A stretch of 64,000 nt of DNA from Planctomycetota bacterium (lineage in GTDB: Bacteria; Planctomycetota; UBA8742; UBA2392), in contig JACKIE010000011.1 of assembly GCA_020638635.1 (NCBI GenBank), forward strand, positions 914-64,913, in the 5' to 3' direction. The notes beneath the pieces were generated by a model. It saw only the letters and a program-made list of their open reading frames with translations. It searched no databases and was not told the DNA's origin. The position numbers and the translations under genes were made by a program. Of the stretch, positions 1 through 64,000 are shown one piece after another. Numbering within the stretch: the first letter of the stretch is position 1; the number at the start of each line of letters is the position of its first letter.

Positions 1-78
1 ATCCGAAGATCGGCAGGCTACGCCCCGGCACTTGAGGAAAATTATCCGGACGTAGGCGCGGAGCGCCGGGGATTGGAG

Positions 79-148
79 TTAGGGATTTGGGCTTGGGGCA
101 CATCGCTGCAAATCCAAACCTGCCCGAGCCCCAAGCCCGAAGCCCTAA
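79..148 (-). terminator. Long imperfect hairpin overlapping the panC stop codon (terminator-like or REP-like)
   Basis: TTAGGGATTTGGGCTTGGGGC (79-99) pairs with GCCCCAAGCCCGAAGCCCTAA (128-148). The stem is about 21 bp with one mismatch and one G-U, and the loop is 28 nt. It lies at the 3' end of minus-strand panC. Confidence 0.35.
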
Positions 149-972
149 GCCCCGACGATGACGTTATCGATCAACCGCGTGCCGCCTACCCAGGCGGCTA
201 CGGCCACCAGGGTGGGGCCGGTGACTTCCGTTACCGGTTGCAGGCTGTCGGCATCCACCAGCTCGGCGTAGTCCAGCTTGTCCACGTACTCATCCAGTGT
301 GGTGATCAACTGGCCGCGCAGCACGGCCGCCGACGTTGTGCCGGCCTCGAACAGGCGCTGCGCCTCGGTCAGGGCCTTGCTCAGGCCCACGGCGCGGCGG
401 CGCTCGTCCTCGCTCAGGTAGCGGTTGCGGCTGGACATCGCCAGGCCGTCCGGCTCGCGCACGATGGGGCACACGATCAGCTCAAGCGGCATGTCCAGGT
501 CGCGCACCATGCGGCGCAGGATCAGGGCCTGCTGGGCGTCCTTCTGGCCGAAGTAGGCGCGCGTAGGCCCCACTATATGGAAGAGCTTGGCCACCACCGT
601 GGTGACGCCTTTAAAATGCCCCGGTCGTGACGCGCCGCACAGGCGGTCGCCCAGGCCTTCGACGGTCACCCAGCTGCAGAAGCCGGGCGGGTACATCATC
701 TCTTTCGTGGGCGTGAACACCGCGTCGGCGCCGGCCTGCGCGCACAGCTTCAGGTCGGCCTCCAGCGTGCGCGGGTATCTTGCGAGGTCTTCGTTGGGCC
801 CGAACTGGGTGGGGTTCACGAAGATGCTGACCAGCGTGCGGGCATTCTCGGCCGCGCTGCGCCGCACCAGCGACGCGTGCCCTTCGTGCAGGGCGCCCAT
901 GGTGGGCACGAAGCCGAGTTCGCCGCTGCCGCGCCACGCGCGCACGGCCTCGATGGTGGGAAGCGTTTCCAT
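145..972 (-). CDS. panC: Pantoate--beta-alanine ligase (pantothenate synthetase)
   Basis: 275-aa ORF. It has the PanC-typical N-terminus FVPTMGALHEGHASLVRRS, and FVNPTQFGPNEDLARYPR, and is PanC-like over its full length. Confidence 0.95.
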   Translation of the reverse strand: METLPTIEAVRAWRGSGELGFVPTMGALHEGHASLVRRSAAENARTLVSIFVNPTQFGPNEDLARYPRTLEADLKLCAQAGADAVFTPTKEMMYPPGFCSWVTVEGLGDRLCGASRPGHFKGVTTVVAKLFHIVGPTRAYFGQKDAQQALILRRMVRDLDMPLELIVCPIVREPDGLAMSSRNRYLSEDERRRAVGLSKALTEAQRLFEAGTTSAAVLRGQLITTLDEYVDKLDYAELVDADSLQPVTEVTGPTLVAVAAWVGGTRLIDNVIVGA

Positions 973-1046
973 GGGGGCAAGTTAGTAAGTTCCGCACGGA
1001 GGCACAAAGGCCTGCGACCAGCCGTGCTGTTTCTGCCGCCTGCCGG

Positions 1047-1529
1047 CTATGAGCCCTTCAACCTGGCGTAGGCATCCGCGAAGGGCTCGCCTGTGCGGGG
1101 GTCGCGCAGCTTGCTGGCGATCTGCAGCAGGGGCCACAGCACGAACTCGCGCTCGTGCATGCGCGGGTGGGGCACCTGCAGTTCGGGCCGGTCGATCAGC
1201 TGCTCGCCGTACAGCAGCAGGTCCAGGTCGATGGTACGCGGGGCGTTGCGGGGCTGGCCCTTGCGGTCGCGGCCCAGGTCGCGCTCGATGGCCAACAGGG
1301 ACTCAAGCAGCTCAAGGGGCGCCAGGCTGGTCTCAATCCAGGCCACCCCGTTCAGGAACAGGCCGGCGCCGGGGGGCGAATCCACGGGCTCGGTTTCCAT
1401 CAGGCTGGATTCGCGCACCAGCCGCGTACCCGGCAGCGCGCCCAGCCGGTCCAGCGCCTCGCGCAGGTTGGCTTCCCGGTTGCCCAGGTTGGAGCCCAGG
1501 CCAATGAATGCGTTCACGTTATCGGTCAC
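1047..1529 (-). CDS. folK: 2-amino-4-hydroxy-6-hydroxymethyldihydropteridine diphosphokinase (HPPK)
   Basis: 160-aa ORF with AFIGLGSNLGNREANL at the N-terminus, RTIDLDLLLYG, and the PHPRMHEREFVLWPL signature. Confidence 0.9.
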   Translation of the reverse strand: MTDNVNAFIGLGSNLGNREANLREALDRLGALPGTRLVRESSLMETEPVDSPPGAGLFLNGVAWIETSLAPLELLESLLAIERDLGRDRKGQPRNAPRTIDLDLLLYGEQLIDRPELQVPHPRMHEREFVLWPLLQIASKLRDPRTGEPFADAYARLKGS

Positions 1530-1644
1530 AGCATCGCGCCATTATTCCTTCGCATCCTGAGCGTGGATGACGTTTAATGGAAGGGCCGTGGCAGCAGATG
1601 CGTTGTGGCGGAACGCATCAGCAAAGAAAATCAGGATTTACATT

Positions 1645-3984
1645 ATGCGAGGACCGGCGCCTTCGGTGGTGCTAGTGATCCTTGGCCTATGCGTCGCGTG
1701 CGGCCTGTGCTGCGCCCAGGAAGCAAAGGAACAGCCGACTCCGACCGGCACCGATTTGCAGACGGAGTCCGTGTTCGCCGAGGAGATCAAGCAGCTGGAA
1801 ACCGCGGCCAATAAGGCCGCGCGTGTTGCTGTGTTTGAAGCGGTGCTGAAGAAGGCCGGCGATCTGAAGCGCACGCCTGAACCGCTTGTTTCGATCCTCC
1901 AGAACAAGAAGCCCGAAGCCACGTTCAACGACCTGCTCGAGTACCTGCGGGACACGCCGTCTGCGCGGCACGAGTCGCTGATCGGTATGCTGGTGCTCGC
2001 CGCCAACGATGCCGGCGACTCAGCCAAGGTCGCGATCGCTGCCGTGCGGGGTTACGGCAAGGCCGCTGTGCCCCGGATCTGTGAAATGCTGGCGGGTGAC
2101 CTTGCCGCCGAGCGCCTGGCAGCTGCCTCAATCTGCGGCGAACGCGTCGGCGGCGCGGCGGGTGTCGTGCAAGTGATCCCGAAACTCGTGGCGTCATTCG
2201 AGCGCGCTGAGCCTGACCTGACCGGTGTCGCGATCCGCAGCCTCAAGCGCATCGCGTTGCTGGAGTTTGAAACCGCGGACCAATGGAAGGACTGGCTGGG
2301 CAAGAAGAGCGCGGCGGAAATGCTGGCCGAGATCGCGGACCGCGAAAACGAAGCGCGCCGCAGGGCCGAGGAAGCCCGCAAGCGCGCGGAGTCCGAATTG
2401 CTGTCCGTGTTGCTGGATCGCATGCGCCAGAACGAACGCGACGACGCCAACGCGCTGATCATCCGGCTGCAGAATTCGGAATACCTTCCCGTGCGTCTCG
2501 AGGCGATCAAGCTGCTGCGCGAGTTGCTGCCCCAGAAGAAGGACGACGCCGCCAAGCCGATCATTGACGCGCTGGGCGGCACGCTCACTAACCGTGACGA
2601 AACCGAGGAGGTGCGAAAGCTGTGCGCCGTGGCCCTGGCCGAGTGCCGCAAGCCGGCGCTGGCATTCCCCTACATCGACTCCGCGCTGGCCGCCAACGGG
2701 ATCAGCGCCGACCTGAAGCTCGAGCTGGTAAAGGGCCTCAACGACCCCATGGCCGCCGCGCGCTTGGCAGAGCTGCTGCGGGCCGAGGTTGACGTCGTGG
2801 AGGCGCGCAGCGGCGCAGTGCTGGATACTCTGATCTCACAGGTTCGCAGCGTGGTGGCCCGCAAAGACGAGTCGGAGCAGAAAACGCTGGTGCTTGCCGA
2901 GCTCAGTCGCTTGCTCGAGTTGATCACGGGCAAGCTCGGCAGCGAACTCGAAGCGCCGGCGCGCAAGCGATACGTGGACCTGGCGGTCAAGACCTGCGAC
3001 ACCCTGGTGTTCATCGCGCGCGTTTCGCTGGTTGACATCTCCGCTTGCGCGGACGCGCTGCTGAACCTCTCGCTGACCGACAACGGAGCTGCTTCCGCGG
3101 CCCTGACCGCCCTGCGCCAGGCACTGGACGTCGAGTCGTCCCGCGCACCCGTGCTGCAGAAACTGACCGGCGAGCAAGCTGCCGGCCGTCTCAGCGCGCG
3201 CTACACAAGGCTGATATCGGCCGGCGACGAGGCCATGCTGATCAAGCTGATCGGATTGTACGAGGCAATGGGCCAGGCCCCGGAGCCCGTGGATGAGCTG
3301 CGCAAGCGCCTGCTGGACCGCGCCCGCAGCACCGAGGCCGTGCAGCCCACCAACCCCGACTCGCGCAAGACCATGCGAGAAGCACTGCGCGCGCTGCTGG
3401 CGGTGCTGCTGCAAAGCCGCGAAGATCACATCGCGCTGGTCAAGGAGTTGCTTGCCGCCGACTACGGCGGAAACGACGCACTCGGATACCTGATGGTGCT
3501 GCGATCAGACCGCGTGGCGATACTGACCTCATCGATGGAGCCGCTGATCGAGAGCAAGCCGCTGAAGCTGGCATTGCTCGTGGTGCGACTCGAACAGAGC
3601 CTCACGCAGGCGGAGCGCGACACCGCGGAGTACGTACGCTTCCGCGCCAGCCTGGACGCGGCCGTGCGCGCCGCAGTCGCCGACCGGATCGCCAAGGCGC
3701 TCAACGCGGCCATCGACGACGAGGTCAAGAAAGAACTCACCGGACTGGCCGGCGGGCCTTTGCGCGACCACTTTGTGCTGGCGGCCGTCGAGCAGTTGCG
3801 CAAGAAGCCCGAAGCCGGCGAGTCGCGCGAGACGGTCTCGGAGGTGCTGCTCTCCAGCCTGCGCCAGGTACACCCCAACAAGTACGAAGACGTCGTCCTG
3901 AAGGGTCTTGAGAAAGACGCCTTCGTGAAGGCGCTGGATGACCTGAACACCCGCCTGCGCAATGACGGCTACCAAGTGCCCTGA
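1645..3984 (+). CDS. Secreted or membrane-anchored HEAT/ARM-like repeat protein (function unknown)
   Basis: Long ORF. The ATG at 1645 gives a signal-like N-terminus, MRGPAPSVVLVILGLCVACGLCCAQE. The protein is alpha-helical and Leu/Ala-rich with a repetitive HEAT-like character. No catalytic motif was recognised. Confidence 0.6.
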   Translation: MRGPAPSVVLVILGLCVACGLCCAQEAKEQPTPTGTDLQTESVFAEEIKQLETAANKAARVAVFEAVLKKAGDLKRTPEPLVSILQNKKPEATFNDLLEYLRDTPSARHESLIGMLVLAANDAGDSAKVAIAAVRGYGKAAVPRICEMLAGDLAAERLAAASICGERVGGAAGVVQVIPKLVASFERAEPDLTGVAIRSLKRIALLEFETADQWKDWLGKKSAAEMLAEIADRENEARRRAEEARKRAESELLSVLLDRMRQNERDDANALIIRLQNSEYLPVRLEAIKLLRELLPQKKDDAAKPIIDALGGTLTNRDETEEVRKLCAVALAECRKPALAFPYIDSALAANGISADLKLELVKGLNDPMAAARLAELLRAEVDVVEARSGAVLDTLISQVRSVVARKDESEQKTLVLAELSRLLELITGKLGSELEAPARKRYVDLAVKTCDTLVFIARVSLVDISACADALLNLSLTDNGAASAALTALRQALDVESSRAPVLQKLTGEQAAGRLSARYTRLISAGDEAMLIKLIGLYEAMGQAPEPVDELRKRLLDRARSTEAVQPTNPDSRKTMREALRALLAVLLQSREDHIALVKELLAADYGGNDALGYLMVLRSDRVAILTSSMEPLIESKPLKLALLVVRLEQSLTQAERDTAEYVRFRASLDAAVRAAVADRIAKALNAAIDDEVKKELTGLAGGPLRDHFVLAAVEQLRKKPEAGESRETVSEVLLSSLRQVHPNKYEDVVLKGLEKDAFVKALDDLNTRLRNDGYQVP

Positions 3985-4069
3985 GCGCCCCGCCCAAATC
4001 ATTCGCTCCGTATCTGGCGTATCGGCCGGGCGTTGGTATCTATCGATCAACGTTTGATACTGGACAGCC

Positions 4070-5881
4070 GTGCACGACTTCCCGCTCAGCCAAATCCGCA
4101 ACTTCTGCATCATCGCGCACATCGACCACGGCAAGTCAACCCTGGCCGACCGGTTGCTTTCCATGTCGCATGCGGTGGACAAGCGCAAGCTGGTCGAGCA
4201 GACCATGGACAGCATGGACCTCGAGCGCGAGCGCGGCATTACCATCAAGGCCAAGGCCATCGCGCTGCCCATGACGCTGGATGGGCAGGACTACCTGTTC
4301 AACCTGATCGACACTCCGGGCCACGTGGACTTCGGCTACGAGGTCAGCCGCGCCATGAACGCCTGCGAGGGCGCCCTGCTGCTGGTGGACTCGACCCAGG
4401 GCATCCAGGCCCAGACGGTCGCCAACATGTACCTGGCGCTGGGCGCCGACCTGGAGGTTATCCCGGTCGCCAACAAGGTGGACATGGTGGCCGCCGACTT
4501 CGACCGTACCTGCAATGAACTCGAGGCCGCCTTCGGTACGGAAACAGCCAGCATCGTGAAGGTCAGCGGCAAGACCGGCCTGGGCGTGGACGTGCTGGTG
4601 GATGAAATCGTGAAGCGCGTACCGCCGCCCGTGGGCGACGTGAACGCACCCCTGACCGCGCTGATCTTCGACGCGGTCTACGACGACTACCGCGGCGTGG
4701 TGGTGTACGTGCGCGTGCGCGACGGCGTGCTGAAGGCCGGCGATCGCATCTTCATGATGGGCACGCGCAGCGAGTTCGAGGTGCTTGAGGTCGGCGTGGT
4801 GCGCATGGGCCTGCAGAAGCAAGCCGCGCTCAAGGCCGGCGAGGTCGGCTACGTCATCTGCGGCATCAAGACCGTGCAGGACGTGGGCGTGGGCGACACG
4901 CTGACGCTCAGCAAACACAAGGACGAAGTGCAGCCCCTGCCCGGATACAAGCGCCCGCAGCCCATGGTGTATGCGGGCGTGTACCCGACCAATGCAGCGG
5001 AGTTCGACGCGCTGCGCAAGGGCCTGCAGAAGATCACGCTGTCGGACAGCAGCATCACCTACGTGCCGGAACAGAGCGACGCGCTCGGCAGCGGATTCCG
5101 CTGCGGCTTTTTAGGCCTGCTGCACATGGAGATCTTCCAGGAACGCGTCGAGCGCGAGCTCGGCCTCGACCTGGTGCAGAGCGCGCCTAACGTGACCTAC
5201 GAGATCCAGCTGGCGGACAACAGTATCCAGCGCATCTCCAAGGCCGGCGACCTGCCTGACCCAACCCAGTACAAGGAAATCTTCGAACCCATCGTGAAAC
5301 TCAGCGTGATCACGCCGACCGAGTACATCGGCAACGTGATGTCGCTGTCGCTGGAGCGCCGCGGCCTGTTCCTGAACCAGGAGCACCTGGGCAAGGACCG
5401 CGTGCTGCTCAGCTTCAAGATGCCGCTGGCTGAGGTGATCTTCGACTACTTCGACAAGCTGAAGTCCGGCACGCGCGGCTACGCGACCATGGACTACGAG
5501 CAGATCGGCTTCGAGCCCGCGGACCTGGTCAAGGTGCGCATCCTGATCGCGGGCGAAGAGGTGGACGCGCTGGCCATGATCGTGCACCGCCAGTTCGCCG
5601 AGCAGCGCGGCCGCAACCTGCTGAAGAAGCTGAAGGAAGAGATTCCGAAGCACCTGTTTGTCGTGAACCTGCAGGCGGCGATCGGCGGCAAGATCATCGC
5701 GAGCGAGAAGATCGGCGCGATGGGCAAGAACGTGCTGGCCAAGTGCTACGGCGGCGACATCTCGCGCAAGAAGAAGCTGCTGGAGAAGCAGAAGAAGGGC
5801 AAGAAGCGCATGAAGATGATCGGCGGCGTCGAGGTGCCGCAGGGCGCATTCCTGTCCGTGCTGAAGGTGGACAACTCCTGA
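4070..5881 (+). CDS. lepA: Elongation factor 4 (LepA)
   Basis: 603 aa with a GTG start. It has the GTPase motifs NFCIIAHIDHGKSTLADRLL and DTPGHVDF, and a LepA-type C-terminal domain ending KKGKKRMKMIGGVEVPQGAFLSVLK. Confidence 0.97.
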   Translation: MHDFPLSQIRNFCIIAHIDHGKSTLADRLLSMSHAVDKRKLVEQTMDSMDLERERGITIKAKAIALPMTLDGQDYLFNLIDTPGHVDFGYEVSRAMNACEGALLLVDSTQGIQAQTVANMYLALGADLEVIPVANKVDMVAADFDRTCNELEAAFGTETASIVKVSGKTGLGVDVLVDEIVKRVPPPVGDVNAPLTALIFDAVYDDYRGVVVYVRVRDGVLKAGDRIFMMGTRSEFEVLEVGVVRMGLQKQAALKAGEVGYVICGIKTVQDVGVGDTLTLSKHKDEVQPLPGYKRPQPMVYAGVYPTNAAEFDALRKGLQKITLSDSSITYVPEQSDALGSGFRCGFLGLLHMEIFQERVERELGLDLVQSAPNVTYEIQLADNSIQRISKAGDLPDPTQYKEIFEPIVKLSVITPTEYIGNVMSLSLERRGLFLNQEHLGKDRVLLSFKMPLAEVIFDYFDKLKSGTRGYATMDYEQIGFEPADLVKVRILIAGEEVDALAMIVHRQFAEQRGRNLLKKLKEEIPKHLFVVNLQAAIGGKIIASEKIGAMGKNVLAKCYGGDISRKKKLLEKQKKGKKRMKMIGGVEVPQGAFLSVLKVDNS

Positions 5882-5951
5882 CGTTTGATTCCAGACCGAA
5901 ACAGTCCGTGAAAAGCAACCGGTTGCGCCGAGTGTCACAGCCCGCGAGCCC

Positions 5952-5971
5952 CTGAAACTAGGGGGTTTCAG
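5952..5971 (+). terminator. Small hairpin downstream of lepA
   Basis: CTGAAAC-TAGGGG-GTTTCAG: 7-bp stem and 6-nt loop with no clear U-tract. The CTAGGGGGTTT motif recurs at 6011-6021. Confidence 0.25.
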
Positions 5972-6209
5972 TCAATCAGACCTTCGCGTCGAATTTCCGC
6001 CACAAGTTAAATCTAGGGGGTTTATTCGCGATTTCCCCCTGTGTATACAGCAGCGACCGCGAGAGAAATCTGCACGCGAAGCTTCCGACAGAAACGCGTT
6101 CAGATCAGGCGGTGATTGAAACCGGAACGAGGCGGCAGTAATGAATGCGAGGCGCGGTTCAGCCTCGCGGCGGCCTGTTCCACGCGCCCCATGGCGTGAG
6201 GAGAGCAAG

Positions 6210-7382
6210 GTGCGAGTGCGCTCGCTTCGTTGGCTAACCGTCCTGGCATGCGCCGCGATTGCGTTCGGCGCGCTCGGCTACTCCGTGGCACAAGCCCAGG
6301 CGGTCGAGAAGATTCCCGACGCCGAATTGCCCGCGGGCGTCAAGGACGCCGGCGACTTCGCGGCGAAATGGGACGGCAGCGGCGATCACCCCGGCAAGAA
6401 GCTGTTTGACGGCGCCTGCGCCTCCTGCCACTCGCTGGGCAGCGACGCAAAGGTCGGCCCGGGGCTGGCCGGTTTGTATGACCGCGTCAGTAAAGGCCCT
6501 GCCCACGAGGGTAAGCCCGTGCAGCAGCGGCTGCTCGAGTTCGTCAAGACAACTGAGCCTGGCGGGCCGGACAAGTACTCGGCTGACCCCTATTTCAAGT
6601 CCGTGCAGGAATCAGTGGCCGGCCCCGGCGTGCAGATGAGCGCGCGCGGCGCCCTGGCAGCCACGGTGACCGACCGTGAAATCCTGGACGTGATCGACTA
6701 CATCCTGCGCTTCCGCGGTGTGGATTTCGTGGAAGCGGATTACCTGAAGCAGGTGGCGCTGGGACGCGAGCTGGTCAGCGGCGCAAAGGGCTTTGAGTAC
6801 GGCGGTCCATCCTGCACCGGCTGCCACACTGCGGGTGCTGACCACAGCCTGCGCGGCGCCAACCTGGCCGGCAATATCGCCGACACCTACGTGCTGGCGC
6901 GCCGCCGCGGCAAAGATGAAAAGCGCAACTTTGCCGACGGCCTGCAGGACATCTTGTCCGGGCCCAACGCACCAGCCGCTCACCACTACTACAAAGATGA
7001 GGTGGGCAGCGGCCCGTTGACCGAGGCAGAACTGCTGGCAGTGACGACGTTCTTCGAGCAGCAGGCGCGCGAAGTAGGCACCGAGCGTGACTCGAACTAC
7101 CTGCCGATTTTTGCGTTGCTGGCCGCGGCACTGCTGATCCTGTTGCTTGAGCCCTCGGTGTTGAACGTGCTTTTCGTGAAGGAAGACCACGAGTTCATCG
7201 ACGGACCCTACGCCGAGGAAGAGCACCACGACGGACACGAAAGCCACGAGCATGTGGCGGAACAGCCCGCCGAGGCCTCGGCCAAGGCGGAGGAAAAACC
7301 GGCCGAAGCGTCAACGCCGGTCCAGTCCGCCGAAGCTTCACCAGAGACCGAAGACAAGACGGAAGGCAAGAAGGAAGACTAG
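6210..7382 (+). CDS. Dihaem c-type cytochrome with a C-terminal membrane anchor and an acidic/His-rich tail
   Basis: Two CxxCH motifs (CASCH, CTGCH). The GTG at 6210 is preceded by AGGAGAG and gives the signal peptide VRVRSLRWLTVLACAAIAFGALGYSVAQA; the track ORF begins at 6141. There is a C-terminal TM segment, YLPIFALLAAALLILLLEP, then EEEHHDGHESHEH. Confidence 0.75.
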   Translation: MRVRSLRWLTVLACAAIAFGALGYSVAQAQAVEKIPDAELPAGVKDAGDFAAKWDGSGDHPGKKLFDGACASCHSLGSDAKVGPGLAGLYDRVSKGPAHEGKPVQQRLLEFVKTTEPGGPDKYSADPYFKSVQESVAGPGVQMSARGALAATVTDREILDVIDYILRFRGVDFVEADYLKQVALGRELVSGAKGFEYGGPSCTGCHTAGADHSLRGANLAGNIADTYVLARRRGKDEKRNFADGLQDILSGPNAPAAHHYYKDEVGSGPLTEAELLAVTTFFEQQAREVGTERDSNYLPIFALLAAALLILLLEPSVLNVLFVKEDHEFIDGPYAEEEHHDGHESHEHVAEQPAEASAKAEEKPAEASTPVQSAEASPETEDKTEGKKED

Positions 7383-7388
7383 AAGCCG

Positions 7389-8195
7389 ATGGCAGGCGAG
7401 TTTCGATACATCCCGCAGGACACCCTGAACGACATCGCCAACCTGGTGAACCCGGTGCTGGACGTGATCGTCCCGTTCGTCCCGTACATTGCCGTGATGG
7501 CGTTCATCCCGGGCCTGCTGCGCGCGGTGCTGCAGTACAAGATCGAGGCTTCGAAAGGCAGCTTCATCGACGCGGAAACGGACCGCAAGCTGCGCAGCGT
7601 GCCCTTCGCGTTCGGATTCTGGGGCCTGCTGACCATGCACCTGGTGCTGGTCGGCCTGCCCGGCATGGCCCAGTCGTTCGCCGCCAGCGAAGGCGCCCGC
7701 GCCACGCTGGAAGTGACCACCATGGCATTCGCATTCTTCGTGCTGTTCGGCCTGCTGAACGTACTGCTGCGTTTCGTCCTTGACTCCGACGTGCGCAGGA
7801 AACTCGGCAAGCTTGGCTATCTCGACATGCTGATTATCGCCACGGTGCTGCTGCCGGCGCTGGGCGTAGGCCTGTACGCGTGGTCCACGGTGCGCTGGGC
7901 CAGCGTGTGGACCGGCACCGTGCTGTGGCAGAGCTGGATCGACGCCTTCACCTTCAATTTCAACAACACAGCAGCCCTGAAGGAAATGCCGGTGTTCGTG
8001 AAACTGCACATGCTGGTGGCGCCTCTGGCCGCGGCGCATGTGCTGTACAGCCGGTTGCTGGCGCACCTGATCCTGCCGCGCTTCAGCCTGTGGCGCATGG
8101 ATGCCGTGCGCGACCAGCACGGCAGCGTGGGTGCGGTTGAAGCGGCGGCGTTGATGTACGGCATCTCGGCTGAAAAGAAGGAAGCGAAGCACTAG
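7389..8195 (+). CDS. Polytopic membrane protein, NarI/DsrM-like (possible haem-b quinol-interacting subunit)
   Basis: 268 aa starting 7 nt after the preceding cytochrome gene. There are about 5 predicted TM helices with His residues in helices 2 and 5 (TMHLVLVGL; KLHMLVAPLAAAHVLYSRLLAH), as in NarI-type cytochromes b. The family assignment is tentative. Confidence 0.5.
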   Translation: MAGEFRYIPQDTLNDIANLVNPVLDVIVPFVPYIAVMAFIPGLLRAVLQYKIEASKGSFIDAETDRKLRSVPFAFGFWGLLTMHLVLVGLPGMAQSFAASEGARATLEVTTMAFAFFVLFGLLNVLLRFVLDSDVRRKLGKLGYLDMLIIATVLLPALGVGLYAWSTVRWASVWTGTVLWQSWIDAFTFNFNNTAALKEMPVFVKLHMLVAPLAAAHVLYSRLLAHLILPRFSLWRMDAVRDQHGSVGAVEAAALMYGISAEKKEAKH

Positions 8196-8212
8196 GAGTC
8201 GCAGGAAACGCG

Positions 8213-8827
8213 ATGAACGCGAAGCTGGCAGTGTTGTTCTTCTTCCTTACCGTCGGATTCTCGATGCCGATCCTGCTCGGCATTCGGGAAGTCGCGGACG
8301 TTCAGCTGCCGAACCTGCACACCGGCTACCAGCCCGAGCAGCCGATTCCCTACAGCCACCGCCTGCACGCGGGCGTGCTGAACATCGATTGCCAGTACTG
8401 CCACACCGGCGCCGACGAAGGCCGCCACGCCACGGTGCCGACCGTGGACACGTGCTGGAACTGCCACAAGACGGTTAAGGGACGTACGGCGACGGCGCAG
8501 GCGTCGATCGCCAAGCTGGCCGAGGCATACAACAGCGGCGAAGGTGTCGCATGGAAGCGTGTGCACAACAACGCCGACTTCGTGTATTTCAGCCACCAGA
8601 CGCACGTCCGCATCGCGAAGTACATCGACGCGGACGGCAACGTCACCGATGGTATTGACTGCGCCTACTGCCACGGCGACATGGCCAAGGAAGGCGTGGC
8701 CAGGCAGAAGGAGCAGCTGACCATGGGCTTCTGCATCAACTGCCACCGAGACCAGAACGCGCGCCATGAGACGGCCAAATTGCCGGCCCGGGCGCCCGTC
8801 AACGCCTGCGACGCGTGCCACAGGTAA
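8213..8827 (+). CDS. actA: Alternative complex III pentahaem cytochrome c subunit ActA
   Basis: 204 aa with an N-terminal TM helix and five CxxCH motifs (CQYCH, CWNCH, CAYCH, CINCH, CDACH). It is the first gene of an actABCDEF-ordered operon. Confidence 0.85.
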   Translation: MNAKLAVLFFFLTVGFSMPILLGIREVADVQLPNLHTGYQPEQPIPYSHRLHAGVLNIDCQYCHTGADEGRHATVPTVDTCWNCHKTVKGRTATAQASIAKLAEAYNSGEGVAWKRVHNNADFVYFSHQTHVRIAKYIDADGNVTDGIDCAYCHGDMAKEGVARQKEQLTMGFCINCHRDQNARHETAKLPARAPVNACDACHR

Positions 8828-8836
8828 AGAGAGCCG

Positions 8837-11803
8837 ATGGAAATCCGCACGAGTGACAACGACCTGAACGACATGCCGCCCGAGTTGCGACGCGAGGTCG
8901 AGATTGCCAGCAAGAGTCGCCGTGACTTCATGAAGGTCACCGGCATGGCAGCCATGGGCGCCGTGATCGCCGGCTGCACCGCCAACACCCGCGAAGTCAA
9001 GCCGCTGGTGAACAGAACAGAGGGCGTCACCCCGGGCGTCGCATACTACTACGCCTCCACCTGCCAGGGTTGCAGCGCCAACTGCGGCACTCTGATGAAA
9101 GTGCGCGACGGCCGTCCCATCAAGCTGGAAGGCAACGAAAGCCCGCTCAACGGCGGCGGCCTGTGCGGCGTGGGACAGGCCCAGCTCTGGACCCTGTACA
9201 ACCCGGACCGCCTGCACCACCCCACCAACAAGGGCGAAAAGGCCGAGTGGTCAGCGCTTGACGCCGCGGCCAAGTCCGCCATCGCCGGCGGATCGGCCGT
9301 GCTGCTGACCGGCACCATCAGCGGTCACTGCGCCAATGAAGTGATCGGCAAGTTCAAGGCCAAAGGCGGCCGTCACGTGGCCTACGACGCGGTCTCGTGC
9401 TACGCGATCGCCAAGGCCCACGGCGAAACCCACGGCACGGCCGTGATCCCGCGTTATCGTTTCGGCGAGGCGACGGTGGTGGTCAGCCTCGATGCCGACT
9501 TCCTGGGCACCTGGCTCAGCCCCGTTGAGCACGCGCGCGACTGGGCCACCCAGCGCGACCTGAAGTTCGGGCGCAAGACCATGAGCCGCCTGTTGGCTTT
9601 CGAGGCGCGCATGTCGCTGACCGGCGCCAACGCCGACGAGCGCTTCCGCATCAAGGACAGCGAACGCGGTGCCGTGCTGGTCGAGCTGGCGAACCGCGTG
9701 GGCGGCAGCTTCGGCGCGCCCGGCAAGCACAGTGTCGAGGCAGCCGCGCTGGACAGGATCGCCACCGAGCTGAAGGCCGCCGGCCGTCGCGGCCTGGTGG
9801 TGAGCGGCAGCCGCGACGTGCGCGAGCAGAAGCTGGTCAACTTCATCAACCACAAGCTGGGCGCCTACGGCACCACGCTGGACGCCACCACGCCCTCGCA
9901 GCAGAAGCTCGGCAACGACGACGAGCTGGCAAAATTGCTGAAGGACATGGAAGCGGGCACGGTCAAGACGCTGATCGTGTGGGGCGTCAATCCGGTCTAC
10001 GACCTGCCCGACGGCGCGAAGTTCAAGGAGCTGCTGGGCAAGGTGGCCAACACCATCGCGATCGGCCCCCGCGCCGACGAAACCGCCTCCGAGTGCGCCT
10101 GGATCGCCGCCGAGGACGATCCGCTGGAAAGCTGGCGCGACTTCGAGCCGGTGAAGGGCTTCCACAGCCTGGCCCAGCCCGGCGTGCGCCGCCTGTGGGA
10201 TACCCGCAACGGCTTCAGCTGCCTGCTCAAGTGGATCGGCGACCCGGACGGCAACAAGGAATACCGCGACGTGCTGAAGGCAAGCTGGGAAGCCGGCGTG
10301 CTGCGCGGCCAGGCCTGGGGCGCCGCCGTCGAGAGCGGCTACGTCAACCGCATCGCGAGCACTGCCCAGCCCGCCTTCCTCGACGCCGCCATGTCCGACG
10401 TGAAGGAAGCGGGCAACGTGGCCGATACCGGCGCCCTCGAGGTGGTGGTGTACGAGTCCTACAACCTGCGCGACGGGCGCCACGCCGTGAACGGCTGGCT
10501 GCACGAGATGGCCGACCCCATGTCGCGCATCACCTGGACCAACATGGCCTTCATGTCGCCCACCACCATGGAGCAGCAGGGCGTCGAGGAAGGTGACGTG
10601 GTCGAGGTCAGCGCCGACATCGACGGGCGCAAGGCAAGCTGCAAGGTCCCGGTCATGCGCCAGCCCGGCCAGGCCGAGGGCACGGTCGCGATCAGCCTGG
10701 GCTACGGCCGCACCAAGGCCGGCCCGATCGTCCACGGTCGCGGCAAGGAAGAAGACGCCGTTGACCCGGAGCTTCTGGATGAGGGCGTGTACGCGATCGG
10801 CGGCAACGCCTTCCCGCTGCTTGGCGGCAAGCCGGTGGCCGGTAGCCTCAGCAAGAGCGGGCGCAGCATCAGGCTGGCCAAGATCAGCGAGCACGACAGT
10901 CAGGAAGGCCGCCCGATCCTGAAGCAGACCAGCCTGGAACAGTGGCTGAAGAATCCGGCCTCGGGCAACCAGGACGAGATTCCGCCCGTGGACGTCACCC
11001 TGTGGCCGCGCTGGGAGTACAAGGGCCACAAGTGGGGCATGTCGATCGACCTGAACGCCTGCATCGGCTGCAACGCCTGCCAGGTGGCGTGCAGCATCGA
11101 GAACAACGTACCGGTGGTGGGCAAGGAAGAGGTGTGGCGCCGGCGTGAGATGCACTGGATCCGCATCGACGCCTACTATGAGGACGACCATCCGAAGGAT
11201 GGCACTCTGACCACGCACCCCAACCCGGAAGTGGGCTTCCAGCCCATGATGTGCCAGCACTGCGAGAACGCGCCCTGCGAAACGGTGTGCCCGGTGATCG
11301 CCACCAGCCACAGCGACGAGGGCCTGAACGTGCAGGCGTACAACCGCTGTATCGGCACGCGTTACTGCGCGAACAACTGCCCTTACAAGGTGCGCCGCTT
11401 CAACTGGTTCCGCTATGAACACCACAACCTGACCATGAACCTGGTGCTGAACCCGGACATCGTGGTGCGCAGCCGCGGCGTGATGGAAAAGTGCAGCATG
11501 TGCGCCCAGCGCATTTACGACGGCAAGCGTGCAGCAGCGCTGGCGGACACGAATGTGAAGGACGGCAGCATCCAGCCGGCCTGCGCCCAGACCTGCCCGA
11601 CGGACGCCATCATCTTCGGCGACCGCAACGACAAGGACAGCAAAGTCGCGCGCCTTGAGCAGGACAAGCGTCACTACGCGGTGCTGGCGGAAATCAACAC
11701 GCGCCCCACGGTCACCTACCTGACCAAAGTACGCAACCGGCCGGCCAAGGAGTCAGAACTGGCGCTGGAAGGCGGCCACGGGCACGAAGAGGGCGCACAC
11801 TAG
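8837..11803 (+). CDS. actB: Alternative complex III subunit ActB (molybdopterin-oxidoreductase-like domain fused to a 4Fe-4S domain)
   Basis: 988 aa with the Tat motif [15 protein letters not shown]. The N-terminal half is molybdopterin-oxidoreductase-like. The C-terminal half has ferredoxin Cys clusters: [37 protein letters not shown], and CSMCAQR...CAQTCP. Confidence 0.9.
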
Positions 11804-11822
11804 AGGAATGTAGGCAAGGACC

Positions 11823-13221
<1,399 letters not shown>

Positions 13222-13229
<8 letters not shown>

Positions 13230-13782
13230 TGAGAGGCCGAACCTCTTCCTCGGTGTGTTCGACGACGAAGACCACACACTGGACGCCACCAAGGCCTGCC
13301 GCGACGCGGGCTTCACGTTCCATGACGTGTTCGCGCCCTACGCCGTGCACGGGCTGGACCGAGCCATGGGCCTGCCCTTCAGCAAGATCACCTGGGTGAC
13401 CTTCCTGTGCGGCGCCATGGGCTGCATCATTGGCATCTCGGGCATGACCTATGTGACCACCTGGGACTGGCCCCTGAACATCGGCGGCAAATCGCCCTTC
13501 CCGTTCCCTGCATTCGTGCCGGTGATGTTCGAGCTGACGGTGTTGATCGGCGGCCTGTGCACCATGCTGGGCCTGTTTGCCATGTGCCGCATCTTCCCGG
13601 GCAAGAAGCCCCGCCTGTTCCACCCGCGCGTGACGGACGACCGCTTCGTGATCGCCATCGAGATGGACGAAGACTTTGACGAGGCGAGGTGCCGCGAGGT
13701 ATTCGCGAAGCACCACGCCGAGGAGGTCAAACAGGTCAACCCCGACTATGACGCCCTGGCGGCGGAAGGGGGTGTGGCGTGA
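13222..13782 (+). CDS. actD: Alternative complex III subunit ActD (DUF3341-like)
   Basis: 186 aa overlapping actC by 8 nt. The soluble N-terminal domain ([38 protein letters not shown]) is followed by two TM helices. Confidence 0.8.
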
Positions 13783-14513
13783 TTGACAAGGTGCTCAACA
13801 AAGCCATCGACATCCAGGCCGCGCAGTTGGACAAGGCCAAGGACGTCGTCTTGCGCGCGCACGAGACTTACAGCCCGCGCGCGTGGATCGGCTTGGGCGT
13901 GCTGCTGGGCGCGATCGCCGCGGCGCTTGCGGCGGGCTTCCTGCAGCGCGACTTCAGCAAGCGCAACATCGAGTACTTCCCGGACATGGGCTACAGCGAA
14001 GCCTGGGAAAGCCAGCTCACCAACGACTACAGCAAGAAGTACGCGGACTCCACGCCCGAACTGCCGCCCGCCATCGAGAAGTGGGGCACGGCCGAGATGG
14101 CGCCGCCTGTGGGGACCGTCTACCGAGGCCAGCAGCGGCTGGAAGTCCCGGCTGAGGTCCCGACCGGCGACAACGAGCGCCTGGCCTGGGCGCGCGCGAA
14201 CCTGAGCAACCCGTACGCCAACACCGGCGGGGAAGATCAAGCCAGAGTACTGCAGCGCGGCAAGAACCTGTTCCGCATGAACTGCCAGGGCTGCCACGGC
14301 GTGGACGGCGTGGGCATGGCGCCGGTCACAAAGTACGGAATCGGCGCGCCGACGCTGGCCAACGCCACCGTGCGCGACAAGTACAAGGACGGCGAGATCT
14401 TCTACATCATCACGTTCGGGATCCGCACCATGCCGGCGCACAAGAACCACGTCAAATACGACGATCGCTGGAAGCTGATCCGCTACCTGCGCGAGTTGCA
14501 GAAGGGCAAGTAG
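13779..14513 (+). CDS. actE: Alternative complex III monohaem cytochrome c subunit ActE
   Basis: 244 aa with a GTG start overlapping the actD stop (GTGA). It has an N-terminal TM segment and a single CQGCH motif with a downstream Met ligand context (GIRTMPAH). Confidence 0.8.
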   Translation: MIDKVLNKAIDIQAAQLDKAKDVVLRAHETYSPRAWIGLGVLLGAIAAALAAGFLQRDFSKRNIEYFPDMGYSEAWESQLTNDYSKKYADSTPELPPAIEKWGTAEMAPPVGTVYRGQQRLEVPAEVPTGDNERLAWARANLSNPYANTGGEDQARVLQRGKNLFRMNCQGCHGVDGVGMAPVTKYGIGAPTLANATVRDKYKDGEIFYIITFGIRTMPAHKNHVKYDDRWKLIRYLRELQKGK

Positions 14514-14516
14514 GCC

Positions 14517-15752
14517 ATGAGCGAAGTGCACATCGACGAGCCCGAGAAGTTCAGCTTCCCAGCCCTGGTGAAGATCGCCTGTCTGGCGGCCACCGGCGTG
14601 GGGCTTGCAACCTTCGGCCTCTCGTTCATCGGCGGCGCCGACCTCGCGTTCGGCGGCTGGGCCATCGCGGCCTGGTACGTGCTCGGCTTCCCGCTGTTCG
14701 GCATGTTCTTCCTGGTGATCAACAACCTCAGCAGCGCCGGCTGGCACGTCACCATGAAGCGCGTGCCCGAGGCCATGCTGCAGTATTTCCCGGTCGGCCT
14801 GCTCACCATCGGCGTACTGGCGCTCTCGTTCCTGTTCAGTGAACACCAGTTGTACGAGTGGGCCCACCCCGTGGACCACGGTGACCTGCACAGCACGCTG
14901 ATCGCCGGCAAACAACCGTGGTTGAACGTTCCGTTCTTCCTGGGGCGCACGCTGCTGTACTTCGTGCTGTGGGTGGCGTTTGCCTTCATCATGACCCGCG
15001 CCTCGCGCAAGCAGGACGTGGACGGCGAAGTAAAGCACACCTTCACCCAGAAGAACCTGTCGGCGCCGTTCGCCATCGTGTTCGGCCTGTCGGTCACCTT
15101 CGCCGGCATGGACTACATCAAGTCCGTCGAGCCCACCTGGTTCAGCACCATGTTCGGCGTGTACCAGTTCGCCGGCATCGTCGAGAGCGGCTTTGCCATG
15201 CTGATCCTGCTGCTGCTGCTGCTGCGCCGCCTGGGCTACCTGCGCACAGCCGTGAACGAAAACCACTTCCACAACCTGGGAATCTGGCTGCTCGCGGCCG
15301 GCACCTTCTGGGCGTACATCTGGTTCTGCCAGTTCATGCTGATCTGGTACTCGAACATCCCCGAGGAAACGGCGCACTTCATCGCGCGCTGGAACGGCCC
15401 CTGGTTCTGGGTGACGTTCGTGCTGAACCCGCTTTTGAACTGGGCGCTGGTGTTCTTCATCCTGCTGCCGCGACCCAATAAGCGGAACACGAAGATGCTG
15501 GCGATCGCCGCGGTGATCGCCCTTGTGGGCCGCTTCGTGGACCTGTGGCAGTACGTGACGCCCAGGCCCCACGCCAACGCGGAAGGCATGCCGACGCCGC
15601 ACTGGATGCCCTACACGACTTTCTGGCAGATCGGCATCGTGTTGGGCCTGATCGGGCTGTTCACTTTCGTAGCTCTGAAGGCCCTCGAGAAAGCGCCCTT
15701 GCTGGCGAAGAAGGACCCGTACTTCGAAGAGTCGGTCCATCACCACCTGTAA
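14517..15752 (+). CDS. actF: Alternative complex III membrane subunit ActF (NrfD-like paralogue)
   Basis: 411 aa polytopic membrane protein. It is the last gene of the act operon, starting 4 nt after actE. Confidence 0.8.
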   Translation: MSEVHIDEPEKFSFPALVKIACLAATGVGLATFGLSFIGGADLAFGGWAIAAWYVLGFPLFGMFFLVINNLSSAGWHVTMKRVPEAMLQYFPVGLLTIGVLALSFLFSEHQLYEWAHPVDHGDLHSTLIAGKQPWLNVPFFLGRTLLYFVLWVAFAFIMTRASRKQDVDGEVKHTFTQKNLSAPFAIVFGLSVTFAGMDYIKSVEPTWFSTMFGVYQFAGIVESGFAMLILLLLLLRRLGYLRTAVNENHFHNLGIWLLAAGTFWAYIWFCQFMLIWYSNIPEETAHFIARWNGPWFWVTFVLNPLLNWALVFFILLPRPNKRNTKMLAIAAVIALVGRFVDLWQYVTPRPHANAEGMPTPHWMPYTTFWQIGIVLGLIGLFTFVALKALEKAPLLAKKDPYFEESVHHHL

Positions 15753-15760
15753 CGCAGGGC

Positions 15761-15851
15761 AACCGCAAATTACCAATAACCAGTTACCAATGACCAATGG
15801 GGTTTCCCCGGCATTGGTAATTGGTTATTGGTAATTGTTCATTCGCTGTTC
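15761..15851. repeat. AT-rich palindromic element, copy A (TTACCAATAACCA family)
   Basis: The left arm is AACCGCAAATTACCAATAACCAGTTACCAATGACCAATGG and the loop is GGTTTCCCCGG. The right arm, CATTGGTAATTGGTTATTGGTAATTG...CGCTGTTC, is its inverted complement. The element starts 9 nt after the actF stop. Confidence 0.85.
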
Positions 15852-15869
15852 GAACCAAAGGGGCGTGCC

Positions 15870-17282
15870 ATGCTGCGAGCTTTCCTCGCCTTGCTGCTGA
15901 TTTGCGGCGGGCTTTCCGCACAGGACAACCATTACTGGACCCACCAATTCGGCACGCGCTCAAGCCTGATGGGCGGAGCCGTGGTCGGCGGCGTCGAGGA
16001 CACCAGCGCGTGTTACTACAATCCCGGGCGCTTGGGCTGGATTACCAACGACTCGCTGAAGGTCAGCGCCGACGGCTATCAGCTCAGCACCCTGACCATC
16101 AAAGACGGCGCAGGCAAAGGCCAGAACCTGACCAGCACGGAGGGCGACATCATCCCGCTGGCAGGCTCGGGAGTGTTCCTGTTTGCACAACCCCGCATCG
16201 CGTTGGGTTTCCAGATCATGGCCCGCCAGTTCTTCAACGCCAACGTCAGCACGCGCGTGGAGGCTATCCGCAACGCGATTGACGACGCGCGCTCCCCGGG
16301 CGACGAGCAGTTCATCGGCAGCTTCCAATTCCGCACCAGCACGGAAGAGTACTGGGCCGGGCTCAGCTTCGGCTGGGCGATCACGGACTGGCTCGGCGTC
16401 GGAGTCACCCACTTCGGCTGCCTGCGCTTTGAAGAACAGAACCTGGACGTCACCACCCGCGCCGTCGGCGGCTCGGGACAGACCTTCGGCGCGGACAACA
16501 TCGCCGGCTTCGATTTCTGGAACGTGCGCACGCTCTGGAAGCTCGGCGTCTCGGCCCAGTTCGGCGGCCTGAAGATGGGCCTGACCTGCACCACCCAGAG
16601 CGTCAACTTGTTCGGCGGGGCCACCGTGCGCCGTCAGATCAGCGTGGATGACCTCGACATCGACGGCAACGGCACCAGCGACCAGCTCGAGGCCAACGAC
16701 CGCCGCGACGGCGTAGCCACCCAGTACCGCTCGCCATGGTCGTTTGCCACCGGCGTCGATTACGACTTCGGGCCCGTGGTGCTGGCTGTGGCGGCAGAGT
16801 GGTTCTTGCCCGTTGGGCGCTACTCGCCCGCTGCGCCGGCCGGCGACAAAGCGTTCTTCTTGGGCCTGCCCTCCAGCGAAAGCAGCCGCGAGCTGCTGAC
16901 CCTGTACGACGCCAAGCGCGGCGCTTTCAACGTGGCGATCGGCCTGGAGACCGAGTTCAGCCAGGACTGGTCCGGCTTCTGGAGCATGCGCCGCGACGCC
17001 GCGGCGGATTATCTCGACCATCACGGCCTGCACTTTGGCGTCAGCACCTGGGACCTGTTCCACTTCGACACGGGCATCGCCTTCACCACACGCCAGGACA
17101 ACGGCGCCGCCAAGCATGAGCTGATGATCGGTCTGCAGTTCGTGCTGGGCGCCGGGCGCACCGAGCAGCCGATCAGCTTCGACAACGTATCCGAGTCGCG
17201 CCTCTTGACCGGCAGTACCAAGCGCACGGACATCAGCTACTTCGCAATCAGCCTGCTGGTGGGATACACGTATTACTTCTAG
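15870..17282 (+). CDS. Outer-membrane beta-barrel protein (unknown family)
   Basis: The ATG at 15870 gives the signal peptide MLRAFLALLLICGGLSAQD. The sequence has an alternating beta-strand-like pattern throughout and the C-terminal OMP signature ...LLVGYTYYF. Confidence 0.7.
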   Translation: MLRAFLALLLICGGLSAQDNHYWTHQFGTRSSLMGGAVVGGVEDTSACYYNPGRLGWITNDSLKVSADGYQLSTLTIKDGAGKGQNLTSTEGDIIPLAGSGVFLFAQPRIALGFQIMARQFFNANVSTRVEAIRNAIDDARSPGDEQFIGSFQFRTSTEEYWAGLSFGWAITDWLGVGVTHFGCLRFEEQNLDVTTRAVGGSGQTFGADNIAGFDFWNVRTLWKLGVSAQFGGLKMGLTCTTQSVNLFGGATVRRQISVDDLDIDGNGTSDQLEANDRRDGVATQYRSPWSFATGVDYDFGPVVLAVAAEWFLPVGRYSPAAPAGDKAFFLGLPSSESSRELLTLYDAKRGAFNVAIGLETEFSQDWSGFWSMRRDAAADYLDHHGLHFGVSTWDLFHFDTGIAFTTRQDNGAAKHELMIGLQFVLGAGRTEQPISFDNVSESRLLTGSTKRTDISYFAISLLVGYTYYF

Positions 17283-17286
17283 CGGC

Positions 17287-17340
17287 AGGTTGCAGGTTGC
17301 AGGGAAAGGCGGCGACGGAGACCCCTACAACCTACAACCT
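17287..17340 (+). terminator. Long hairpin built from tandem heptamers, downstream of the OMP gene
   Basis: AGGTTGCAGGTTGCAGGG (17287-17304) pairs with CCCTACAACCTACAACCT (17323-17340). 16 of 18 positions pair and the loop is 18 nt. Confidence 0.45.
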
Positions 17341-17360
17341 AATCCCTATAACCTGCGCCT

Positions 17361-18125
17361 ATGCTGATCGCCTCCTGGAACGTGAACTCGGTGCGCGCCC
17401 GCCGGCAGCACCTGCTGGACTGGCTGCAGCAGGCCCAGCCCGACGTGGTCTGCCTGCAGGAACTCAAGCTCGAAACCGACAAGTTCCCCTTCGATGAAGT
17501 CGGCAACGCCGGCTACGAGGCCGCGGTCTACGGCCAGCCCACCTACAACGGGGTGGCGATCCTGTCGCGCCTTCCCATTGAGGAAGTGATCGAGGGCTTC
17601 CCCGGCGAAGAAGGCCAGGCGCGGCTGATCGAGGCCGTGATCGAGGGCGTGCACGTGTTCAGCGTATACGCGCCCAACGGCCAGGCCGTGGACAGCGACA
17701 AGTTCCAGTACAAGCAGCGCTTCTACAAGGCGCTGCGCGAGCACCTGGACGGCATCGGCAAACCCACTGAGCCCGTGGCCCTGTGCGGCGACTTCAACAT
17801 CGCGCCCGCCGACCGTGACGTGTGGGACCCCAAGAAGCTTAAGGGCGAAATCGGCTTTCACCCTGATGAGCACAAGTGGCTGAAGCTCTTCGCCGACTGG
17901 GGCCTGCACGACAGCCTGCGCCTGGTGGACGACAAGCCCGGCCTGTACTCGTGGTGGGACTACCGAGGCGGCGGCTTCGCCAAGGATCACGGCATGCGCA
18001 TTGACCAGATCTGGGTCAGCCATGCGCTCAAGGACAGCGTGAAGAAAGCCTGGATCGACCTGGAGCCCAGAACCTGGGAGCAGCCCAGCGACCATACCCC
18101 CGTGCTGTGCGAGCTGGAATTCTAG
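17361..18125 (+). CDS. xthA: Exodeoxyribonuclease III
   Basis: 254 aa with MLIASWNVNSVRARRQHLLDWL...DVVCLQELK, a GDFNIAP motif, and SDHTPV at the C-terminus. Confidence 0.93.
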   Translation: MLIASWNVNSVRARRQHLLDWLQQAQPDVVCLQELKLETDKFPFDEVGNAGYEAAVYGQPTYNGVAILSRLPIEEVIEGFPGEEGQARLIEAVIEGVHVFSVYAPNGQAVDSDKFQYKQRFYKALREHLDGIGKPTEPVALCGDFNIAPADRDVWDPKKLKGEIGFHPDEHKWLKLFADWGLHDSLRLVDDKPGLYSWWDYRGGGFAKDHGMRIDQIWVSHALKDSVKKAWIDLEPRTWEQPSDHTPVLCELEF

Positions 18126-18127
18126 AT

Positions 18128-18709
18128 ATGAACGACACCAGCAGCCCCATACTGACCACCGCCGCCGCGCAGATGCACGAAGCCATCCGCCGCATGGATG
18201 CCCTCACGACGGGCCTGAGCGATGCGCAGGCCAACTTCCGCCCGGCGCCCAAGAAGTGGTCGATCAACGAGTGCCTCGAGCACATCAACCTGACCAACCG
18301 CCTCTATGTAGAAAAGCTCGAGCCCGCGCTGGCCAAGGCTCGCGCCAGGGGCCTCACGGGTGGCGAGCCCTACGGCAACGGCACCTGGATCGGCCGTTAC
18401 ATCCTGAACAACCTGCGCCAGGGCCCGCAAGCGCCCAAGGTGCCTGCGCCGGGCGCGTTCAAGCCAAAGCGCAGCAACCTGAAGCTGGCCGAGCAGGTTG
18501 AGCAGTTCCGCGCCTACGCAAGCAAGCTGGCGGAGCTGGCCGGGCAGGCGGAAGGGCTGGCTCTGGGCAAGGTGCGCTTCGGCTCGCCGGTGCTGGCGCT
18601 GTTCCGTATGACGGCCGCGCAGATCTTCGAGATCACGCACCTGCACACCCACCGCCACCTCGGCCAGGCCGAGCGCGTAAAGCAGGCGGAAGGCTACCCG
18701 GCGGGCTGA
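18128..18709 (+). CDS. DinB-family (DinB_2-like) metal-dependent protein
   Basis: The ATG at 18128 lies 3 nt after the xthA stop. It has a four-helix DinB pattern with WSINECLEHINLTN and EITHLHTHRHLGQA His motifs. Confidence 0.75.
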   Translation: MNDTSSPILTTAAAQMHEAIRRMDALTTGLSDAQANFRPAPKKWSINECLEHINLTNRLYVEKLEPALAKARARGLTGGEPYGNGTWIGRYILNNLRQGPQAPKVPAPGAFKPKRSNLKLAEQVEQFRAYASKLAELAGQAEGLALGKVRFGSPVLALFRMTAAQIFEITHLHTHRHLGQAERVKQAEGYPAG

Positions 18710-18827
18710 AGGGGGTGTGACCGATTGCCCACGCTGCGCCTGCGCAATTGCCCTTGCCTTCGCGTCCTTCCCCTCTAACATCCGGCGACGCAGGGGTGAC
18801 AGGCGTATCCCCTCCAACGGTGACAGC

Positions 18828-20462
18828 ATGGACTTCCTGGCAGCGGCTTTCGATCCGCAGAACCTGAAGCATCACCTCAGCGTGATCACCTTCCTGCCGT
18901 TGGTGGGCGCCCTGTTCGTCACGTTCATCAACGGCAAGCGTGCCCGCGAAATCAAGGCCACCGCCATCTTCTTCAGCCTGATCACCTTCGTGGCCAGCCT
19001 GCCCATCCTGTTCGAGTTCAAGCAGGGCGCCAACTTCCAGATGGTGGAAAGCGTCGCCTGGATTCCGGCCTTCAACATCCGCTACGCCATGGGCGTGGAC
19101 GGCATCAGCCTGTTCCTGGTGCTGCTCACCACGCTGCTGGGCCCGATCGTGATGCTGAGCTGCAGCACCAACATCCACAAGCGCGTGAAGGAATTCTTCA
19201 TCGCCATGCTGGTGCTGGAAACCGGCGTGATCGGCAGCTTCTGCGCGCTCGACCTGTTCCTGTTCTATGTCTTCTTCGAGCTGATGCTGATCCCCATGTA
19301 CCTGCTGATCGGCGTCTGGGGCAGTGATCCCGAGGGGCGCAGGGCCGCGGCGATCAAGTTCTTCGTCTACACCCTGGTCGGCTCATTGCTGATGTTCCTG
19401 GCCGTGCTGTACATCGCCAACCTGGCCGGCACCTTCGACATCCGCGAGCTTACGGCCATCCTGCCGGCCAAGGCCGCCAGCGGTGAGTTCAGCAAGGCCG
19501 CGCAGTACGTGTGCTTCCTGGCCTTCATGCTCAGCTTCGCGGTGAAGACGCCGCTGTTCCCGTTCCATACCTGGCTGCCCGACGCGCACACGGAAGCGCC
19601 CACCGGCGGCTCCGTGGTGCTGGCGGGCGTGCTGCTGAAGCTGGGCACCTACGGCATGCTGCGCTTTGCGATCCCGCTGTTTCCTGAGCCCGCGTTTGCG
19701 CTGGGCCCCGCGATCTGCGTGCTGGCGGTGATCGGCGTGATCTACGGCTCGATGATGGCCATCGCCCAGCTGATCTCGAACGGCGACTGGAAGCGCATGG
19801 TGGCCTACAGCTCGGTCGGCCACATGGGGTTCATCGTGCTGGGCATCTTCAGCTTCAATCTGATCGCCACCCAGGGCGCCCTGATCCAGAGCATCAACCA
19901 CGGCCTTTCCACCGGCCTGCTGTTCCTGCTGATCGGCATCGTGTACGAGCGCCGCCACACCCGGCTGTTCGATGAGTACGGCGGCATCGCCAAGGTGATG
20001 CCCAAGTTCGCCATCCTGTTCATGATAGCGACGCTGGCCAGCGTGGGCCTGCCGGGCACCAACGGCTTCGTGGGCGAGTTCCTGATCCTGATCGGCACCT
20101 TTGGCGGAGACCTCAACGGCCTGAACGACGGCTGGAGCTGGAACTTCCACTCCACCATGGCCGTGCTGGCGGCCACGGGCGTAGTGCTGGGTGCGGTGTA
20201 CATGCTCTGGAGCTACCAGCGCGTGTTCTTCGGCAAGATCACCAAGGCCGAGAACATGAGCCTGAAGGACGTCACCACCACCGAGCTGACCTTTGCGGCG
20301 CCGATCATCGCGCTGATCTTCCTGCTGGGCGTGGCGCCGGGCTGGTTCCTGAGCCGCACCGAAGACGCCGTGCGCAACAACCTGGAGCAGTCGGTGAAGG
20401 CCGCCGAGAACATCCAGGCCCAGAACGCCAAACGCGCCGAAGCCAGCCAGGCCGGCAAGTAG
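18828..20462 (+). CDS. nuoM: NADH-quinone oxidoreductase chain M-like proton-translocating subunit (orphan)
   Basis: ATG at 18828 (MDFLAAAFDPQNLKHH...). It has NuoM/ND4-type motifs: FFELMLIPMYLLIGVWGS, AAIKFFVYTLVGSLLMFLAVLYI, and FPFHTWLPDAHTEAPTGGSVVLAGVLLKLGTYG. No other nuo genes are present in the window. Confidence 0.85.
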   Translation: MDFLAAAFDPQNLKHHLSVITFLPLVGALFVTFINGKRAREIKATAIFFSLITFVASLPILFEFKQGANFQMVESVAWIPAFNIRYAMGVDGISLFLVLLTTLLGPIVMLSCSTNIHKRVKEFFIAMLVLETGVIGSFCALDLFLFYVFFELMLIPMYLLIGVWGSDPEGRRAAAIKFFVYTLVGSLLMFLAVLYIANLAGTFDIRELTAILPAKAASGEFSKAAQYVCFLAFMLSFAVKTPLFPFHTWLPDAHTEAPTGGSVVLAGVLLKLGTYGMLRFAIPLFPEPAFALGPAICVLAVIGVIYGSMMAIAQLISNGDWKRMVAYSSVGHMGFIVLGIFSFNLIATQGALIQSINHGLSTGLLFLLIGIVYERRHTRLFDEYGGIAKVMPKFAILFMIATLASVGLPGTNGFVGEFLILIGTFGGDLNGLNDGWSWNFHSTMAVLAATGVVLGAVYMLWSYQRVFFGKITKAENMSLKDVTTTELTFAAPIIALIFLLGVAPGWFLSRTEDAVRNNLEQSVKAAENIQAQNAKRAEASQAGK

Positions 20463-20856
20463 GGCGCAAGCTCCACGGCACGGCTACACGAACCACCAGA
20501 ACAGCGCGCCGCCGATGCTCATGGCCAGGCAGGCCAGGCCTACCACGCTGAATTCCAGGCAACCCTTCAGCTTGTCACCTTGTTCCCGCGCGTCACCCAC
20601 TGAATAGCCCCTCCAGGATCAGCAAGAACACCAAACCAACCCCCTCGTTCACGGCCGCATCTCCTGCGGCACTGGCGAGTTCCGACACAACATCTTTGCT
20701 ACCAGGCACTTGCGTATTTTCGTCGTCCATTGTCGCCCCGATTCCTTTCACTCCCCCAGCATCCCTTGCCGCAGGCATCCTGGCGATTACAACCGGGGCG
20801 GCCGATTCGAACGGCCGGGGCTGGAATCGCCCGCCGATCCGGGCATCATCGGCCCC

Positions 20857-21372
20857 ATGAAGGGCTCCCGCCTGATCCATGCCTTCACCGACCTGTGCCT
20901 TGGCGTGCTGGTGGGCACGGCCGTGGGCACCAGCGTGGCCGCCAGCGTGATTTTCGGCGTCTCGCGCGAGCAAGGCTTCCCCAAGCACATCGCCAACACC
21001 CTGGCCGGCACCATCTTCGACCGGCTGGGCTGGCCGATGCTGGTGACGGCCCTGGTGGCGACCGTGGGCTGCCTGTACGCGGCCCGGGCGGGGCGGGCCT
21101 TCAAGATCATGGCTGCGGCTTCGCTGCTGATGCTGGCCTGCGCCGGCCTGACCCAGTTCTGGTTCGCGCCCCGCATGGCCGAATTGCGCGAAAACAGCAC
21201 CTGGGTGAACGGCGAGCTGGCCGACGAGGCCGAGCGCGCCGAGTTCCGGCGCAGCCACGGCTACAGCATGGCGGTAAGCGGTTTGGCGACCCTGATCGCG
21301 GCCGGGTTGATTGTGGGCCGTCGGTTGGCGGGTGACGGTGACGCAAGGAAGACGAAATCGGGCTTGAAATAG
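20857..21372 (+). CDS. DUF4149/TMEM205-like four-helix membrane protein
   Basis: The ATG at 20857 (MKGSRLIHAFTDLCLGVLVG...) gives a 171-aa hydrophobic protein. The family call rests on size and topology resemblance plus FRRSHGYSM. Confidence 0.5.
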   Translation: MKGSRLIHAFTDLCLGVLVGTAVGTSVAASVIFGVSREQGFPKHIANTLAGTIFDRLGWPMLVTALVATVGCLYAARAGRAFKIMAAASLLMLACAGLTQFWFAPRMAELRENSTWVNGELADEAERAEFRRSHGYSMAVSGLATLIAAGLIVGRRLAGDGDARKTKSGLK

Positions 21373-21465
21373 GTTTTGGGCAGGTTATCGTCAATTGTCC
21401 CCCGCCAGACATTACCCCTAGCAGATTGACCCCTGGGTCAGACCCTTGGATTGATGGGGAGTATC

Positions 21466-21678
21466 ATGCGTAAGTCTGTTGCAGTGCTGCTGCTGGTGTT
21501 TGTGGGCTCGATGCTGAGCGGCTGCTTCTCGTTCGTGGACTGGACCCACAACCTGAATCACCTTCGTGCGTGGAATGAAGACCTGGACAACATGCACCGC
21601 ACGATGGACCGGTTCTTCTTCAACTACGACTACGATGACCCCAGCCGGGACATCGAGTACGAAGGCCCGAACACCTAG
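21466..21678 (+). CDS. Small lipoprotein (70 aa)
   Basis: MRKSVAVLLLVFVGSMLSGC carries a lipobox. A strong intrinsic terminator follows immediately (21700-21737). Confidence 0.55.
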   Translation: MRKSVAVLLLVFVGSMLSGCFSFVDWTHNLNHLRAWNEDLDNMHRTMDRFFFNYDYDDPSRDIEYEGPNT

Positions 21679-21699
21679 GCAGGTGATCGCCACCATTCC

Positions 21700-21737
21700 C
21701 GCGCAGCGCCCCCCACGGGCGCTGCGCGTTTCTTTTT
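21700..21737 (+). terminator. Rho-independent terminator
   Basis: CGCGCAGCGCCC-CCCAC-GGGCGCTGCGCG: a perfect 12-bp stem followed by TTTCTTTTT. Confidence 0.8.
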
Positions 21738-21798
21738 CCGCACAGACGCGGCCGGTTGCGCGGGACGCCCTGCAAGCGTCCCGCTATCATCCCGGCCC

Positions 21799-23130
21799 AT
21801 GACGCAGCTCAAGCGCACGGTGGGTGTGGGTGGCGCAGTGCTGCTGGGCCTGGGCTCCATCGTCGGCACCGGCATCTTTGTCAGCCTGCCGATCGCCTAC
21901 TCGACGGCGGGCGCTTTCGCCCTGCCGGCCGTGTTGGTCGCTGCCGGAGTCGCGATGTGCAACGGGCTCAGCTCTGCGCAGCTGGCGGCGGCGCACCCGG
22001 TCAGCGGCGGCACCTACGAATACGCCTATCGGCTGATGTCCGGGCGCGCGGGCTTTACCGCCGGCTGGATGTTCCTGGTCGCGAAATCCGCCAGCGCCGC
22101 CACGGCGGCGCTCGGCTTTTCCACCTATCTGCTTCAGCCGTTTCACGAGGCCGACAACCGCTGGGCGGTGACGGGGCTTTCCCTGGGCGTGGTGGCGGCG
22201 CTAACGCTGCTGGTGTTGTCGGGTCTGCGCCGCAGCAACTGGCTGAACGCGCTGCTGGTGTGCGTCACGGTCGGCTCGCTGCTGTTGTTCGTGGGCGCCG
22301 GCCTGCCCCGGACTCTCAGCGCTCCGGGCGAGCCCTTCTTCAACGGCGGCGTCCCCGCCTTGCTGGAGTCCTGCGCCCTGCTGTTCGTCGCGTTTACGGG
22401 CTACGGGCGCATCGCCACCATGGGCGAAGAGATCACGAATCCTGGGCGCAACATACCTCGTGCCGTGATCGTCACGCTGGCGGTATCAGCCCTGTTGTAC
22501 CTGTCGGTGGCCTTCGTGCTGGTTGCCTACCCGACGAAACCGTCGCAGGCCATTGAATGGTTGACGCTACAGCAGCAGGCCGAGGCGTTTGGTGTGGGCT
22601 GGATTCCGCGTGCAATCGGTGTCGGCGCCATGGTGGCCATGCTGGGCGTGCTGCTGAACCTGGTGCTGGGGCTGAGCCGCGTGTGGCTGGCCATGGGGCG
22701 GCGCGGCGACATGCCGCGCGTGCTGGCGCGCGTGAACGCCAGCGGCACCACGCCGGTGCCGGCCGTGATCCTGACCGGCCTGGTGATCGCCGGGCTGGTG
22801 CTGATCGGCGACGTGAAAAAGACCTGGAGCTTCAGCGCGTTCACGGTGCTGGTGTACTACGCCTTCACCAACGCCAGCGCGCTGCTGCTGCCGCGCGAGC
22901 AGCGCCGCTACCCGGCCTGGATCGGCGTGGCGGGCCTGGCAAGCTGCCTGTTCCTGGCCTTCTGGGTCGAGTGGCAGGTCTGGGCCATCGGCCTCGGGCT
23001 GATTGCGTTTGGACTGGTCTGGCACGCCGCTGCAGGATCACTCTTTCGTCGTGTGTCCGGAGAACAGCGAATTACCAATAACCAGTTACCAATTTCCAAT
23101 GAGGCTGCTGACTCGCAACACAAGGGTTAG
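21799..23130 (+). CDS. APC-family amino acid permease
   Basis: 443 aa with about 12 TM segments. The N-terminal APC signature is GAVLLGLGSIVGTGIFVSLP. The last ~23 codons are encoded by a half-copy of the palindromic repeat. Confidence 0.85.
   Translation: MTQLKRTVGVGGAVLLGLGSIVGTGIFVSLPIAYSTAGAFALPAVLVAAGVAMCNGLSSAQLAAAHPVSGGTYEYAYRLMSGRAGFTAGWMFLVAKSASAATAALGFSTYLLQPFHEADNRWAVTGLSLGVVAALTLLVLSGLRRSNWLNALLVCVTVGSLLLFVGAGLPRTLSAPGEPFFNGGVPALLESCALLFVAFTGYGRIATMGEEITNPGRNIPRAVIVTLAVSALLYLSVAFVLVAYPTKPSQAIEWLTLQQQAEAFGVGWIPRAIGVGAMVAMLGVLLNLVLGLSRVWLAMGRRGDMPRVLARVNASGTTPVPAVILTGLVIAGLVLIGDVKKTWSFSAFTVLVYYAFTNASALLLPREQRRYPAWIGVAGLASCLFLAFWVEWQVWAIGLGLIAFGLVWHAAAGSLFRRVSGEQRITNNQLPISNEAADSQHKG
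23062..23103. repeat. AT-rich palindromic element, copy B (left arm only)
   Basis: GAACAGCGAATTACCAATAACCAGTTACCAATTTCCAATGAGG matches the left arm of copies A, C and D. No right arm follows. Confidence 0.8.
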
Positions 23131-23144
23131 CTGACAGCAAAGAC

Positions 23145-23300
23145 AAGCTCACGCGAAGGCGCCAAGGCGCGGAGAACTGCCTGCCCGCGTTTCGCCCTCC
23201 TTTGCGCCTTCGCGCCCCCGCGTGGCCAACCGCCTTTGCCTCTTTTGGCAAGCCGCCGCACAGGACAGACTTCGCGGTCCTTTGCGGTTCTTCGCGGTTT
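23145..23300. repeat. Intergenic motif cluster shared with 38930-39230 (GCGCCAAGGCGC / CTTTGCGCCTT-GCGCCCCCGCGTGGCC family)
   Basis: CTCACGCGAAGGCGCCAAGGCGCGGAGAACTGC and CTTTGCGCCTTCGCGCCCCCGCGTGGCC have near-identical counterparts at about 38931-38963 and 39128-39155. Confidence 0.6.
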
Positions 23301-23367
23301 CATCCGGGAATTCGCTGCTTCCTTCCCCACTGCAACTCTCGTGCGTCATCCCTAGACTGGAGGCTGC

Positions 23368-24714
23368 ATGATCGAGCTGCCCAACATCCCGGCCGTGGCC
23401 TTGGCGAAACGCGTGGTGCGCACCCTGCGCGCCGCCGGCCATGAGGCTTTGCTGGCGGGCGGCTGCGTGCGCGACCTGGCGCTCAAGCGCGAGCCCAAGG
23501 ACTACGACGTCGCCACCAGCGCCACGCCCGACCAGGTCGAGGCCCTGTTCCCGCGCACCGTCGCGGTCGGCAAGGCCTTCGGCGTGATCAAGGTGCTGGA
23601 CGAAACCATCGAGGGCCTCGACGTCGAGGTCGCCACCTTCCGCTTTGACGGTCCCTACCTCGACGGCCGTCACCCCAGCTCCGTGCGCTTCACCGGCGCG
23701 GCCGAAGACGCCGCGCGCCGCGACTTCACCATCAACGCGCTGTTTCTCGACCCGGAGAGCGGCGAGGTGCACGATTACGTCGGCGGTCTCAAGGATCTCG
23801 ACGCCCGCGTGATCCGCGCCGTGGGCGACCCGCGCGTGCGCTTCAAAGAAGACAAGCTGCGCCTGCTGCGCGCGGTGCGCTTTGCCGCCGGCCTGAACTT
23901 CGACATTGACGACGCAACGTTGCAGGCCGTGGGCGACATGAGCGCCGAGATCAAGGTAGTCAGCGCCGAGCGCATCCAGGCCGAGTTGAGCCGCCTGCTG
24001 ACCACGCGCGGCCAGAGCCGCGGCTTCAAGCTGATGCTCGAAACCGGGCTGCTGGACGCGATTTTGCCCGAGATCAGCGCCATGGTGGGCGTGCAACAGC
24101 CGCCGGAGTTCCACCCCGAGGGCGACGTGTGGGTGCACACCATGCTGGCGCTGGACTTGATGCCGCACCCGGTCAGCCTCACGCTGGCGCTGGGCGTGCT
24201 GCTGCATGACGTGGGCAAGCCGCCGACCTTCGACGACTCGACGGACCGCATCCGCTTCAACGGCCACGACAAGCTGGGCGCGGAGATGGCGGGCGAGATT
24301 TTACGTCGCCTGAAATTCCCGACCGAGGTGATCACCCGCGTGCAGTCGCTGGTGGAGGATCACCTGCGCTTCATCAACGTGCCGAAGATGAAGACCGCCA
24401 CGCTCAAGCGTTTTGTGCGCAAGCTGCATTTTGACGAAGACCTTGAGCTGCACCGCATCGACTGCCTGGCCGGCCCCGGCACGCTGGAGACTTACACGTA
24501 CGTGCTGGCCAAGCTGCACGAGTTCGAGCGCGAGCCCGAGAAGCTGAAGCCGAAGCTGCCCATCGACGGCAACGACCTGAAAGCGCTGGGGCTGCCGCCC
24601 GGCCCGCGTTACAAAGAGCTGCTCACGGCCGTGGAGGACGAAATCCTCGAAGGCCGCCTCGAAACGCGGGAGCAGGCGCTGGAGTTCGTAAAGCAGCAAG
24701 CCGGTTTGTCTTGA
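23368..24714 (+). CDS. cca: CCA-adding tRNA nucleotidyltransferase with C-terminal HD domain
   Basis: 448 aa with GGCVRDLALKREPKDYDVATSATPDQV and RRDFTINALF (class II nucleotidyltransferase head), plus HD-domain residues LLHDVGKP. Confidence 0.9.
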   Translation: MIELPNIPAVALAKRVVRTLRAAGHEALLAGGCVRDLALKREPKDYDVATSATPDQVEALFPRTVAVGKAFGVIKVLDETIEGLDVEVATFRFDGPYLDGRHPSSVRFTGAAEDAARRDFTINALFLDPESGEVHDYVGGLKDLDARVIRAVGDPRVRFKEDKLRLLRAVRFAAGLNFDIDDATLQAVGDMSAEIKVVSAERIQAELSRLLTTRGQSRGFKLMLETGLLDAILPEISAMVGVQQPPEFHPEGDVWVHTMLALDLMPHPVSLTLALGVLLHDVGKPPTFDDSTDRIRFNGHDKLGAEMAGEILRRLKFPTEVITRVQSLVEDHLRFINVPKMKTATLKRFVRKLHFDEDLELHRIDCLAGPGTLETYTYVLAKLHEFEREPEKLKPKLPIDGNDLKALGLPPGPRYKELLTAVEDEILEGRLETREQALEFVKQQAGLS

Positions 24715-24944
24715 GCGGACGAAGCAGAGTCTTGTGTACGGCTGTCTGACGACGTGTCGGTGGAGTCGAGAACGCCGGGCGGGCAGGCATGACTTGCCAA
24801 TCCTCGCTTGCATGACTGTGTAACTCGGCGTATTGCAATGAAATGCCCTTGAGAGAAATAAATAGCATAAATCTTGACTGCGTATTGTGAACCAAAGAAG
24901 CTTTCAGGCTGTGCAGGTTGTCCCCTTCCCCGAGGAGAACCGAA

Positions 24945-27203
24945 ATGGCCCGTTCACCACTCAGCGTTGTACTTGCGCTGATCCCTCCGGCCGCCGTGTT
25001 GTGCCTGCCTTTGGCGCTGTTGACGGTCCACGCCGATGACCCGCCGGGGCCCGGCCCGGTTGATCAACCTGCTCGACCGCGGAACTCCGCGGACGACAAG
25101 GCCGCAAGAAAGGCGCGCGGCCGCCCCGAACGACAAGCGCTGGCGACCGTTGCCGTGAAACTGTCGGATGGCGTTGATGCCACCGCCGTTGCGCGGCGAC
25201 ACGGCGCGACGGTTGATTTTCAACTTGCGTCCCTGCCCGGCTGGTACCAGCTCCGATTTGCTGACGCTCCAGCCGCTGAAAGTGCTCTGCCGGCGCTGGT
25301 TGCCGACGCGGACGTCATCCAGGCGCGGCAGCAGTACCAGAGCCGCGCCGCGCGCAAGACCAACGACACCTACTACAGCCAGCAATGGCACCTGGAGAAT
25401 ACCGGCCAGTCGGGCGGCACGGCGGGCAAGGACGTCAAACCCGCCGGAGCCTGGGCTGCAAACTACACCGGCAGCGGCGTGATGGTTTCCATCGTGGATG
25501 ACGGTGTGGAAACCGCGCACCCGGACCTCGCCGCCGGTTACAACCCAGCCTATGCCTACGACTACGTGGACAACGACGCCAACCCGAATCCCGTGCTTGC
25601 CAACGACACGCACGGGACGGCCGTTGGCGGCCTGGCAATCGCGCGCGGGGAAAACAGCCTGGGCGTGGCGGGAGTGGCATACAACGCGAACTGGACCGCC
25701 GTCCGGCTGCTGGGAACCGGAATTTCGGACTCGACCGAAGCGTCGGCGCTCGGCCATGCCCTGGCCAACGTGGACGTCTACAATAACAGCTGGGGCGCGC
25801 CGGACACCGGAGACTACGAGGAAATCGGCCCCCTCGCCAAGGCCGCCATTGAGAACGGAGTAGCAACGGGGCGCGGCGGAAAAGGCGCGATTTACGTCTG
25901 GGCGGGCGGCAACGGCGACGCGTGGGGCGATGATTCGAACCTCGACGGCTACGCCGCAATGCCCGAAACCATCGCGACGGCCGCCATCAACGACAACTTC
26001 AACGGCAGCTCTTACTCGGAGGCCGGCGCGAACATATTGGTGACGGCGCCGGGCGGCGAGTCCGACATGTTTACCTCCGACATCACCGGCGCCGGCGGCT
26101 ACAACGACGGCACGGTGTTTGCCGACTCGAACTACACCAACGACTTCGACGGCACTTCGGCGGCTACCCCGGTGGTTACGGGCGTGGTGGCGCTGATGCT
26201 GCAGGCCAACCCGAACCTCACATGGCGCGACGTGCAGCACATCCTGGTGAACACGTCCGACCACTCCACCATCTCCGGCACCAGCTCGACCAACGCAGCC
26301 GGTTTCCAGGTGTCCGACCGCTGGGGCTTCGGCGTGGTCCGCGCTGACCGCGCGGCATCTCTTGCGTCAGCGTGGTCGAACGTGCCCGCGCGCCAGACAC
26401 TGAACTCGCCCGTGGACAGCCCCAACACGCCGATCCCCGACGCCAGCGCGCTCGGGGTCATCCGCAGCATTTCGGTGCCCAGCAACCTGTACATCGAGCA
26501 CGTGGTGGTGGAATTCACCACCAATCACACCTACTGGGGCGATCTGCGCATCACGCTGACCGCGCCCAGCTCGACTGTCAGCAGGCTGGCCGTGGCTTCC
26601 GGCGGCTGGGGGCCTGCAAGTTCAAGCACGTGGCGATTCCTCAGCACACGCCACTGGGGCGAACAGGCCCAGGGCAACTGGACGCTGCGCGTCGTGGACG
26701 AGGTTGCCGTGGACATCGGCGATCTCCAGTCCTGGCGCATCTACTTCTACGGCACCGCAACGCCGCCGAATCAGCCGGCCAGCATCGCAAACACCAGCCT
26801 CAGCGACGGCACCACCGGCCTGGGATACAACCACGCGTTCCAATACAACAGCACATCAACCCAGGTGGTCTGGAGCCTCTCCGGCTCCGTCCCCCCGGGG
26901 CTCTCCATCAACACCGCCAACGGTGTATTGAGCGGGACTCCCTCCCTGGCGGGAACTTTCAACTTCACCGTGACCGGCACCGGATCCGTGCCGCCATCCA
27001 CCGCAAGCGCTAACGTCACCCTCAACGTCATCCAGGGCACTGCCCCTCCACCCGGCGGCGGATTGAACGGTGGCGGCGGAGGAGGCGGCGGAGGGTGCAG
27101 CGCGGGCAACCCAGGCTTACCCACGGGTGCGGCACTCGCCTTGTTCGGCGCCGTGGCATGGCTGCGGCGCCGGCGCCGGCGGCCGGAAGGAAATTCAGCC
27201 TGA
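24945..27203 (+). CDS. Secreted subtilisin/kexin-like S8 protease with P-domain, Ig-like domain and a Cys-TM-Arg C-terminal sorting tail
   Basis: ATG at 24945 with GAGGAG upstream, and a signal peptide. The catalytic D/H/S contexts are VSIVDDGVETAHPDL, HGTAVGG and GTSAATPVVTG. The P-domain-like segment is HTYWGDLRITLTAPSSTVSRL. The tail is GGGGGGGCSAGNPGLPTGAALALFGAVAWLRRRRRRP. Confidence 0.88.
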   Translation: MARSPLSVVLALIPPAAVLCLPLALLTVHADDPPGPGPVDQPARPRNSADDKAARKARGRPERQALATVAVKLSDGVDATAVARRHGATVDFQLASLPGWYQLRFADAPAAESALPALVADADVIQARQQYQSRAARKTNDTYYSQQWHLENTGQSGGTAGKDVKPAGAWAANYTGSGVMVSIVDDGVETAHPDLAAGYNPAYAYDYVDNDANPNPVLANDTHGTAVGGLAIARGENSLGVAGVAYNANWTAVRLLGTGISDSTEASALGHALANVDVYNNSWGAPDTGDYEEIGPLAKAAIENGVATGRGGKGAIYVWAGGNGDAWGDDSNLDGYAAMPETIATAAINDNFNGSSYSEAGANILVTAPGGESDMFTSDITGAGGYNDGTVFADSNYTNDFDGTSAATPVVTGVVALMLQANPNLTWRDVQHILVNTSDHSTISGTSSTNAAGFQVSDRWGFGVVRADRAASLASAWSNVPARQTLNSPVDSPNTPIPDASALGVIRSISVPSNLYIEHVVVEFTTNHTYWGDLRITLTAPSSTVSRLAVASGGWGPASSSTWRFLSTRHWGEQAQGNWTLRVVDEVAVDIGDLQSWRIYFYGTATPPNQPASIANTSLSDGTTGLGYNHAFQYNSTSTQVVWSLSGSVPPGLSINTANGVLSGTPSLAGTFNFTVTGTGSVPPSTASANVTLNVIQGTAPPPGGGLNGGGGGGGGGCSAGNPGLPTGAALALFGAVAWLRRRRRRPEGNSA

Positions 27204-27218
27204 GGTCAGATGTCCACC

Positions 27219-27243
27219 GCAAGCCGGCGGGGTTGCAGTTTTT
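27219..27243 (+). terminator. Probable intrinsic terminator after the protease gene
   Basis: GCAAGCC-GGC-GGGGTTGC stem (one mismatch) followed by AGTTTTT. Confidence 0.45.
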
Positions 27244-27297
27244 CTTCGTGGTCCTTGGTGGTCCTTCGTGGTTAAAACCATTAGCAGGAGGCCGCAC

Positions 27298-27765
27298 ATG
27301 GACCGTGAACGGTTGATCAACACCATCAAGCTGACCAAGCTGTTTTTCGACAAGTCCACCAGCAAGCTGGAAGAGGCCGACAGCGGCTTCGCGCCCAAGC
27401 CCGGCATGTACACGGTTGCGCACCAGGTGGCCCACGTGGCCCAGACCATCGACTGGTTCCTGCAGGGCGCCTTCAGCGCATCCGGCATGGACATGGACTT
27501 CGCCAAACACCACCAGCACATCACGGCCTGCAACAGCCTGACCCAGGCGCGCGCCTGGCACGAGAAGGCAAGCAACGAGCTGCTGCAGAAGCTGGCCGAG
27601 CTGCCGGAAGAGGAATGGAGCAAGCCGATCGCCGGCCCCATCATGGGCGGCTTCCCGCGCACCAGCATCGTCGGCGGCATCGAGGAACACACCAGCCACC
27701 ACCGCGGCGCGCTCGCCGTTTACCAGCGCCTGCTCGACAAAGTGCCCGAGATGCCCTACGCGTAG
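27298..27765 (+). CDS. DinB-family protein
   Basis: 155 aa from the ATG at 27298, with the His triad contexts HQVAHVAQTIDW and GGIEEHTSHHRGAL typical of the DinB superfamily. Confidence 0.75.
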   Translation: MDRERLINTIKLTKLFFDKSTSKLEEADSGFAPKPGMYTVAHQVAHVAQTIDWFLQGAFSASGMDMDFAKHHQHITACNSLTQARAWHEKASNELLQKLAELPEEEWSKPIAGPIMGGFPRTSIVGGIEEHTSHHRGALAVYQRLLDKVPEMPYA

Positions 27766-27795
27766 GGGGCGCTTGCCGGTTGTGGTTTGCGGGTT

Positions 27796-27898
27796 GAACA
27801 GCAAATTACCAATAACCAATTTTCAATTACCAATGGCCGCTCTCTGCGGACCCCGCTGAATTGGTCATTGGTAGTTGGTTATTGGTAGTTCGCTGTTC
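27796..27898. repeat. AT-rich palindromic element, copy C (full length, 103 bp)
   Basis: GAACAGCAAATTACCAATAACCAATTTTCAATTACCAATGG - centre CCGCTCTCTGCGGACCCCGCTGAATTGGT - CATTGGTAGTTGGTTATTGGTAGTTCGCTGTTC. Confidence 0.9.
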
Positions 27899-27943
27899 CG
27901 AACCACCCGGCACACCGCCACCATCGAAAAACCGCTCCCTCCT

Positions 27944-27970
27944 TGTCACAACCCGCCCGCCCTGTTCGTC
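27944..27970 (+). promoter_or_regulatory. ECF41-type sigma-factor promoter (TGTCACA-N16-CGTC)
   Basis: TGTCACA (27944-27950), a 16-nt spacer, then CGTC (27967-27970). The ATG of the CMD-family gene lies 21 nt downstream, and that gene is followed by an ECF41-type sigma factor. Confidence 0.7.
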
Positions 27971-27991
27971 CTCTCTTTGAAGGAGACGACT

Positions 27992-28555
27992 ATGGCTCGC
28001 ATCGAAGGTTCCAACCCGCGTGGTGTTTACCAGCGCGCCGTGTTCTGGTTCATGAAGCGTGTGCTCGGGCGCGTGCCTGAGCCCGTCAAAATCCTGGCGT
28101 TCAGCCCGACCGTGTTCAAAGGCCGCACCGGCATGGAGCGCGCCCTGATGACGCTGTCCGTGCCGCCCGGCCTGGTCACGCTGGCGCAGATCCGCGTGGC
28201 CCAGCGCATCGGCTGCCCCTTCTGAGTGGACATCAACTCTGCCGTGGGCAGCAAGTCGGGTCTCACACACGCGCGCATCGCGGCCCTGGCCGACTGGCGC
28301 AACAGCGACGTCTTCAACAGCATCGAGCGCGACGTGCTCGCCCTGGCCGACGCCATCACCGACACCCCCGCCAACGTGGACGAGGGCCTGTTCGGCCGCC
28401 TGCTGATCGCGCTGGGGCCGCGGCAGCTGGTCGAGCTGACCAACGCCATCGGCTGGGAAAACCTGCGCGCCCGCACCAACCGCGTGTTTGACGCGCAATC
28501 GGAAAGCTACTACGACGGCGCCCTGTGTATGCTGCCGGCCAGAAAGGTCGCGTGA
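27992..28555 (+). CDS. Carboxymuconolactone decarboxylase/AhpD-like family protein with in-frame UGA (28223-28225), a candidate selenoprotein (CxxU)
   Basis: ATG at 27992 with AGGAG at 27981. Two same-frame track ORFs (to 28225, and from 28226) are joined only by TGA, within RIGCPF[TGA]VDIN at the family's CxxC position. A hairpin lies at 28236-28256. The stop overlaps the sigma start (TGATG). Confidence 0.6.
28236..28256 (+). promoter_or_regulatory. SECIS-like hairpin downstream of UGA 28223
   Basis: ACTCTGCC-GTG-GGCAG(CA)AGT: 8 bp with a 2-nt bulge, starting 10 nt after the UGA. Its core is shared with 48840-48858. Confidence 0.5.
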
Positions 28556-29406
28556 TGCAGGAAGAAAGCTTCTTCGACCAGCAGCGTTCGTACCTGTTCG
28601 CGATCGCTTACCGCATGCTGGGCAGCGCCGCCGACGCCGACGACATGGTGCAGGAGGCCTGGCTGCGCTGGCAGCGCGACGACCGCAGCGGCGTCGCCAA
28701 CCCGCGCGGCTACCTGGCCGGCGTGGTCACGCGCCTGTGCCTCGACCGCCTGCGCGAGCTGAAGCGCCGGCGCGAAGAGTACGTGGGCCCCTGGTTGCCT
28801 GAGCCGCTGCTGACCCAGGCCCCGGCCGACGGCGGCGAGCTGGCGGAAAGCCTGTCACTGGCGTTCCTCACCATGCTGGAGCGCCTGACGCCCGTGGAGC
28901 GCGCGGTGTTCCTGCTGCGCCAGGTGTTCGGCTACGAGTACGCCGAGATCGCGGCCATCGTCGGTAAAACCGAGGCCAACTGCCGCCAGCAGTTCAGCCG
29001 CGCGCAGAAAGCCATCGCCGAGGCGCGCCCGCGTTTCGAGACTTCGCGCGAGGCCCAGCAGCGCATGCTGCAGGGCTTCCTGGAGGCAGTGGGCAGCGGC
29101 GACCTTTCGCGCATCGAGAGCATCCTGCGTGAGGACGTCGAGTTCATCTCCGATGGCGGCGGCAAGGTGATCGCCGCGCGCCGCGTGCTCCACGGCCGCA
29201 GCGAGGTTGCCAAGTTCCTGCACAGCCTGGCGCAGCGCAGCCCGGAGGGGGTCAGCTTCGAGTTCGCGCCGGTGAACGGGCAGCTTGGCCTGCTGCTGAA
29301 GCTGCAGGGCAAGCTGGAGACGGTGTTCGTGATCGAGTCGGTGGGCGGGACCGCGCAGACCATCCGCGCCATCCGCAACCCGGACAAGCTTGCAAGGCTG
29401 GCCTGA
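28555..29406 (+). CDS. ECF sigma factor, group ECF41 (SigJ-like) with fused C-terminal SnoaL/NTF2-like domain
   Basis: 283 aa with region 2 (YLFAIAYRMLGSAADADDMVQEAWLRW), the linker YVGPWLPEPL, region 4 (ERAVFLLRQVFGYEYAEIAAIVGKTEANCRQ), and a C-terminal extension of about 100 aa. Confidence 0.88.
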   Translation: MQEESFFDQQRSYLFAIAYRMLGSAADADDMVQEAWLRWQRDDRSGVANPRGYLAGVVTRLCLDRLRELKRRREEYVGPWLPEPLLTQAPADGGELAESLSLAFLTMLERLTPVERAVFLLRQVFGYEYAEIAAIVGKTEANCRQQFSRAQKAIAEARPRFETSREAQQRMLQGFLEAVGSGDLSRIESILREDVEFISDGGGKVIAARRVLHGRSEVAKFLHSLAQRSPEGVSFEFAPVNGQLGLLLKLQGKLETVFVIESVGGTAQTIRAIRNPDKLARLA

Positions 29407-29415
29407 CGCGGTGTC

Positions 29416-29518
29416 GAACAGCAAGTTACCAATAACCAATTTTCAGTTACCAATGGCTCTTCACTGCGGACTCCGCTGAATTGAACATTGGTAACTGGTT
29501 ATTAGTAATTCGCTGTTC
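29416..29518. repeat. AT-rich palindromic element, copy D (full length, 103 bp)
   Basis: GAACAGCAAGTTACCAATAACCAATTTTCAGTTACCAATGG - centre CTCTTCACTGCGGACTCCGCTGAATTGAA - CATTGGTAACTGGTTATTAGTAATTCGCTGTTC. It begins 10 nt after the sigma-factor stop. Confidence 0.9.
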
Positions 29519-29581
29519 CGTAGCACCGCACAGGCTGGAAGACTCACGACAAGTCCCGCAACCGCAAGCTATCATCCTTCC

Positions 29582-30010
29582 ATGCGACTGACTTTGCTTG
29601 CCTGCCTGGCATTCGCCGCGCTGCTCGCGGCTTGTGCTTCCGAGCGCTTGCCCGCGCCGCGCGCCGCGCAGCATGAGCCCGCGCCTGAGCCGGTGAACGA
29701 ACTGGCCCAGCGCGCCTACGACGTGCTGCGCGATGATTGCTGGGGCTGCCACGGCCAGCCGGGCCGCAAAGCCTACGGCGAGACCACGCCGCTGGACTGG
29801 ATCCTCGACTACGACAAGCTGATCGAAACCAAGACCGTCATCCCCGGCCACCCGGGCAAGTCGCGGCTGATCTACATCACGGCCGTGCTGGGCAAGATGC
29901 CGCGCGCCTTCGACGAGCAGGGCGCGCCCAGCATCGAGGTCGAGCTCAGTGAAGCGGACCAGCAGACGCTGATCGACTGGATCAAGGAAGGCGCCCCGCG
30001 CTGGAAGTAA
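29582..30010 (+). CDS. Lipoprotein with a planctomycete-type (PSCyt1-like) monohaem cytochrome c domain
   Basis: Lipobox LLAACAS, a single CWGCHG motif, and a downstream IPGHPGKSRLIYI...GKMP pattern resembling the PSCyt1 domain. Confidence 0.65.
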   Translation: MRLTLLACLAFAALLAACASERLPAPRAAQHEPAPEPVNELAQRAYDVLRDDCWGCHGQPGRKAYGETTPLDWILDYDKLIETKTVIPGHPGKSRLIYITAVLGKMPRAFDEQGAPSIEVELSEADQQTLIDWIKEGAPRWK

Positions 30011-30045
30011 AACCGGCCCCGGCCGATGCCACCAAGGAGCAACTC

Positions 30046-30906
30046 ATGCGAATTTTCATCTCCGCTGACATGGAAGGCGTCACCGGCGTCGTCCACCGCG
30101 ACCAGCTGGTTCCCGAGGGCAAGACCTACGAGCGCGCCCGCAAGCTGATGACCGCCGACGTCAACGCCGCCATCACCGGCGCGCTGCGCGAGGCCCCCGG
30201 CGCCGAGTTCGTGGTCTGCGACGGCCACGGCGTGATGCGCAATCTCATCCTCGAAGAGCTGCACGAGGCCGCGCAACTGGTGGTCGGCCCCGCGCACCCG
30301 GCCAACAAGCCCCTGTGCCAGAGCCAGGGCTGCGACGAGACCTTCGACCTCGCGTTCTTCACCGGCTACCACTCGCGCGCCGGCACGCCCGGCGGCCTGC
30401 TGTCGCACACCTGGGTGGGCGCCGCGGTTACCAACATCCGCATCAACGGAGAGATCGTCGGCGAGACGGCGCTGAACGCCGCGGTGGTGGGCCATTGGGA
30501 CATCCCGGTCGGCCTGGTCTCCGGCGCTCATGAGCTTGAGGCCGAGGCGCGCGACACCATCCCCGACGGCTTCGTGTGGGTCGGTACGAAGACCACTTAC
30601 GGCCCCACGGCCGCCCTGTGCCTGCCACCCGCTCGCACCCACAAGCTGCTGAACGAGGGCGCCGCCGAGGCCGTGCGCCGCTTCAAGGAAGGCAAGCTGA
30701 AGCCGCACAAGCCCAAGTGCCCAGTCAGCATCAGCGTCGAGTTTCATCGCCGCGAGATGGCCGCCAAGGCTGCCGAGGTGCAGGGCATCGAGCGCGTGGA
30801 CGAGCGCACGATTGAAGCCAAAGCAGACACCACCATCGCGGCCGCGGAACGCGCCTGGAAAGCGGTCTGCCGCGCCCAGGAGGAAGAGCCCGGCTGGTTG
30901 AAGTAG
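30046..30906 (+). CDS. Peptidase M55 (D-aminopeptidase DppA-like)
   Basis: 286 aa with an MRIFISADMEGVTGVV start and HGVMRN / FTGYHSRAG motifs typical of M55. Confidence 0.85.
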   Translation: MRIFISADMEGVTGVVHRDQLVPEGKTYERARKLMTADVNAAITGALREAPGAEFVVCDGHGVMRNLILEELHEAAQLVVGPAHPANKPLCQSQGCDETFDLAFFTGYHSRAGTPGGLLSHTWVGAAVTNIRINGEIVGETALNAAVVGHWDIPVGLVSGAHELEAEARDTIPDGFVWVGTKTTYGPTAALCLPPARTHKLLNEGAAEAVRRFKEGKLKPHKPKCPVSISVEFHRREMAAKAAEVQGIERVDERTIEAKADTTIAAAERAWKAVCRAQEEEPGWLK

Positions 30907-30910
30907 GGCT

Positions 30911-30945
30911 CAGGAGGCAGGAGGCAGGAGGCAGGACGCAGGAAC
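30911..30945. repeat. Tandem heptamer (CAGGAGG x about 5)
   Basis: CAGGAGG CAGGAGG CAGGAGG CAGGACG CAGGAAC, directly after the M55 stop codon. Confidence 0.7.
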
Positions 30946-31041
30946 AAGAGCCGCAAGCGCAAGCGCGCGGCTGCCATGCCAACCATGAAGTAGATTCGCG
31001 CCGGCAGGCGTTACAACAGGGCGGCACAACAGGAGAAAGCC

Positions 31042-31428
31042 ATGAGCGATTTCATCCGTGTTGAATCCGGCCTGTCAGTGGAGCAGGCCGTCGAAAAGGT
31101 GCAGGAAGCCAGCAAGGCCAACGGTTTCGGCGTGCTGAACACCCTGAACCTGCAGCAGATCATGGCCGGCAAGGGCGTGAACTACGCTGAGGCCGCCACG
31201 GTGGTGGAAATCTGCCGCCCAGGCGACGCCAAGACGTTTCTCGAGGCCGACCAGCGCGTGGCCCCATGCCTGCCCTGTCGCATCGCGGTGACCACACAGG
31301 GCGGCAAGACCATCGTGCACACGGTGCGCCCGAGCGCCATGATGCGCATGTTCCAGAACACCAAGCTGGACGCCCCCGCCAAGGCCGTGGACGACGCGGT
31401 AGAGAAGATCATCAACGCGGCAAAGTAG
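31042..31428 (+). CDS. DUF302 domain protein
   Basis: 128 aa. GFGVLNTLNLQQIM...VEICRPGDAKTFL...APCLPCRIAVT matches the DUF302 pattern. Confidence 0.8.
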   Translation: MSDFIRVESGLSVEQAVEKVQEASKANGFGVLNTLNLQQIMAGKGVNYAEAATVVEICRPGDAKTFLEADQRVAPCLPCRIAVTTQGGKTIVHTVRPSAMMRMFQNTKLDAPAKAVDDAVEKIINAAK

Positions 31429-31734
31429 TCGCAACAGCCGGTTAAGCGCCCGGTGACACGGAAGGCTTGGTCTGTAGCGCAGGCGCCCCGCCTGCACCGG
31501 CCGGGGGCGCCTCGCCCACGGCACCCGATTTCGCCGCACGGGACGCGCGGCGGACGCATCGACGGGACGTCGATGCCACGGCGCTAAGAATCTTCGAAAA
31601 AACTTTTTGCCGCCCGCCAGGCCCTGAAACTGGGCCTTGGCGGGCGGTTCGCGTCTCCGGCGGCGGCCTGAAAACGGCGTTTTGTGTCGCACTGCTCTGG
31701 ATACTTGGGGCGGACACTTTCACGGAGACTTGCC

Positions 31735-32208
31735 ATGTTTGATGCATCGAAATTGCCGGCCGCCGAGCAGGAGGCCATCCGCCAGGAGATCAAGGCGCTC
31801 TACCTGGAATGGGGCGGCGAAGACATTGACCGCGCCATTGCCCGCGACCGCAAGGTGGTGGTCGAGCACGAACGCGAGCTGGACCACGTCGCGACGCTGC
31901 CCTTTGACAAGCCCTATCGCTGGCGCATCGCGCCCAGCGTCGGCCTGCGCGCGCAGAAAGACCTGGAGCGCCAGCAGAAGCGCCGCGCCGAGCTGTTGGC
32001 CGAGTGCATCCAGCAGGTGCTGCAGGATCGCGGCCACGAGGCAGAGACAAGGCCGACCGAGACAGCCGTCGCCTCGGCACGGCCGGGCGCGATCGCTGCC
32101 GAAGTGCAGCAACTGGGCGCCCACATTGTGGAGGCGATCGGCGCGCTGAAGGAGTGGAAGTCGGAGAGGGCGGAGGCCTCTCCGGAGCTGGAATCGGCCG
32201 CGGCGTAG
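31735..32208 (+). CDS. Hypothetical protein
   Basis: 157 aa from the ATG at 31735 (MFDASKLPAAEQEAIRQEIKALY...). It is helical and charged with coding-like composition. No family was recognised. Confidence 0.45.
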   Translation: MFDASKLPAAEQEAIRQEIKALYLEWGGEDIDRAIARDRKVVVEHERELDHVATLPFDKPYRWRIAPSVGLRAQKDLERQQKRRAELLAECIQQVLQDRGHEAETRPTETAVASARPGAIAAEVQQLGAHIVEAIGALKEWKSERAEASPELESAAA

Positions 32209-32356
32209 GTTCTTGTGGTCCGTGGTCGGTGGTCAGTGCTCGGTGTTCGAGTTGGGTGGCGCTACGTAGTGACGCCTGGATTATGGCCCGCGGCAAAGCC
32301 GCGGGATCTGTGCGCAGTCTGACTTCTGCGCCCCGGCGGGGGCGTTGGGGTCAGCG

Positions 32357-32524
32357 CACGCGCCTGCCTGTCCGACGCAGCCATGGCGAAGTCGGGAAGC
32401 GCGTGGCACTACTCACGCGCAGGCCTGCCCGACGTAGCCTTGGCGAAGTCGGGATGCGCGTGCCACTTTGCGCGTGCCACTTTGCGCGTGCCACTTTGCG
32501 CGTGCCAGGTTGCGCGTGCCACGC
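32357..32524. repeat. Nested tandem repeats (57 bp x2 running into 14 bp x5) upstream of the SulP gene
   Basis: The 57-bp units at 32357-32413 and 32414-32470 share CACGCGC..GCCTG.CCGACG.AGCC.TGGCGAAGTCGGGA.GCGCGTG.CAC. TGCGCGTGCCACTT is then repeated from 32455 to 32524, with the last two copies degenerate. Confidence 0.85.
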
Positions 32525-32722
32525 TTCGCGCGGCAGTTGGCGGGCCGGGCACCCGCGGTCCGTTGTGGCCGAATGTCACCGCCGCTTAACCAGCAGGGGC
32601 CTGCGCCTTGTACCCGAGCATGCCACGCCCTAACATTCTGCCATGCCGCGCCGGCTACGCGGCATCCCCACACGGACTGACGGACGTTCCGCACAGCCGC
32701 CAAGGTTTGGACTCACCGCAGT

Positions 32723-34471
32723 ATGTCACCCGAGAAAGAACGCGCCTCGCGCAGGCTCTCTGCGTCCGTTGGCCCATCCCGCCCGATCCCGGTTGCCGTC
32801 GGACTTCGCTCGGCCCTGCGCGACGGCTACAACCTCAAGCAGCTTCGCGCGGACATCCTCGCCGGCCTGGTGGTCGGCGTGGTCGCTTTGCCGCTCTCCA
32901 TGGCGCTGGCGATCGCGTCCGGCGTGCCGCCCCAGCACGGGCTGTACACCGCAATCATCGCCGGCGGACTGATCGCCGTCACCGGCGGCTCGCGCCTGAA
33001 CGTCTCGGGCCCCACGGCCGCGTTCGTGGTGCTGCTGGCGCCGATCTCGGCCAAGTACGGAGTGGGCGGCCTGGCCGTGGCCTCGCTGATGGCCGGCATG
33101 GTGCTGGTGCTGCTGGGCTTCGCACGCATGGGGCGGTTGATCCAGTTCGTGCCGCACCCGGTGACGACGGGCTTCACGGCCGGCATCGCGGTGGTGATCG
33201 CGACGCTGCAGGTGAAAGACTTTCTCGGCCTGAGCGTGACCGGCAGCGGCGAGCACTACTGGAACCGCATCGCGGACCTGTGGGCCGCCATGCCCAGCCT
33301 GCAGTGGGCCGACGCCACCGTGGGGGCGCTGACGCTGCTGGTGCTGATCCTGTGGCCGAAGATCACCAAGAAAATCCCGGGTCCGCTGGTGGCGATCCTG
33401 CTGGGCACCTTGGCCGCGCTGGCGCTGACTTCATTCCTGGGCGCCGAGGTCGCCACCATCGGCAGCCGCTTCAGCTACGTGCTGGGGGGCGAGACGCGGC
33501 CTGGTATTCCGCAGCTGCCGCCGATTCCCATGCTGCCCTGGAACCTGCCGGGCCCGGACGGGCAGCCCCTGGGCCTGAGCTGGGGATTGATCACCGACCT
33601 GGGCAGCGGCGCGCTGGCGATCGCGGCCCTGGGCGCGATCGAGTCGCTGCTCTCGGCCGTGGTGGCCGACGGCATGGTGGGCACGCGCCACGACCCGGAT
33701 GCCGAGCTGGTGGGCCAAGGGTTGGGCAACCTGGTGGCGCCGTTCTTCGGCGGCTTTGCGGCCACGGGCGCCATCGCGCGCACGGCGACCAGCATCCGCA
33801 GCGGCGGGCGCTCGCCGATCGCGCCGGTGGTGCACGCGCTGTTCGTGCTGGCGGCGGTGCTGGTACTGGCGCCGCTGCTGGCGTACCTGCCGATGGCAAG
33901 CATGGCGGCGCTGCTGCTGATCGTGGCCTGGAACATGAGCGACATCAAACACTTCCTGCACACGCTGCGGGTGGCGCCGCGCAGCGACGTGGCCGTGCTG
34001 CTGGCCTGCTTCGGCCTGACGGTGGCGTTCGACATGGTGATCGCCGTTGGCGTGGGTATCGTGATGGCGGCGCTGCTGTTCATGCGGCGCATGGCGGAGA
34101 TTTCGGGCTCGAGGCTGGTGGGCAACGGCGAAAGCGCCTCGCGCGCGGACCTGCCGGCCGGCGTGGTGATCTACGAGATCGCGGGGCCGCTGTTCTTTGG
34201 CGCCGCGCAGAAAGCCATCGAAGGCATCGCAACGGTGGGCAGCACGCGGGCGCTGATCCTGGACATGCACGCGGTACCGGCCATGGATGCTACGGGGCTG
34301 GTCGCGCTGCAGAGCCTGCTGGACAAACTCAAGCACGCGGGCACGCAGGTGCACATCGCCGGCCTGCAGGCCCAGCCGCGCGGCGTGCTGCAGAAGGCAC
34401 ACATGGACGAAGGCGCCAACCTGCGCTTCCACACCAGCGTGGACGCGGCCTTAGGCGCGCTGAAGGCGTAG
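32723..34471 (+). CDS. SulP-family anion permease with C-terminal STAS domain
   Basis: 582 aa with LRADILAGLVVGVVALPLSMALAIASGVPPQHGLYTAIIAGG (the SulP signature region). The STAS-like C-terminus is VVIYEIAGPLFFGAAQK...LILDMHAVPAMDATGL. Confidence 0.92.
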   Translation: MSPEKERASRRLSASVGPSRPIPVAVGLRSALRDGYNLKQLRADILAGLVVGVVALPLSMALAIASGVPPQHGLYTAIIAGGLIAVTGGSRLNVSGPTAAFVVLLAPISAKYGVGGLAVASLMAGMVLVLLGFARMGRLIQFVPHPVTTGFTAGIAVVIATLQVKDFLGLSVTGSGEHYWNRIADLWAAMPSLQWADATVGALTLLVLILWPKITKKIPGPLVAILLGTLAALALTSFLGAEVATIGSRFSYVLGGETRPGIPQLPPIPMLPWNLPGPDGQPLGLSWGLITDLGSGALAIAALGAIESLLSAVVADGMVGTRHDPDAELVGQGLGNLVAPFFGGFAATGAIARTATSIRSGGRSPIAPVVHALFVLAAVLVLAPLLAYLPMASMAALLLIVAWNMSDIKHFLHTLRVAPRSDVAVLLACFGLTVAFDMVIAVGVGIVMAALLFMRRMAEISGSRLVGNGESASRADLPAGVVIYEIAGPLFFGAAQKAIEGIATVGSTRALILDMHAVPAMDATGLVALQSLLDKLKHAGTQVHIAGLQAQPRGVLQKAHMDEGANLRFHTSVDAALGALKA

Positions 34472-34500
34472 CGGCGCTGAGCCACCGGAGCCACGAAGAA

Positions 34501-34527
34501 GGGACAGGCACCAAAGGTGCCTGTCCC
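34501..34527. terminator. Perfect hairpin between convergent genes (bidirectional terminator candidate)
   Basis: GGGACAGGCACC-AAA-GGTGCCTGTCCC, a 12-bp perfect stem between the SulP stop (34471) and the methyltransferase stop (34534). Confidence 0.6.
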
Positions 34528-34533
34528 TGGTCG

Positions 34534-35328
34534 TCAGACGGGCTTGAACACCAGCAGGCGTTCGCCCTCGGGCTGCGCCTGGTGCTTTGCGGGGGCGGCG
34601 GGGTCCGTGCAGGCGGTCAGCTCGAAGCCTGGCACGTCTCGAAGGGCGTCCAGGTGCTCGCGCTTCCACACCCGCAGGTCGTAGCTTTCCACGATGCGCC
34701 TGGGCCAGTCGCCGCCGCGGGTTTCGACGGTGCGGCGGATTTGCTGGCTGTGGTTCTCGGGCTCGTCGCGCAGCAGCTCGTAGTGGATGCGGGCCTCGCC
34801 CCCGGGGACCTCGCGCCAGGGCGTGCGCCAAAGTGTGGCCGGCAGCCTGTCGGGTACGGGCGCATCGAAGTTGAGCATCAGGATCACCGCCCCGCGCCCG
34901 CTGAGGTGGCGGCGGAAGCTGCCGATCCAGCGCGCGAGGGTGTCGATGTCCGGCAGCAGCGAGGTCACGCCGCTGGCCTCGAGGATGACGTCGAAGGGAT
35001 CCTCGAACGCCAGCTCGAACATGTCACCCAGTACGGTATGGGCGCCGGTGGTTTGCCTGGTGTACTCGACCATCTCCGGGCAGTTGTCGTTGCCGGCCAG
35101 CCTCGATGCCTCCTGTGCAAAGGGCCTCAGCCAGTTGCCGGGCCCGCAGGCCGGGTCGAGGATCGACCAGGGCCCGTTGCCGACGAAGCGGCGCATCAGG
35201 GCGCGGACGGCCGTGATGTCCTCGTCGTCGGGGGTCTTGAGAGTGTCGTAGAGAGCGGGGAAGCGGTAGAGGTTTAAGGGTTCCTCTTCGGGTGCTTCCG
35301 TGGGTCCCGAAGAGGTGTCGGCTGCCAT
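34534..35328 (-). CDS. Class I SAM-dependent methyltransferase
   Basis: ATG at 35328 (MAADTSSGPTE...) with the SAM-binding motif I context ILDPACGPGNWL. 264 aa. Confidence 0.78.
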   Translation of the reverse strand: MAADTSSGPTEAPEEEPLNLYRFPALYDTLKTPDDEDITAVRALMRRFVGNGPWSILDPACGPGNWLRPFAQEASRLAGNDNCPEMVEYTRQTTGAHTVLGDMFELAFEDPFDVILEASGVTSLLPDIDTLARWIGSFRRHLSGRGAVILMLNFDAPVPDRLPATLWRTPWREVPGGEARIHYELLRDEPENHSQQIRRTVETRGGDWPRRIVESYDLRVWKREHLDALRDVPGFELTACTDPAAPAKHQAQPEGERLLVFKPV

Positions 35329-35607
35329 GGGCAGTCCGACATCCCGGTGCGCAGACACGCTGTGTCTCCGAACGAACAACTGCCGGCCCCTGCACGCGCA
35401 GAACGCCGACAGCCGAATCAACGCGGCCAATTAACACAATGGCAACGAGCAAACGCCAAGAGAAATTCCGGAATCCGGGGGGACAGCGGAGGCCAGAGGC
35501 GGTCATGGCACAACTTGTCGCTCCGAAACGCGGCGGGTTCAGCTGGAGTTACCTGCAGGATTTCACTATCCTGAAAACAGATGTGATATTGAAACCCGGA
35601 GGAAGCC

Positions 35608-36810
35608 ATGCTGAAGGCGATAGCGGCACTGAGTCTGATGTTACTCATGGCGGCTTGCGGCACTGGAACGGCGCAGGCTCCGGTACCGAACAGCGATTCC
35701 AAGGCTCTGATGACAGAGGCGGTTTCGTTGCGAGATCGACTGGCACGGGCCGACGCTGCGTTGCTTCCCTCGACCAGTGGCGACACGGTATCCGGCGATG
35801 GGCTTGTGGTTCGTGCCGGCCTGGATCTGTTGGGTCTGGTCGAGGTGATCAGGCAGAACTATCTCAACGGTCTGAACGAGTCGAACCTGATCGGCTACTT
35901 GAACCAGGCCGGGGGTGACAAGCGCTTCGATGAATACTGGAAGCTCGTGTCAGACCAATGGTTCCACGAGCGGATTCCGGCTTGCCGCGCCTTCGCCAAT
36001 TGGGAGCAGTTCAAGGAAGACCGTTTGTGGGTGCAGTGTGCGGCGGAGTACCTGGCTGATCCCGAATCGTACAGCGACCTGAAAGACGACGGGTGGAAGT
36101 TGTTCGGGGAGTCCTGGTTCGAGCTTCAGGAACTGAAACCCGGCGCAGTTCTGCAGGAAGCGAAATCACCACGGCGGGTCAACGTGGCAATGATGGAGCG
36201 GTATCGCCACAGGTTCCCAAAGCTGTTCCAGAAGTACCGACTTAGCCCCGATACAGAGACCTTTTCAAAGCTGCGTTCAAATTCGTTTGAAGAAACGGAT
36301 TCGAGCCTGATCAACCACCCGACAGGCCTGCGCAAGAAGTTATTCCGCGCGTATCACGCGGACGTTGTGGCGCAGCTCGACAAAGCGATAGCCGGCAATG
36401 AGTCATTAGTCAGCTTCATTATCGTGCGGGTGCCATCGAATACCCTACCGGGCTTTGACGCGGCCGACCTGAACCTGATCAGCCCTACGCCGACGGGTGC
36501 CAAACTTGAGGTCACAAGCTCCATCCGCAGCACCAGGTCTGGAGAAGTGACGCTGGATCGTGGCGCAACCGTGCACGGCAAACGGGCCTATGGATTCACG
36601 AAAGAGCTGGACAGCCAGTCTGACGTAAGGCTGTTTCTGGATTATTCGAAAGTGGTGAAGTTGTTGCTTCCGGCTTTTGGAGTGGAGGATCCTGCCACGG
36701 AAGTAAAGGCGCTGAACGACAAGATCAGCGCCTTGGACGCGGAAGCACGCGAGGAGTTCGGCCCGATCCTGGCCGAAATCGATCAGCTCGTTTCAAGATT
36801 GTTGGAGTAG
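35608..36810 (+). CDS. Orphan lipoprotein (400 aa, unknown function)
   Basis: MLKAIAALSLMLLMAACGTG carries a lipobox. G+C is visibly lower than in neighbouring genes. No motif was recognised. Confidence 0.6.
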   Translation: MLKAIAALSLMLLMAACGTGTAQAPVPNSDSKALMTEAVSLRDRLARADAALLPSTSGDTVSGDGLVVRAGLDLLGLVEVIRQNYLNGLNESNLIGYLNQAGGDKRFDEYWKLVSDQWFHERIPACRAFANWEQFKEDRLWVQCAAEYLADPESYSDLKDDGWKLFGESWFELQELKPGAVLQEAKSPRRVNVAMMERYRHRFPKLFQKYRLSPDTETFSKLRSNSFEETDSSLINHPTGLRKKLFRAYHADVVAQLDKAIAGNESLVSFIIVRVPSNTLPGFDAADLNLISPTPTGAKLEVTSSIRSTRSGEVTLDRGATVHGKRAYGFTKELDSQSDVRLFLDYSKVVKLLLPAFGVEDPATEVKALNDKISALDAEAREEFGPILAEIDQLVSRLLE

Positions 36811-36838
36811 CGGAGGTTGTACCCGGGGTGAAACGAAC

Positions 36839-36860
36839 GCGCGCCGGTTGCCCGGCGCGC
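36839..36860. terminator. GC-rich hairpin between convergent genes
   Basis: GCGCGCCGG-TTGC-CCGGCGCGC: 9-bp perfect stem followed by TT. Confidence 0.55.
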
Positions 36861-36878
36861 TTGGTGGTTGGTTCAGGC

Positions 36879-37442
36879 CTAGAACGGCGGTTCCATGCTC
36901 TCGTTCTTGTTTTCGATGTCGTGCTGCAGCAGGGCGCGTTGCAGGGCGGCGTCGAGGTGGCGGTCCAGCTCGCCGCGTTCGTTGGCGGCCAGCAGGGCGC
37001 TCGCGTGCTGGGTGTCCACGTAGTCGCGGGCGTAATCAAGGAAGCTGGCGATGCGCTGCGGGTTCCAGTACTTGTCGCGGCCGTGGCTGATCACCTTGGC
37101 GTCGAAGCGGTCAAACACCTTGCGCATGGTGGTGTCGGGCGCCGCGGGGCGCGGGGCCTGCACGACCTGCTGCGCGTGCATATCCTGCATGCGTGCGACT
37201 TCGCGCTTCCAGGCCAGGCGCCTGGCTTCGCGCCGGTGGCTGACCAGGAACATCACCATGAAGAAGAAGCTGATGCCGATCGGGACGAACACCACGTGAT
37301 TGGCGCCGTGCTTGGCCATCAGGGCAAGGCCGACCACCGCGATGATGATCGCGACCAGCCACAGCAGGCCGGCGCCGCCGGAAGGCGGTGTGCTCGCGCC
37401 CTTTTCGTTCCAGGTGCGCTCTTGATCCCACGGGTTCATCAT
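36879..37442 (-). CDS. Hypothetical membrane protein (two TM helices plus a soluble C-terminal domain)
   Basis: ATG at 37442 (MMNPWDQERTW...). The TM segments are GLLWLVAIIIAVVGLALMA and VVFVPIGISFFFMVMFLV. It lies downstream of purQ on the same strand. Confidence 0.5.
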   Translation of the reverse strand: MMNPWDQERTWNEKGASTPPSGGAGLLWLVAIIIAVVGLALMAKHGANHVVFVPIGISFFFMVMFLVSHRREARRLAWKREVARMQDMHAQQVVQAPRPAAPDTTMRKVFDRFDAKVISHGRDKYWNPQRIASFLDYARDYVDTQHASALLAANERGELDRHLDAALQRALLQHDIENKNESMEPPF

Positions 37443-37507
37443 GGTGCAACCCCTTTCAGCAGTCCGCCCGGACGAAATTATAACACGCCGATGCGGCCGA
37501 TGCGTCC

Positions 37508-38002
37508 CTATTTTTGTGGGCTGGCGGGCGGGTGGATTTCGCGCCAGGCTTGACGCGCAAGCAGGTAATCGCCAAGGCGCTGTGTGCCGACCCACTGACA
37601 CACCAGGGCGACAAACAACGGCGCCGCGAAAGGTAACCATGATCGGACGTCCGAATTCGCCCTCTCCGCCAAGACTGTCGCCGCCATCAATAAAGGCGCA
37701 GAGAAGATGAACAGGACAGCCGCCGAGACAACCGCGGCCGGGCAGGGCTTGCTCATGGTGCGGCAGGCTGCGGGCGAGGCCAGGTTGGCCCGCAGCTCAC
37801 GGCGCTGGAGGACGTGGTGTGTGACGGCCAGCACCGTACCCGCCAGGATCGCCAGCGGCATGAAGGCGAGCACCGTCAGCAGCACCCCCGCCAAGGCGCC
37901 TTCAGGGCCGCCGATGACGCCGCCAATGGTGCCGGCGATCACCAAGCCCACCACGGCCAGCAGCGCCAGGCTTTTGAAGATGCGTGATTCGAGGCTGCGC
38001 AT
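37508..38002 (-). CDS. Hypothetical polytopic membrane protein
   Basis: ATG at 38002 (MRSLESRIFKSLALLAVVGLVIAG...) gives a 164-aa hydrophobic protein, 41 nt downstream of purQ. Confidence 0.45.
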   Translation of the reverse strand: MRSLESRIFKSLALLAVVGLVIAGTIGGVIGGPEGALAGVLLTVLAFMPLAILAGTVLAVTHHVLQRRELRANLASPAACRTMSKPCPAAVVSAAVLFIFSAPLLMAATVLAERANSDVRSWLPFAAPLFVALVCQWVGTQRLGDYLLARQAWREIHPPASPQK

Positions 38003-38042
38003 GGGGGAGATTCTACCACGCGGCGCGACCGGGGGAGAAAAA

Positions 38043-38831
38043 TCAGCCCACCAGCTGGCCCGCGCGGCGCACCGCATTCTGGAACAGCTCGAAGCCGTCA
38101 CCCTTCTCGCGGCGCGGCAGGCGGGTCCACTCCGGGTGATGGAAAGGCCGCACGTTGCGCTCCGGGTGCGGCATCAGCCCGAGCACCTGGCCGCTTTTAC
38201 TGCAAATGCCCGCGATTGCGCGCGACGCCCCGTTGGGGTTGGCCGGGTAGTCCTGGGTGGGTCGGCCGCTCGCATCGACGTACTGGAAGACGATCTGCTG
38301 GTCCTGCTCCAGTTCATCCAGCACGTCGTCGGGCGCCACAAAACGCCCCTCGGCGTGGGCCACCGGGTAGCTCACCACCTTGCGCCCCGACACGAACGGG
38401 GTTTTCTCGCTCACGATGCGCAGGTCCACCCAGCGGTCTTCGTAACGGCCGCTGAGGTTCCAGGCCAGGGTGGCGCGGGGCGGGTCATCGAACACGTCGC
38501 GGCCGGTAAGCAGGCCCGCGCGCAGCAGCACCTGGAAGCCGTTGCAGATGCCGAGCATCAGCTTGCCGGACTCGATGAACTTCTCGATCTGCGACTTGAG
38601 CCGGGTGCGCAGCTGGTTGGCGAACACCACTCCGGAGCCCAGGTCGTCGCCGTAGCTGAAGCCGCCCGGGATGGCCAGCAGGTGGAAGAGCAGCAGGCGG
38701 TCGGGATCGGCCAGCAGCTCGTTGATGTGCAGGATCTCGGTCTCGGCGCCGGCCTGGCGCAGGGTCCAGGCGGTTTCCCGCTCACAGTTGGTGCCGGCTG
38801 CACGAAGGATCAACGCCCGCGGCTGGTTCAT
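38043..38831 (-). CDS. purQ: Phosphoribosylformylglycinamidine synthase subunit PurQ (glutaminase)
   Basis: ATG at 38831 preceded by GGAGG. It has ILRAAGTNCERE, GGFSYGDDLGSG, a GICNGFQVL nucleophile elbow, and the C-terminal HPER motif. Confidence 0.92.
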   Translation of the reverse strand: MNQPRALILRAAGTNCERETAWTLRQAGAETEILHINELLADPDRLLLFHLLAIPGGFSYGDDLGSGVVFANQLRTRLKSQIEKFIESGKLMLGICNGFQVLLRAGLLTGRDVFDDPPRATLAWNLSGRYEDRWVDLRIVSEKTPFVSGRKVVSYPVAHAEGRFVAPDDVLDELEQDQQIVFQYVDASGRPTQDYPANPNGASRAIAGICSKSGQVLGLMPHPERNVRPFHHPEWTRLPRREKGDGFELFQNAVRRAGQLVG

Positions 38832-38929
38832 ATGGGCCTCCACCGCGATTCAATCCTGCCCGCGCGCCCGCCGCAAGACTTGGAAAAGCGCGTTGCCCAC
38901 GAAGGACGCCAGGAAATGCAACTTCTGTG

Positions 38930-39400
38930 CTCACGCGGAGGCGCCAAGGCGCAAAGAACTGCAAAACGCCAGGACGCCAGGGTGCGCCACGGCCTTTATC
39001 TTGGGCGGCTGCCTTTCGTTTCGACGAGTCGGAAGACACGCCCACAACAATAGAGCCGTGGCGTTCTTTGCGCCTTGGCGTTGGACAACCGTCCGTGTTC
39101 ACGAGCAGCGTTCGGATTACGCCAGGTGCTTTGCGCCTTAGCGCCCCCGCGTGGCCCATGCAGTGGTAGTTGCCTTTCGGCAGCAGCGGCATGCAACCGC
39201 GAAGTACCGCCCAGGACCGCGAAGAACGGCATAAGCCACGCGGGGGCGCGAGGGCGCGAAGGTCATTCCGACGTTGCAGACTGTCCGGCCAAACAACGGC
39301 GATGGGCCACAAGAACACGAAAACACGAAAGGCACCGCCACAAAACACTTCGACTTTCGTGGCAGTTCTTTTGTGCTTTCGTGTTTTCCTGGCCCCGATC
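38930..39400. repeat. Repeat-dense non-coding region with nested inverted repeats
   Basis: An 18-bp inverted repeat CGCCAAGGCGCAAAGAAC (38942-38959) pairs with GTTCTTTGCGCCTTGGCG (39063-39080). A 13-bp inverted repeat GAAAACACGAAAG (39319-39331) pairs with CTTTCGTGTTTTC (39376-39388). Motifs are shared with 23145-23300. Confidence 0.7.
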
Positions 39401-39462
39401 CCATCGGCCGCAGCGGGCCCAACCACGCCGGGCTCCTGACACGAATGCTTGTAACCCGCAGG

Positions 39463-39966
39463 TCAGACCGTGCTGGGCAGGGGCAGGATGCTTTCCAGCG
39501 GCAGCACGGCGCGCGCGAACGCCGGCCACTCAAAGCCGAAAGTGCCCCACTTCTCGCTGCGCGGGCGTGCGATGCGCTGGGCGGCCGCGATCGGCAGCAG
39601 GCAGAAACGATACACCCCGGCGGGCGTCTCGTGCGGTGTGCAGTCCAGCAGGGCCGCGCGGCCGGGCGCGGCATGCGGCGGCTGGAAGAAGGCGAACAGG
39701 AAGGCGGGCTCGGCCGCGTCCCCCAGCAGGCTCTTCCAGCCCATCATCGAGAACAGGTCCGTGCGCGTGATCCAGGGCCGGTCGCGGCGGCCCTTTAGGT
39801 CGAGTGCCCAGACTGTTTCGAGGCCGTTGACCAGGAAGTCGAAGTTCTTCAGCTGGATGCCGTTCAGCACCGGGCGGCGCGCTTCATTCACGGCCAGGGC
39901 GCGCCCGCCGGCCTCGACCAGCAGGCCGCTGAAGGCCATCTCGTAATGGTTCTTGTCCCCGGCCAT
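39463..39966 (-). CDS. Hypothetical protein resembling the HYExAFE family
   Basis: 167 aa starting MAGDKNHYEMAFSGLL, close to the HYExAFE N-terminal motif as I recall it from RefSeq naming. The function is unknown. Confidence 0.55.
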   Translation of the reverse strand: MAGDKNHYEMAFSGLLVEAGGRALAVNEARRPVLNGIQLKNFDFLVNGLETVWALDLKGRRDRPWITRTDLFSMMGWKSLLGDAAEPAFLFAFFQPPHAAPGRAALLDCTPHETPAGVYRFCLLPIAAAQRIARPRSEKWGTFGFEWPAFARAVLPLESILPLPSTV

Positions 39967-40222
39967 GGCCGTAGTGTAGTCGATTGCTGGGCGGTATGAA
40001 ATCGCGAAGCGGAGAAGACGTCTTCAATGCGGCCGGCCCCCAGACACCGCGAAAGGCGTTCAACCACGAAGGGCCACCAAGGGCCACGAAGTGACTCACT
40101 CAGGCCGGGCAGTTCTTGGTGGCCCTTAGTGGCTCCCGCCGTTGCCATTAAAGAGCGCGACGGCTTCGGTTTCATAATCCGCAGCGGGGGGCATGCGGGA
40201 GCCGAGCCGCTCGCATGGAACG

Positions 40223-41533
40223 TTACAGCGAGAGACCCTTCATGCTGCGCAGGGGCGGCAGGGCGTTCAGTGCTGTGATCAGCTCAGGTGCGCTCTGGAA
40301 GCGCAGATCCTTGTCGCGTTCCACCAGCTTGTCGATTACGGCGCACAGGTCAGGGCTGACGTCGGGCGCCAGGTCGGAAAGTCGCGGGCGCGACTTGGTC
40401 AGGTGAGCCAGTACAACCTGCTGCAGGTTGTCGCCCGGGAACAGCGGAACGCCGCTGAGCAGGTGGAAGAACGTCGCGCCCAGGGAGTACAGGTCGCTGC
40501 GGCTGTCGATCTGTTTGTCGCCGTTTGCCTGTTCGGGGCTGATATAATGAGGCGTGCCGAGCAGGTAGCCCTCGGCTGTCTGGCCCAGGTCGTCGCGCAG
40601 GCGTGACAGCCCGAAGTCGCCCAGCTTGGCCACGTCATCCTGGCTGACGTATATGTTCCCCGGCTTGATGTCGCGGTGAATCAGGCGCTTTTCCTCGAGG
40701 AACTGGATGGCCTCCGCCATGTGCAGCATGTAGCGGCGCGCTTTGGCCTCGGGCAGTTTGCCTCCCTCTTCGTGGAGACAGTTGTCGAGGGCCTGCCCCT
40801 CGACCAGCTCCTGCACCATGAAGTGCACGTCCTGGTACTCGCCCATGGTGTAGGTGCGCACGATGTGCGGGTGGATCAGCCGCACGGCGATCTCATTGCT
40901 GCGCGCCAGGCGCTTGATGAAGCCATCTTTCACGGCGGCGAAAGGACTGATGATCTTGAGCGCCACTGGCTTCAGGTTCACCGGCTCCATGGCGCGATAC
41001 ACGGTGGCAGTGCCGCCCTGGCCAAGCTTGTCGATGATCGTGAAACCGGCAAAGTCCTTGCTGACGATCTGCCCGGTCTCCTTGAAGCGCCGGACAGCGT
41101 CGTCCTCCTCCGCGGATTCCAACCCCTGGGCGGTGGTCTCGTCCAGGTTCTTCTTTACGCCCGAAGCCTTGCGCAGCAGGATGCGCACGCGCGCCGCCAG
41201 TTCGGCCTGGCGGAAGGGCTTTACCAGGTACTCGTCGGCGCCGGCCTCGATGCCCTCCACTACGTCCTGCTCTTCGCCCAGCTGTGACATCAGGATGATC
41301 GGCACCGTGGCCAGGTCCGGGTCGTCGCGCATTTTCTTGGTGGCCTTCAGGCCGCTCAGCTTGGGCATCATGATGTCCATGATGATCAGCGTGGGCTTGA
41401 AAGCGCGGGACTTGTCCAGCGCGTCCTGGCCGTCTACCGCAACCTGCACCTCGAATCCCAGCTTGCGCAACTGCGCGGACAGCACCGTGCGCAGTTCGCG
41501 GGAGTCATCGGCGATCAGGATGCGTTCGGACAT
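40223..41533 (-). CDS. Response-regulator receiver domain fused to a Ser/Thr protein kinase
   Basis: The REC domain has ILIADDSRELR...LIIMDIMMPKLSG...YLVKPF. The Hanks kinase has LGQGGTATVYRA, HRDIKPGNIYV, DFGLSR and GTPHYISPEQ. Confidence 0.9.
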   Translation of the reverse strand: MSERILIADDSRELRTVLSAQLRKLGFEVQVAVDGQDALDKSRAFKPTLIIMDIMMPKLSGLKATKKMRDDPDLATVPIILMSQLGEEQDVVEGIEAGADEYLVKPFRQAELAARVRILLRKASGVKKNLDETTAQGLESAEEDDAVRRFKETGQIVSKDFAGFTIIDKLGQGGTATVYRAMEPVNLKPVALKIISPFAAVKDGFIKRLARSNEIAVRLIHPHIVRTYTMGEYQDVHFMVQELVEGQALDNCLHEEGGKLPEAKARRYMLHMAEAIQFLEEKRLIHRDIKPGNIYVSQDDVAKLGDFGLSRLRDDLGQTAEGYLLGTPHYISPEQANGDKQIDSRSDLYSLGATFFHLLSGVPLFPGDNLQQVVLAHLTKSRPRLSDLAPDVSPDLCAVIDKLVERDKDLRFQSAPELITALNALPPLRSMKGLSL

Positions 41534-41706
41534 CGGGTTTCCGGGCCTGGCGGACAGAACCCATTATTCCGGCACGGAGCGCGACGTCAACGGACCCGCA
41601 ACCGCCGCGCGTTATGGGTTGCCGGCGTGCGTAAAGCCTGACCGGTAGTTGACAAGCGCCCCAAACAGCGGTAATCGTTGCCCCCCGCGGCCGCAATGCC
41701 GCCAAC

Positions 41707-41782
41707 GCACCCGTAGCTCAATGGATAGAGCATCTGACTACGGATCAGAAGGTTGAAGGTTCGACTCCTTCCGGGTGTACCA
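41707..41782 (+). tRNA. tRNA-Arg (anticodon ACG), CCA encoded
   Basis: Manual cloverleaf: acceptor GCACCCG/CGGGTGT (G1-U72 wobble), D arm GCTC-AATGGATA-GAGC, anticodon arm TCTGA-CTACGGA-TCAGA, T arm GAAGG-TTCGACT-CCTTC, discriminator A, then CCA. Confidence 0.88.
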
Positions 41783-41957
41783 GTCATCAACGAGCGGTCG
41801 TGTCACCAGGGCGGTGGCGCGACCGCTTCGCTTACGGCCGACCTCGTCCGCCTTTTGGCTGGTTTTGGCCGTCCTGCTTTTCGCCCGCAACGGCTGTCGC
41901 AGGGCCCGACTCACTTGGGTGTACCGGCCCGCCGTTGCCACGCAATCCGGGCATGGG

Positions 41958-42485
41958 CTAGAACCTGATCACGCTGACGGTCTGGATGTCGTCGAACGGA
42001 AGGCTGGCGGTACGGTTGGCGGTACGCACAGCCTCGGCGTCCGGGGCCTCGTACAGGCAGATCATGCGTTTGCGGTCCTTGGCGAAGTAGCTGCGCAGGA
42101 ACTTCACGCGGTGCTGCTGCAGGCACCAGGCGAAGGCGTCTTCCTGGGCCTGCACGTCGTCGAACGCAACCGGCTGCTCCCAGCTGCGGGTCACAAGCAC
42201 CAGCTCACCGGCTTCAGGCTGAACCAGGTCGGGCTCCGGTCCGTGAATCGTGGCGCTGTACACATGGCTGAAGGGCGCGTCGCTGTTTCGGTTGGCGGTG
42301 CGCACGGACTCCGCATCAGGTGCGCGGAACAGGCAATCCAGCCCGCGCCCGTCGCGAGACAAATAGGCACGCACGTGTTCGACACGATGAATGTCTGAGC
42401 ATCCCCGCAATCGCGCACGCAGAGCCTGGATGTCGTCAAAGTTGGCGGCCTGTGGCAGTTCGCGCTCGACGATTACCCACTCCAT
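41958..42485 (-). CDS. Tandem DUF4242-like domain protein
   Basis: 175 aa made of two internally homologous halves sharing FDD(I/V)QA...H(R)V...CL(F/Y)xAPDAE(S/A)VRTANR...PF. The start overlaps the stop of the upstream regulator by 1 nt. Confidence 0.7.
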   Translation of the reverse strand: MEWVIVERELPQAANFDDIQALRARLRGCSDIHRVEHVRAYLSRDGRGLDCLFRAPDAESVRTANRNSDAPFSHVYSATIHGPEPDLVQPEAGELVLVTRSWEQPVAFDDVQAQEDAFAWCLQQHRVKFLRSYFAKDRKRMICLYEAPDAEAVRTANRTASLPFDDIQTVSVIRF

Positions 42486-45484
42486 CAGCGACTCCTCCCC
42501 GCTCCGGCCACGGCTTCAACCTTTTCTCTGACCTTGCGCGCCAGTCGCTCGGCCGGGAGCTTTCCTAGTGCGGCAACCTGCTGCTTTGCCGCCCGGGTAT
42601 CGCCGTTTGCCTCCGCGGCCTGCAGCAGCAGCAGCCTGGCGGCGGCGGCATCTGTGAGGCGCTGCAACAGCTCGGCCAGCTGCAATGCTTCCGTGGCGCG
42701 CGCCGCCGCCTGGCCGGTGCGGGCCTGCCGCACGTCCAGCGCGGCCATTTGAATAAGCGCGTGCAGCAGGTGCTGCTTGGCGTCTACCTCGCGCAGCTGC
42801 GCGACGTCGCGCTCGAACTCGGATTGCGCGTCCTGCCCCGCAGCCTGGCGCGCGACATCCAGCATCACCGCGGCGCAAGGCGCTTCGCTGCCGCCGCGCA
42901 GCTTCTGGCCGATCTCAAGCAACTCCTTGGCCAGCGGCAGCGCGGCGTCGGTATTGCCGCGTTCGAGCTCAAGCAACAGCCGGTGATCCAGCACCTGGAA
43001 TTCGGAGACGCGGTCGCCGCGCGCACGTGCCAGCGACTGCGCGCGCTCGAACAGCCCGGCGGCTTCTTCCACTTTCCCCTCGTGCAGTCGCAGCATGCCG
43101 GCCGCGTGCAGCATGCCCGCGGATTCCACGCCGCTGCGGCGCGCCATGGCGTTGGCTTCGAGCAGCAGGGCCTCGGCCTGACCGAGGTCGCGCTCGAGCA
43201 TGGCGAGACAGCGGGCGGCCTCGGCCATGGCGAGCGCGCGCTGCTCGGGGCCGGCGTCGCGGCTGGCGACCTCGGCACGCATCATCTGGCGCTGGGCGTC
43301 GCCCCATTCGCCCCCCTCCCAGCGCAGCCAGGCCGCCATGTGGAAGCCGAGCCGCGCGTGCTCAAGGCAGCCGAGGTCCAGCGCGTGCTCGGCCAGTTGC
43401 TGCAGCTCGTCGGCGGTTCGGCCCAGCTTCTCGGGCTTGCGGGCGCCCAGCTGTACCTCGTGCAGTTCCAGCATCAGGCGTGTGCGCTGCGGGTCATCGA
43501 GCTTTGCGGCGAAAGCCATGCCGCGGCGCGCGAAGCCGTCGGCCTCGCTGCCCGCGTACAGGCGCAGGCAACGGCGACCGGCAGTCACGCAGCTTTCGGC
43601 GGCCAGCTTGAACTCGCCGGCCTGCGAGGCGTGGTGGGCGACGTCGGCGGCGATGCGGCCGTCCGGGTCTTCGCGCGCCGCCAGCAGTTGCGCGACTTTC
43701 AGGTGCATCAGGCGTCTACGCGGGCCGGACAACTCGTCGTAGATGGCGCGGCGTGTGATCTCGTGAGGGAATGAGAACGCGCCCAGCGGCGTGCGCGCGT
43801 CGGGTGCGCTCTGCATCAGGGCGTAGCGCTCGAGGATCTCCAGCGCTTCCACCAGTTGCTCCGGGGATTGGTTCGCCAGCTCCGCCAGCAGATCTACGGG
43901 CGCGAAACACCCCACCACGGCTCCCCAGCGCAGTATCTCGAGCGCGCCGTCCGGCAGGGTTTCGGTGCGTTCGCGGATCGCGCCCGTGATTGACGCCGGC
44001 AGCGAATCGCGCCCTTGTGCGCCACGTGCGAGTTCGAGGGCAAACAGTGGGTTGCCTCCGCTGTCGCGGAAGATCGCGTCCGCGTCGGCATCAGGGGCGA
44101 CGCTGCGGATCAGCTTGCCCGCATCGGCCTGGTGCAGGGGCGCAAGCTCGCGCTCGTGCAGCAGGCCGTCGCGGTTGAACTGGCGCACCAACCGCAAGGC
44201 AGCATCGTTGTCCGGCAACTCGCCGGCGCGGCCCGCCAGCAGCAGCAGCAGCGGGCGGTGTTTGTTCGTGCGCACGGCGTAGTGCAGCAGCTCGATGCTG
44301 GCGGCGTCGAGCCATTGCACGTCATCCAGCATCAACACCACGGGCGGCGCGGAATGCGCCCGTGCGGCGATCAACTCGCTGATTGCGCCGAACAGCTGCT
44401 CCCGGCTGCCGCCTTGTCGTGCGGCCGCGCCCAGCAGCGGGGCCAACTCTCCCGCCAGCTCGGCGCCGATGGCATGTTTCGAGATGCGGCCGAGCGCGTC
44501 GATCCACGGTCCATAGGGTCGATCCTGCTCGATCTCGAACGAGCGCCCGGCCAGCACCGTGGCGCCGGCCCGCGCAAGCTGCTGAGCAAGCTCATCCATC
44601 AGCCGGGACTTGCCGATTCCAGGCGGCCCTGACAGCAGTAGGCCATGGGCGCGGCGCTTCTCGCGTGCGGATTCGGCCAGTGCGGCGATTTCACCGAGTT
44701 CCGTGTCGCGCCCGACCAGGGGGGCGCGGATGGCGGTCGCCGTTTCGGCGCGCCGGGCGGGTTCCGCGGCGGGTGTCCTGGGCTGAACCTGTGTGGCCTG
44801 CAGCAACTCGGGTCCCGGTTGCTCGCCCAACTCCGCCAGAAGGCGCCTGGCGGCCTCCAGCTGATTCTGCGCCTCGCGGTGACGGCCGGCAGCAACCAGC
44901 AGCCGCACCAATTGCGCCTGCACAGGTTGGCTGAACGGATCGACGTGCGCCAGCCGGCGCGCCAAGGGCAGGGCGCTATCCGGGTCGGGCTTTCGGCGCA
45001 CGCCCTCGGCCAGCAGGCGGGCGTGGGCGCGGCGCGCGGTTTCGCGCTGGCCCGCGACCCAGCCGTGGAAATCCGTGAACTCGGTGAGTTCCAATCCTTC
45101 CAGGAACTCGCCACGCACCTGGGCGAGCAATCGCTCTAGCTCGTCGTCACTGAGCTTGCCCGGCTCAGCCGCGCACAGGAGGTGCAAGTCTACAAGCGCG
45201 CCTTGCGCCTCGAATACCACCTCTTCGCGGGTAGCCTTGAGGCGCTCAATGTCGTCGTTCACCAGCGGGCGCAGCTTGGAGAGGCACCAGCGCAGCGCGC
45301 CGCGCGGGTCGTCGGCCACGTCCCACAGCAGGTCGCAGAGGCGGTCGCGCCGCTGCGGCTTGGCCGTGACCGCCAGGTAGGCCAGCAGCGCGCGGGTTTT
45401 CTTTGACTGCGGCAGCTCCACAGCCTCGCCGTCGCGCAGCACGCGCACCTCACCCAGCAACCCGATTTCCAGACCGGCGTCCAT
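42485..45484 (-). CDS. SARP/AfsR-like regulator: winged-helix DNA-binding domain, BTAD, AAA+/STAND ATPase and TPR-like domains
   Basis: 999 aa. The N-terminus is LLGEVRVLRDGEAVELPQSKKTRALLAYLA...LLWDVADDPRGALRWCLSKLRP. Walker A is LLLSGPPGIGKSRL and Walker B-like is VVLMLDDVQWLD. The C-terminal half is long and helical-repeat. Confidence 0.85.
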   Translation of the reverse strand: MDAGLEIGLLGEVRVLRDGEAVELPQSKKTRALLAYLAVTAKPQRRDRLCDLLWDVADDPRGALRWCLSKLRPLVNDDIERLKATREEVVFEAQGALVDLHLLCAAEPGKLSDDELERLLAQVRGEFLEGLELTEFTDFHGWVAGQRETARRAHARLLAEGVRRKPDPDSALPLARRLAHVDPFSQPVQAQLVRLLVAAGRHREAQNQLEAARRLLAELGEQPGPELLQATQVQPRTPAAEPARRAETATAIRAPLVGRDTELGEIAALAESAREKRRAHGLLLSGPPGIGKSRLMDELAQQLARAGATVLAGRSFEIEQDRPYGPWIDALGRISKHAIGAELAGELAPLLGAAARQGGSREQLFGAISELIAARAHSAPPVVLMLDDVQWLDAASIELLHYAVRTNKHRPLLLLLAGRAGELPDNDAALRLVRQFNRDGLLHERELAPLHQADAGKLIRSVAPDADADAIFRDSGGNPLFALELARGAQGRDSLPASITGAIRERTETLPDGALEILRWGAVVGCFAPVDLLAELANQSPEQLVEALEILERYALMQSAPDARTPLGAFSFPHEITRRAIYDELSGPRRRLMHLKVAQLLAAREDPDGRIAADVAHHASQAGEFKLAAESCVTAGRRCLRLYAGSEADGFARRGMAFAAKLDDPQRTRLMLELHEVQLGARKPEKLGRTADELQQLAEHALDLGCLEHARLGFHMAAWLRWEGGEWGDAQRQMMRAEVASRDAGPEQRALAMAEAARCLAMLERDLGQAEALLLEANAMARRSGVESAGMLHAAGMLRLHEGKVEEAAGLFERAQSLARARGDRVSEFQVLDHRLLLELERGNTDAALPLAKELLEIGQKLRGGSEAPCAAVMLDVARQAAGQDAQSEFERDVAQLREVDAKQHLLHALIQMAALDVRQARTGQAAARATEALQLAELLQRLTDAAAARLLLLQAAEANGDTRAAKQQVAALGKLPAERLARKVREKVEAVAGAGRSR

Positions 45485-45490
45485 GTGCGG

Positions 45491-47074
45491 CTAGTTTGTT
45501 AAAAGGAAGCGGCGTACTTCCAGCATGAATTTCGACCATGCCGGCTCGTCCTCAAGCAGCAGGTGGTTGCGGCTTTCCAACGGCACGAAGCGTGCGCCGG
45601 CAATCCCGCCCGCGAGGCGGCGGCCTTCCTCGAAGGGCACGGTTTCGTCCCCCGCGGCGTGCAGCACCAGGGTGGGCGCTTGCACCCGGCCCAGCAGCTC
45701 CGTGACGTCCGTGTCGCCGCTGATGGTGCGGATTGCCACGGCGTTCTCCGGCGAGCACGACACGCGCTGCAGCTTGTTGAACCAGTCGGCTTGCTCGGGC
45801 GTCGCCCCCGGCATGAACAATGAGGTGAACAGCTGCCGGAAGGCCGGATTCTCCTGCCCCCAGCCGTAGCGCATCAGGTTCAGCATCGCCTCGGCGGCCT
45901 GCAGCTTCGCGGGCGTTGCGCGTTTGCGCCAGCCGCGCGCGTAGCCACCGTACAGCACGAGTTTGCTGACGCGTTCCGGGTGGCGAGCCGCGTAGGCCAC
46001 CGCTACGGCGCAGCCCTGGGAGATGCCCAGGATCGGCACGCGTTCAGCGCCGACAGCGTCCATCACGGTCGCAAAGTCCTCAACGAAACGATCGAACGCA
46101 AACGTGGGTACATTCCAGTCGCTGAGCCCGTTGCCGCGCTGGTCATGGCGCAGCAGCGTGAAGTCTTTCGAGAGGTCGCGCGCCAGGTGACGCCAAAGGG
46201 GGCTGTACCAGTCGTACTCAAGATGCGTCAGCCAATTGCTGGTCTTTACCAGCAGGGGTCCCCGGCCGATGGTGGCGTAAGCGAGTTGAACGCCGTCGGA
46301 GGCGCGACAAAAACCGATGCGCTGCGCCGGCGGCGCGTCGTGCGGCCCCCCGGACTGCGCTTCGCGAATCGCGGTGGTGAGCAGGCCCACCGGCTCAACC
46401 TGGAGCCGTTTCAGGGTGTGCTGCGCCGCGGCGTAGTGTTCCTCGGCGTCGCGCGCGCGGCCGAGGCGCACCAACAGCCGCACGACGCGAGCCTGGCTGT
46501 CCTCGACCTGCGGCTCCAGGCGCGCCAGAATGCGGGCATGCTGCAGCGCGCGCTCGGGGTCGTGCTCCAGTTTGTCCAGCAGGGCTCGCAGTGTCCCTGC
46601 GCGCATGCGGCGAGCGCGCTGCCGCTGGGCCAGGCACCAGGCGTGGAACTCATGGTGGTCCGGCAACTCGACGCCCTCCAGGAACTCGCCCTGGGTCTGC
46701 TCGAGCACGGCTTCTAGCTGAAGCGGGTCCATGGCCGTGGCGTTTTTCCAGGCGTGCTCCAGGTCGGACAAGTCGAGGTCAAGCTCGGTGGTTTCCAGCC
46801 GCACGCTGGTGCGGTCGGCGACCACGCGGGCGTGTCCGTCGCCGTCCAGCGCGGGGCGCAGCTTCGACAGGCACCAGCGCAGCGCGCCGCGCGGGTCGTC
46901 GGCGACGTCCCACAGCAGGTTGCACAATTGCTCGCGAGTGTGGGGCTTGCCGCTCACGGCCAGCCAGGCCAGCAGCGCGCGCGCCTTGCGCGACTGCGGC
47001 AGATCGACAGGAACGCCGTCGTGCAACACGCGAAGCTCACCGAGCAGCTTGATTCTCAGATGGTTTGCGCCCAT
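45491..47074 (-). CDS. SARP-like winged-helix and BTAD regulator fused to an alpha/beta-hydrolase domain
   Basis: ATG at 47074. The N-terminus is paralogous to the neighbouring regulator (LLGELRVLHDGVPVDLPQSRKARALLAWLA...LLWDVADDPRGALRWCLSKLRP). The C-terminal hydrolase fold has the nucleophile elbow GISQGC. Confidence 0.8.
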   Translation of the reverse strand: MGANHLRIKLLGELRVLHDGVPVDLPQSRKARALLAWLAVSGKPHTREQLCNLLWDVADDPRGALRWCLSKLRPALDGDGHARVVADRTSVRLETTELDLDLSDLEHAWKNATAMDPLQLEAVLEQTQGEFLEGVELPDHHEFHAWCLAQRQRARRMRAGTLRALLDKLEHDPERALQHARILARLEPQVEDSQARVVRLLVRLGRARDAEEHYAAAQHTLKRLQVEPVGLLTTAIREAQSGGPHDAPPAQRIGFCRASDGVQLAYATIGRGPLLVKTSNWLTHLEYDWYSPLWRHLARDLSKDFTLLRHDQRGNGLSDWNVPTFAFDRFVEDFATVMDAVGAERVPILGISQGCAVAVAYAARHPERVSKLVLYGGYARGWRKRATPAKLQAAEAMLNLMRYGWGQENPAFRQLFTSLFMPGATPEQADWFNKLQRVSCSPENAVAIRTISGDTDVTELLGRVQAPTLVLHAAGDETVPFEEGRRLAGGIAGARFVPLESRNHLLLEDEPAWSKFMLEVRRFLLTN

Positions 47075-47229
47075 CGGGACCAGTTTTGCCGTTTTCACAC
47101 GGTTCCGGGCTGAAAAACTTTCGTTTTCCTGCGTTACCACGGTCACTCAAACGCTTCCTCACACGGTCGCACCCTACCTTTCTCCCGTGGGCGGATGGGC
47201 CGCCCGAACAAACAGACGGGAGCAACACA

Positions 47230-48147
47230 ATGACCACCGCTATCAAGTACAGCTTCGAAGACGTCCTGGCCGCTTCACAGAAAATCAACTGGAAGTTCGA
47301 GGACATCATCGGGGGCAACAAGCGCCTCGACTTCAGCCGGCCCTTCCTGCCCGAGGGCCTGGCGCGAACCGAGGAGCTGGCTTTCCTGAACGCCGACGAG
47401 CGCCGGGCGCTCAGCCAGATTCGCGGCAACGCCTACCTGAACATTTTCGGGCTGGTCGAGGAATTCATCCTGCCCTTCGTGCTCGACCACGCCCGCCCCA
47501 GCCTGGCCGGCGACGACCATCGCACCAGGGCGCTGCTGCAGTTCGCCGGCGAAGAGGCCAAGCACATCCACCTGTTCAAGACCTTCGCCGAGGAGTTCCG
47601 CAAGGGCTTCGGCCACGAGTGCCAGATGATCGGCCCGCCCCAGGCCATCGCCCGCGAGGTACTGAGCCACCACCCGCTAGGCGTGGCGCTGGTGATCCTG
47701 CACATCGAGTGGATGACCCAAAGGCACTTCATCGAGGCCATCACCGGCGACCTCGAGATCGACCCGCAGTTCAAGAGCCTGCTGCGCCATCACTGGATGG
47801 AAGAGGCCCAGCACGCGAAGCTCGACACACTCATGGTCGAGGCCATCGCCGACAACTGCACCCCCGGCGAGATCGAGCACGGCGTGGACGAGTACCTGGC
47901 GATCGGCGGCTTCATCGACGAAGGTCTCAAGGCCCAGACCCAGTTCGACCTCGACGCCTTTGAACGCGCCACCAGCTGCGTACTCAACGTGGAGGAGCGC
48001 GAAGAGTTCCTGCGCGTGCAGCACCAGGCCAATCGCTGGACCTACCTCGGGACCGGCATGTCGCACCCCGAGTTCCTGAAAACCGTGGGCATGCTGAGCG
48101 AGACCCAGCGCGCCCGCCTTGAACAAGTCGCGCCGGCGTTCTGCTAG
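47230..48147 (+). CDS. Ferritin-like diiron oxygenase (AurF/PF11583-like)
   Basis: 305 aa from the ATG at 47230 (GGGAG upstream). It has two E...ExxH pairs: LVEEF...GEEAKHIH and HIEWM...MEEAQHAK. Confidence 0.7.
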   Translation: MTTAIKYSFEDVLAASQKINWKFEDIIGGNKRLDFSRPFLPEGLARTEELAFLNADERRALSQIRGNAYLNIFGLVEEFILPFVLDHARPSLAGDDHRTRALLQFAGEEAKHIHLFKTFAEEFRKGFGHECQMIGPPQAIAREVLSHHPLGVALVILHIEWMTQRHFIEAITGDLEIDPQFKSLLRHHWMEEAQHAKLDTLMVEAIADNCTPGEIEHGVDEYLAIGGFIDEGLKAQTQFDLDAFERATSCVLNVEEREEFLRVQHQANRWTYLGTGMSHPEFLKTVGMLSETQRARLEQVAPAFC

Positions 48148-48200
48148 CGCCCGAGGGGCCCCGTCGTGGGGCGGGGCCCCGCCTTTCCAACCTTCAACAC

Positions 48201-48998
48201 ATGGAAAAAGCCATGAACAACGTATGCACTCTGACCCCGGATCGCGACTACCTGAAGAACATCGTGCGCGAGACATACACGGCCGTCGCGGACGACCCGG
48301 CCACGCGGTTCCACTTCCATGTCGGCCTGGAGTACGCGGTGCGGTTGCTGGGCTATGACCGCGCGGAACTGGAGTCGCTGCCGCAGATCGCCACCTCGCG
48401 TTTCGCCGGGCTTGGCAACCCGCTGGCGATCGGTCCTCTCCACCCGGGTGAAACCGTGGTGGACCTGGGCAGTGGCGCGGGCATGGACCTGCTTCTGGCC
48501 GCGCGGCGCGTCGGCCGGCTCGGACGTGTCATCGGTGTAGACCCGACGCCCGCCATGCGGAGCACCGCCTGGCAGGCCGCGTGCGAAGCCGGTCTGGCGG
48601 AGCAGGTCTGGATGCTGGAGGGCGAGGTGGAGTCGATTCCGCTGACGGACGGTGTGGCCGACGTGGTAGTCAGCAACGGCGTGCTGAACCTGGGCGTGGA
48701 TAAAGCCCGCGTCTTCCGCGAGATCGCCCGCGTGCTGAAACCGGGCGGGCGAGCCTACCTGGCCGACGCCATCATCGACCGCCCCTTCGGCCCCGCCACG
48801 CTGAGCGACCCAGCCCTGTGGGCTTCCTGAGTGGCGGGCGCTCTGCCGGTGGCAGAGCTGCACAGCCTGATGGAACAGGCCGGCCTGAAGGACGCGCGCA
48901 TCACGGCCGAGTTCAAGAGCTTCCAGGGTACCACGTCCGAACTGCAGGTGGCCCCGTCCATGAAGCTGCGAGCGGCCAACTTCACCGGACGAAAGTAG
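48201..48998 (+). CDS. ArsM/UbiE-like class I methyltransferase with in-frame UGA (48828-48830), a candidate selenoprotein
   Basis: SAM motif VVDLGSGAGMDL. The ORF stops at TGA within LWAS[TGA]VAGAL, where relatives have a conserved Cys. The frame stays open for 55 more codons to TAG 48996-48998. A hairpin lies at 48840-48858. Confidence 0.6.
48840..48858 (+). promoter_or_regulatory. SECIS-like hairpin downstream of UGA 48828
   Basis: GCTCTGCC-GGT-GGCAGAGC: a perfect 8-bp stem starting 10 nt after the UGA. It has the same CTCTGCC-GNN-GGCAG core as 28237-28251. Confidence 0.5.
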
Positions 48999-49063
48999 AC
49001 GCGAGGTTTGACCCGTTTCATCAGTCCGCCTTTCCAGCCTATTTGGCAGGCGGGGATTTCGAC

Positions 49064-49110
49064 CCAAGGTGGCCCTGCCGTTCCTGCAGGAATGGCAGGC
49101 GGCACCTTGG
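49064..49110 (+). terminator. Long near-palindromic hairpin between the methyltransferase gene and dnaK
   Basis: CCAAGGTG..CCTGCCGTTCC-TGCA-GGAATGGCAGG..CACCTTGG. The inner stem is 10-11 bp (one G-U) and the outer stem is 8 bp. T-rich sequence follows (GTAGTTTATCT). Confidence 0.4.
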
Positions 49111-49233
49111 GCAGTAGTTTATCTAAACTCTTTGGAATCAATAGGTTGCAGTGCCGACCCGCAGGGTTGGCACCGGGCTTGCATACAGTACCACAACTAT
49201 TGAGCGGGCGCCTAAGCCCGGCAGGAGAACATC

Positions 49234-51177
<1,944 letters not shown>

Positions 51178-51191
51178 AATACGACATGCAT

Positions 51192-51227
51192 CTGCAATGG
51201 CGCCGGAACATCCCGGCGCCATTTGCA
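51192..51227. terminator. Hairpin terminator after full-length dnaK (also faces the convergent island operon)
   Basis: TGCAATGGCGCCGG-AACATC-CCGGCGCCATTTGCA: an 11-bp perfect core stem extendable with one bulge, followed by TTTGC. Confidence 0.6.
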
Positions 51228-51273
51228 TTTGCAGGCTCTTCCCGGACGTGTCAGGTGCAACCACGCCGATAGT

Positions 51274-51960
51274 TTAATCCATAAAACCAATGACGCGGGC
51301 CTTCGCTTCGGATTCGACGTCGGTGACCGCAATCAGAGTGTGTTCGTAGGTGTGTGCGTCGCCCTTCGTTCGCGCAAGCAACACCAGCACAAGCCAGGCT
51401 TTATGAGCCTCAGCGTGGTCGAACAATGCTCTGGCCCGATCGCCTGTCATCGTCGGTGCCAGCCACCGCTGCGCTTCCTCCCATGTGTTGCCGGCAGGAA
51501 GGAAGGTCATCTGCATCACGGTATTCGTTCGCCCCTCTCGCAATGACCCATCACGCGCCTTGTCAATAAACGCCTGAACTTCCGTGTCATCGCTCAACAC
51601 CTTGCGACCGTCGAGTTGGAAGGGAGTTGCCGTCACGTCCACTGCCTTCAAGTCTTTGTCCTGCAGGAGCCGGTAGAATCGGCTCACAGCCAGGCATGCG
51701 CCGGGATTGCTCATCACGGCACCCTGTGTCGCTCCGGGAAGTACTTTCGGCAGTTCAATCTTTGGTGAGCCGTCACCAACTGTGTGGCCGGACGCCGGAG
51801 AGCCCTTGCGCTTCTCGCCATCACCACCCGGAGTGTGAGCAGTGGGCTCCCCGCCTGAATTCTGAGCGTTGAGTTCTTGTGACGACTTGACGAAAAAGGC
51901 AGTTGCAACAACGGCCAGGCTTGCAACCACAATACCAAGTATAACCACGTTCAGTTTCAC
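51274..51960 (-). CDS. Membrane-anchored protein with a Gly/Pro-rich linker and an NTF2/SnoaL-like C-terminal domain (hypothetical)
   Basis: GTG at 51960 with GGGAGAA upstream. The N-terminal TM is MKLNVVILGIVVASLAVVATAFFV. The fold assignment is tentative. Confidence 0.55.
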   Translation of the reverse strand: MKLNVVILGIVVASLAVVATAFFVKSSQELNAQNSGGEPTAHTPGGDGEKRKGSPASGHTVGDGSPKIELPKVLPGATQGAVMSNPGACLAVSRFYRLLQDKDLKAVDVTATPFQLDGRKVLSDDTEVQAFIDKARDGSLREGRTNTVMQMTFLPAGNTWEEAQRWLAPTMTGDRARALFDHAEAHKAWLVLVLLARTKGDAHTYEHTLIAVTDVESEAKARVIGFMD

Positions 51961-51993
51961 GGCGATTCTCCCGCAGGGGAAGCTCTTTTACGC

Positions 51994-54864
51994 TCAGGGC
52001 TCAGAAAGCACAGCAGCCGCATCAAGTTCCAGGGTATCCATGCCAGTCTGAACGTTAATCGTGAGTGATCGGACTTTTCCATTGCTGTCCCTTCCGGCGA
52101 GCTCGTAGATTCCAGCGCCGTACAGGGTCAAACCATTGCTGTTTGATTTCGACAGACTAATCCAGTCACGCTCCATCATGTTCTGGGGCGTCAACGCCAG
52201 CCAACCGCTGACACCGTCGGTGTTGATCAGGGAAATTGGCGGCATGACTTCAAGCGTTAGTGTGTTGGATGAACCTTGTCGCGGTTCCAGCATCGCCGCC
52301 AGTCTTCTACCACTCGCATCCGCTGTCGCGACAACCCAAACACGCTCCGCGGTGCGCGGCCACATGACTTCAACTTCGCGGCCGAGTTCAAAAGGCTTGC
52401 CGTATCCTCTCATCTTGCCTTCTTCAACCCAAAGGACTTTCAGCAGCCGCATGGAGATCGAAGACTCGCTCGTGTCCACCGTCAAGGTTGCCGTAGCCCG
52501 ATCATGCGGCGGTGGCGGTATGACGAGATCGGCCCGCCACATGTCACCAATACGTGTGACGTATCCCGCGTTGTCATAAAGTCCGAGCTCATCATCGACT
52601 CGTACAGCGACATACGGATACTCCTCGTGCATGCGCGCCGTATAGCCGCCGGCTAGGGCCTGTGCGTGCTTGACCATCTTGTAGTGAATCCCACTGCCCT
52701 TGATGGTTCGAGCATCCATGGGTTGCGGCAATGGTTTATCAAGACAAAGCAAGGCAGGTGTCGGCGAGGACGGAGCAGGCCCGATCCGACCCATTACGAA
52801 CACGTAGCCGGGCTCTTCGTCGATGGCATTTAACACATAAGTGAGGGTTTGATCTGCGTTTGTCAGCCGGAATAGCCCGGCTGGGTGCGCGAAGCCATCC
52901 ATCGACGGAGAGATTAGTTCGATACGAACAGAACCGCGAGGAAGCCTGTCTACCGCGACTTCTCCGTCTTCATCAGTCACTGCATAGCGAGTGGTGCCGG
53001 CTTGTACCCTGTCAGCCTCAGACAATGAACGTGGTTCTTCCAGTCCGATCTTGAAGCGCGCACCGGCCAACGGCACGAGTTCGCCGCCGTCCGCCAATCG
53101 CAGCGCAGCTTTCAAGCGGATGGAAACGCCTTCCCGGTCCGTTTGTATCGTGACATCCACAGTATCCTGGGAAATGGCTTCAACAATATCGCGATCCGGA
53201 CCTCTGACAATCATGGCCTTGGTACCAGGGCGAACGGCAACATCGACGGACTCACCCACTCGACAAGCTTGCGGCGCGGGCCAGCCGGAAATCCAGCCAA
53301 CGTCCCAAGCCGAAACGAAGTACTGTGTATCATCGTGGCTGCCCGCCAGGTGAACTCGTACCGTACGGGTTGCTTGAAGCATCACGTCACCCAGAACGCG
53401 GGTGCCAGCAGGATAAGTGACCTCCGCTGATGCGGCACCATAAGTCGCGACGAGAGAAAAGTCCCAGCGGGAAATCGTAACCAACTCAAAAACGCCGTCG
53501 GCTTGCGAAACGGCGGTGTGAACTGGCATGACAGAGTTGTCCAGCGTCACGAGTGCACCGGCAACCGGCGCGCCTGTGAAGTCCACAACCGTACCTGCGA
53601 TGGTCGCTGCCGTGTGAACGTCGCATTCGAACTCATCTTCCGCAACTCTCCGAAACGTGGACTCGAACGCTTGACCCACCACCACTCCCGCTGCATCCAG
53701 GAGCCGAAGCTGGAGCGTCCTCGGAAATGGGGCGAAATAGGAAGGAAGTTCAATGGTGTCCGCTGACATGAAACGTCCAACGGCCCGGAAAGTCCCTCGA
53801 GATAGTCCGACTTGAATACTTTGCGCAGGATGAATGGGTGACTCAGTCCAGTTCAGATGCAACTGCACAGTCCCTGAGTCTATGACGATCAGGATACGCG
53901 TTGTCGTCCCTCCATTTCCAAGCACCGCGGTCCATAGCGCTCCCGGCAAATCGGGGCTGGAGAGTTCGACATCAGAACGGGGTGTGAGGCCGACAAACTT
54001 TGCGCGGCCCGATTCCACCGGTTGACAGTATCTGGAAGCAGCCTGCAACTCAGGGCGCAGCGCCTGGGGCGCCAATTCAAGTGTGGCCACATTCAAACTG
54101 AGGTCGCCCTCAAGGATGACTTCCAACTGGGCGCCGTCCCTCACGAGCACGCGTACCGCGGCGACGCCGGGCGGGACTTCTGCTGTTCCACACTTACCGG
54201 ACTCATCCGTCGCAAAGACGGTGCGATTTCGATTCGAGACGGGAAACTGAAACGTTCCATCGGTCGATGTCGCCGTCTCGAACAATCCGCCGGAGACCGG
54301 GCTGCAATCAGAGAAGTGTATATGCGATCGTATCGAGACATGCACCTCCCCCAAGCCGTTTCCAGCCTCATCGACGACCACGCCCGCGCCGAGCGCATCA
54401 GGTTCCAGAAGTACACGCACTACGTCAATGCTCGCCGACGTCGATGAAACATTGCGTGACATATATCCGGAAGCCACGATGCGAACTCCCGACGACAACA
54501 CCTGACGCGCCACAGGCGCTTTTCCTTGAGCATCCGTCTGGGACAGCGGCAGTCCCGATGAAAGAATCTGCGCGCCTAAGATCGGCCGACTCGTCAGCTC
54601 ATCCACCACCATCACCATCACGTGTTCGATCGGGGGTTTCCGTTGCGACGAAGCAGCTTTGTGCGGCAGGGAACGATCCACCGTGTGTGAAGTGGCAGGC
54701 GTGTTTTCCTTGGGGTCTGATTGCAGGTCTCGTTGACGCCCTCCTTGAGGCTCATGGACCGTGGCGCAACCGTGCACATGAATGCCCAGCAGTGAAAGCG
54801 CCGCGAGCCCCAACAGGAGGCCCAGCACGATCACCGTCGAACGGTTTAGACTGAATCGATCCAT
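51994..54864 (-). CDS. Large anchored or secreted protein with repeated carboxypeptidase-regulatory-like (prealbumin-fold) domains
   Basis: ATG at 54864 (MDRFSLNRSTVIVLGLLLGLAALSLLGI). There are several segments of the type GTVVDFTGAPVAGALVTLDN and VVVDEAGNGLGEVHVSI. No catalytic motif was recognised. Confidence 0.65.
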   Translation of the reverse strand: MDRFSLNRSTVIVLGLLLGLAALSLLGIHVHGCATVHEPQGGRQRDLQSDPKENTPATSHTVDRSLPHKAASSQRKPPIEHVMVMVVDELTSRPILGAQILSSGLPLSQTDAQGKAPVARQVLSSGVRIVASGYMSRNVSSTSASIDVVRVLLEPDALGAGVVVDEAGNGLGEVHVSIRSHIHFSDCSPVSGGLFETATSTDGTFQFPVSNRNRTVFATDESGKCGTAEVPPGVAAVRVLVRDGAQLEVILEGDLSLNVATLELAPQALRPELQAASRYCQPVESGRAKFVGLTPRSDVELSSPDLPGALWTAVLGNGGTTTRILIVIDSGTVQLHLNWTESPIHPAQSIQVGLSRGTFRAVGRFMSADTIELPSYFAPFPRTLQLRLLDAAGVVVGQAFESTFRRVAEDEFECDVHTAATIAGTVVDFTGAPVAGALVTLDNSVMPVHTAVSQADGVFELVTISRWDFSLVATYGAASAEVTYPAGTRVLGDVMLQATRTVRVHLAGSHDDTQYFVSAWDVGWISGWPAPQACRVGESVDVAVRPGTKAMIVRGPDRDIVEAISQDTVDVTIQTDREGVSIRLKAALRLADGGELVPLAGARFKIGLEEPRSLSEADRVQAGTTRYAVTDEDGEVAVDRLPRGSVRIELISPSMDGFAHPAGLFRLTNADQTLTYVLNAIDEEPGYVFVMGRIGPAPSSPTPALLCLDKPLPQPMDARTIKGSGIHYKMVKHAQALAGGYTARMHEEYPYVAVRVDDELGLYDNAGYVTRIGDMWRADLVIPPPPHDRATATLTVDTSESSISMRLLKVLWVEEGKMRGYGKPFELGREVEVMWPRTAERVWVVATADASGRRLAAMLEPRQGSSNTLTLEVMPPISLINTDGVSGWLALTPQNMMERDWISLSKSNSNGLTLYGAGIYELAGRDSNGKVRSLTINVQTGMDTLELDAAAVLSEP

Positions 54865-54971
54865 TTCCGGTTCAACCAACTGGGCTCCGATTATCCTCGC
54901 AAAATATCGCAGACCGCTCCATAACCTGTCGCCCAAATTATCGTGGACGCAATACGCTGATCAAGTTGTTA

Positions 54972-55478
54972 TCATTGATTGGGCTGCTCCAGCTGCCAAT
55001 CCGACGGATCTGTGTCCTCATCCAATCCGCATGTCGGCGAAGCCGAGTCATACCAATACTCCATTTCCCAATCACTACCAGTGCCACATGTGTCGTGCAT
55101 GTACGTCCCCTCCCACGACTGCGCCACTGAACGAAACTCGCTGAGTACGGTACACGAAGGATTGCGAAGTGATTCAATGGGGCCGATGAAATCGTCGGAA
55201 AACGTGTCATCTTCCCAACACTCGGTAGTATAAATCCACTTTTTAGTATATGGACAGCACTCCTCAGGTACCGCCATCGTGTATTCAAACGCAAATGGGT
55301 AATCATTGCCATCATTGTTCACGATCAGAGGCCCAGTGATCGTGCCATCGATGATCTCCACCAAACTGTTTGGTGCGACCGCATTTGCCGGGCTTAGAGC
55401 AGAAACTAAGTCGGCATAGATCAGCAACGTGATGGCGATAGCCATCACACCAGATGCAATTGCACAAATCGTTTTCAT
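54972..55478 (-). CDS. Secreted acidic Cys-rich protein (168 aa, hypothetical)
   Basis: ATG at 55478 with AAGGAG upstream. The signal peptide is MKTICAIASGVMAIAITLLIYA. The mature part contains 7 Cys (EECCPYT, TECWEDD, PSCTV, DTCGTG, PTCGLD). Confidence 0.6.
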   Translation of the reverse strand: MKTICAIASGVMAIAITLLIYADLVSALSPANAVAPNSLVEIIDGTITGPLIVNNDGNDYPFAFEYTMAVPEECCPYTKKWIYTTECWEDDTFSDDFIGPIESLRNPSCTVLSEFRSVAQSWEGTYMHDTCGTGSDWEMEYWYDSASPTCGLDEDTDPSDWQLEQPNQ

Positions 55479-55489
55479 GGTATCACTCC

Positions 55490-56101
55490 TTAAGGATGCT
55501 GGTGAATGTCCGAAACCGAAGTATCCCGGACACTTTGCACTGAAACATTCCACACTTGTGCGAGGATAAGGCATCCGACCATCAGCACCCCGTTTCGTAC
55601 TACGTTCGCCGAAAGCGTCGGGAATTCGAGAACACCTGCGCCAATGCATCCACAACCACGTCCTGCCAACTCGCTTCGGGAGAGCACGAGCGCCAGTGTG
55701 AACGCCGCGAACACAAGGGCTGCCAATGAAATCACAACAGACTTCCGTTTTCGCACCGTGATCAAAGACACTCCCAGGGCTAACTCAACAGCGGCTACGA
55801 CGCCGACAAATTCTGAATACCCCAGTGGAATGTATCGGTACAAGCGATAGTGGACGACAGCGATCGCAGTTTGCATCGAGTCGGCATGAACTGCAGGGCC
55901 CCATCCCCCTGCCAGTCCGATCAACTTTGATAGCGAGGCAGCGATGAGGATGCCGGCCAACAGGATTAGCAAAATCGCGGACGTGAAACCCGGCAGCGCA
56001 CACGAGCCACAGCGCGGCATCAGATACCCGGCCGAGGCCGATCGCCCGTCAAAAGCGCAACCCTTTTTTGTTGCCCTCTGTTGCAAAAACACCCCCCTCA
56101 T
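55490..56101 (-). CDS. MauE/DoxX-like membrane protein
   Basis: Four or five TM helices and the GRGCGCIGAG motif, which resembles the CGCFG motif of the MauE family. An alternative start exists at 56020 (MPRCGSC...). Confidence 0.55.
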   Translation of the reverse strand: MRGVFLQQRATKKGCAFDGRSASAGYLMPRCGSCALPGFTSAILLILLAGILIAASLSKLIGLAGGWGPAVHADSMQTAIAVVHYRLYRYIPLGYSEFVGVVAAVELALGVSLITVRKRKSVVISLAALVFAAFTLALVLSRSELAGRGCGCIGAGVLEFPTLSANVVRNGVLMVGCLILAQVWNVSVQSVRDTSVSDIHQHP

Positions 56102-56201
56102 GGATGCCAGCGACAGACCTCATGCAAAAAAGAGCGAGACAGAGAACGCTATCTATACATGCGCCAAATAAAAAAAAAGCGAAAAACGGTACAAATATGA
56201 G

Positions 56202-56770
56202 TTCCGCCGGCGCCGCGCGGCATGCCGCAGATCGAGGTGAAGTTCGACATCGACGCCAACGGCATCCTGAAGGTCAGCGCCAAGGACAAGGGCACCGGCA
56301 AGGAAGCCAGGATCGAGATCAAGTCCGACTCGGGCCTCAGCAAGGACGAAATCGAGCGCATGCGCCGCGAGGCCGAAACGCACGCGGCCGACGACGAGAA
56401 GCGCGTCGAGCTGATTCACGCCAAGAACGAGGGCGACCGCATGGCCTTCAGCGTCGCCAAGATGCTGGAAGAGCACGGCAGCAAGCTGGATGAAGCCGGC
56501 AAGAAGGAAATCGAAGAGAAGAAGAAAGAGCTGGAAGAGGCCATGAAGGGCGAAGACGTGGGCAAGATCAAGGCCGCCACGGAAGCCCTGACCAAGGCCA
56601 GCCACAAGCTGGCGGAAAAGATCTACGCCAGCGCCAGCCCCAAAGAGCAAGAGGACATGCGCAAGGCCGCCGAGGAAGCCCAGGCCCGCGGAGGCGTAGG
56701 CACCGAAACGGCAGGCAGCAGCGACCGCGTAGTAGACGCCGACTACTCGGTGAAGGAAGAAGACAAGTAG
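56202..56770 (+). pseudogene. dnaK: Displaced dnaK 3' fragment (equivalent to DnaK residues 466-647), right copy of the direct repeat
   Basis: The translation from ATG 56222 is identical to the last 182 aa of DnaK. An in-frame TGA lies immediately upstream of the homology (56198-56200). The fragment is followed by its own terminator. Confidence 0.85.
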
Positions 56771-56791
56771 GAAGACGCACCGGCAGCAGCA

Positions 56792-56829
56792 AAGCCGCGG
56801 ACGGAGCCTTACCGTTCGCGGCTTGCTTT
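56792..56829 (+). terminator. Rho-independent terminator after the dnaK fragment (likely the original dnaK terminator)
   Basis: AAGCCGCGGACGG-AGCCTTA-CCGTTCGCGGCTT: a 13-bp stem (one G-U) followed by GCTTT. Confidence 0.7.
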
Positions 56830-56966
56830 AAGGGCATCTGTGTCGGGGATCTTCCTGACCGGCGCTGCGCGCGAACCCAGGATGCAAACTCTGGAACGGG
56901 TGCGGCGGAGCACGGAACGACCGATGCGCTGGAAGCCCATGCCGCTGTTCACTAGACTCCGCGCCC

Positions 56967-58364
56967 ATGCTGCTCAGCTCCGAGTCATCCGCCTTTGACC
57001 CCGCGTGGCTGCCCATGGCCGTGCTGGGGGTGATCATGCTGATCACCTACCTCTTCATCGCGTTCGAAAAGCTGCACAAGAGTGTGTGCGCCATCGTGGG
57101 CGCGATCGCGGCCGTGGTGGCGGCCATGGCGTTCGGGCTGTTCAAGACCCATGGCTATCACGAAGTGCACGAGATCATCGGGCACGACCTCAACATCCTG
57201 GGCGTCATCATCGGTACCAGTATTCTCGTTGATACAGTGGGCGGCAGCGGGCTGTTCCACTTCATCGGCATTCGCGTGGTGAAGATGACCGGCGGCGAGC
57301 CGCGCAAGCTGTTCCTGTTCGTGTGCATACTGACCTTCCTGTTCGTCAGTCTGCTGACGCTGGCGCCGGGCAGCCTGTTGATGGCCTCGCTGGTGCTGGT
57401 GATCTGCCGTACCCTGGGCTATCACCCGAAGCCCTACCTGATCGCCGTCGCCATCGTCGCCAACAGCGCGGCGCTGACCACCTTCAGCAGCGGGATCGCT
57501 ACGCTGATGATCGGCACCGCGGCCGAGATTCCCTACTTCCAGTTCTTCATCGGCAGCACGCCTCTGGCCTTTGCCACGGGGGCGGTGGCGTTCCTGCTCC
57601 TGGTCAAGCTGTACGGCAAGAAGCTGCTGGAAGACGCGTCAAAAGCCGGCGACCCGGTGGCGCTGAAGCAGAAAGTCGCCGGCTTTGACGAGTGGGCGAT
57701 GGTGAAAGACCGCCGCGTTTTCCGGCGCAGCGCCGGCGTGCTGGGCGCCACGGTAGTGGGCTTCGCCACGGCGCAGGCCCTGCACGTCGGCCTCGACTTC
57801 GTCGCCATGGCGGGCGGCATGGCCGCCCTGCTGTTCTGCGCCGGCGACCCGGAGCAGGCGATTAAGAAGGTAAAGTGGCCGGTGATCCTGTTCTTCGTGG
57901 GCCTGTTCGTGATCATCGGCGCGGTCAAGGCCACCGGCCTGCTGGCGGTCACGGCCGACGCGCTGGTCAGCCTGGGCGGCGGCAGCGGTACGGTGCTGGT
58001 GCTGATCATCGGCGGTTTCGTGATGCTGACCAGCGGCTTCGTGGACAACATCCCCGTGGCGGCGACCATGATCCCGGTGCTGGACCCGATCGCGAAAGCC
58101 AACCCGGGCATGGCGGCAGCGCTGTTCTGGGTGCTGATCAGCGCGGCCAACCTGGGCGGCAACAGTACGCCGATCGGCAGTGTCAGCAGCGTGATCGCAC
58201 TGCACGCTCTGGAAGCCGACCGCGGCGAGAAGGTGGGCTGGGGCGAGTACATGAAGGCGGGCGGGCTGATCCTGGCTGTGCAGGCCGTGTTCGTGCTCGG
58301 CTACGTCCTGTTGATGATGAACCTGGGCTGGTTCCCGGACCTGCCGAAGTACGTGAAAGGATAG
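56967..58364 (+). CDS. ArsB/NhaD-superfamily ion transporter
   Basis: 465 aa polytopic protein whose sequence character matches ArsB/NhaD/CitMHS-type permeases. It is adjacent to a tandem USP gene, a common pairing. Confidence 0.7.
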   Translation: MLLSSESSAFDPAWLPMAVLGVIMLITYLFIAFEKLHKSVCAIVGAIAAVVAAMAFGLFKTHGYHEVHEIIGHDLNILGVIIGTSILVDTVGGSGLFHFIGIRVVKMTGGEPRKLFLFVCILTFLFVSLLTLAPGSLLMASLVLVICRTLGYHPKPYLIAVAIVANSAALTTFSSGIATLMIGTAAEIPYFQFFIGSTPLAFATGAVAFLLLVKLYGKKLLEDASKAGDPVALKQKVAGFDEWAMVKDRRVFRRSAGVLGATVVGFATAQALHVGLDFVAMAGGMAALLFCAGDPEQAIKKVKWPVILFFVGLFVIIGAVKATGLLAVTADALVSLGGGSGTVLVLIIGGFVMLTSGFVDNIPVAATMIPVLDPIAKANPGMAAALFWVLISAANLGGNSTPIGSVSSVIALHALEADRGEKVGWGEYMKAGGLILAVQAVFVLGYVLLMMNLGWFPDLPKYVKG

Positions 58365-58366
58365 CC

Positions 58367-59305
58367 ATGTCCAACACGCCCCTGGACGACGACCTGCATG
58401 AAGCGATGTCGCGTTTCAAGGCCGCCGCGCAGGCCCAGCCCATCGAGCTGCCGAAGATCGAGCCGCCGGCCAAGGTGCTGGTCGCTTTCGACCAGAGCAA
58501 CCAGGACGACGCCGTGGCGGTGGCGGCTCGCGAGGTCTGCACTCGATTCGGCGCGACGGCCGTGCTGGCCCTGGCCAGCCCCGGCCTGGACATCGAGACG
58601 CGCCGCAAGCACCTGGAAGCCATGCAGGCGAAACTGGCCGGCGTGAGCTGCGAAATTTCGCCGCCCCAGGACGACGAGGACCCGGCTGACCGCATACTCG
58701 ACGCCCAGCAGGCCGCGGGCGCGAAGTTCCTGGTACTGCCGGCGCCCTACCTGGAGAACCTCGACAAACTTGGGCGCGACTCCGTGGGCAGCACGGCCGA
58801 GCGTGTGCTGGCGCGCGCGACCACGCCGATACTGTTCGTGCGCGAGCCGCGCGAGGGCATGGCGGGCTGTTTCGGCAAACCGCTGACCAAGCTGCACGTG
58901 CGCCAGCCCGAGGCCGCGGACGCCCTGGCCGTAGGCTTCGCCCTGTGCGGCACGGCGGCGCAGTTCCGCGTGCTGTTCGTGGTGGACGCGGCGGCAATGA
59001 CCGAAGCGGCCGCCCTGCTGGGGCACGAGGTGGACCCGGCCAAGCTGACCGACCAGGCTCTGCTGGATGACGCGCAGGCGGCCGCGGGGTCGCTGGTGGC
59101 GGCCGCCCAGCACTGGGCGTCGGACCACAAGGCGGCGCTGAAGGTGGATTTCAAGATCGGCAGCGACCCGGACGTCACGGCGCGCGAGGCCAATGACGGC
59201 GGTCATCTGCTGGTGCTGCCCTGTCCGGCCGACCGCAACAGCAGCGCCTACAGCCGCGCGCTGACGGTACTGCGCCTCAGCAGCGTGCCGGTATTGATGG
59301 TGTAG
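58367..59305 (+). CDS. Tandem universal stress protein (UspA) domain protein
   Basis: The ATG at 58367 lies 3 nt after the transporter stop. It has two USP-like halves ending ...GSTAERVLARATTPILFV and ...ALTVLRLSSVPVLMV. Confidence 0.7.
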   Translation: MSNTPLDDDLHEAMSRFKAAAQAQPIELPKIEPPAKVLVAFDQSNQDDAVAVAAREVCTRFGATAVLALASPGLDIETRRKHLEAMQAKLAGVSCEISPPQDDEDPADRILDAQQAAGAKFLVLPAPYLENLDKLGRDSVGSTAERVLARATTPILFVREPREGMAGCFGKPLTKLHVRQPEAADALAVGFALCGTAAQFRVLFVVDAAAMTEAAALLGHEVDPAKLTDQALLDDAQAAAGSLVAAAQHWASDHKAALKVDFKIGSDPDVTAREANDGGHLLVLPCPADRNSSAYSRALTVLRLSSVPVLMV

Positions 59306-59350
59306 GGTCGATGGCAGGGCCGGAAGGCCACGTCGCGCGCCTTGCGATTT

Positions 59351-60859
59351 TCATTCCAGGTCGTCGCGTTTGTAGCGGCGGGTGATCTTTTCGGTTTCTT
59401 CCTTGCTCAGGTTGGGCTCGTCGTCCTGCACTTCTTCTATGGCCACGGCCTGGGTGTTGTGCCGGGCAAGGCGCCAGCGTCGTTTGGCCCAGCTGATGGG
59501 CGTGAGCGCCAGCAGCATCAACGCCAGCACCGGCGCCGCCAGCGCCAGGATTCGTTCCAGCACCCGCAGGCGCGGATGGCCGAGCGCCTCACCCATCTCT
59601 TCGGCGGCAGGCAGCAGCACCGCGAACCAGCGCCCCTCGCCGCGCGCCAGCACGTTCCCCTGCCCGTCCACCGCGACGCCGCCGCCGGCCCACACGGCGA
59701 TCTGCCTCGAGGCGCGCACCACGGCCTCACGCCGCTGCTCACGCACCCAGAACCGTTCCTGGGCGGGGTGCGCGGGCTCGAGGGGCGTCGTGAAGATTTC
59801 GGTGGACCATTGCGTGCTCCAGTGGCTGTCGGATGCCAGAGAAGGGAAGACGCGCAGCTGCCAACTGTCTTCCAGCACCAGGGGCTCGCCGCTCACCTCG
59901 CCGGGCGCACCTAGCCAGCGCCTTTGCGCCGCGGGGTGCGGCGCGCCCGCGAACGCGTAGGCTGTGGTGGCATCCGGCCCGGCCAGCACCATGACCAGGG
60001 TGATGCGGCGGCTGCTTGCCAGGCGGCCCGCCTGCTCCAGCCAGGCTGCGCGTTCCGCGTCGTCTTTCACCCGCAGCTGGCGCCAAACGACGATGGCGCT
60101 GCGTGTGCGGTTGGCCAGGGCGTCGGCGGTGGCGCCCACCGGGTCGCTCGCGTCGGTCACCACGTAGAAGCTGACCGTGTCGCGCCGGTTGGAGGGCCGA
60201 ACAGTAAGCGAGCCCCACCAGTCAATCCCGCCCGCGGCAAGCAGCAGGCCCGCCAGCACGAGACCCTGCCAGCCCGGCCAGCGCGACAACGGCCCGCGCG
60301 GCCTGTGGAACATCTCGGCCGACAGCCAGCCCAAGCCCAGCATGCAGCCGGCCACGGTGGAGGGTCCGAGCTTGGGCCATGCCAAGCGCAGCAGCTCCCC
60401 TTCGATCAACCCGCCCAGTGGGACCAGCATCGCCGCCTGCGGCGGCAGCAGCGCCCAGAAGCCCGTCGCCAGCACGGCCACCAGCAACGGACGCAGCGCC
60501 CAAGGGATCTTGCGGCAGATCGGCAGTTCAATGGCGGCAAGGGGGATCGCGGGCAGCAGCCCGCCCGCCAGCCACGCCGGAAGGGGAGCCGCCCCCTCGA
60601 CGTCGAGCAGCCAGAAGCTTTGCGTCACGGCCGCCAGCAGCAGGCTGAGCGCCGCCAGCAGCAGCGCGCCGACCGGCCCCGCGCCTCGGCAGGCAAAACA
60701 CAGCGGGATCAGCGCCACCCAGGCGAGCGGCCAGGCGCCCACCATGTCGCCGCTGAGGTACAGCAGCAGCGTGGTGCCAAGCGCGGGCAGCATGCGCAAC
60801 GGCACGCCGCGCAATCCGCCGAACAGCTCTTCGTGCTCGAGGTTGTTCAGCAGCGCCAA
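59351..60859 (-). CDS. Polytopic membrane protein with Lnt-like architecture (catalytic triad not evident)
   Basis: 502 aa with an N-terminal multi-TM block, a central soluble domain of about 230 aa, and a C-terminal TM (ILALAAPVLALMLLAL) followed by a charged tail. The expected WPE and catalytic Cys contexts of apolipoprotein N-acyltransferase were not found. Confidence 0.45.
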   Translation of the reverse strand: MALLNNLEHEELFGGLRGVPLRMLPALGTTLLLYLSGDMVGAWPLAWVALIPLCFACRGAGPVGALLLAALSLLLAAVTQSFWLLDVEGAAPLPAWLAGGLLPAIPLAAIELPICRKIPWALRPLLVAVLATGFWALLPPQAAMLVPLGGLIEGELLRLAWPKLGPSTVAGCMLGLGWLSAEMFHRPRGPLSRWPGWQGLVLAGLLLAAGGIDWWGSLTVRPSNRRDTVSFYVVTDASDPVGATADALANRTRSAIVVWRQLRVKDDAERAAWLEQAGRLASSRRITLVMVLAGPDATTAYAFAGAPHPAAQRRWLGAPGEVSGEPLVLEDSWQLRVFPSLASDSHWSTQWSTEIFTTPLEPAHPAQERFWVREQRREAVVRASRQIAVWAGGGVAVDGQGNVLARGEGRWFAVLLPAAEEMGEALGHPRLRVLERILALAAPVLALMLLALTPISWAKRRWRLARHNTQAVAIEEVQDDEPNLSKEETEKITRRYKRDDLE

Positions 60860-60961
60860 CTTGACCCCCGCCGGAGGTGCATGTACATCAAACTGTTTCC
60901 CGCCCCGATGCTACACTAATCGGGCGCGGTTTCGCCTGTCCGGACAGGCCCGGGAGAGCAC

Positions 60962-61385
60962 GGTGCGGAATTCGTTTCAGCTGGCGGCGCTGCTGGCGCT
61001 GCTGTTGGCCCTTGCCGCGTGCAGCGGCAAGGTGCGCCATGACTTCGGCGGCGGCGGCTCCGACGCCGAGGTGCTGATCCTGCGTGACTCCCCGGCCGTC
61101 GAGCTTTCCATCTGGGAAGGCGCCATCGTGTTCGACCTGCGCGAGTACGACCAGTGGGCACAGGGCCACGTGCAGGGCGCCCGCCACAGCAGCCTCGAAG
61201 ACCTTGACCGCGGGCGCGGACTGCCCCAGGACAGGGAAGCGCCCCTGCTGTTCATGGGCGAAGGCCCCATGGACACCCGCCCGGAGCAGGCGGCCGACAT
61301 CGCCCTCAAGCGCGGGCACAGCAACGTGCAGATTTTCCCCGGCGGCTGGCGTATGTGGGTTGACGCCCACAACACGCGCGAATAG
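60962..61385 (+). CDS. Rhodanese-like domain lipoprotein (no active-site Cys evident)
   Basis: GTG at 60962. The lipobox is LLLALAACSG. The rhodanese-like pattern is DLREYDQWAQGHVQGARH...NVQIFPGGWRMW. The loop reads FMGEGPMDT instead of CxxGxR. Confidence 0.55.
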
Positions 61386-61451
61386 GGCTGCCATCGGCGG
61401 CGGGCTTTCCTATCCTGTATCTCCCTGCAACCGAACCCCTCTCGGTCTGCC

Positions 61452-62429
61452 ATGCGCTACTTGCTTCCGTTGCTTCTTCTATTATTGGCCGCGTGCGGCA
61501 GCCAGGAACGCCCCGAGTACGACAATGACGTCTGGGAGACCTACAACCCCAGGCTGGATCGTCCCACTTACGACGAGACCTACATCCCGCCTTCGCGCAT
61601 GGACGCCGACCAGCTGGTCGAGCGCGCCATGCGCGCGGAACGCGACCAGCGCGACGACCAGGCGCGTGTGGACTACCACGCCGCCTTCCTCCGCGACCGC
61701 TGGCACCCGCAGGCCAACCGCCGTTATCAGGACCTGATGCTTCGCAACGGCTTGTTCGACACAGTGTGGCAGGAGTACCTCGACCTGTGGCAGGCCCAGC
61801 CCGCCCGCGGAGACGCCTTCTGGTTCCACTTGCGCCCCATGTTGCTGCGCCGCGCCGACCAGCCCATGCCCCTTGAACGCGAGCCGAACCTCAGCGAGCA
61901 ACAGGCGTCGCAATTCGCCTCCCTCAGCGCCCAAGCCCGCCAGAAGTGGGAAGAGGGCGACGACGCCGGCGCCCGTGAGGCCGTGGCGCAGGCCCTGGCA
62001 ATCGCCGAGCTGCCAGAGCTGCAACGACTGCGTATCCAGCTCGCGCCCGCTGAAGATCACGCAGGGTTGCTGGCAGAGTTTGCGGAGCGCGCCGAGGAGA
62101 ACCCGGCCAGCGGCGACGCCCTCTACCTGCAGGCCCGCATACTGGCGGCGACAGACGCGGCCGCGGCGCTAAGTCTGCTGCGGGAAGGCTGGATTCTTGG
62201 CTTGCCCGGCTGGTGGCTGCGCTTCGGGATCGGCGAACTGTGCCTGGAGCTAGGCGACAGGCAGCTTCCGGAGGCCCTGGCAGGCGAGCCGGATGCGGTG
62301 CGCTCGGCCCAAGGCTGGTACGCAGCCGCCGAGGCGTTTCTGACAGCTTGTCGAGAAGCGCGGCCCGACAACGAGTACACCGATGTGCTGCTACAGGTTG
62401 TGGTGAAACAACGCGAGCGGCTGCAGTGA
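61452..62429 (+). CDS. Lipoprotein with helical-repeat (TPR-like) character, hypothetical
   Basis: MRYLLPLLLLLLAACGSQE carries a lipobox. 325 aa and helical. Confidence 0.55.
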   Translation: MRYLLPLLLLLLAACGSQERPEYDNDVWETYNPRLDRPTYDETYIPPSRMDADQLVERAMRAERDQRDDQARVDYHAAFLRDRWHPQANRRYQDLMLRNGLFDTVWQEYLDLWQAQPARGDAFWFHLRPMLLRRADQPMPLEREPNLSEQQASQFASLSAQARQKWEEGDDAGAREAVAQALAIAELPELQRLRIQLAPAEDHAGLLAEFAERAEENPASGDALYLQARILAATDAAAALSLLREGWILGLPGWWLRFGIGELCLELGDRQLPEALAGEPDAVRSAQGWYAAAEAFLTACREARPDNEYTDVLLQVVVKQRERLQ

Positions 62430-62433
62430 TGCC

Positions 62434-62449
62434 CTTCCCGATCGGGAAG
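62434..62449 (+). terminator. Perfect 16-bp palindrome after the lipoprotein gene
   Basis: CTTCCCGATCGGGAAG, 5 nt after the stop codon. There is no strong U-tract. Confidence 0.35.
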
Positions 62450-62644
62450 CTCTAGAAATTCTGACACTCGGCAGGAATCGGGTAGTTCGCCCAAATGGCC
62501 TGAAAATGGCCATTCGTAACCATTCAGGACTTGGACTGTCCACAAATGTGCAATTGAGACATTGGACAAGGGTGACATAAAAATTACCATCTTGCCCGCT
62601 CACAGCATTCGGCGGTGTGACATTACGGAACTCAGGAGAGCATT

Positions 62645-64000
62645 ATGAAGCGCTTCAACAAGGCGTTGTGTTTGACGCTAGCCCTCGGCGGCCTGTTGCT
62701 CGCCGGCTGCGGCGGCGGTGACGATGGCGGCGGTGGAGGCGGCGGCGGACTGCCCGGCCTTACCGCGATTCACTGGACCCTCAACGGCGGCGTCGCCACA
62801 ACCGGCGCGGCTACCAACGGCGGAAACGCCGGTACCGCTCAGATGCAGTCGCAGGGCGACATCCTGTTCGACGACGGGCGCACCAGGCCGACCGTGACGA
62901 CCAACTTCCTTACGGCGGGCGTCACGGCGGACAACGTCGTGACCTACGCCGAACTGGTAAGCCTGCTGGCCCCGGCCATCGCGGGCACCCAGGCCACCTT
63001 CAACCTGCCGGCCGGCACCGGCTTCAACCTCGCCGGCGGCGTTACGCTGAACCTCGGCGACGCCGTTGCGGGCGTGATTGACACGGTTGCGATTTCCACC
63101 AACTCGGAAATCATCATCGCGGGCAACATCATCCTGACCCGCACCTCGGCCAACTCGGTGGACTTCCAGGCCACCACCAGCCAGAACGCCACCAACCCGA
63201 TCCTGTTCACGGGCTACGTGGACGGTCGCGGCTCCGCGACGCGCGACGGCGGCAGTTTCCAGCTCAGCTCCACGGGCACCACGGCCGGCATCATCCTGCT
63301 GGGTCGCGGCGACCTGTCGGGCGGCGCCGGTGACGCGGCCACCGACGGTGGAGACAGCGGCTCGGTTGCGGTTTCCTGCACCGGAGACCTGATCGTTCCG
63401 TCCTTCAGCGTGCGCGCCAACGGCGGCGCGGGCACGGCGACCGGCGGCAACGCCGGTGCTTTCCTGCTGGTCAACTTCACTGGCTCCGGCAACTTCCTTG
63501 CCCCGTACGTGTTCGGCCTTGAGGCCAACGGCGGCAACGGCGGTACCGGCAACGGCGGCAACGGCGGCGTCCTGCAGGTGTACGGAATTTCCACCACCAA
63601 CACCGTGGCGACTCGCGCCATGGTGAGCGGCGGTGACAGCACCATGGGCGTCGGCGGCGACGGCGGCGTGGCGCAGATCCTGAGCGCCAGTGGCAGCACC
63701 CTGATGGGCACGCTGAGCGGCACCGTTTACACCACCGCCGACGGCGGCGACTCGGCGAACGCGAACGCGGGCAACGGCGGCCAGAGCGCTTTCTACTCCG
63801 GCAACTTCAACACCGCACTGAACACCGGCTCTGTCAACGGCGGCGTTTCGGCGGCCGGCGGCAACGGCGGCAACGGCGGCGCGTTTGTCACATACGCGCT
63901 TGACGCCACCGGCGCCCGCGTTGACGGCCAGGCCAGCGGCGGCAACGGCGCCGTGAATGGCGGCAACGGCGGCATCGTGGTAATGGGCCGTATCGGCACC
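62645..64000 (+). CDS. Lipoprotein with Gly/Asn-rich GGNGG repeats (beta-helix-like), 3' partial at the window end
   Basis: ATG at 62645 with AGGAG upstream. The lipobox is LALGGLLLAGCGGG. The frame is open to the window end, so it is absent from the ORF track. Repeats include ANGGNGGTGNGGNGG and AAGGNGGNGG. The three minus-strand track ORFs here are antisense artefacts. Confidence 0.7.
   Translation, partial: MKRFNKALCLTLALGGLLLAGCGGGDDGGGGGGGGLPGLTAIHWTLNGGVATTGAATNGGNAGTAQMQSQGDILFDDGRTRPTVTTNFLTAGVTADNVVTYAELVSLLAPAIAGTQATFNLPAGTGFNLAGGVTLNLGDAVAGVIDTVAISTNSEIIIAGNIILTRTSANSVDFQATTSQNATNPILFTGYVDGRGSATRDGGSFQLSSTGTTAGIILLGRGDLSGGAGDAATDGGDSGSVAVSCTGDLIVPSFSVRANGGAGTATGGNAGAFLLVNFTGSGNFLAPYVFGLEANGGNGGTGNGGNGGVLQVYGISTTNTVATRAMVSGGDSTMGVGGDGGVAQILSASGSTLMGTLSGTVYTTADGGDSANANAGNGGQSAFYSGNFNTALNTGSVNGGVSAAGGNGGNGGAFVTYALDATGARVDGQASGGNGAVNGGNGGIVVMGRIGT

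Follow-up and report, generated by a model that had tools for sequence, protein, structure and literature searches.

The 64,000-nt stretch of DNA analysed here (the window; positions 914-64,913 of the forward strand of contig JACKIE010000011.1, assembly GCA_020638635.1) comes from a Planctomycetota bacterium, which is a wastewater planctomycete. On its plus strand two consecutive open reading frames, 27875-28225 and 28226-28555, lie in the same frame and are parted only by a TGA at 28223-28225. The question raised by this locus is whether the two frames form one gene in which the UGA specifies selenocysteine (Sec), as the first-pass annotation had proposed, or whether the TGA ends, divides or disables a gene. 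The analyses presented below make it very probable, on the strength of comparative sequence data, that 27992-28555 is one gene for a 187-residue protein of the CMD/AhpD fold carrying Sec at this UGA. Proteins of this CxxU kind are already known, and the present one is an additional AhpD-like selenoprotein.

Reading frame, fold and active site

Inspection of the frame confirmed the coordinates of both open reading frames and the TGA as their only interruption. Read through from the ATG at 27992, the frame yields 187 residues and ends at a TGA at 28553-28555 (gene 27992-28555, stop codon included, plus strand). A Shine-Dalgarno sequence, GAAGGAG, lies at 27979-27985, 6 nt before the start codon, and the start-codon context, GAAGGAGACGA(A/C)(C/T)ATG, is conserved in the orthologues. 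The local context around the internal stop reads ...AQRIGCPF[TGA]VDINSAVG..., with the Cys75 codon at 28214-28216 as the first residue and the UGA codon, putatively read as Sec78, as the last residue of the CxxU motif (C75-P-F-U78). Cys75 is invariant in the orthologue alignment and is aligned to the first Cys of the CxxC motif in the PA0269 structure (2ijc). The TGA site was covered by contigs of four independent public metagenome runs with zero differences, and an assembly error is therefore discounted. Contigs of an approximately 96% identical strain were also recovered from RNA-labelled runs, one of them spanning the UGA with the TGA intact; these contigs are weak evidence of the gene's expression, since the deepest of the runs bear the label ‘metatranscriptomic WGS’ and DNA may be present in them.

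The assignment to the CMD family was borne out by a PF02627 match of 33.9 bits (gathering score 23) over residues 39-120. The AlphaFold2 model (pLDDT 92.6) showed one all-helical domain that is continuous across the UGA, with C75 and U78 placed where helix 76-88 begins, and gave a TM-score of about 0.8 to Bmp8, mlr4105 and the AhpD of Streptococcus pneumoniae. Comparison with the solved AhpD/CMD folds Bmp8 (6ohi/6ohj), PA0269/AhpD (2ijc, 2o4d, 7xw1) and Mesorhizobium loti mlr4105 (3c1l) gave TM-scores of 0.66-0.81, and the CxxC motif of these proteins aligns with C75/U78; their sequence identity to the window protein is 17-29%, and they have Cys in place of Sec. In PA0269 (GCAYCVNMH) a His is retained at the fourth residue past the second Cys, whereas the window protein has Asn82 there (U78-V-D-I-N82). 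The canonical peroxidase-type site of AhpD, CxxCxxxH, is accordingly absent, with Asn82 where the His is expected; in the AhpD of Mycobacterium tuberculosis the proton-relay His is His137. The Cys relatives of the subfamily (CPFCVDINS) also have Asn at the relay-His position.

The best NCBIfam match was NF053654, ‘GroundWater_YciW: YciW-related (seleno)protein’ (97.8 bits, E 6e-28), a curated family with selenoprotein members, and it spans the whole protein (residues 1-171, aligned to positions 1-174 of the 179-position profile). The score misses the curated cutoff, 310, by a wide margin, and the protein is therefore considered a relative of NF053654 and not a member. The first-pass annotation had mentioned AhpD-like proteins with Sec in place of Cys from metagenomic surveys, and this proved correct: AhpD-like (COG2128) and CMD-domain (PF02627) CxxU selenoproteins are established from the Sargasso Sea and GOS surveys (PMC1088965, PMC2398784) and are listed again in PMC13188914. 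The window protein resembles them in its AhpD/CMD fold, in Sec as the second residue of the CxxC motif, in its many Cys homologues and in the small hairpin with a G in its loop just after the UGA. Compared by description, it differs from them in belonging to a distinct Sec-only clade, found so far only in Planctomycetota-type contigs, and in its motif GCPFUVDINS, its Asn in place of the AhpD relay His and its ECF41 operon.

Conservation of the UGA codon and of the downstream hairpin

If the UGA stands for the second residue of a CxxC motif, homologues should carry Cys in the same alignment column. This expectation of the first-pass annotation was upheld by 15 of 17 full-length database homologues (GC[EP]FCxDIGS), by 51 genome loci (CPFCVDINS) and by the PA0269 structure 2ijc (GCAYCVNMH); the homologues with Cys in the UGA column number about 67, at 30-45% identity. 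Reading of the DNA of 15 distinct orthologous loci, 63-94% identical, revealed a TGA at the identical codon in all 15, each with a conserved N-terminal part of 77-78 amino acids ahead of it. The gene tables of two further contigs show the same split into 78 + 107/109 amino acids, and a metagenome scan added only two TGA-type loci. The prediction that standard gene callers would split or truncate such a gene also held, as two open reading frames are called consistently at the TGA-type loci. All 27 database proteins with more than 60% identity were called as open reading frames of 103-122 amino acids that comprise the post-UGA part only; most of them begin at the codon right after the UGA, and several carry the JGI label ‘alkylhydroperoxidase family enzyme’.

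Phylogenetic analysis placed the TGA forms in a single clade nested among the Cys forms (support 100/100), in keeping with one origin of the TGA forms. At a dS of about 0.9, the dN/dS ratio was 0.18 for the part upstream of the TGA and 0.21 for the part downstream, and neither frameshifts nor further stops were present downstream of the TGA in the orthologous loci; judged from these substitution patterns, both halves are under purifying selection. The codon after the TGA is GTG in 13 of the 15 loci, GTC in one (L054) and GTA in another (L066). The Cys forms (CPFCVDINS) conserve the Val at this position just as well, and the sequence holds no Shine-Dalgarno motif before the post-TGA codon.

The hairpin that the first-pass annotation placed at 28236-28256 is real, and its core stem in the window has 5 bp (28239-28243 paired with 28247-28251). 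The apical loop, GUG, occupies 28244-28246, with its start 18 nt after the UGA and a G in its first position, and an extended lower stem reaches 28226 and 28266, so that the putative bacterial SECIS-like element as a whole covers 28226-28266 of the plus strand. All 15 TGA-type loci contain a small hairpin whose loop opens with a G and starts at nt 21-25 from the U of the UGA; among the Cys homologues, only 3 of 54 have a loop that starts at nt 20-25. Pair 18:28 covaries (UA in ten sequences, CG in three, GC in one), 79% of the cells were paired as compared to at most 52% in slid-partner controls, and only 1-3 of 500 shuffles reached the observed values; the covariation rests mainly on this one pair and on related sequences. 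The recurrence of the hairpin at the same place in the TGA orthologues, its scarcity in the Cys homologues and the covariation of pair 18:28 argue that it is not a product of chance. The single-sequence fold of 28223-28285 was no better than that of shuffles (z = -0.04).

Published constraints on bacterial SECIS (bSECIS) elements comprise an apical loop of 3-9 nt with a G within its two opening positions, a stem of at least 4 bp, a distance of 16-37 nt from the UGA and a minimum free energy of at most -7.5 kcal/mol (PMC13188914). The window element agrees with each of them, having the loop GUG, a stem of 5 bp, a spacing of 18 nt and an extended fold of -13.5 kcal/mol. These generic limits are loose, as 24 of the 54 Cys controls satisfy them at some point within the 48 nt that follow the codon; they do not discriminate, and the position-specific conservation and the covariation were therefore relied upon. 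A scan of Rfam at gathering thresholds returned tRNA-Arg only and no SECIS family.

The element resembles the fdhF-type bSECIS of Escherichia coli and the bSECISearch model in being a hairpin of the coding sequence placed shortly 3' of the UGA, with a 3-nt apical loop beginning with G-U, a distance of 18 nt and a stem of 4 bp or more. Unlike that of fdhF, the stem is much shorter here, with no obvious bulged U and no sequence similarity. Liu et al. are said to have defined in 1998 a minimal E. coli element that consists of a 17-nt upper stem-loop located 11 nt after the UGA, and the 15:31 form of the hairpin in two of the orthologous loci (L073 and L075) matches this minimal element.

A second UGA site and alternative readings

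The 15-mer of the hairpin, CTCTGCCGNNGGCAG, is present at exactly two places in the 64 kb of the window, as against 0.33 matches expected at a setting of one mismatch. Another in-frame TGA, at 48828-48830, precedes the second copy by 13 nt and aligns with a conserved Cys of ArsM; the gene concerned, 20 kb from the CMD gene, encodes an ArsM-like methyltransferase that matches the ArsM-selenoprotein models of NCBIfam. A covariance model built from the hairpins of the CMD orthologues returned this second UGA site as its top non-self match, at an E value of only 0.34. The next match, at 52345, has no upstream TGA and was set aside as a chance hit. Within the window, lepA, which agrees with its profile over the full length, has TGA as its stop codon, and the CMD gene itself ends at a conserved TGA; because both genes terminate at this codon, a genome-wide reassignment of UGA was excluded. 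A search with ARAGORN for tRNA-Sec was negative for the window and for all 15 TGA-type loci, and an NCBIfam scan of the 20 large open reading frames of the window returned no sel genes, the sole match to the SelB profile among them being LepA (64 bits, cutoff 242). The full Sec machinery is present in some Planctomycetes (PMC4807772). Taken together, the CMD gene and the ArsM-like gene, as candidate selenoprotein genes, indicate that the organism decodes selenocysteine.

Three other accounts of the interrupted frame were weighed. In a pseudogene, or after a base-call or assembly error, a Cys codon would recently have turned into a stop, and TGA is indeed only one base away from TGC or TGT, while the gene appears truncated in standard annotation. 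The chance of this is practically negligible: 15 distinct loci with identities as low as 63% keep the same TGA, dN/dS downstream of it is about 0.2 with an undamaged frame, and the sequence agrees among the four metagenome runs and stays intact in the contig of the RNA-labelled run. The pseudogene, which the first-pass annotation had kept as an alternative, is ruled out by the retention of the TGA in a monophyletic clade whose two halves are both under purifying selection. A conserved split gene, in which translation stops at the UGA, restarts at the next codon and gives chains of 77 and 109 amino acids that assemble non-covalently into a CMD fold without the second Cys, would draw on the GTG that directly follows the TGA in 13 of 15 loci and on the consistency with which two open reading frames are called, and it also requires constraint on both halves. 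The GTC and GTA that follow the TGA in two lineages cannot start translation, and for this reason the GTG restart, likewise entertained at first, was rejected; as the Val is equally conserved in Cys forms, the GTG is simply a Val codon. In addition, no Shine-Dalgarno sequence precedes this GTG, in contrast to the GAAGGAG at the true start, and a split would lose the catalytic residue, cut the active-site helix and leave both the covarying hairpin and its copy after the second UGA unexplained. Such a division of the gene is thus held to be very improbable.

The remaining account accepts read-through of the UGA with a residue other than Sec, either Cys delivered by a SelB-dependent tRNA(Sec)-like tRNA or Trp or Cys inserted by hairpin-stimulated near-cognate decoding, and a full-length CxxC or CxxW protein as the product. 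The conserved UGA, the hairpin and the constraint on both sides of the codon show that recoding takes place but not which residue enters, and are compatible with this account. Nevertheless, the UGA falls exactly on the redox Cys of the CxxC motif, which is the signature position of Sec, and AhpD-like CxxU proteins are an established selenoprotein family. The same hairpin follows a second UGA in the same window, at a catalytic Cys of an ArsM-like protein whose family has curated selenoprotein models, and if Cys were inserted, the clade would have no reason to keep UGA over UGC at a dS of about 0.9. Insertion of a residue other than Sec was therefore judged unlikely.

With Sec insertion as the preferred reading, the UGA at 28223-28225 would be decoded by SelB carrying Sec-tRNA(Sec), recruited by the hairpin in the coding sequence through its core (28239-28251) and the G-first loop 18 nt after the UGA. 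By analogy with the AhpD family, the product is predicted to be a thiol/selenol oxidoreductase whose redox centre, C75-x-x-U78, lies at the N-terminal end of helix 76-88. Sec78, at the position of the attacking cysteine of AhpD, would serve as nucleophile, after which a selenenylsulfide with Cys75 would arise and be recycled by a reductant.

The ECF41 operon and the meaning of the locus

Genomic context analysis revealed an ECF41-type promoter on the plus strand at 27944-27970, 21 nt upstream of the ATG, with the -35 element TGTCACA at 27944-27950, a spacer of 16 nt and the -10 element CGTC at 27967-27970, in accordance with the ECF41 consensus TGTCACA-n16(+/-1)-CGTC (PMC3426412). Twelve TGA-type loci each contain a single exact copy of the motif at this same offset, and no Cys-type locus contains it. 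The gene downstream (28555-29406, plus strand) encodes a sigma factor of the ECF41/SigJ type (TIGR02957, 342.9 bits, cutoff 323.25; NF007214 SigJ, 317.8 bits, cutoff 271), and its ATG overlaps the stop codon of the selenoprotein gene (TGATG). The sigma factor has 283 amino acids with Sigma70_r2 and Sigma70_r4_2 domains and a weak C-terminal match to SnoaL_2 at residues 173-237. Of the 11 TGA-type loci with gene listings, 10 have a sigma gene as the next gene downstream, and in nine its start overlaps or abuts the stop.

From this layout, the selenoprotein gene is best classified as a COE-type target that opens a canonical ECF41 module as its first cistron, the COE partners of ECF41 being carboxymuconolactone decarboxylases, oxidoreductases and epimerases (Wecke et al., 2012, PMC3426412). 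The window module shares with the modules described there the predominant gene order >COE>>ECF>, the promoter motif upstream of the COE gene only and a SigJ/TIGR02957-type sigma factor with a C-terminal extension, and differs from them in that its COE partner is a selenoprotein. That study makes no mention of Planctomycetes, and our literature search found no link between ECF41 and selenocysteine; the association of ECF41 with a selenoprotein is a modest novelty.

The selenoprotein gene is transcribed from TGTCACA-n16-CGTC (27944-27970) as the first cistron of the operon and is translationally coupled to the sigma gene through the TGATG overlap. As the sigma gene is expressed from its own ECF41 promoter, the operon probably regulates itself. 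Since the sigma start overlaps the selenoprotein stop in most of the orthologous loci, synthesis of the sigma factor may depend on Sec insertion 330 nt upstream. Under scarce selenium, ribosomes would halt at UGA78, less sigma factor would be made by coupled translation and the operon would shut itself down; such selenium gating of the ECF41 circuit is a speculative proposal that we regard as doubtful.

For annotation, the consequence is direct: the public records examined for this clade all split or truncate the gene, and the window gene is recorded only as two fragments. Its correct reading brings in a Sec-only clade of AhpD-like proteins from planctomycete-type bacteria of activated sludge and other environments, and leaves the general knowledge of selenoproteins unchanged. 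ECF41 sigma factors are widespread and have a single COE target; a COE target whose active site is upgraded with selenocysteine supports a redox-catalytic role of the COE partner, and it offers a tractable experimental handle on ECF41 through Sec/Cys swaps and selenium dependence. The module is also flanked by two copies of a low-GC palindromic element, one of 115 nt with 39-nt arms located upstream (27793-27907) and one, 86% identical, located directly after the sigma gene (29413-29527).

Reading frame, family and fold of the CMD(Sec) gene

Two open reading frames of the forward strand, 27875-28225 and 28226-28555, were found to share one frame and to be split solely by the TGA at 28223-28225. 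Read through from the ATG at 27992, which has GAAGGAG (27979-27985) 6 bases upstream, to the TGA at 28553-28555, they give the 187-residue protein that the first-pass annotation had proposed, with ...AQRIGCPF-TGA-VDINSAVG... around the internal TGA. At this site, contigs of four independent public metagenome runs, each from a different study of activated sludge or wastewater, showed zero differences, and thus the TGA is no assembly artefact. Genome-wide reassignment of TGA was ruled out, since lepA, which gave an end-to-end profile match, and the CMD(Sec) gene itself both terminate at TGA; the terminal TGA of the latter is conserved and overlaps the start of the next gene. TGA is therefore a normal stop in this genome.

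The read-through product matched the Pfam CMD family (PF02627) at residues 39-120 with 33.9 bits, against a gathering score of 23. In NCBIfam the best match was NF053654 ('YciW-related (seleno)protein'), which aligned along the whole protein at 97.8 bits, far under its cutoff of 310. The AlphaFold2 model, built from a 37-sequence alignment (pLDDT 92.6, pTM 0.88), showed a single all-helical domain continuous across the UGA, in which C75 and U78 lie at the N-terminal start of helix 76-88. Foldseek comparison (TM-score 0.66-0.81) retrieved the debrominase Bmp8, Pseudomonas aeruginosa PA0269/AhpD, M. loti mlr4105 and Streptococcus pneumoniae AhpD, in agreement with the CMD/AhpD assignment proposed earlier. 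In the sequence alignment with PA0269, its GCAY-C-VNMH lies under GCPF-U-VDIN, so that the UGA coincides with the second CxxC cysteine and Asn82 with the conserved His. Whereas canonical AhpD has a relay His, this protein and its nearest Cys relatives have Asn instead, and for this reason it is not called an alkylhydroperoxidase.

Cysteine occupied the UGA column in 15 of 17 full-length homologues (32-44% identity), and CPFCVDINS was present in 51 further loci of named genomes, mostly Pseudomonadota (30-39% identity); the earlier reading of the UGA as the second Cys of the motif is borne out by these counts and by PA0269. As had also been predicted, gene callers truncate the gene: all 27 database proteins with more than 60% identity are called as 103-122 aa ORFs restricted to the post-UGA part, most of them beginning at the codon directly after the UGA. 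Outside the Sec clade the nearest relative is a JGI metagenome protein of 186 aa (P0024, 42% identity), sister to that clade in the tree, with Leu (GCPFLIDIGS) at the position of Cys/Sec in the others; as TTA is one base from TGA, a Sec codon may have been mutated or miscalled here.

Conserved hairpin and a second UGA gene

Fifteen distinct loci with DNA were compared: the window, two Planctomycetota MAGs, two metagenome contigs and 10 contigs from an exact-protein look-up (L069, a duplicate of L068, was left out). TGA was present at the identical codon in all 15, preceded by 77-78 well-conserved N-terminal residues (MARIEGS...RIGCPF), and the sizes of the called ORFs indicated a 78 + 107/109 aa split in two additional contigs. 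The 3' side carries a hairpin. With the U of UGA counted as position 1, this hairpin has in the window a stem 17-21/25-29 (CUGCC/GGCAG) and the loop G22-U23-G24; in several orthologues the pairs 15:31 and 16:30 also form, giving a 17-nt hairpin that begins 11 nt past the UGA. In the 15-sequence alignment 79% of cells were paired, as compared to at most 52% with the partner slid by 1-3 columns, and the observed pairing values were reached by just 1-3 of 500 column shuffles. Pair 18:28 was U:A in 10 sequences, C:G in three and G:C in one, and pair 16:30 was U:A, G:C or U:G in seven. The hairpin loop started at nt 21-25 in 15/15 TGA loci, and at nt 20-25 in 3/54 Cys homologues.

Published constraints for a bacterial SECIS (bSECIS) are a loop of 3-9 nt, G in the first two loop positions, a spacing of 16-37 nt and an MFE of at most -7.5 kcal/mol (PMC13188914). 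The hairpin agrees with them (spacing 18 nt; extended fold 28226-28266 of -13.5 kcal/mol), these generic criteria being loose enough that 24 of 54 Cys controls also pass somewhere. Its stem is short, the single-sequence folding z-score is nil and no Rfam family matches it; the SECIS-like hairpin suspected earlier is supported by its covariation and its presence in every locus. The 63% identical orthologue L067 (JGI contig) kept the Sec-UGA without the ECF41 promoter motif and without an adjacent sigma gene; it has a shifted hairpin with a different, G-rich loop (UGGGUCA) and the local peptide VDINAFLGQEK, and shares the peptide VDINAFLGQEKG with the group of P0022 and P0025-P0028. A 159-nt contig of the wastewater-metagenome run X9 matched just a 40-nt core (28213-28252, 4 differences; the Cys codon, CCC TTC TGA and the hairpin) between unrelated flanks, and in run X3 the summed depth at this core was raised by short contigs confined to it; other genes or organisms may therefore also carry the core together with its SECIS.

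About 20 kb away, an ArsM-like SAM methyltransferase gene (48201-48998, +) is a second selenoprotein candidate. In alignment with solved ArsM structures, its in-frame TGA (48828-48830) falls at the conserved Cys of ...LLGECLAGAL..., and 13 nt after the U of this TGA begins a 7-bp hairpin (48841-48857, +; CUCUGCC-GGU-GGCAGAG) nearly identical to the first. Within the 64 kb, the 15-mer CTCTGCCGNNGGCAG has exactly two copies, which lie at 28237 and 48841 (0.33 expected at the one-mismatch setting used). With a covariance model from the CMD orthologues alone, 48841-48857 was the best non-self match, yet with E = 0.34. Three NCBIfam ArsM selenoprotein models (NF041537, NF047649 and NF041536), among them 'arsenite methyltransferase/AhpD domain selenoprotein', matched the protein, all under their cutoffs. 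Codon phase and encoded peptide both differ between the two hairpins, so that coding constraint cannot account for the common RNA sequence.

Alternative readings of the UGA and proposed mechanism

The CMD(Sec) locus is one gene; its product has an AhpD fold with a CxxU centre, its recoding signals are conserved and its surroundings have the layout of an ECF41 operon. It is very probably a genuine selenoprotein gene. A pseudogene or an error, the former raised in the first-pass annotation, is hardly credible: the TGA is conserved in 15/15 loci, dN/dS was 0.18 on its 5' side and 0.21 on its 3' side (10 ungapped orthologues; median dS about 0.9), and in the maximum-likelihood tree the TGA forms make one clade (support 100/100) nested within the Cys forms. 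The split gene also considered there, with a stop at the UGA and a restart at the next codon, draws on the GTG that directly follows the TGA in most loci; however, this codon is GTC in orthologue L054 and GTA in L066, the Cys forms likewise conserve a Val here and no ribosome-binding-site-like sequence lies 5' of it, making this reading very improbable. Slightly less so, though still improbable, is read-through with a residue other than Sec. In the absence of a Sec-decoding system it is difficult to account for two genes with UGA at a catalytic Cys and the same hairpin at a near-equal distance. No tRNA-Sec or sel genes were found in the window, of which 20 large ORFs were scanned for sel genes, or in the flanks of the fetched loci; complete Sec machinery is present in some Planctomycetes (PMC4807772).

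For the selenoprotein, the hairpin would be bound by SelB with Sec-tRNA(Sec), and Sec would be inserted at codon 78. Sec78, at the second-Cys position of CxxC, where M. tuberculosis AhpD has its nucleophile Cys133, would attack the oxidised substrate; Cys75 would then resolve Sec78 to a selenenylsulfide, to be re-reduced by a reductant. As the first-pass annotation stated for the AhpD-like proteins, AhpD-like (COG2128) and CMD-domain CxxU selenoproteins are already known, with 27 + 4 sequences in the Sargasso Sea and 299 + 70 in the GOS surveys (PMC1088965, PMC2398784), and they also appear in current reviews and NCBIfam. What is new here is a Sec-only clade, which is systematically mis-annotated as fragments.

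ECF41 operon and its neighbourhood

Upstream of the gene, TGTCACA (27944-27950, +), a 16-nt spacer and CGTC (27967-27970), ending 21 nt 5' of the ATG, exactly match the ECF41 target-promoter signature TGTCACA-n16-CGTC (Wecke et al. 2012, PMC3426412). The next gene (28555-29406, +), whose ATG overlaps the selenoprotein stop (TGATG), encodes an ECF41/SigJ-type sigma factor (TIGR02957, 342.9 vs 323.25; weak C-terminal SnoaL_2 match). The predominant ECF41 layout is >COE>>ECF>, with a promoter before the COE gene only (PMC3426412). A single copy of the exact motif was present at an unchanged offset in 12 TGA-type loci, and the fetched Cys-type loci had none. In nine of 11 TGA-type loci with listed gene calls, the sigma gene came next and its start overlapped or abutted the stop. 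The conserved order is CCA-adding enzyme, DinB-like gene, CMD(Sec) gene, sigma gene, small gene and M55 peptidase. A literature search found no paper linking ECF41 with selenocysteine, and it is modestly new that such a selenoprotein gene is the first cistron and the target of an ECF41 operon; from this gene order, synthesis of the sigma factor may be coupled to how efficiently Sec is decoded. In RNA-labelled runs, contigs of an approximately 96% identical strain extend across the operon, one covering the UGA, which hints that it may be expressed.

Directly 5' of the promoter lies a low-GC palindromic 115-nt element (27793-27907; 39-nt arms, TTACCAATAACCAATTTTCA core), and an 86% identical copy (29413-29527) directly follows the sigma gene; these may be REP/REPIN-like repeats or terminators. 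Related pieces are located at 15770-15834 and 23072-23091, and RNA- and DNA-run contigs accumulate or break at 29413-29457. Between the CCA-adding enzyme and DinB-like genes, 24918-27203 (+) is predicted to encode a 761-aa exported subtilisin-like protease, with putative Asp/His/Ser motifs (DDGV, HGT, GTSAATP), a segment resembling a P-domain and a C-terminal anchor rich in Gly; in most relatives this interval has no ORF or a single short one, and L067 has an amino-acid permease gene elsewhere. In orthologous locus L073, a PD-(D/E)XK (PDDEXK_3) gene (3366-3743) is inserted between the selenoprotein and sigma genes, and in L075 a Y1 transposase (Y1_Tnp) gene (2058-2507) lies just upstream; small mobile genes appear to target this neighbourhood.

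Follow-up and report, generated by a model that had tools for sequence, protein, structure and literature searches.

A Planctomycete ArsM-Like Methyltransferase Gene Whose In-Frame UGA Is Probably Decoded as Selenocysteine

A gene for an ArsM-like methyltransferase that closes at a UGA, with its frame still open beyond that codon, raises a simple question: does the protein end there, or is the UGA read as selenocysteine (Sec)? The locus lies on contig JACKIE010000011.1 of a Planctomycetota assembly (GCA_020638635.1), within the 64-kb stretch of DNA (64,000 nucleotides) that was analyzed as a whole and that we refer to here as the window. An earlier note had placed an open reading frame at 48201..48830, closing at TGA 48828-48830 and followed by 55 further in-frame codons up to TAG 48996-48998, and these coordinates were found to be correct when rechecked. 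Through a comparative analysis of this region, we conclude that 48213..48998 very probably encodes one ArsM/AS3MT-fold SAM-dependent methyltransferase of ~261 residues in which the UGA at 48828-48830 is decoded as Sec.

Two ATG codons on the plus strand, at 48201 and 48213, are candidate starts. We favor the latter because all 23 aligned homologues begin, without exception, at the residue that it encodes, Met5. The complete gene, 48213..48998 on the plus strand and ending in TAG, would thus probably specify 261 residues, the 206th being Sec (265 residues and U210 if ATG 48201 is used). The product has a single domain, a single in-frame UGA (48828..48830) in the UxxG motif LWAS-U-VAG, and a C terminus that reads NFTGRK immediately before the TAG. 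In the read-through product, the Sec is set in the context ...LSDPALWAS-U-VAGALPVAELHSL...NFTGRK, the peptide directly across the site is LWAS-U-VAGALPVAELHSLMEQAGLK, and the tail as a whole reads LSDPALWAS-U-VAGALPVAELHSLMEQAGLKDARITAEFKSFQGTTSELQVAPSMKLRAANFTGRK before the stop.

The methyltransferase matched the Pfam families Methyltransf_31, Methyltransf_11, and Methyltransf_25, and its nearest solved structures, as found with phmmer, were the arsenite methyltransferases 5evj, 4fr0/4fs8, and 4kw7 (E values of ~1e-25 to 1e-27). These Pfam and ArsM structure matches (E of 5e-27) assign it to the SAM-dependent class I methyltransferase fold, as a homologue of ArsM. Its best NCBIfam match was NF008823, "arsenite methyltransferase," at 198.2 bits, which is below the 263-bit cutoff of that model.

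The proposal that the UGA replaces a conserved Cys, which the earlier note had made, was borne out by the homologues. A search over 5.8 billion proteins returned thousands of these, of which 23 were aligned. In 18 of 18 full-length homologues (261 to 323 residues) the column of the UGA is an invariant Cys within LWAAC[I/V]xGAL, and alignment to ArsM itself, by phmmer, matches the UGA to the Cys within "...GEC(L/I)xGAL" (CxxGAL) in 5evj and 4fr0. The CxxGAL Cys, Cys206 of human AS3MT (hAS3MT) and Cys224 of CmArsM, is an As(III)-binding active-site residue (PMC4211708); in the window protein this column is filled by Sec, as UVAGAL. The note had also held that read-through restores a C-terminal subdomain, and indeed the full-length Cys homologues align along the entire tail, those of 261 to 270 residues matching the window protein from one end to the other. 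This part of the protein, the VAGALPVAEL...NFTGRK subdomain, is encoded by the 55 codons at 48831..48995 on the plus strand and is delimited by the homologue alignment, the in-frame tails of relatives, and dN/dS.

The five closest homologues (63 to 94% identity) are from independent assemblies. All are annotated as proteins of 205 to 208 residues that end just before the Cys column. When their DNA was examined, all five were found to carry TGA at the Cys column, followed by 55 to 56 conserved in-frame codons (VAGALPxAE...NF). More distant relatives were sought by scanning one genome per GTDB species with two peptide patterns, and among the best 80 of >505 loci so recovered, TGA stood at the Cys column in 20 further cases. 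Within these best 80, the distant TGA forms came from Gemmatimonadota, Chloroflexota, Acidobacteriota, Actinomycetota, Nitrospirota (Thermodesulfovibrionales), Planctomycetota, and Deferrimicrobiota, and all 20 are single-domain proteins with 50 to 70 in-frame codons after the TGA. Overall, 28 sequences, which represent at least seven phyla and include two near-duplicate assemblies, have TGA at this one column, and 60 have Cys there.

A lack of coding conservation past the TGA in relatives would have spoken against the proposal; the tail is instead in frame and under purifying selection. Among six sequences of the planctomycete clade, dN/dS was 0.14 to 0.67 in the tail, versus 0.11 to 0.46 for the 205 codons that precede the UGA. 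The TGA is also unchanged in contigs of four activated-sludge or wastewater metagenome runs from four different studies. One of these runs (X4) contains a strain variant that, near the TGA, differs from the window at third codon positions only and has the TGA intact.

We then consider what might direct Sec to this codon. Directly downstream lies the perfect hairpin GCTCTGCC-GGT-GGCAGAGC, which the earlier note had described and which we found to be placed as it said: 9 nt separate the TGA from the stem, and the first stem base is the tenth after the TGA. The core of this putative bacterial SECIS element (bSECIS) spans 48840..48858 on the plus strand, with an 8-bp stem (48840-48847 paired with 48851-48858) and an apical GGU loop (48848-48850); folding predicts a lower stem reaching to about 48833-48867. 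Published bSECIS rules specify an apical loop of 3 to 9 nt, a stem of 4 to 16 bp, a minimum free energy (MFE) of -7.5 kcal/mol or lower, a G among the first two nucleotides of the loop (usually G[G/U]), and a UGA-to-loop distance of 16 to 37 nt (PMC13188914). The window hairpin lies within every one of these limits: its loop is GGU, its stem is 8 bp, the loop is 17 nt downstream of the UGA, and the MFE of the hairpin alone is -13.4 kcal/mol. There was no Rfam SECIS match in the 64-kb window at the gathering threshold.

Taken singly, the sequence folds only modestly better than its shuffles (z = -1.96; 8/200). Because this significance is weak, the case for a SECIS element rests on comparative data. 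Across 26 distinct Sec forms aligned without gaps, 87% of the cells in the helix columns (13 to 20 with 24 to 31) are paired, and compensatory two-sided changes occur at five of the eight helix pairs, for example, C-G in 14 sequences versus G-C in 11 and C-G in 13 versus U-A in 6. Neither the observed pairing nor the covariation was matched in any of 500 shuffles, and all slid registers were far worse. The hairpin does sit within conserved coding sequence (ALPxAE), and its conservation is partly due to the protein. As a control, we used 11 Cys forms of the same subfamily, whose peptide is nearly identical (GALPExEL); there, 54.5% of cells were paired and covariation was absent. A hairpin conforming to the SECIS rules in the exact register was present in 19 of 26 Sec forms but in none of these 11 noncanonical Cys forms and in none of 49 canonical ArsMs. 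Since Cys forms with nearly the same peptide show no such hairpin, the hairpin follows the UGA rather than the protein sequence. Recoding of the UGA to Sec by a SECIS element inside the open reading frame is, on these comparative grounds, well supported.

By the standard bacterial pathway, the hairpin at 48840-48858 would bring SelB, together with Sec-tRNA(Sec), to a ribosome that has paused on the UGA, and translation would then run on through the last 55 codons to the TAG at 48996. Within the 64-kb window, we found no selA, selB, selD, or tRNA-Sec gene (Pfam on the large open reading frames, Rfam, and ARAGORN). The only tRNA found in the window was a tRNA-Arg (Rfam gathering threshold and ARAGORN), and the sole translational GTPase detected by Pfam among its large open reading frames was LepA. 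Similarly, ARAGORN found no tRNA-Sec beside the methyltransferase gene in 24 Sec-form loci. The window does contain a second selenoprotein candidate, a YciW/AhpD-like protein of 187 residues (27992-28555) with an in-frame TGA at 28223-28225 in the motif GCPF-U (CxxU). Its best NCBIfam match, at 98 bits and below the cutoff, was NF053654, "YciW-related (seleno)protein." Eleven nucleotides past its TGA is the hairpin CTGCC-GTG-GGCAG, which resembles the CTGCC-GGT-GGCAG core of the methyltransferase hairpin. This second candidate with its similar hairpin supports the view that UGA can be decoded as Sec here. The gene that comes after it (28525-29406) encodes an ECF-type sigma factor.

Could the TGA be explained without Sec? 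TGC and TGT are each one base from TGA, and the relatives are annotated as 205-residue proteins by gene callers and NCBI alike; one might suppose, then, that a nonsense mutation has truncated the methyltransferase and left the 55 codons as a decaying remnant. Such a pseudogene is scarcely credible, however, when 28 sequences and at least seven phyla share a TGA at this column, the tail is in frame with dN/dS values like those of the body, the covarying hairpin is restricted to TGA forms, and the TGA is stable across independent metagenomes. Given the Cys column, the recurrent TGA, the selected tail, and the independent metagenomes, we exclude both a pseudogene and a sequencing error. It is also highly improbable that the gene is split, with a stop at TGA 48828 and a coupled restart at GTG 48831 that would yield a separate 55-residue chain, the two chains then assembling. 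The planctomycete clade does have a possible start, GTG, right after the TGA (TGAGTG), but the corresponding codon is ATC, ATT, or ATA in 20 of the 28 Sec forms (with the two near-duplicate assemblies counted), and none of these three is a usual start. Moreover, the break would fall exactly on the catalytic Cys column and delete that residue from the enzyme, and the hairpin conforms to the SECIS rules.

The UGA might instead be read through as Trp, Cys, Arg, or Gly, by a near-cognate or suppressor tRNA or under a reassigned code, and hairpins downstream of a stop codon can stimulate read-through of this kind. We consider this very unlikely. The YciW/AhpD-like gene itself terminates in TGA, as does one methyltransferase orthologue (L007); TGA is an ordinary stop, too, in these genomes, and a reassigned code is therefore excluded. 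A UGA placed precisely on a Cys column is the hallmark of Sec/Cys pairs, a catalogued selenoprotein family shares the UxxG motif, and the second candidate in the window has a CxxU motif of its own. Decoding as Sec is thus the reading that we adopt below.

The earlier note had further observed that the other arsenite-binding cysteines of ArsM are not evident in this protein. This proved to be so, and the trait marks a whole subfamily. At the column of CmArsM C72 and hAS3MT C61 (GCGNP), the window protein has Leu71 (RFAGLGNP), and at the column of CmArsM C174 and hAS3MT C156 (SNCVINL), it has Gly160 (SNGVLNL). Canonical ArsMs, in which the C72 and C174 columns are both Cys, account for 49 of the best 80 of >505 GTDB loci, and in all 49 of these the codon at the third ligand column is TGC or TGT, never Sec. 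The remainder of the 80, together with the window protein and seven other loci, make up a noncanonical set of 36 distinct sequences. In this set, the C72 column is Val, Leu, Ile, or Thr, the C174 column is Gly in 36 of 36, Trp207 is invariant, and Phe68 is nearly so; Sec occupies the third column in 25 sequences (~70%) and Cys in the other 11. A maximum-likelihood tree groups the canonical enzymes in a single clade (support of 100/98); Sec forms occur in every noncanonical lineage, and the Cys forms fall mostly in one largely proteobacterial clade adjoining the planctomycete Sec clade. Scores against NF008823 divide in the same manner: canonical sequences reached 322 to 354 bits and pass the 263-bit cutoff, whereas all noncanonical ones scored 185 to 236 bits and fail it. 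The noncanonical sequences are relatively nearer to the NCBIfam fusion-selenoprotein models. In this sample of the best 80 of >505 loci, then, Sec seems to be confined to the branch that lacks the two other As(III) ligands. The suspicion that a lone Sec at this position would be unusual chemistry did not hold up: in this subfamily a lone Sec is the norm, and it fits a catalogued selenoprotein type, the UxxG "arsenite methyltransferase."

What might such an enzyme methylate? From the alignment to solved ArsM structures, the Sec would stand at the site of the substrate-binding Cys, beside the SAM methyl group, and would most likely hold a soft metalloid or chalcogen atom by a single Se-X bond and position it for methyl transfer from SAM. 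With Leu71 and Gly160 in place of the two other ligands, the enzyme cannot build the three-thiolate As(III) site found in canonical ArsM. PMC3877260 gives the number of thiolates needed as three for As(III), two for MAs(III), and one for DMAs(III); free arsenite would therefore suit a lone selenolate less well than would a chalcogen species or a metalloid that is one-coordinate or conjugated to a thiol. Speculatively, free arsenite is a less likely substrate than a metalloid that already carries a substituent or a thiol conjugate, or than a species of selenium or tellurium. Since the branch also fails the NCBIfam arsenite methyltransferase cutoff, arsenite may not be the substrate at all.

A bolder proposal, possible but to our minds doubtful, is that the noncanonical single-Sec ArsM-like proteins constitute a distinct enzyme family in which Sec is the prevailing and possibly ancestral residue and for which arsenite is not the substrate. 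Its defining residues would be Gly at the C174 column, Val or Leu at the C72 column, Trp207, and Phe68. The lone selenolate of such a family, next to SAM, could methylate a one-coordinate species, examples being dimethylarsenite, a Se-Se or Se-Te adduct of selenium or tellurium, or a persulfide-like substrate, and in planctomycetes the methyltransferase would act with the diiron oxygenase encoded next to it.

This oxygenase, an AurF-like protein of 305 residues (47230..48147, plus strand; PF11583, 27 bits; named "diiron oxygenase" by NCBI), is the upstream neighbor of the methyltransferase. Beyond it, on the opposite strand, are genes for two SARP-type regulators (45491-47146 and 42485-45484), and downstream of the methyltransferase, on the plus strand, is dnaK (49234-51177; HSP70, E of 3e-245). 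The oxygenase is very strongly conserved from phylum to phylum; it has more than 8,000 homologues and is 65 to 72% identical to proteins of Acidobacteriota and Planctomycetota. It adjoins the methyltransferase in five loci of the planctomycete clade (L001, L003, L004, L005, and L007) and in three Cys-form loci, and this pairing is absent in the other Sec lineages. At three loci in Acidobacteriota, an oxygenase that is 65 to 70% identical occurs without any methyltransferase, divergent from genes for an ECF sigma factor and a Ser/Thr kinase; downstream of it is OsmC at two of the loci and DinB at the third. We had considered the oxygenase as a functional clue for the family as a whole and rejected it, the link being limited to the planctomycete clade and the three Cys-form loci. 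Nor did Pfam searches of 113 flanking open reading frames at the 36 noncanonical loci reveal a family-wide partner, an ars operon, or a consistent selenium or tellurium context; the neighbors included ArsR-type HTH proteins (three), rhodaneses (two), and thioredoxin-like proteins (two). With no consistent neighborhood, genomic context does not fix the substrate.

Several other features of these loci deserve mention. One Cys form of 323 residues (P0009) has a C-terminal extension, …VDEYLNRWTFLGSGMTHPRFV…APAFC, that resembles the last ~45 residues of the oxygenase with an internal part missing. Fusion, a remnant, or misassembly could each account for this extension, which is a hint that the oxygenase and methyltransferase genes are connected. 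In the window, the methyltransferase gene has GC-rich inverted repeats on both sides, at 48150-48190 and 49060-49110. The first of these, GGGGCCCCG-N8-CGGGGCCCC, lies after the oxygenase stop and before the methyltransferase start, and the second is a long palindrome, CCAAGGTGGCCCTGCCGTTCCTGCAGGAATGGCAGGCGGCACCTTGG, located 3′ of the TAG. Neither contains a T-run, and a terminator scan found no terminators; the repeats may be REP-like elements. A minus-strand open reading frame of 708 residues (49138-51264) lies antisense to dnaK and matches the Pfam family "NAD-GH" (PF10712; E of 5e-162), which we take to be a recognized spurious family arising antisense to dnaK; at this overlap, dnaK is the real gene. 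Finally, a cluster elsewhere in the window (6141-17282) encodes a cytochrome c, a large protein with Mo-pterin-Fe4S4 and 4Fe-4S dicluster domains (8837-11803), and an NrfD-like membrane subunit (11823-13229); the whole resembles a module of the alternative complex III (Act) or polysulfide reductase type.

How does the window gene relate to selenoproteins that have been described before? In PMC9312934 and PMC13188914, an "arsenite methyltransferase" selenoprotein with one Sec in a UxxG motif is catalogued, going back to Fomenko et al. (2007, Science), and the Zhang reviews list it. The window protein shares with this type (PRK11873/NF008823) the ArsM-like fold, a single Sec at the As-binding Cys column (here U-V-A-G), and a SECIS hairpin directly downstream and inside the open reading frame. 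It differs in scoring 198 bits against the NF008823 cutoff of 263 and in lacking Cys at the C72 and C174 columns, traits that the catalogued example, WP_011987699.1, may also have. The canonical enzymes (4fr0, 4fs8, 5evj, and human AS3MT) likewise share the fold, the SAM-binding motifs, and the CxxGAL ligand position, but hAS3MT binds As(III) by C61, C156, and C206 (PMC4211708), and the window protein has Leu and Gly at two of these three positions.

NCBIfam models also exist for ArsM-fusion selenoproteins with a UxxG motif, as indicated by a citation of Haft and Tolstoy (2025) within PMC13188914. They comprise the "exception" models NF041537 (ArsM/AhpD), NF047649 (methyltransferase/UXPK-star), and NF041536 (ArsM/DUF2284). 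All carry the UxxG Sec in the methyltransferase domain, over which the window protein scores 155 to 189 bits. However, the fusion proteins are distinguished by an additional domain and one or two additional Sec residues, and their cutoffs are 460 to 575 bits; the window protein, with its single domain and one Sec, falls far below these. Other noncanonical Sec forms match the fusion models better than they match NF008823, an example being L057, at 273 bits versus 185. The methyltransferase is not mentioned in Zhang 2006 or Peng 2016. Selenoproteins of this type are thus already known, and the window gene is a further, unannotated member that belongs to a widespread noncanonical branch.

These findings bear on how such genes are recorded. 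Public records name this gene and its relatives as 205-residue "methyltransferase domain-containing" proteins, and no NCBIfam model captures the single-domain form. Present pipelines truncate the Sec forms, which make up ~70% of the sampled noncanonical branch (25 of 36 distinct sequences), and "arsenite methyltransferase" may misname what the selenoprotein forms do. For the organisms themselves, this gene adds to the evidence for Sec decoding by the Planctomycetota of activated sludge.

Follow-up and report, generated by a model that had tools for sequence, protein, structure and literature searches.

Two in-frame UGA codons in a stretch of 64,000 nucleotides from an uncultured planctomycete (positions 914-64913 of its contig, hereafter the window) are each followed by a short hairpin, and we are highly confident that both hairpins are bacterial SECIS elements for the insertion of Sec into members of two known families, an AhpD/CMD-like CxxU protein (site 1) and an ArsM-like methyltransferase (site 2). 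The nucleotide core common to the two hairpins is not specific to this genome. Binding by SelB and insertion of Sec are what we infer from this arrangement.

In the mechanism that we propose, each short, G+C-rich hairpin would place a three-base, G-first apical loop 17-18 nt after the in-frame UGA, where SelB with GTP and Sec-tRNASec would bind it via its C-terminal domain and, once bound, would supply Sec while the UGA occupies the ribosomal A site. The proteins expected from this are a 265-residue ArsM-like methyltransferase and an AhpD/CMD-like CxxU protein of roughly 187 residues. In this scenario, CUCUGCC-GNN-GGCAG would be a SECIS variant that each of the two families carries in many phyla.

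Two genes probably read through UGA and the hairpins that follow

The features of the two sites are as follows.

27992..28555, + strand: predicted AhpD/CMD-family (YciW-related) CxxU selenoprotein gene, from the read-through translation, Pfam CMD and NF053654
28223..28225, + strand: putative Sec-UGA of site 1 in the motif C-P-F-U; at the aligned codon, 2 Cys-form homologues have TGC (CPFC) and 21 distinct homologous sequences have TGA
28237..28251, + strand: putative SECIS core of site 1, 5 bp, spacing 18 nt, with covariation in 18 homologues; 5' arm CTGCC (28239-28243), loop GTG (28244-28246), 3' arm GGCAG (28247-28251)
48201..48998, + strand: predicted ArsM-like SAM-dependent methyltransferase selenoprotein gene with U at residue 210, from the read-through translation, Pfam and NCBIfam
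48828..48830, + strand: putative Sec-UGA of site 2 in W-A-S-U-V-A-G; at the aligned codon, 19 distinct Cys-form homologues have TGC or TGT and 22 others have TGA
48840..48858, + strand: putative SECIS hairpin of site 2, 8 bp, spacing 17 nt, with 98.6% of cells paired in 9 homologues; 5' arm GCTCTGCC (48840-48847), loop GGT (48848-48850), 3' arm GGCAGAGC (48851-48858)

With respect to the proteins, the site 1 product matches Pfam CMD (5e-08, 33.3 bits, cut-off 23) and the NCBIfam family NF053654, 'YciW-related (seleno)protein' (1.1e-27, 96.9 bits, below the cut-off of 310). Its start was placed at the ATG at 27992, as the NF053654 profile begins at residue 40 of the read-through ORF, and its stop is the TGA at 28553-28555. 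This gene lies immediately upstream of, and overlaps, a gene for an ECF-type sigma factor. The site 2 product matches Pfam Methyltransf_31 (2.5e-21) and the NCBIfam arsenite methyltransferase family NF008823 (1.8e-58), with three ArsM-type selenoprotein 'exception' families as the next-best matches; since its NF008823 score of 198.2 bits lies below the cut-off of 263, we call the gene ArsM-like and not a certified ArsM.

A reading made from the sequence alone, before any database search, had proposed that the two UGAs share one nucleotide signal, offset by 1 nt. The strings are indeed there: TGAGTGG followed by CTCTGCC-GNN-GGCAG stands directly after both in-frame TGAs (28223 and 48828), and, counted after the T of TGA, the first base of the core is number 15 at site 1 and number 14 at site 2. 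The read-through translations agree with the same reading that the peptides after U differ (VDINSAVGSK at site 1 and VAGALPVAEL at site 2), the core being read as N-S-A-V-G-S in one and as A-L-P-V-A-E in the other. As the block begins at codon position 3 at site 1 (AA[C] TCT GCC) and at codon position 2 at site 2 (G[CT] CTG CC.), the codon phases differ as well. The CT at 28237-28238 is common to both sites and is unpaired at site 1.

In the window, CTCTGCCGNNGGCAG matches at 28237-28251 and 48841-48855, both on the + strand, and nowhere else, and none of 100 dinucleotide shuffles of the window contained a match; the whole pattern, TGAGTGG-N5-9-core, occurs at the same two places and at no others in the window. 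A search of both strands of the whole genome (3,034,132 bases, or 3.03 Mb, in 21 contigs, 64.5% G+C) again returned two matches, the two window sites. The shorter CTGCCGNNGGCAG has seven occurrences in the genome, and CTGCC-N3-GGCAG has just nine genome loci, which are without common context.

Both hairpins agree with the bacterial SECIS (bSECIS) rules of the Zhang and Gladyshev consensus model, which, as summarised in PMC13188914, call for a loop of 3-9 nt, a stem of 4-16 bp, a G within the first two loop positions and an apical loop that lies 16-37 nt from the UGA. At site 1, the stem is 5 bp, the loop GUG and the spacing 18; at site 2, these are 8 bp, GGU and 17; and both hairpins lie inside the ORF, immediately downstream of the in-frame UGA. 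Single-sequence fold z-scores (-1.61 at site 2, -0.09 at site 1) are not decisive, and Rfam covariance models gave chance matches only at both sites, with a best E of at least 0.6 at thresholds up to 10. Such geometry is also easily come by: of 20,000 in-frame positions drawn at random from this genome, 39% are followed by a perfect stem of 5 bp or more that obeys the rules, and 3.8% by one of 8 bp or more. Thus, a hairpin on its own proves little.

Comparative evidence and the Sec machinery of the genome

Homologues of both proteins were gathered from the order, the class and the phylum, and the codon aligned with each U was located. Among the ArsM-like sequences, a stem of 5 bp or more that obeys the rules is present in 21 of 22 distinct TGA forms, with a mean of 7.8 bp, compared with 6 of 19 Cys forms, which is about the background rate; among the AhpD-like sequences, the stem is found in 21 of 21 TGA forms and in neither of the two Cys forms. 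The motif itself is confined to TGA forms (8/22 ArsM-like, 11/21 AhpD-like) and occurs in no Cys form. As the homologues are related by descent, these counts overstate the independent support.

The AhpD-like stem covaries. Its 7-pair helix is paired in 88.9% of cells across 18 sequences, a share that falls to 37-52% once the 3' partner is shifted by 1-3 columns, and pair 18-28 (UA in 12 sequences, CG in 3, GC in 3) is formed in all of them. None of 500 shuffles reached the covariation score of 0.325 (0.108 for shuffles). The ArsM-like 8-bp helix (9 sequences, 98.6% of cells paired) shows a single compensatory pair, besides one G·U, and its compensation was equalled by 49 of 500 shuffles; this stem is almost invariant, so that only one compensatory pair is on offer. 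The covariation analysis that the sequence-only reading had suggested therefore bears out the AhpD-like stem; for the ArsM-like stem, which is conserved, covariation is weak.

Codon choice points in the same direction. The stem codons are the rarest Ser and Ala codons in the long ORFs of this genome (TCT, 2.9% of Ser; GCT, 6.1%, and GCA, 8.0% of Ala), and in 28 AhpD-like genes from other phyla, among the matches listed, the third loop base is free (GTG in 12, GTC in 9, GTT in 4, other in 3), with the stem codons fixed. Taken together, the contrast between Sec and Cys forms, the covariation, the rare codons and the fixed stem speak for selection to keep an RNA hairpin linked with the UGA, as would be expected of a bacterial SECIS.

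The genome also has the required machinery. The genes selB (332.7 bits), selA (548 bits), selD (390.7 bits) and a tRNA-Sec gene that adjoins selA (73.1 bits) all score over their curated cut-offs, and selD has one in-frame TGA of its own. Genome-wide reassignment of TGA was considered as a separate explanation and is excluded, since TGA is the normal stop of 437 of 1272 long coding-like ORFs.

Other Sec sites were sought among the 167 in-frame TGAs that passed a filter on codon usage and coding score. Ten of these were chosen by eye and, with the two window sites, one site from a looser list and selD, they give at least 14 Sec-UGAs, a lower bound, as 155 of the 167 filtered TGAs lay outside the Pfam check; the genome thus appears rich in selenoproteins. 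The 11 extra UGA sites lie in 10 ORFs, all of which have Pfam matches. In nine, a domain spans U (AhpC-TSA/redoxin in six, DsbD-like with two U, thioredoxin-like with an HMA domain, MacB/FtsX permease), and in the tenth, FG-GAP repeats flank U on both sides. A perfect rule-conforming hairpin of at least 5 bp is present at 12 of the 14 sites, at spacings of 16-27 nt, with the loops GGU, GGA, GUG, GUC, GUU, GGUC, GGUCA or AGUU; some loops read GGUCU in separate folds in which the stem is opened by one pair.

The shared motif occurs at none of the 12 other Sec sites. With mismatches allowed, 10 of the 12 differ from it at five or more positions, and two redoxin paralogues come within 2-3 mismatches, but at an offset of +7 and from UGPC coding sequence. 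The stems of selD and of the redoxin, DsbD-like, FG-GAP and MacB-like Sec genes differ from the shared core. The motif is thus not a genome-wide Sec signal, and what the Sec genes of this genome share is general architecture only: a stem with a G(G/U)N-type loop, spaced 16-27 nt from the UGA.

These results divide the claims of the sequence-only reading. Its view that the likeness of the two sites is no by-product of protein similarity, and that the blocks are cis-acting hairpins for Sec recoding, agrees with what we find, as does its identification of them as SECIS elements, for which the Sec machinery, the association with TGA and not with Cys codons, covariation and the rare codons that keep the stem were all found. 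Its proposal that the motif offers a genome-specific search pattern for further selenoprotein genes does not hold, as the pattern matches just 2 of at least 14 Sec-UGA sites. The genome-wide scan that it called for, with selD as one of the genes to look at, returned the two window sites and nothing more, selD using another stem. It had further named two outcomes that would count against it, namely, a motif that proved to be a generic repeat, or a genome with no further in-frame example and no Sec machinery. Half of this applies: the genome has no further in-frame example. Its Sec machinery is there, however, and the motif is no generic repeat.

Two explanations would dispense with Sec altogether. 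That the TGAs are real stops, the genes split or dead and the hairpins chance or unrelated structures might be argued from how common a 5-bp stem is after random in-frame positions (39%) and from the fold at site 1, which is no better than that of shuffles. However, the coding signal runs on in frame on both sides of each TGA, Pfam and NCBIfam domains span both TGAs, the TGA occupies the catalytic Cys position of the Cys homologues, and TGA and hairpin are kept together in dozens of genomes, down to 36-50% protein identity, in addition to the complete Sec machinery of this genome; we regard this explanation as very improbable. Even less probable, in our judgement, is a reading of the inverted repeat at the level of DNA, as the binding site of a dimeric regulator or some other palindrome, and not as an RNA element. 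CTGCC-N3-GGCAG is a perfect DNA palindrome, and compensatory change would keep a DNA inverted repeat as well as an RNA stem, but the repeat sits inside coding sequence at a fixed distance from the UGA, in TGA forms and in no Cys form, and the few genome loci of the bare palindrome have no common context. Furthermore, the G·U pairs tolerated in the stem (UG cells) fit an RNA and not a DNA palindrome. SECIS elements in two selenoprotein genes are thus our strongly favored explanation of both sites.

One core in two unrelated families

The same core recurs well beyond this genome. A scan of 401 sampled genomes of the phylum for TGA-N10-13-TCTGCCGNNGGCAG gave 40 matches, and the same pattern written backwards gave 20 (our own count from the table). 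All 17 in-frame matches are AhpD-like (10) or ArsM-like (7). Among the remaining 23, inspection of 20 (all but G372:C183, G012:C35 and G019:C8) showed short or non-coding-like frames, and none of these resembles an in-frame Sec site. A second scan covered all species, with one genome per species and the stricter pattern TGA-N9-12-CTCTGCCGNNGGCAGAG; it returned at least 119 stretches, with 80 loci listed.

Among the matches listed, 86 at those 80 loci, 61 belong to the two families: 29 are ArsM-like (U-[IV]-[AG]-G-A-L-P-E/V-A-E) and 32 AhpD-like, the latter made up of 28 recognised by a first pattern plus L138, L196, L189 and L152. Several of the remaining 25 listed matches are antisense readings of the same palindrome. 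Five listed candidates with long ORFs (L131, L143, L159, L174 and L095) were considered as members of a third family, and none has a domain across the TGA. The family matches span Acidobacteriota, Myxococcota, Binatia, Gemmatimonadota, Planctomycetota, Chloroflexota, Actinomycetota, Spirochaetes and Rokubacteria, and one of them, from a Planctomycetota MAG (L184), has the same peptide context as the window. The core is thus a SECIS type of these two families over a wide bacterial range, and the scans found no third family. The codon after the UGA also agrees between the families, being GTG-G in members of this genus and, in most of the other lineages, ATC-G or ATT-G.

How unusual the likeness of the two window sites is depends on how it is measured. 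When random pairs of in-frame coding windows of this genome are aligned locally, 0.8% of them score at least as high as the 33 nt downstream of the two UGAs, as do 1.2% of pairs in which both members have a SECIS-like hairpin; a position-aware count allowing one indel (19/33 identical) is equalled by 0.7% of pairs. For the motif as such, with figures obtained after it had been seen and thus post hoc, the probability that two 5-bp + GNN hairpins of the genome share the 7-mer arm is 6.5e-4, and that of GTGG following a codon is 0.012. The likeness is therefore moderately unusual by motif-blind measures and rarer on the motif itself, and its excess over chance depends on the null model.

This opens the way for another hypothesis, in which the core CUCUGCC-GNN-GGCAGAG (about 17 nt) and the matching codon after the UGA form a portable or preferred recoding module, used by two families in different frames and in many phyla. 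Either both families converged on a hairpin that is read well by the SelB of many lineages, or a segment of about 30 nt comprising UGA and hairpin was copied between the families and is now read in another frame. The recurrence of CTCTGCC-GNN-GGCAGAG after the UGA of both families in many phyla (29 ArsM-like and 32 AhpD-like genes among the matches listed), the agreement of the next codon and the low motif-specific chance estimates all speak for such a module, as does a reviewer's statement, in PMC13188914, that bSECIS elements are generally not alike. Nevertheless, unbiased similarity places the pair at the 1% level only, the motif-specific P values were computed post hoc, and no third family with the core turned up among the 12 other Sec sites, the 20 inspected phylum matches or the five listed long-ORF candidates. 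In addition, the AhpD-like stem drifts by compensatory change within this genus (UA, CG and GC at pair 18-28), which argues against a need for this particular sequence; at least three different SECIS types occur in the ArsM-like family; and the other Sec genes of this genome work with other stems.

A common origin in a fused ArsM/AhpD gene or a conserved neighborhood was tried as a source of the likeness and rejected: none of 301 genomes of the phylum has a member of the fused family over the cut-off, and among the loci listed, the two genes are co-located elsewhere at none of 29 ArsM-like loci and at one of 32 AhpD-like loci, which is spurious. Since the cases are inherited within each family, a coincidence counts as a single event. 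We consider convergence or transfer unlikely, though clearly less so than genuine stops or a DNA palindrome at the sites themselves, and give most of the weight to a single coincidence that each family afterwards inherited. Within the running text of the literature searched, we found no publication on a SECIS common to these two families.

Relation to known selenoproteins and SECIS elements

What the window contains is ordinary bacterial SECIS, in members of two known selenoprotein families that are new for this uncultured planctomycete, and the likeness between the families is a minor point, though the one of wider interest. For annotation, this means that two genes that standard gene callers would cut at TGA are restored as intact selenoprotein genes. 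It also carries a caution of method, in that a sequence motif derived from two SECIS elements fails to generalise, even within one genome; structural rules do generalise but pass 39% of random in-frame positions, so that homology to Cys forms and conservation must carry the call. If the likeness of the ArsM-like and AhpD-like cores were not due to chance, it would bear on the origin and spread of SECIS elements, and a portable or preferred module, if real, would offer a concrete route from a Cys codon to a Sec codon and a way for Sec genes to remain functional after horizontal transfer.

The published lists of bacterial selenoproteins include both kinds of protein, arsenite methyltransferase with UxxG (PMC13188914) and CMD-like and AhpD-like proteins with CxxU (PMC13188914; Sargasso Sea study, PMC1088965). 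The site 2 gene is like the selenoproteins of the arsenite methyltransferase family (NF008823, UxxG; PMC13188914) in having U at the conserved Cys, the U-V-A-G context and the SAM-methyltransferase fold, and it differs in scoring below the family cut-off. The site 1 gene resembles the CMD-like and AhpD-like CxxU selenoproteins (PF02627, TIGR01926; PMC1088965) and NF053654 in the C-P-F-U redox motif, the CMD/AhpD fold and the SECIS directly after the UGA; it falls below the NF053654 cut-off and here adjoins the gene for an ECF-type sigma factor. There is also a fused ArsM/AhpD double selenoprotein family (NF041537), and here the two domains are in separate genes 20.6 kb apart, the window protein P0001 scoring 188.6 bits, below the cut-off of 510.

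The SECIS of Escherichia coli fdhF/fdnG, the type defined by experiment, has a bulged U in the upper stem and a GGUC loop and is bound by the C-terminal domain of SelB. Both window hairpins are like it in following the UGA and in having G and U in the apical loop, but they have perfect stems and triloops in place of the bulged U and the GGUC tetraloop, whereas several other Sec genes of the genome do have GGUC, GGUCU or GGUCA loops. The agreement with the general bSECIS model is closer, extending to the small G-first apical loop, the G+C-rich upper stem of 5-8 bp, the spacing of 17-18 nt and a host with selA, selB, selD and tRNA-Sec. Within that model, the window elements are distinguished by a strict triloop (GUG or GGU, with GGA in most other ArsM-like genes) and C-G closing and, although the model needs structure only, by a primary sequence of 13-17 nt that is common to two unrelated families.

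Selenoprotein content and stop codon use of the source genome

Selenoproteins are abundant in the source genome, as at least 12 Sec-UGA sites were found beyond the window when the whole genome was considered. On its contigs (C1, C6, C8, C15 and C20), these lie at C1:425263, C15:206841, C1:152382, C1:150393, C6:59327 and C8:57720, and at C15:88693, C1:304388, C1:323009, C8:21369, C15:300012 and C20:33883. Six of the Sec proteins encoded there are redoxin/AhpC-TSA proteins; the others are a DsbD-like protein with two U residues, an HMA-thioredoxin protein, an FG-GAP protein, a MacB/FtsX-type permease with a C-U pair, and SelD.

Among the stops of long coding-like ORFs across the genome, TAG is the commonest (597), followed by TGA (437) and TAA (238). 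TAG as the leading stop codon seems odd at 64.5% G+C.

Other features of the window

Besides its AhpD/CMD-like and ArsM-like Sec genes, the window contains:

28525-29406, plus strand, ECF-type sigma factor gene with Sigma70_r2 and r4_2 domains
49138-51264, minus strand, 708-codon ORF matching Pfam NAD-GH (PF10712; 5e-162)
49234-51177, plus strand, 647-codon ORF opposite the preceding one

The sigma factor gene shares 31 nt with the 3' end of the AhpD/CMD-like Sec gene. The NAD-GH family represents an antisense artifact of Hsp70 genes.

SECIS hairpins in related genomes

At least three unrelated SECIS hairpins occur among the ArsM-like Sec forms in other genomes of the phylum (loci L053, L056 to L058, L061, L062, L119, L124 to L126, and L128): the CTCTGCC type found in both window genes, a CCAGGGAG/CTTCCTGG type whose loop is GGUC-like, and a GCCGGGCAG/CTGCCTGGC type.

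The complete TGA plus CTCTGCC-GTC-GGCAGAG motif was also observed in a Pirellulales MAG (L131:2372-2947). There it precedes the start of an ArsC-like, low-molecular-weight phosphatase gene by 12 codons and lies outside the phosphatase domain, possibly as a remnant or as the tail end of an upstream gene.

In a genome of the same genus, two ArsM-like Sec genes (L020 and L026) lie head to tail at G013:C2:56209-57777. They share 47% identity with each other, and each has a SECIS of the same type, with a G·U within the stem of one.
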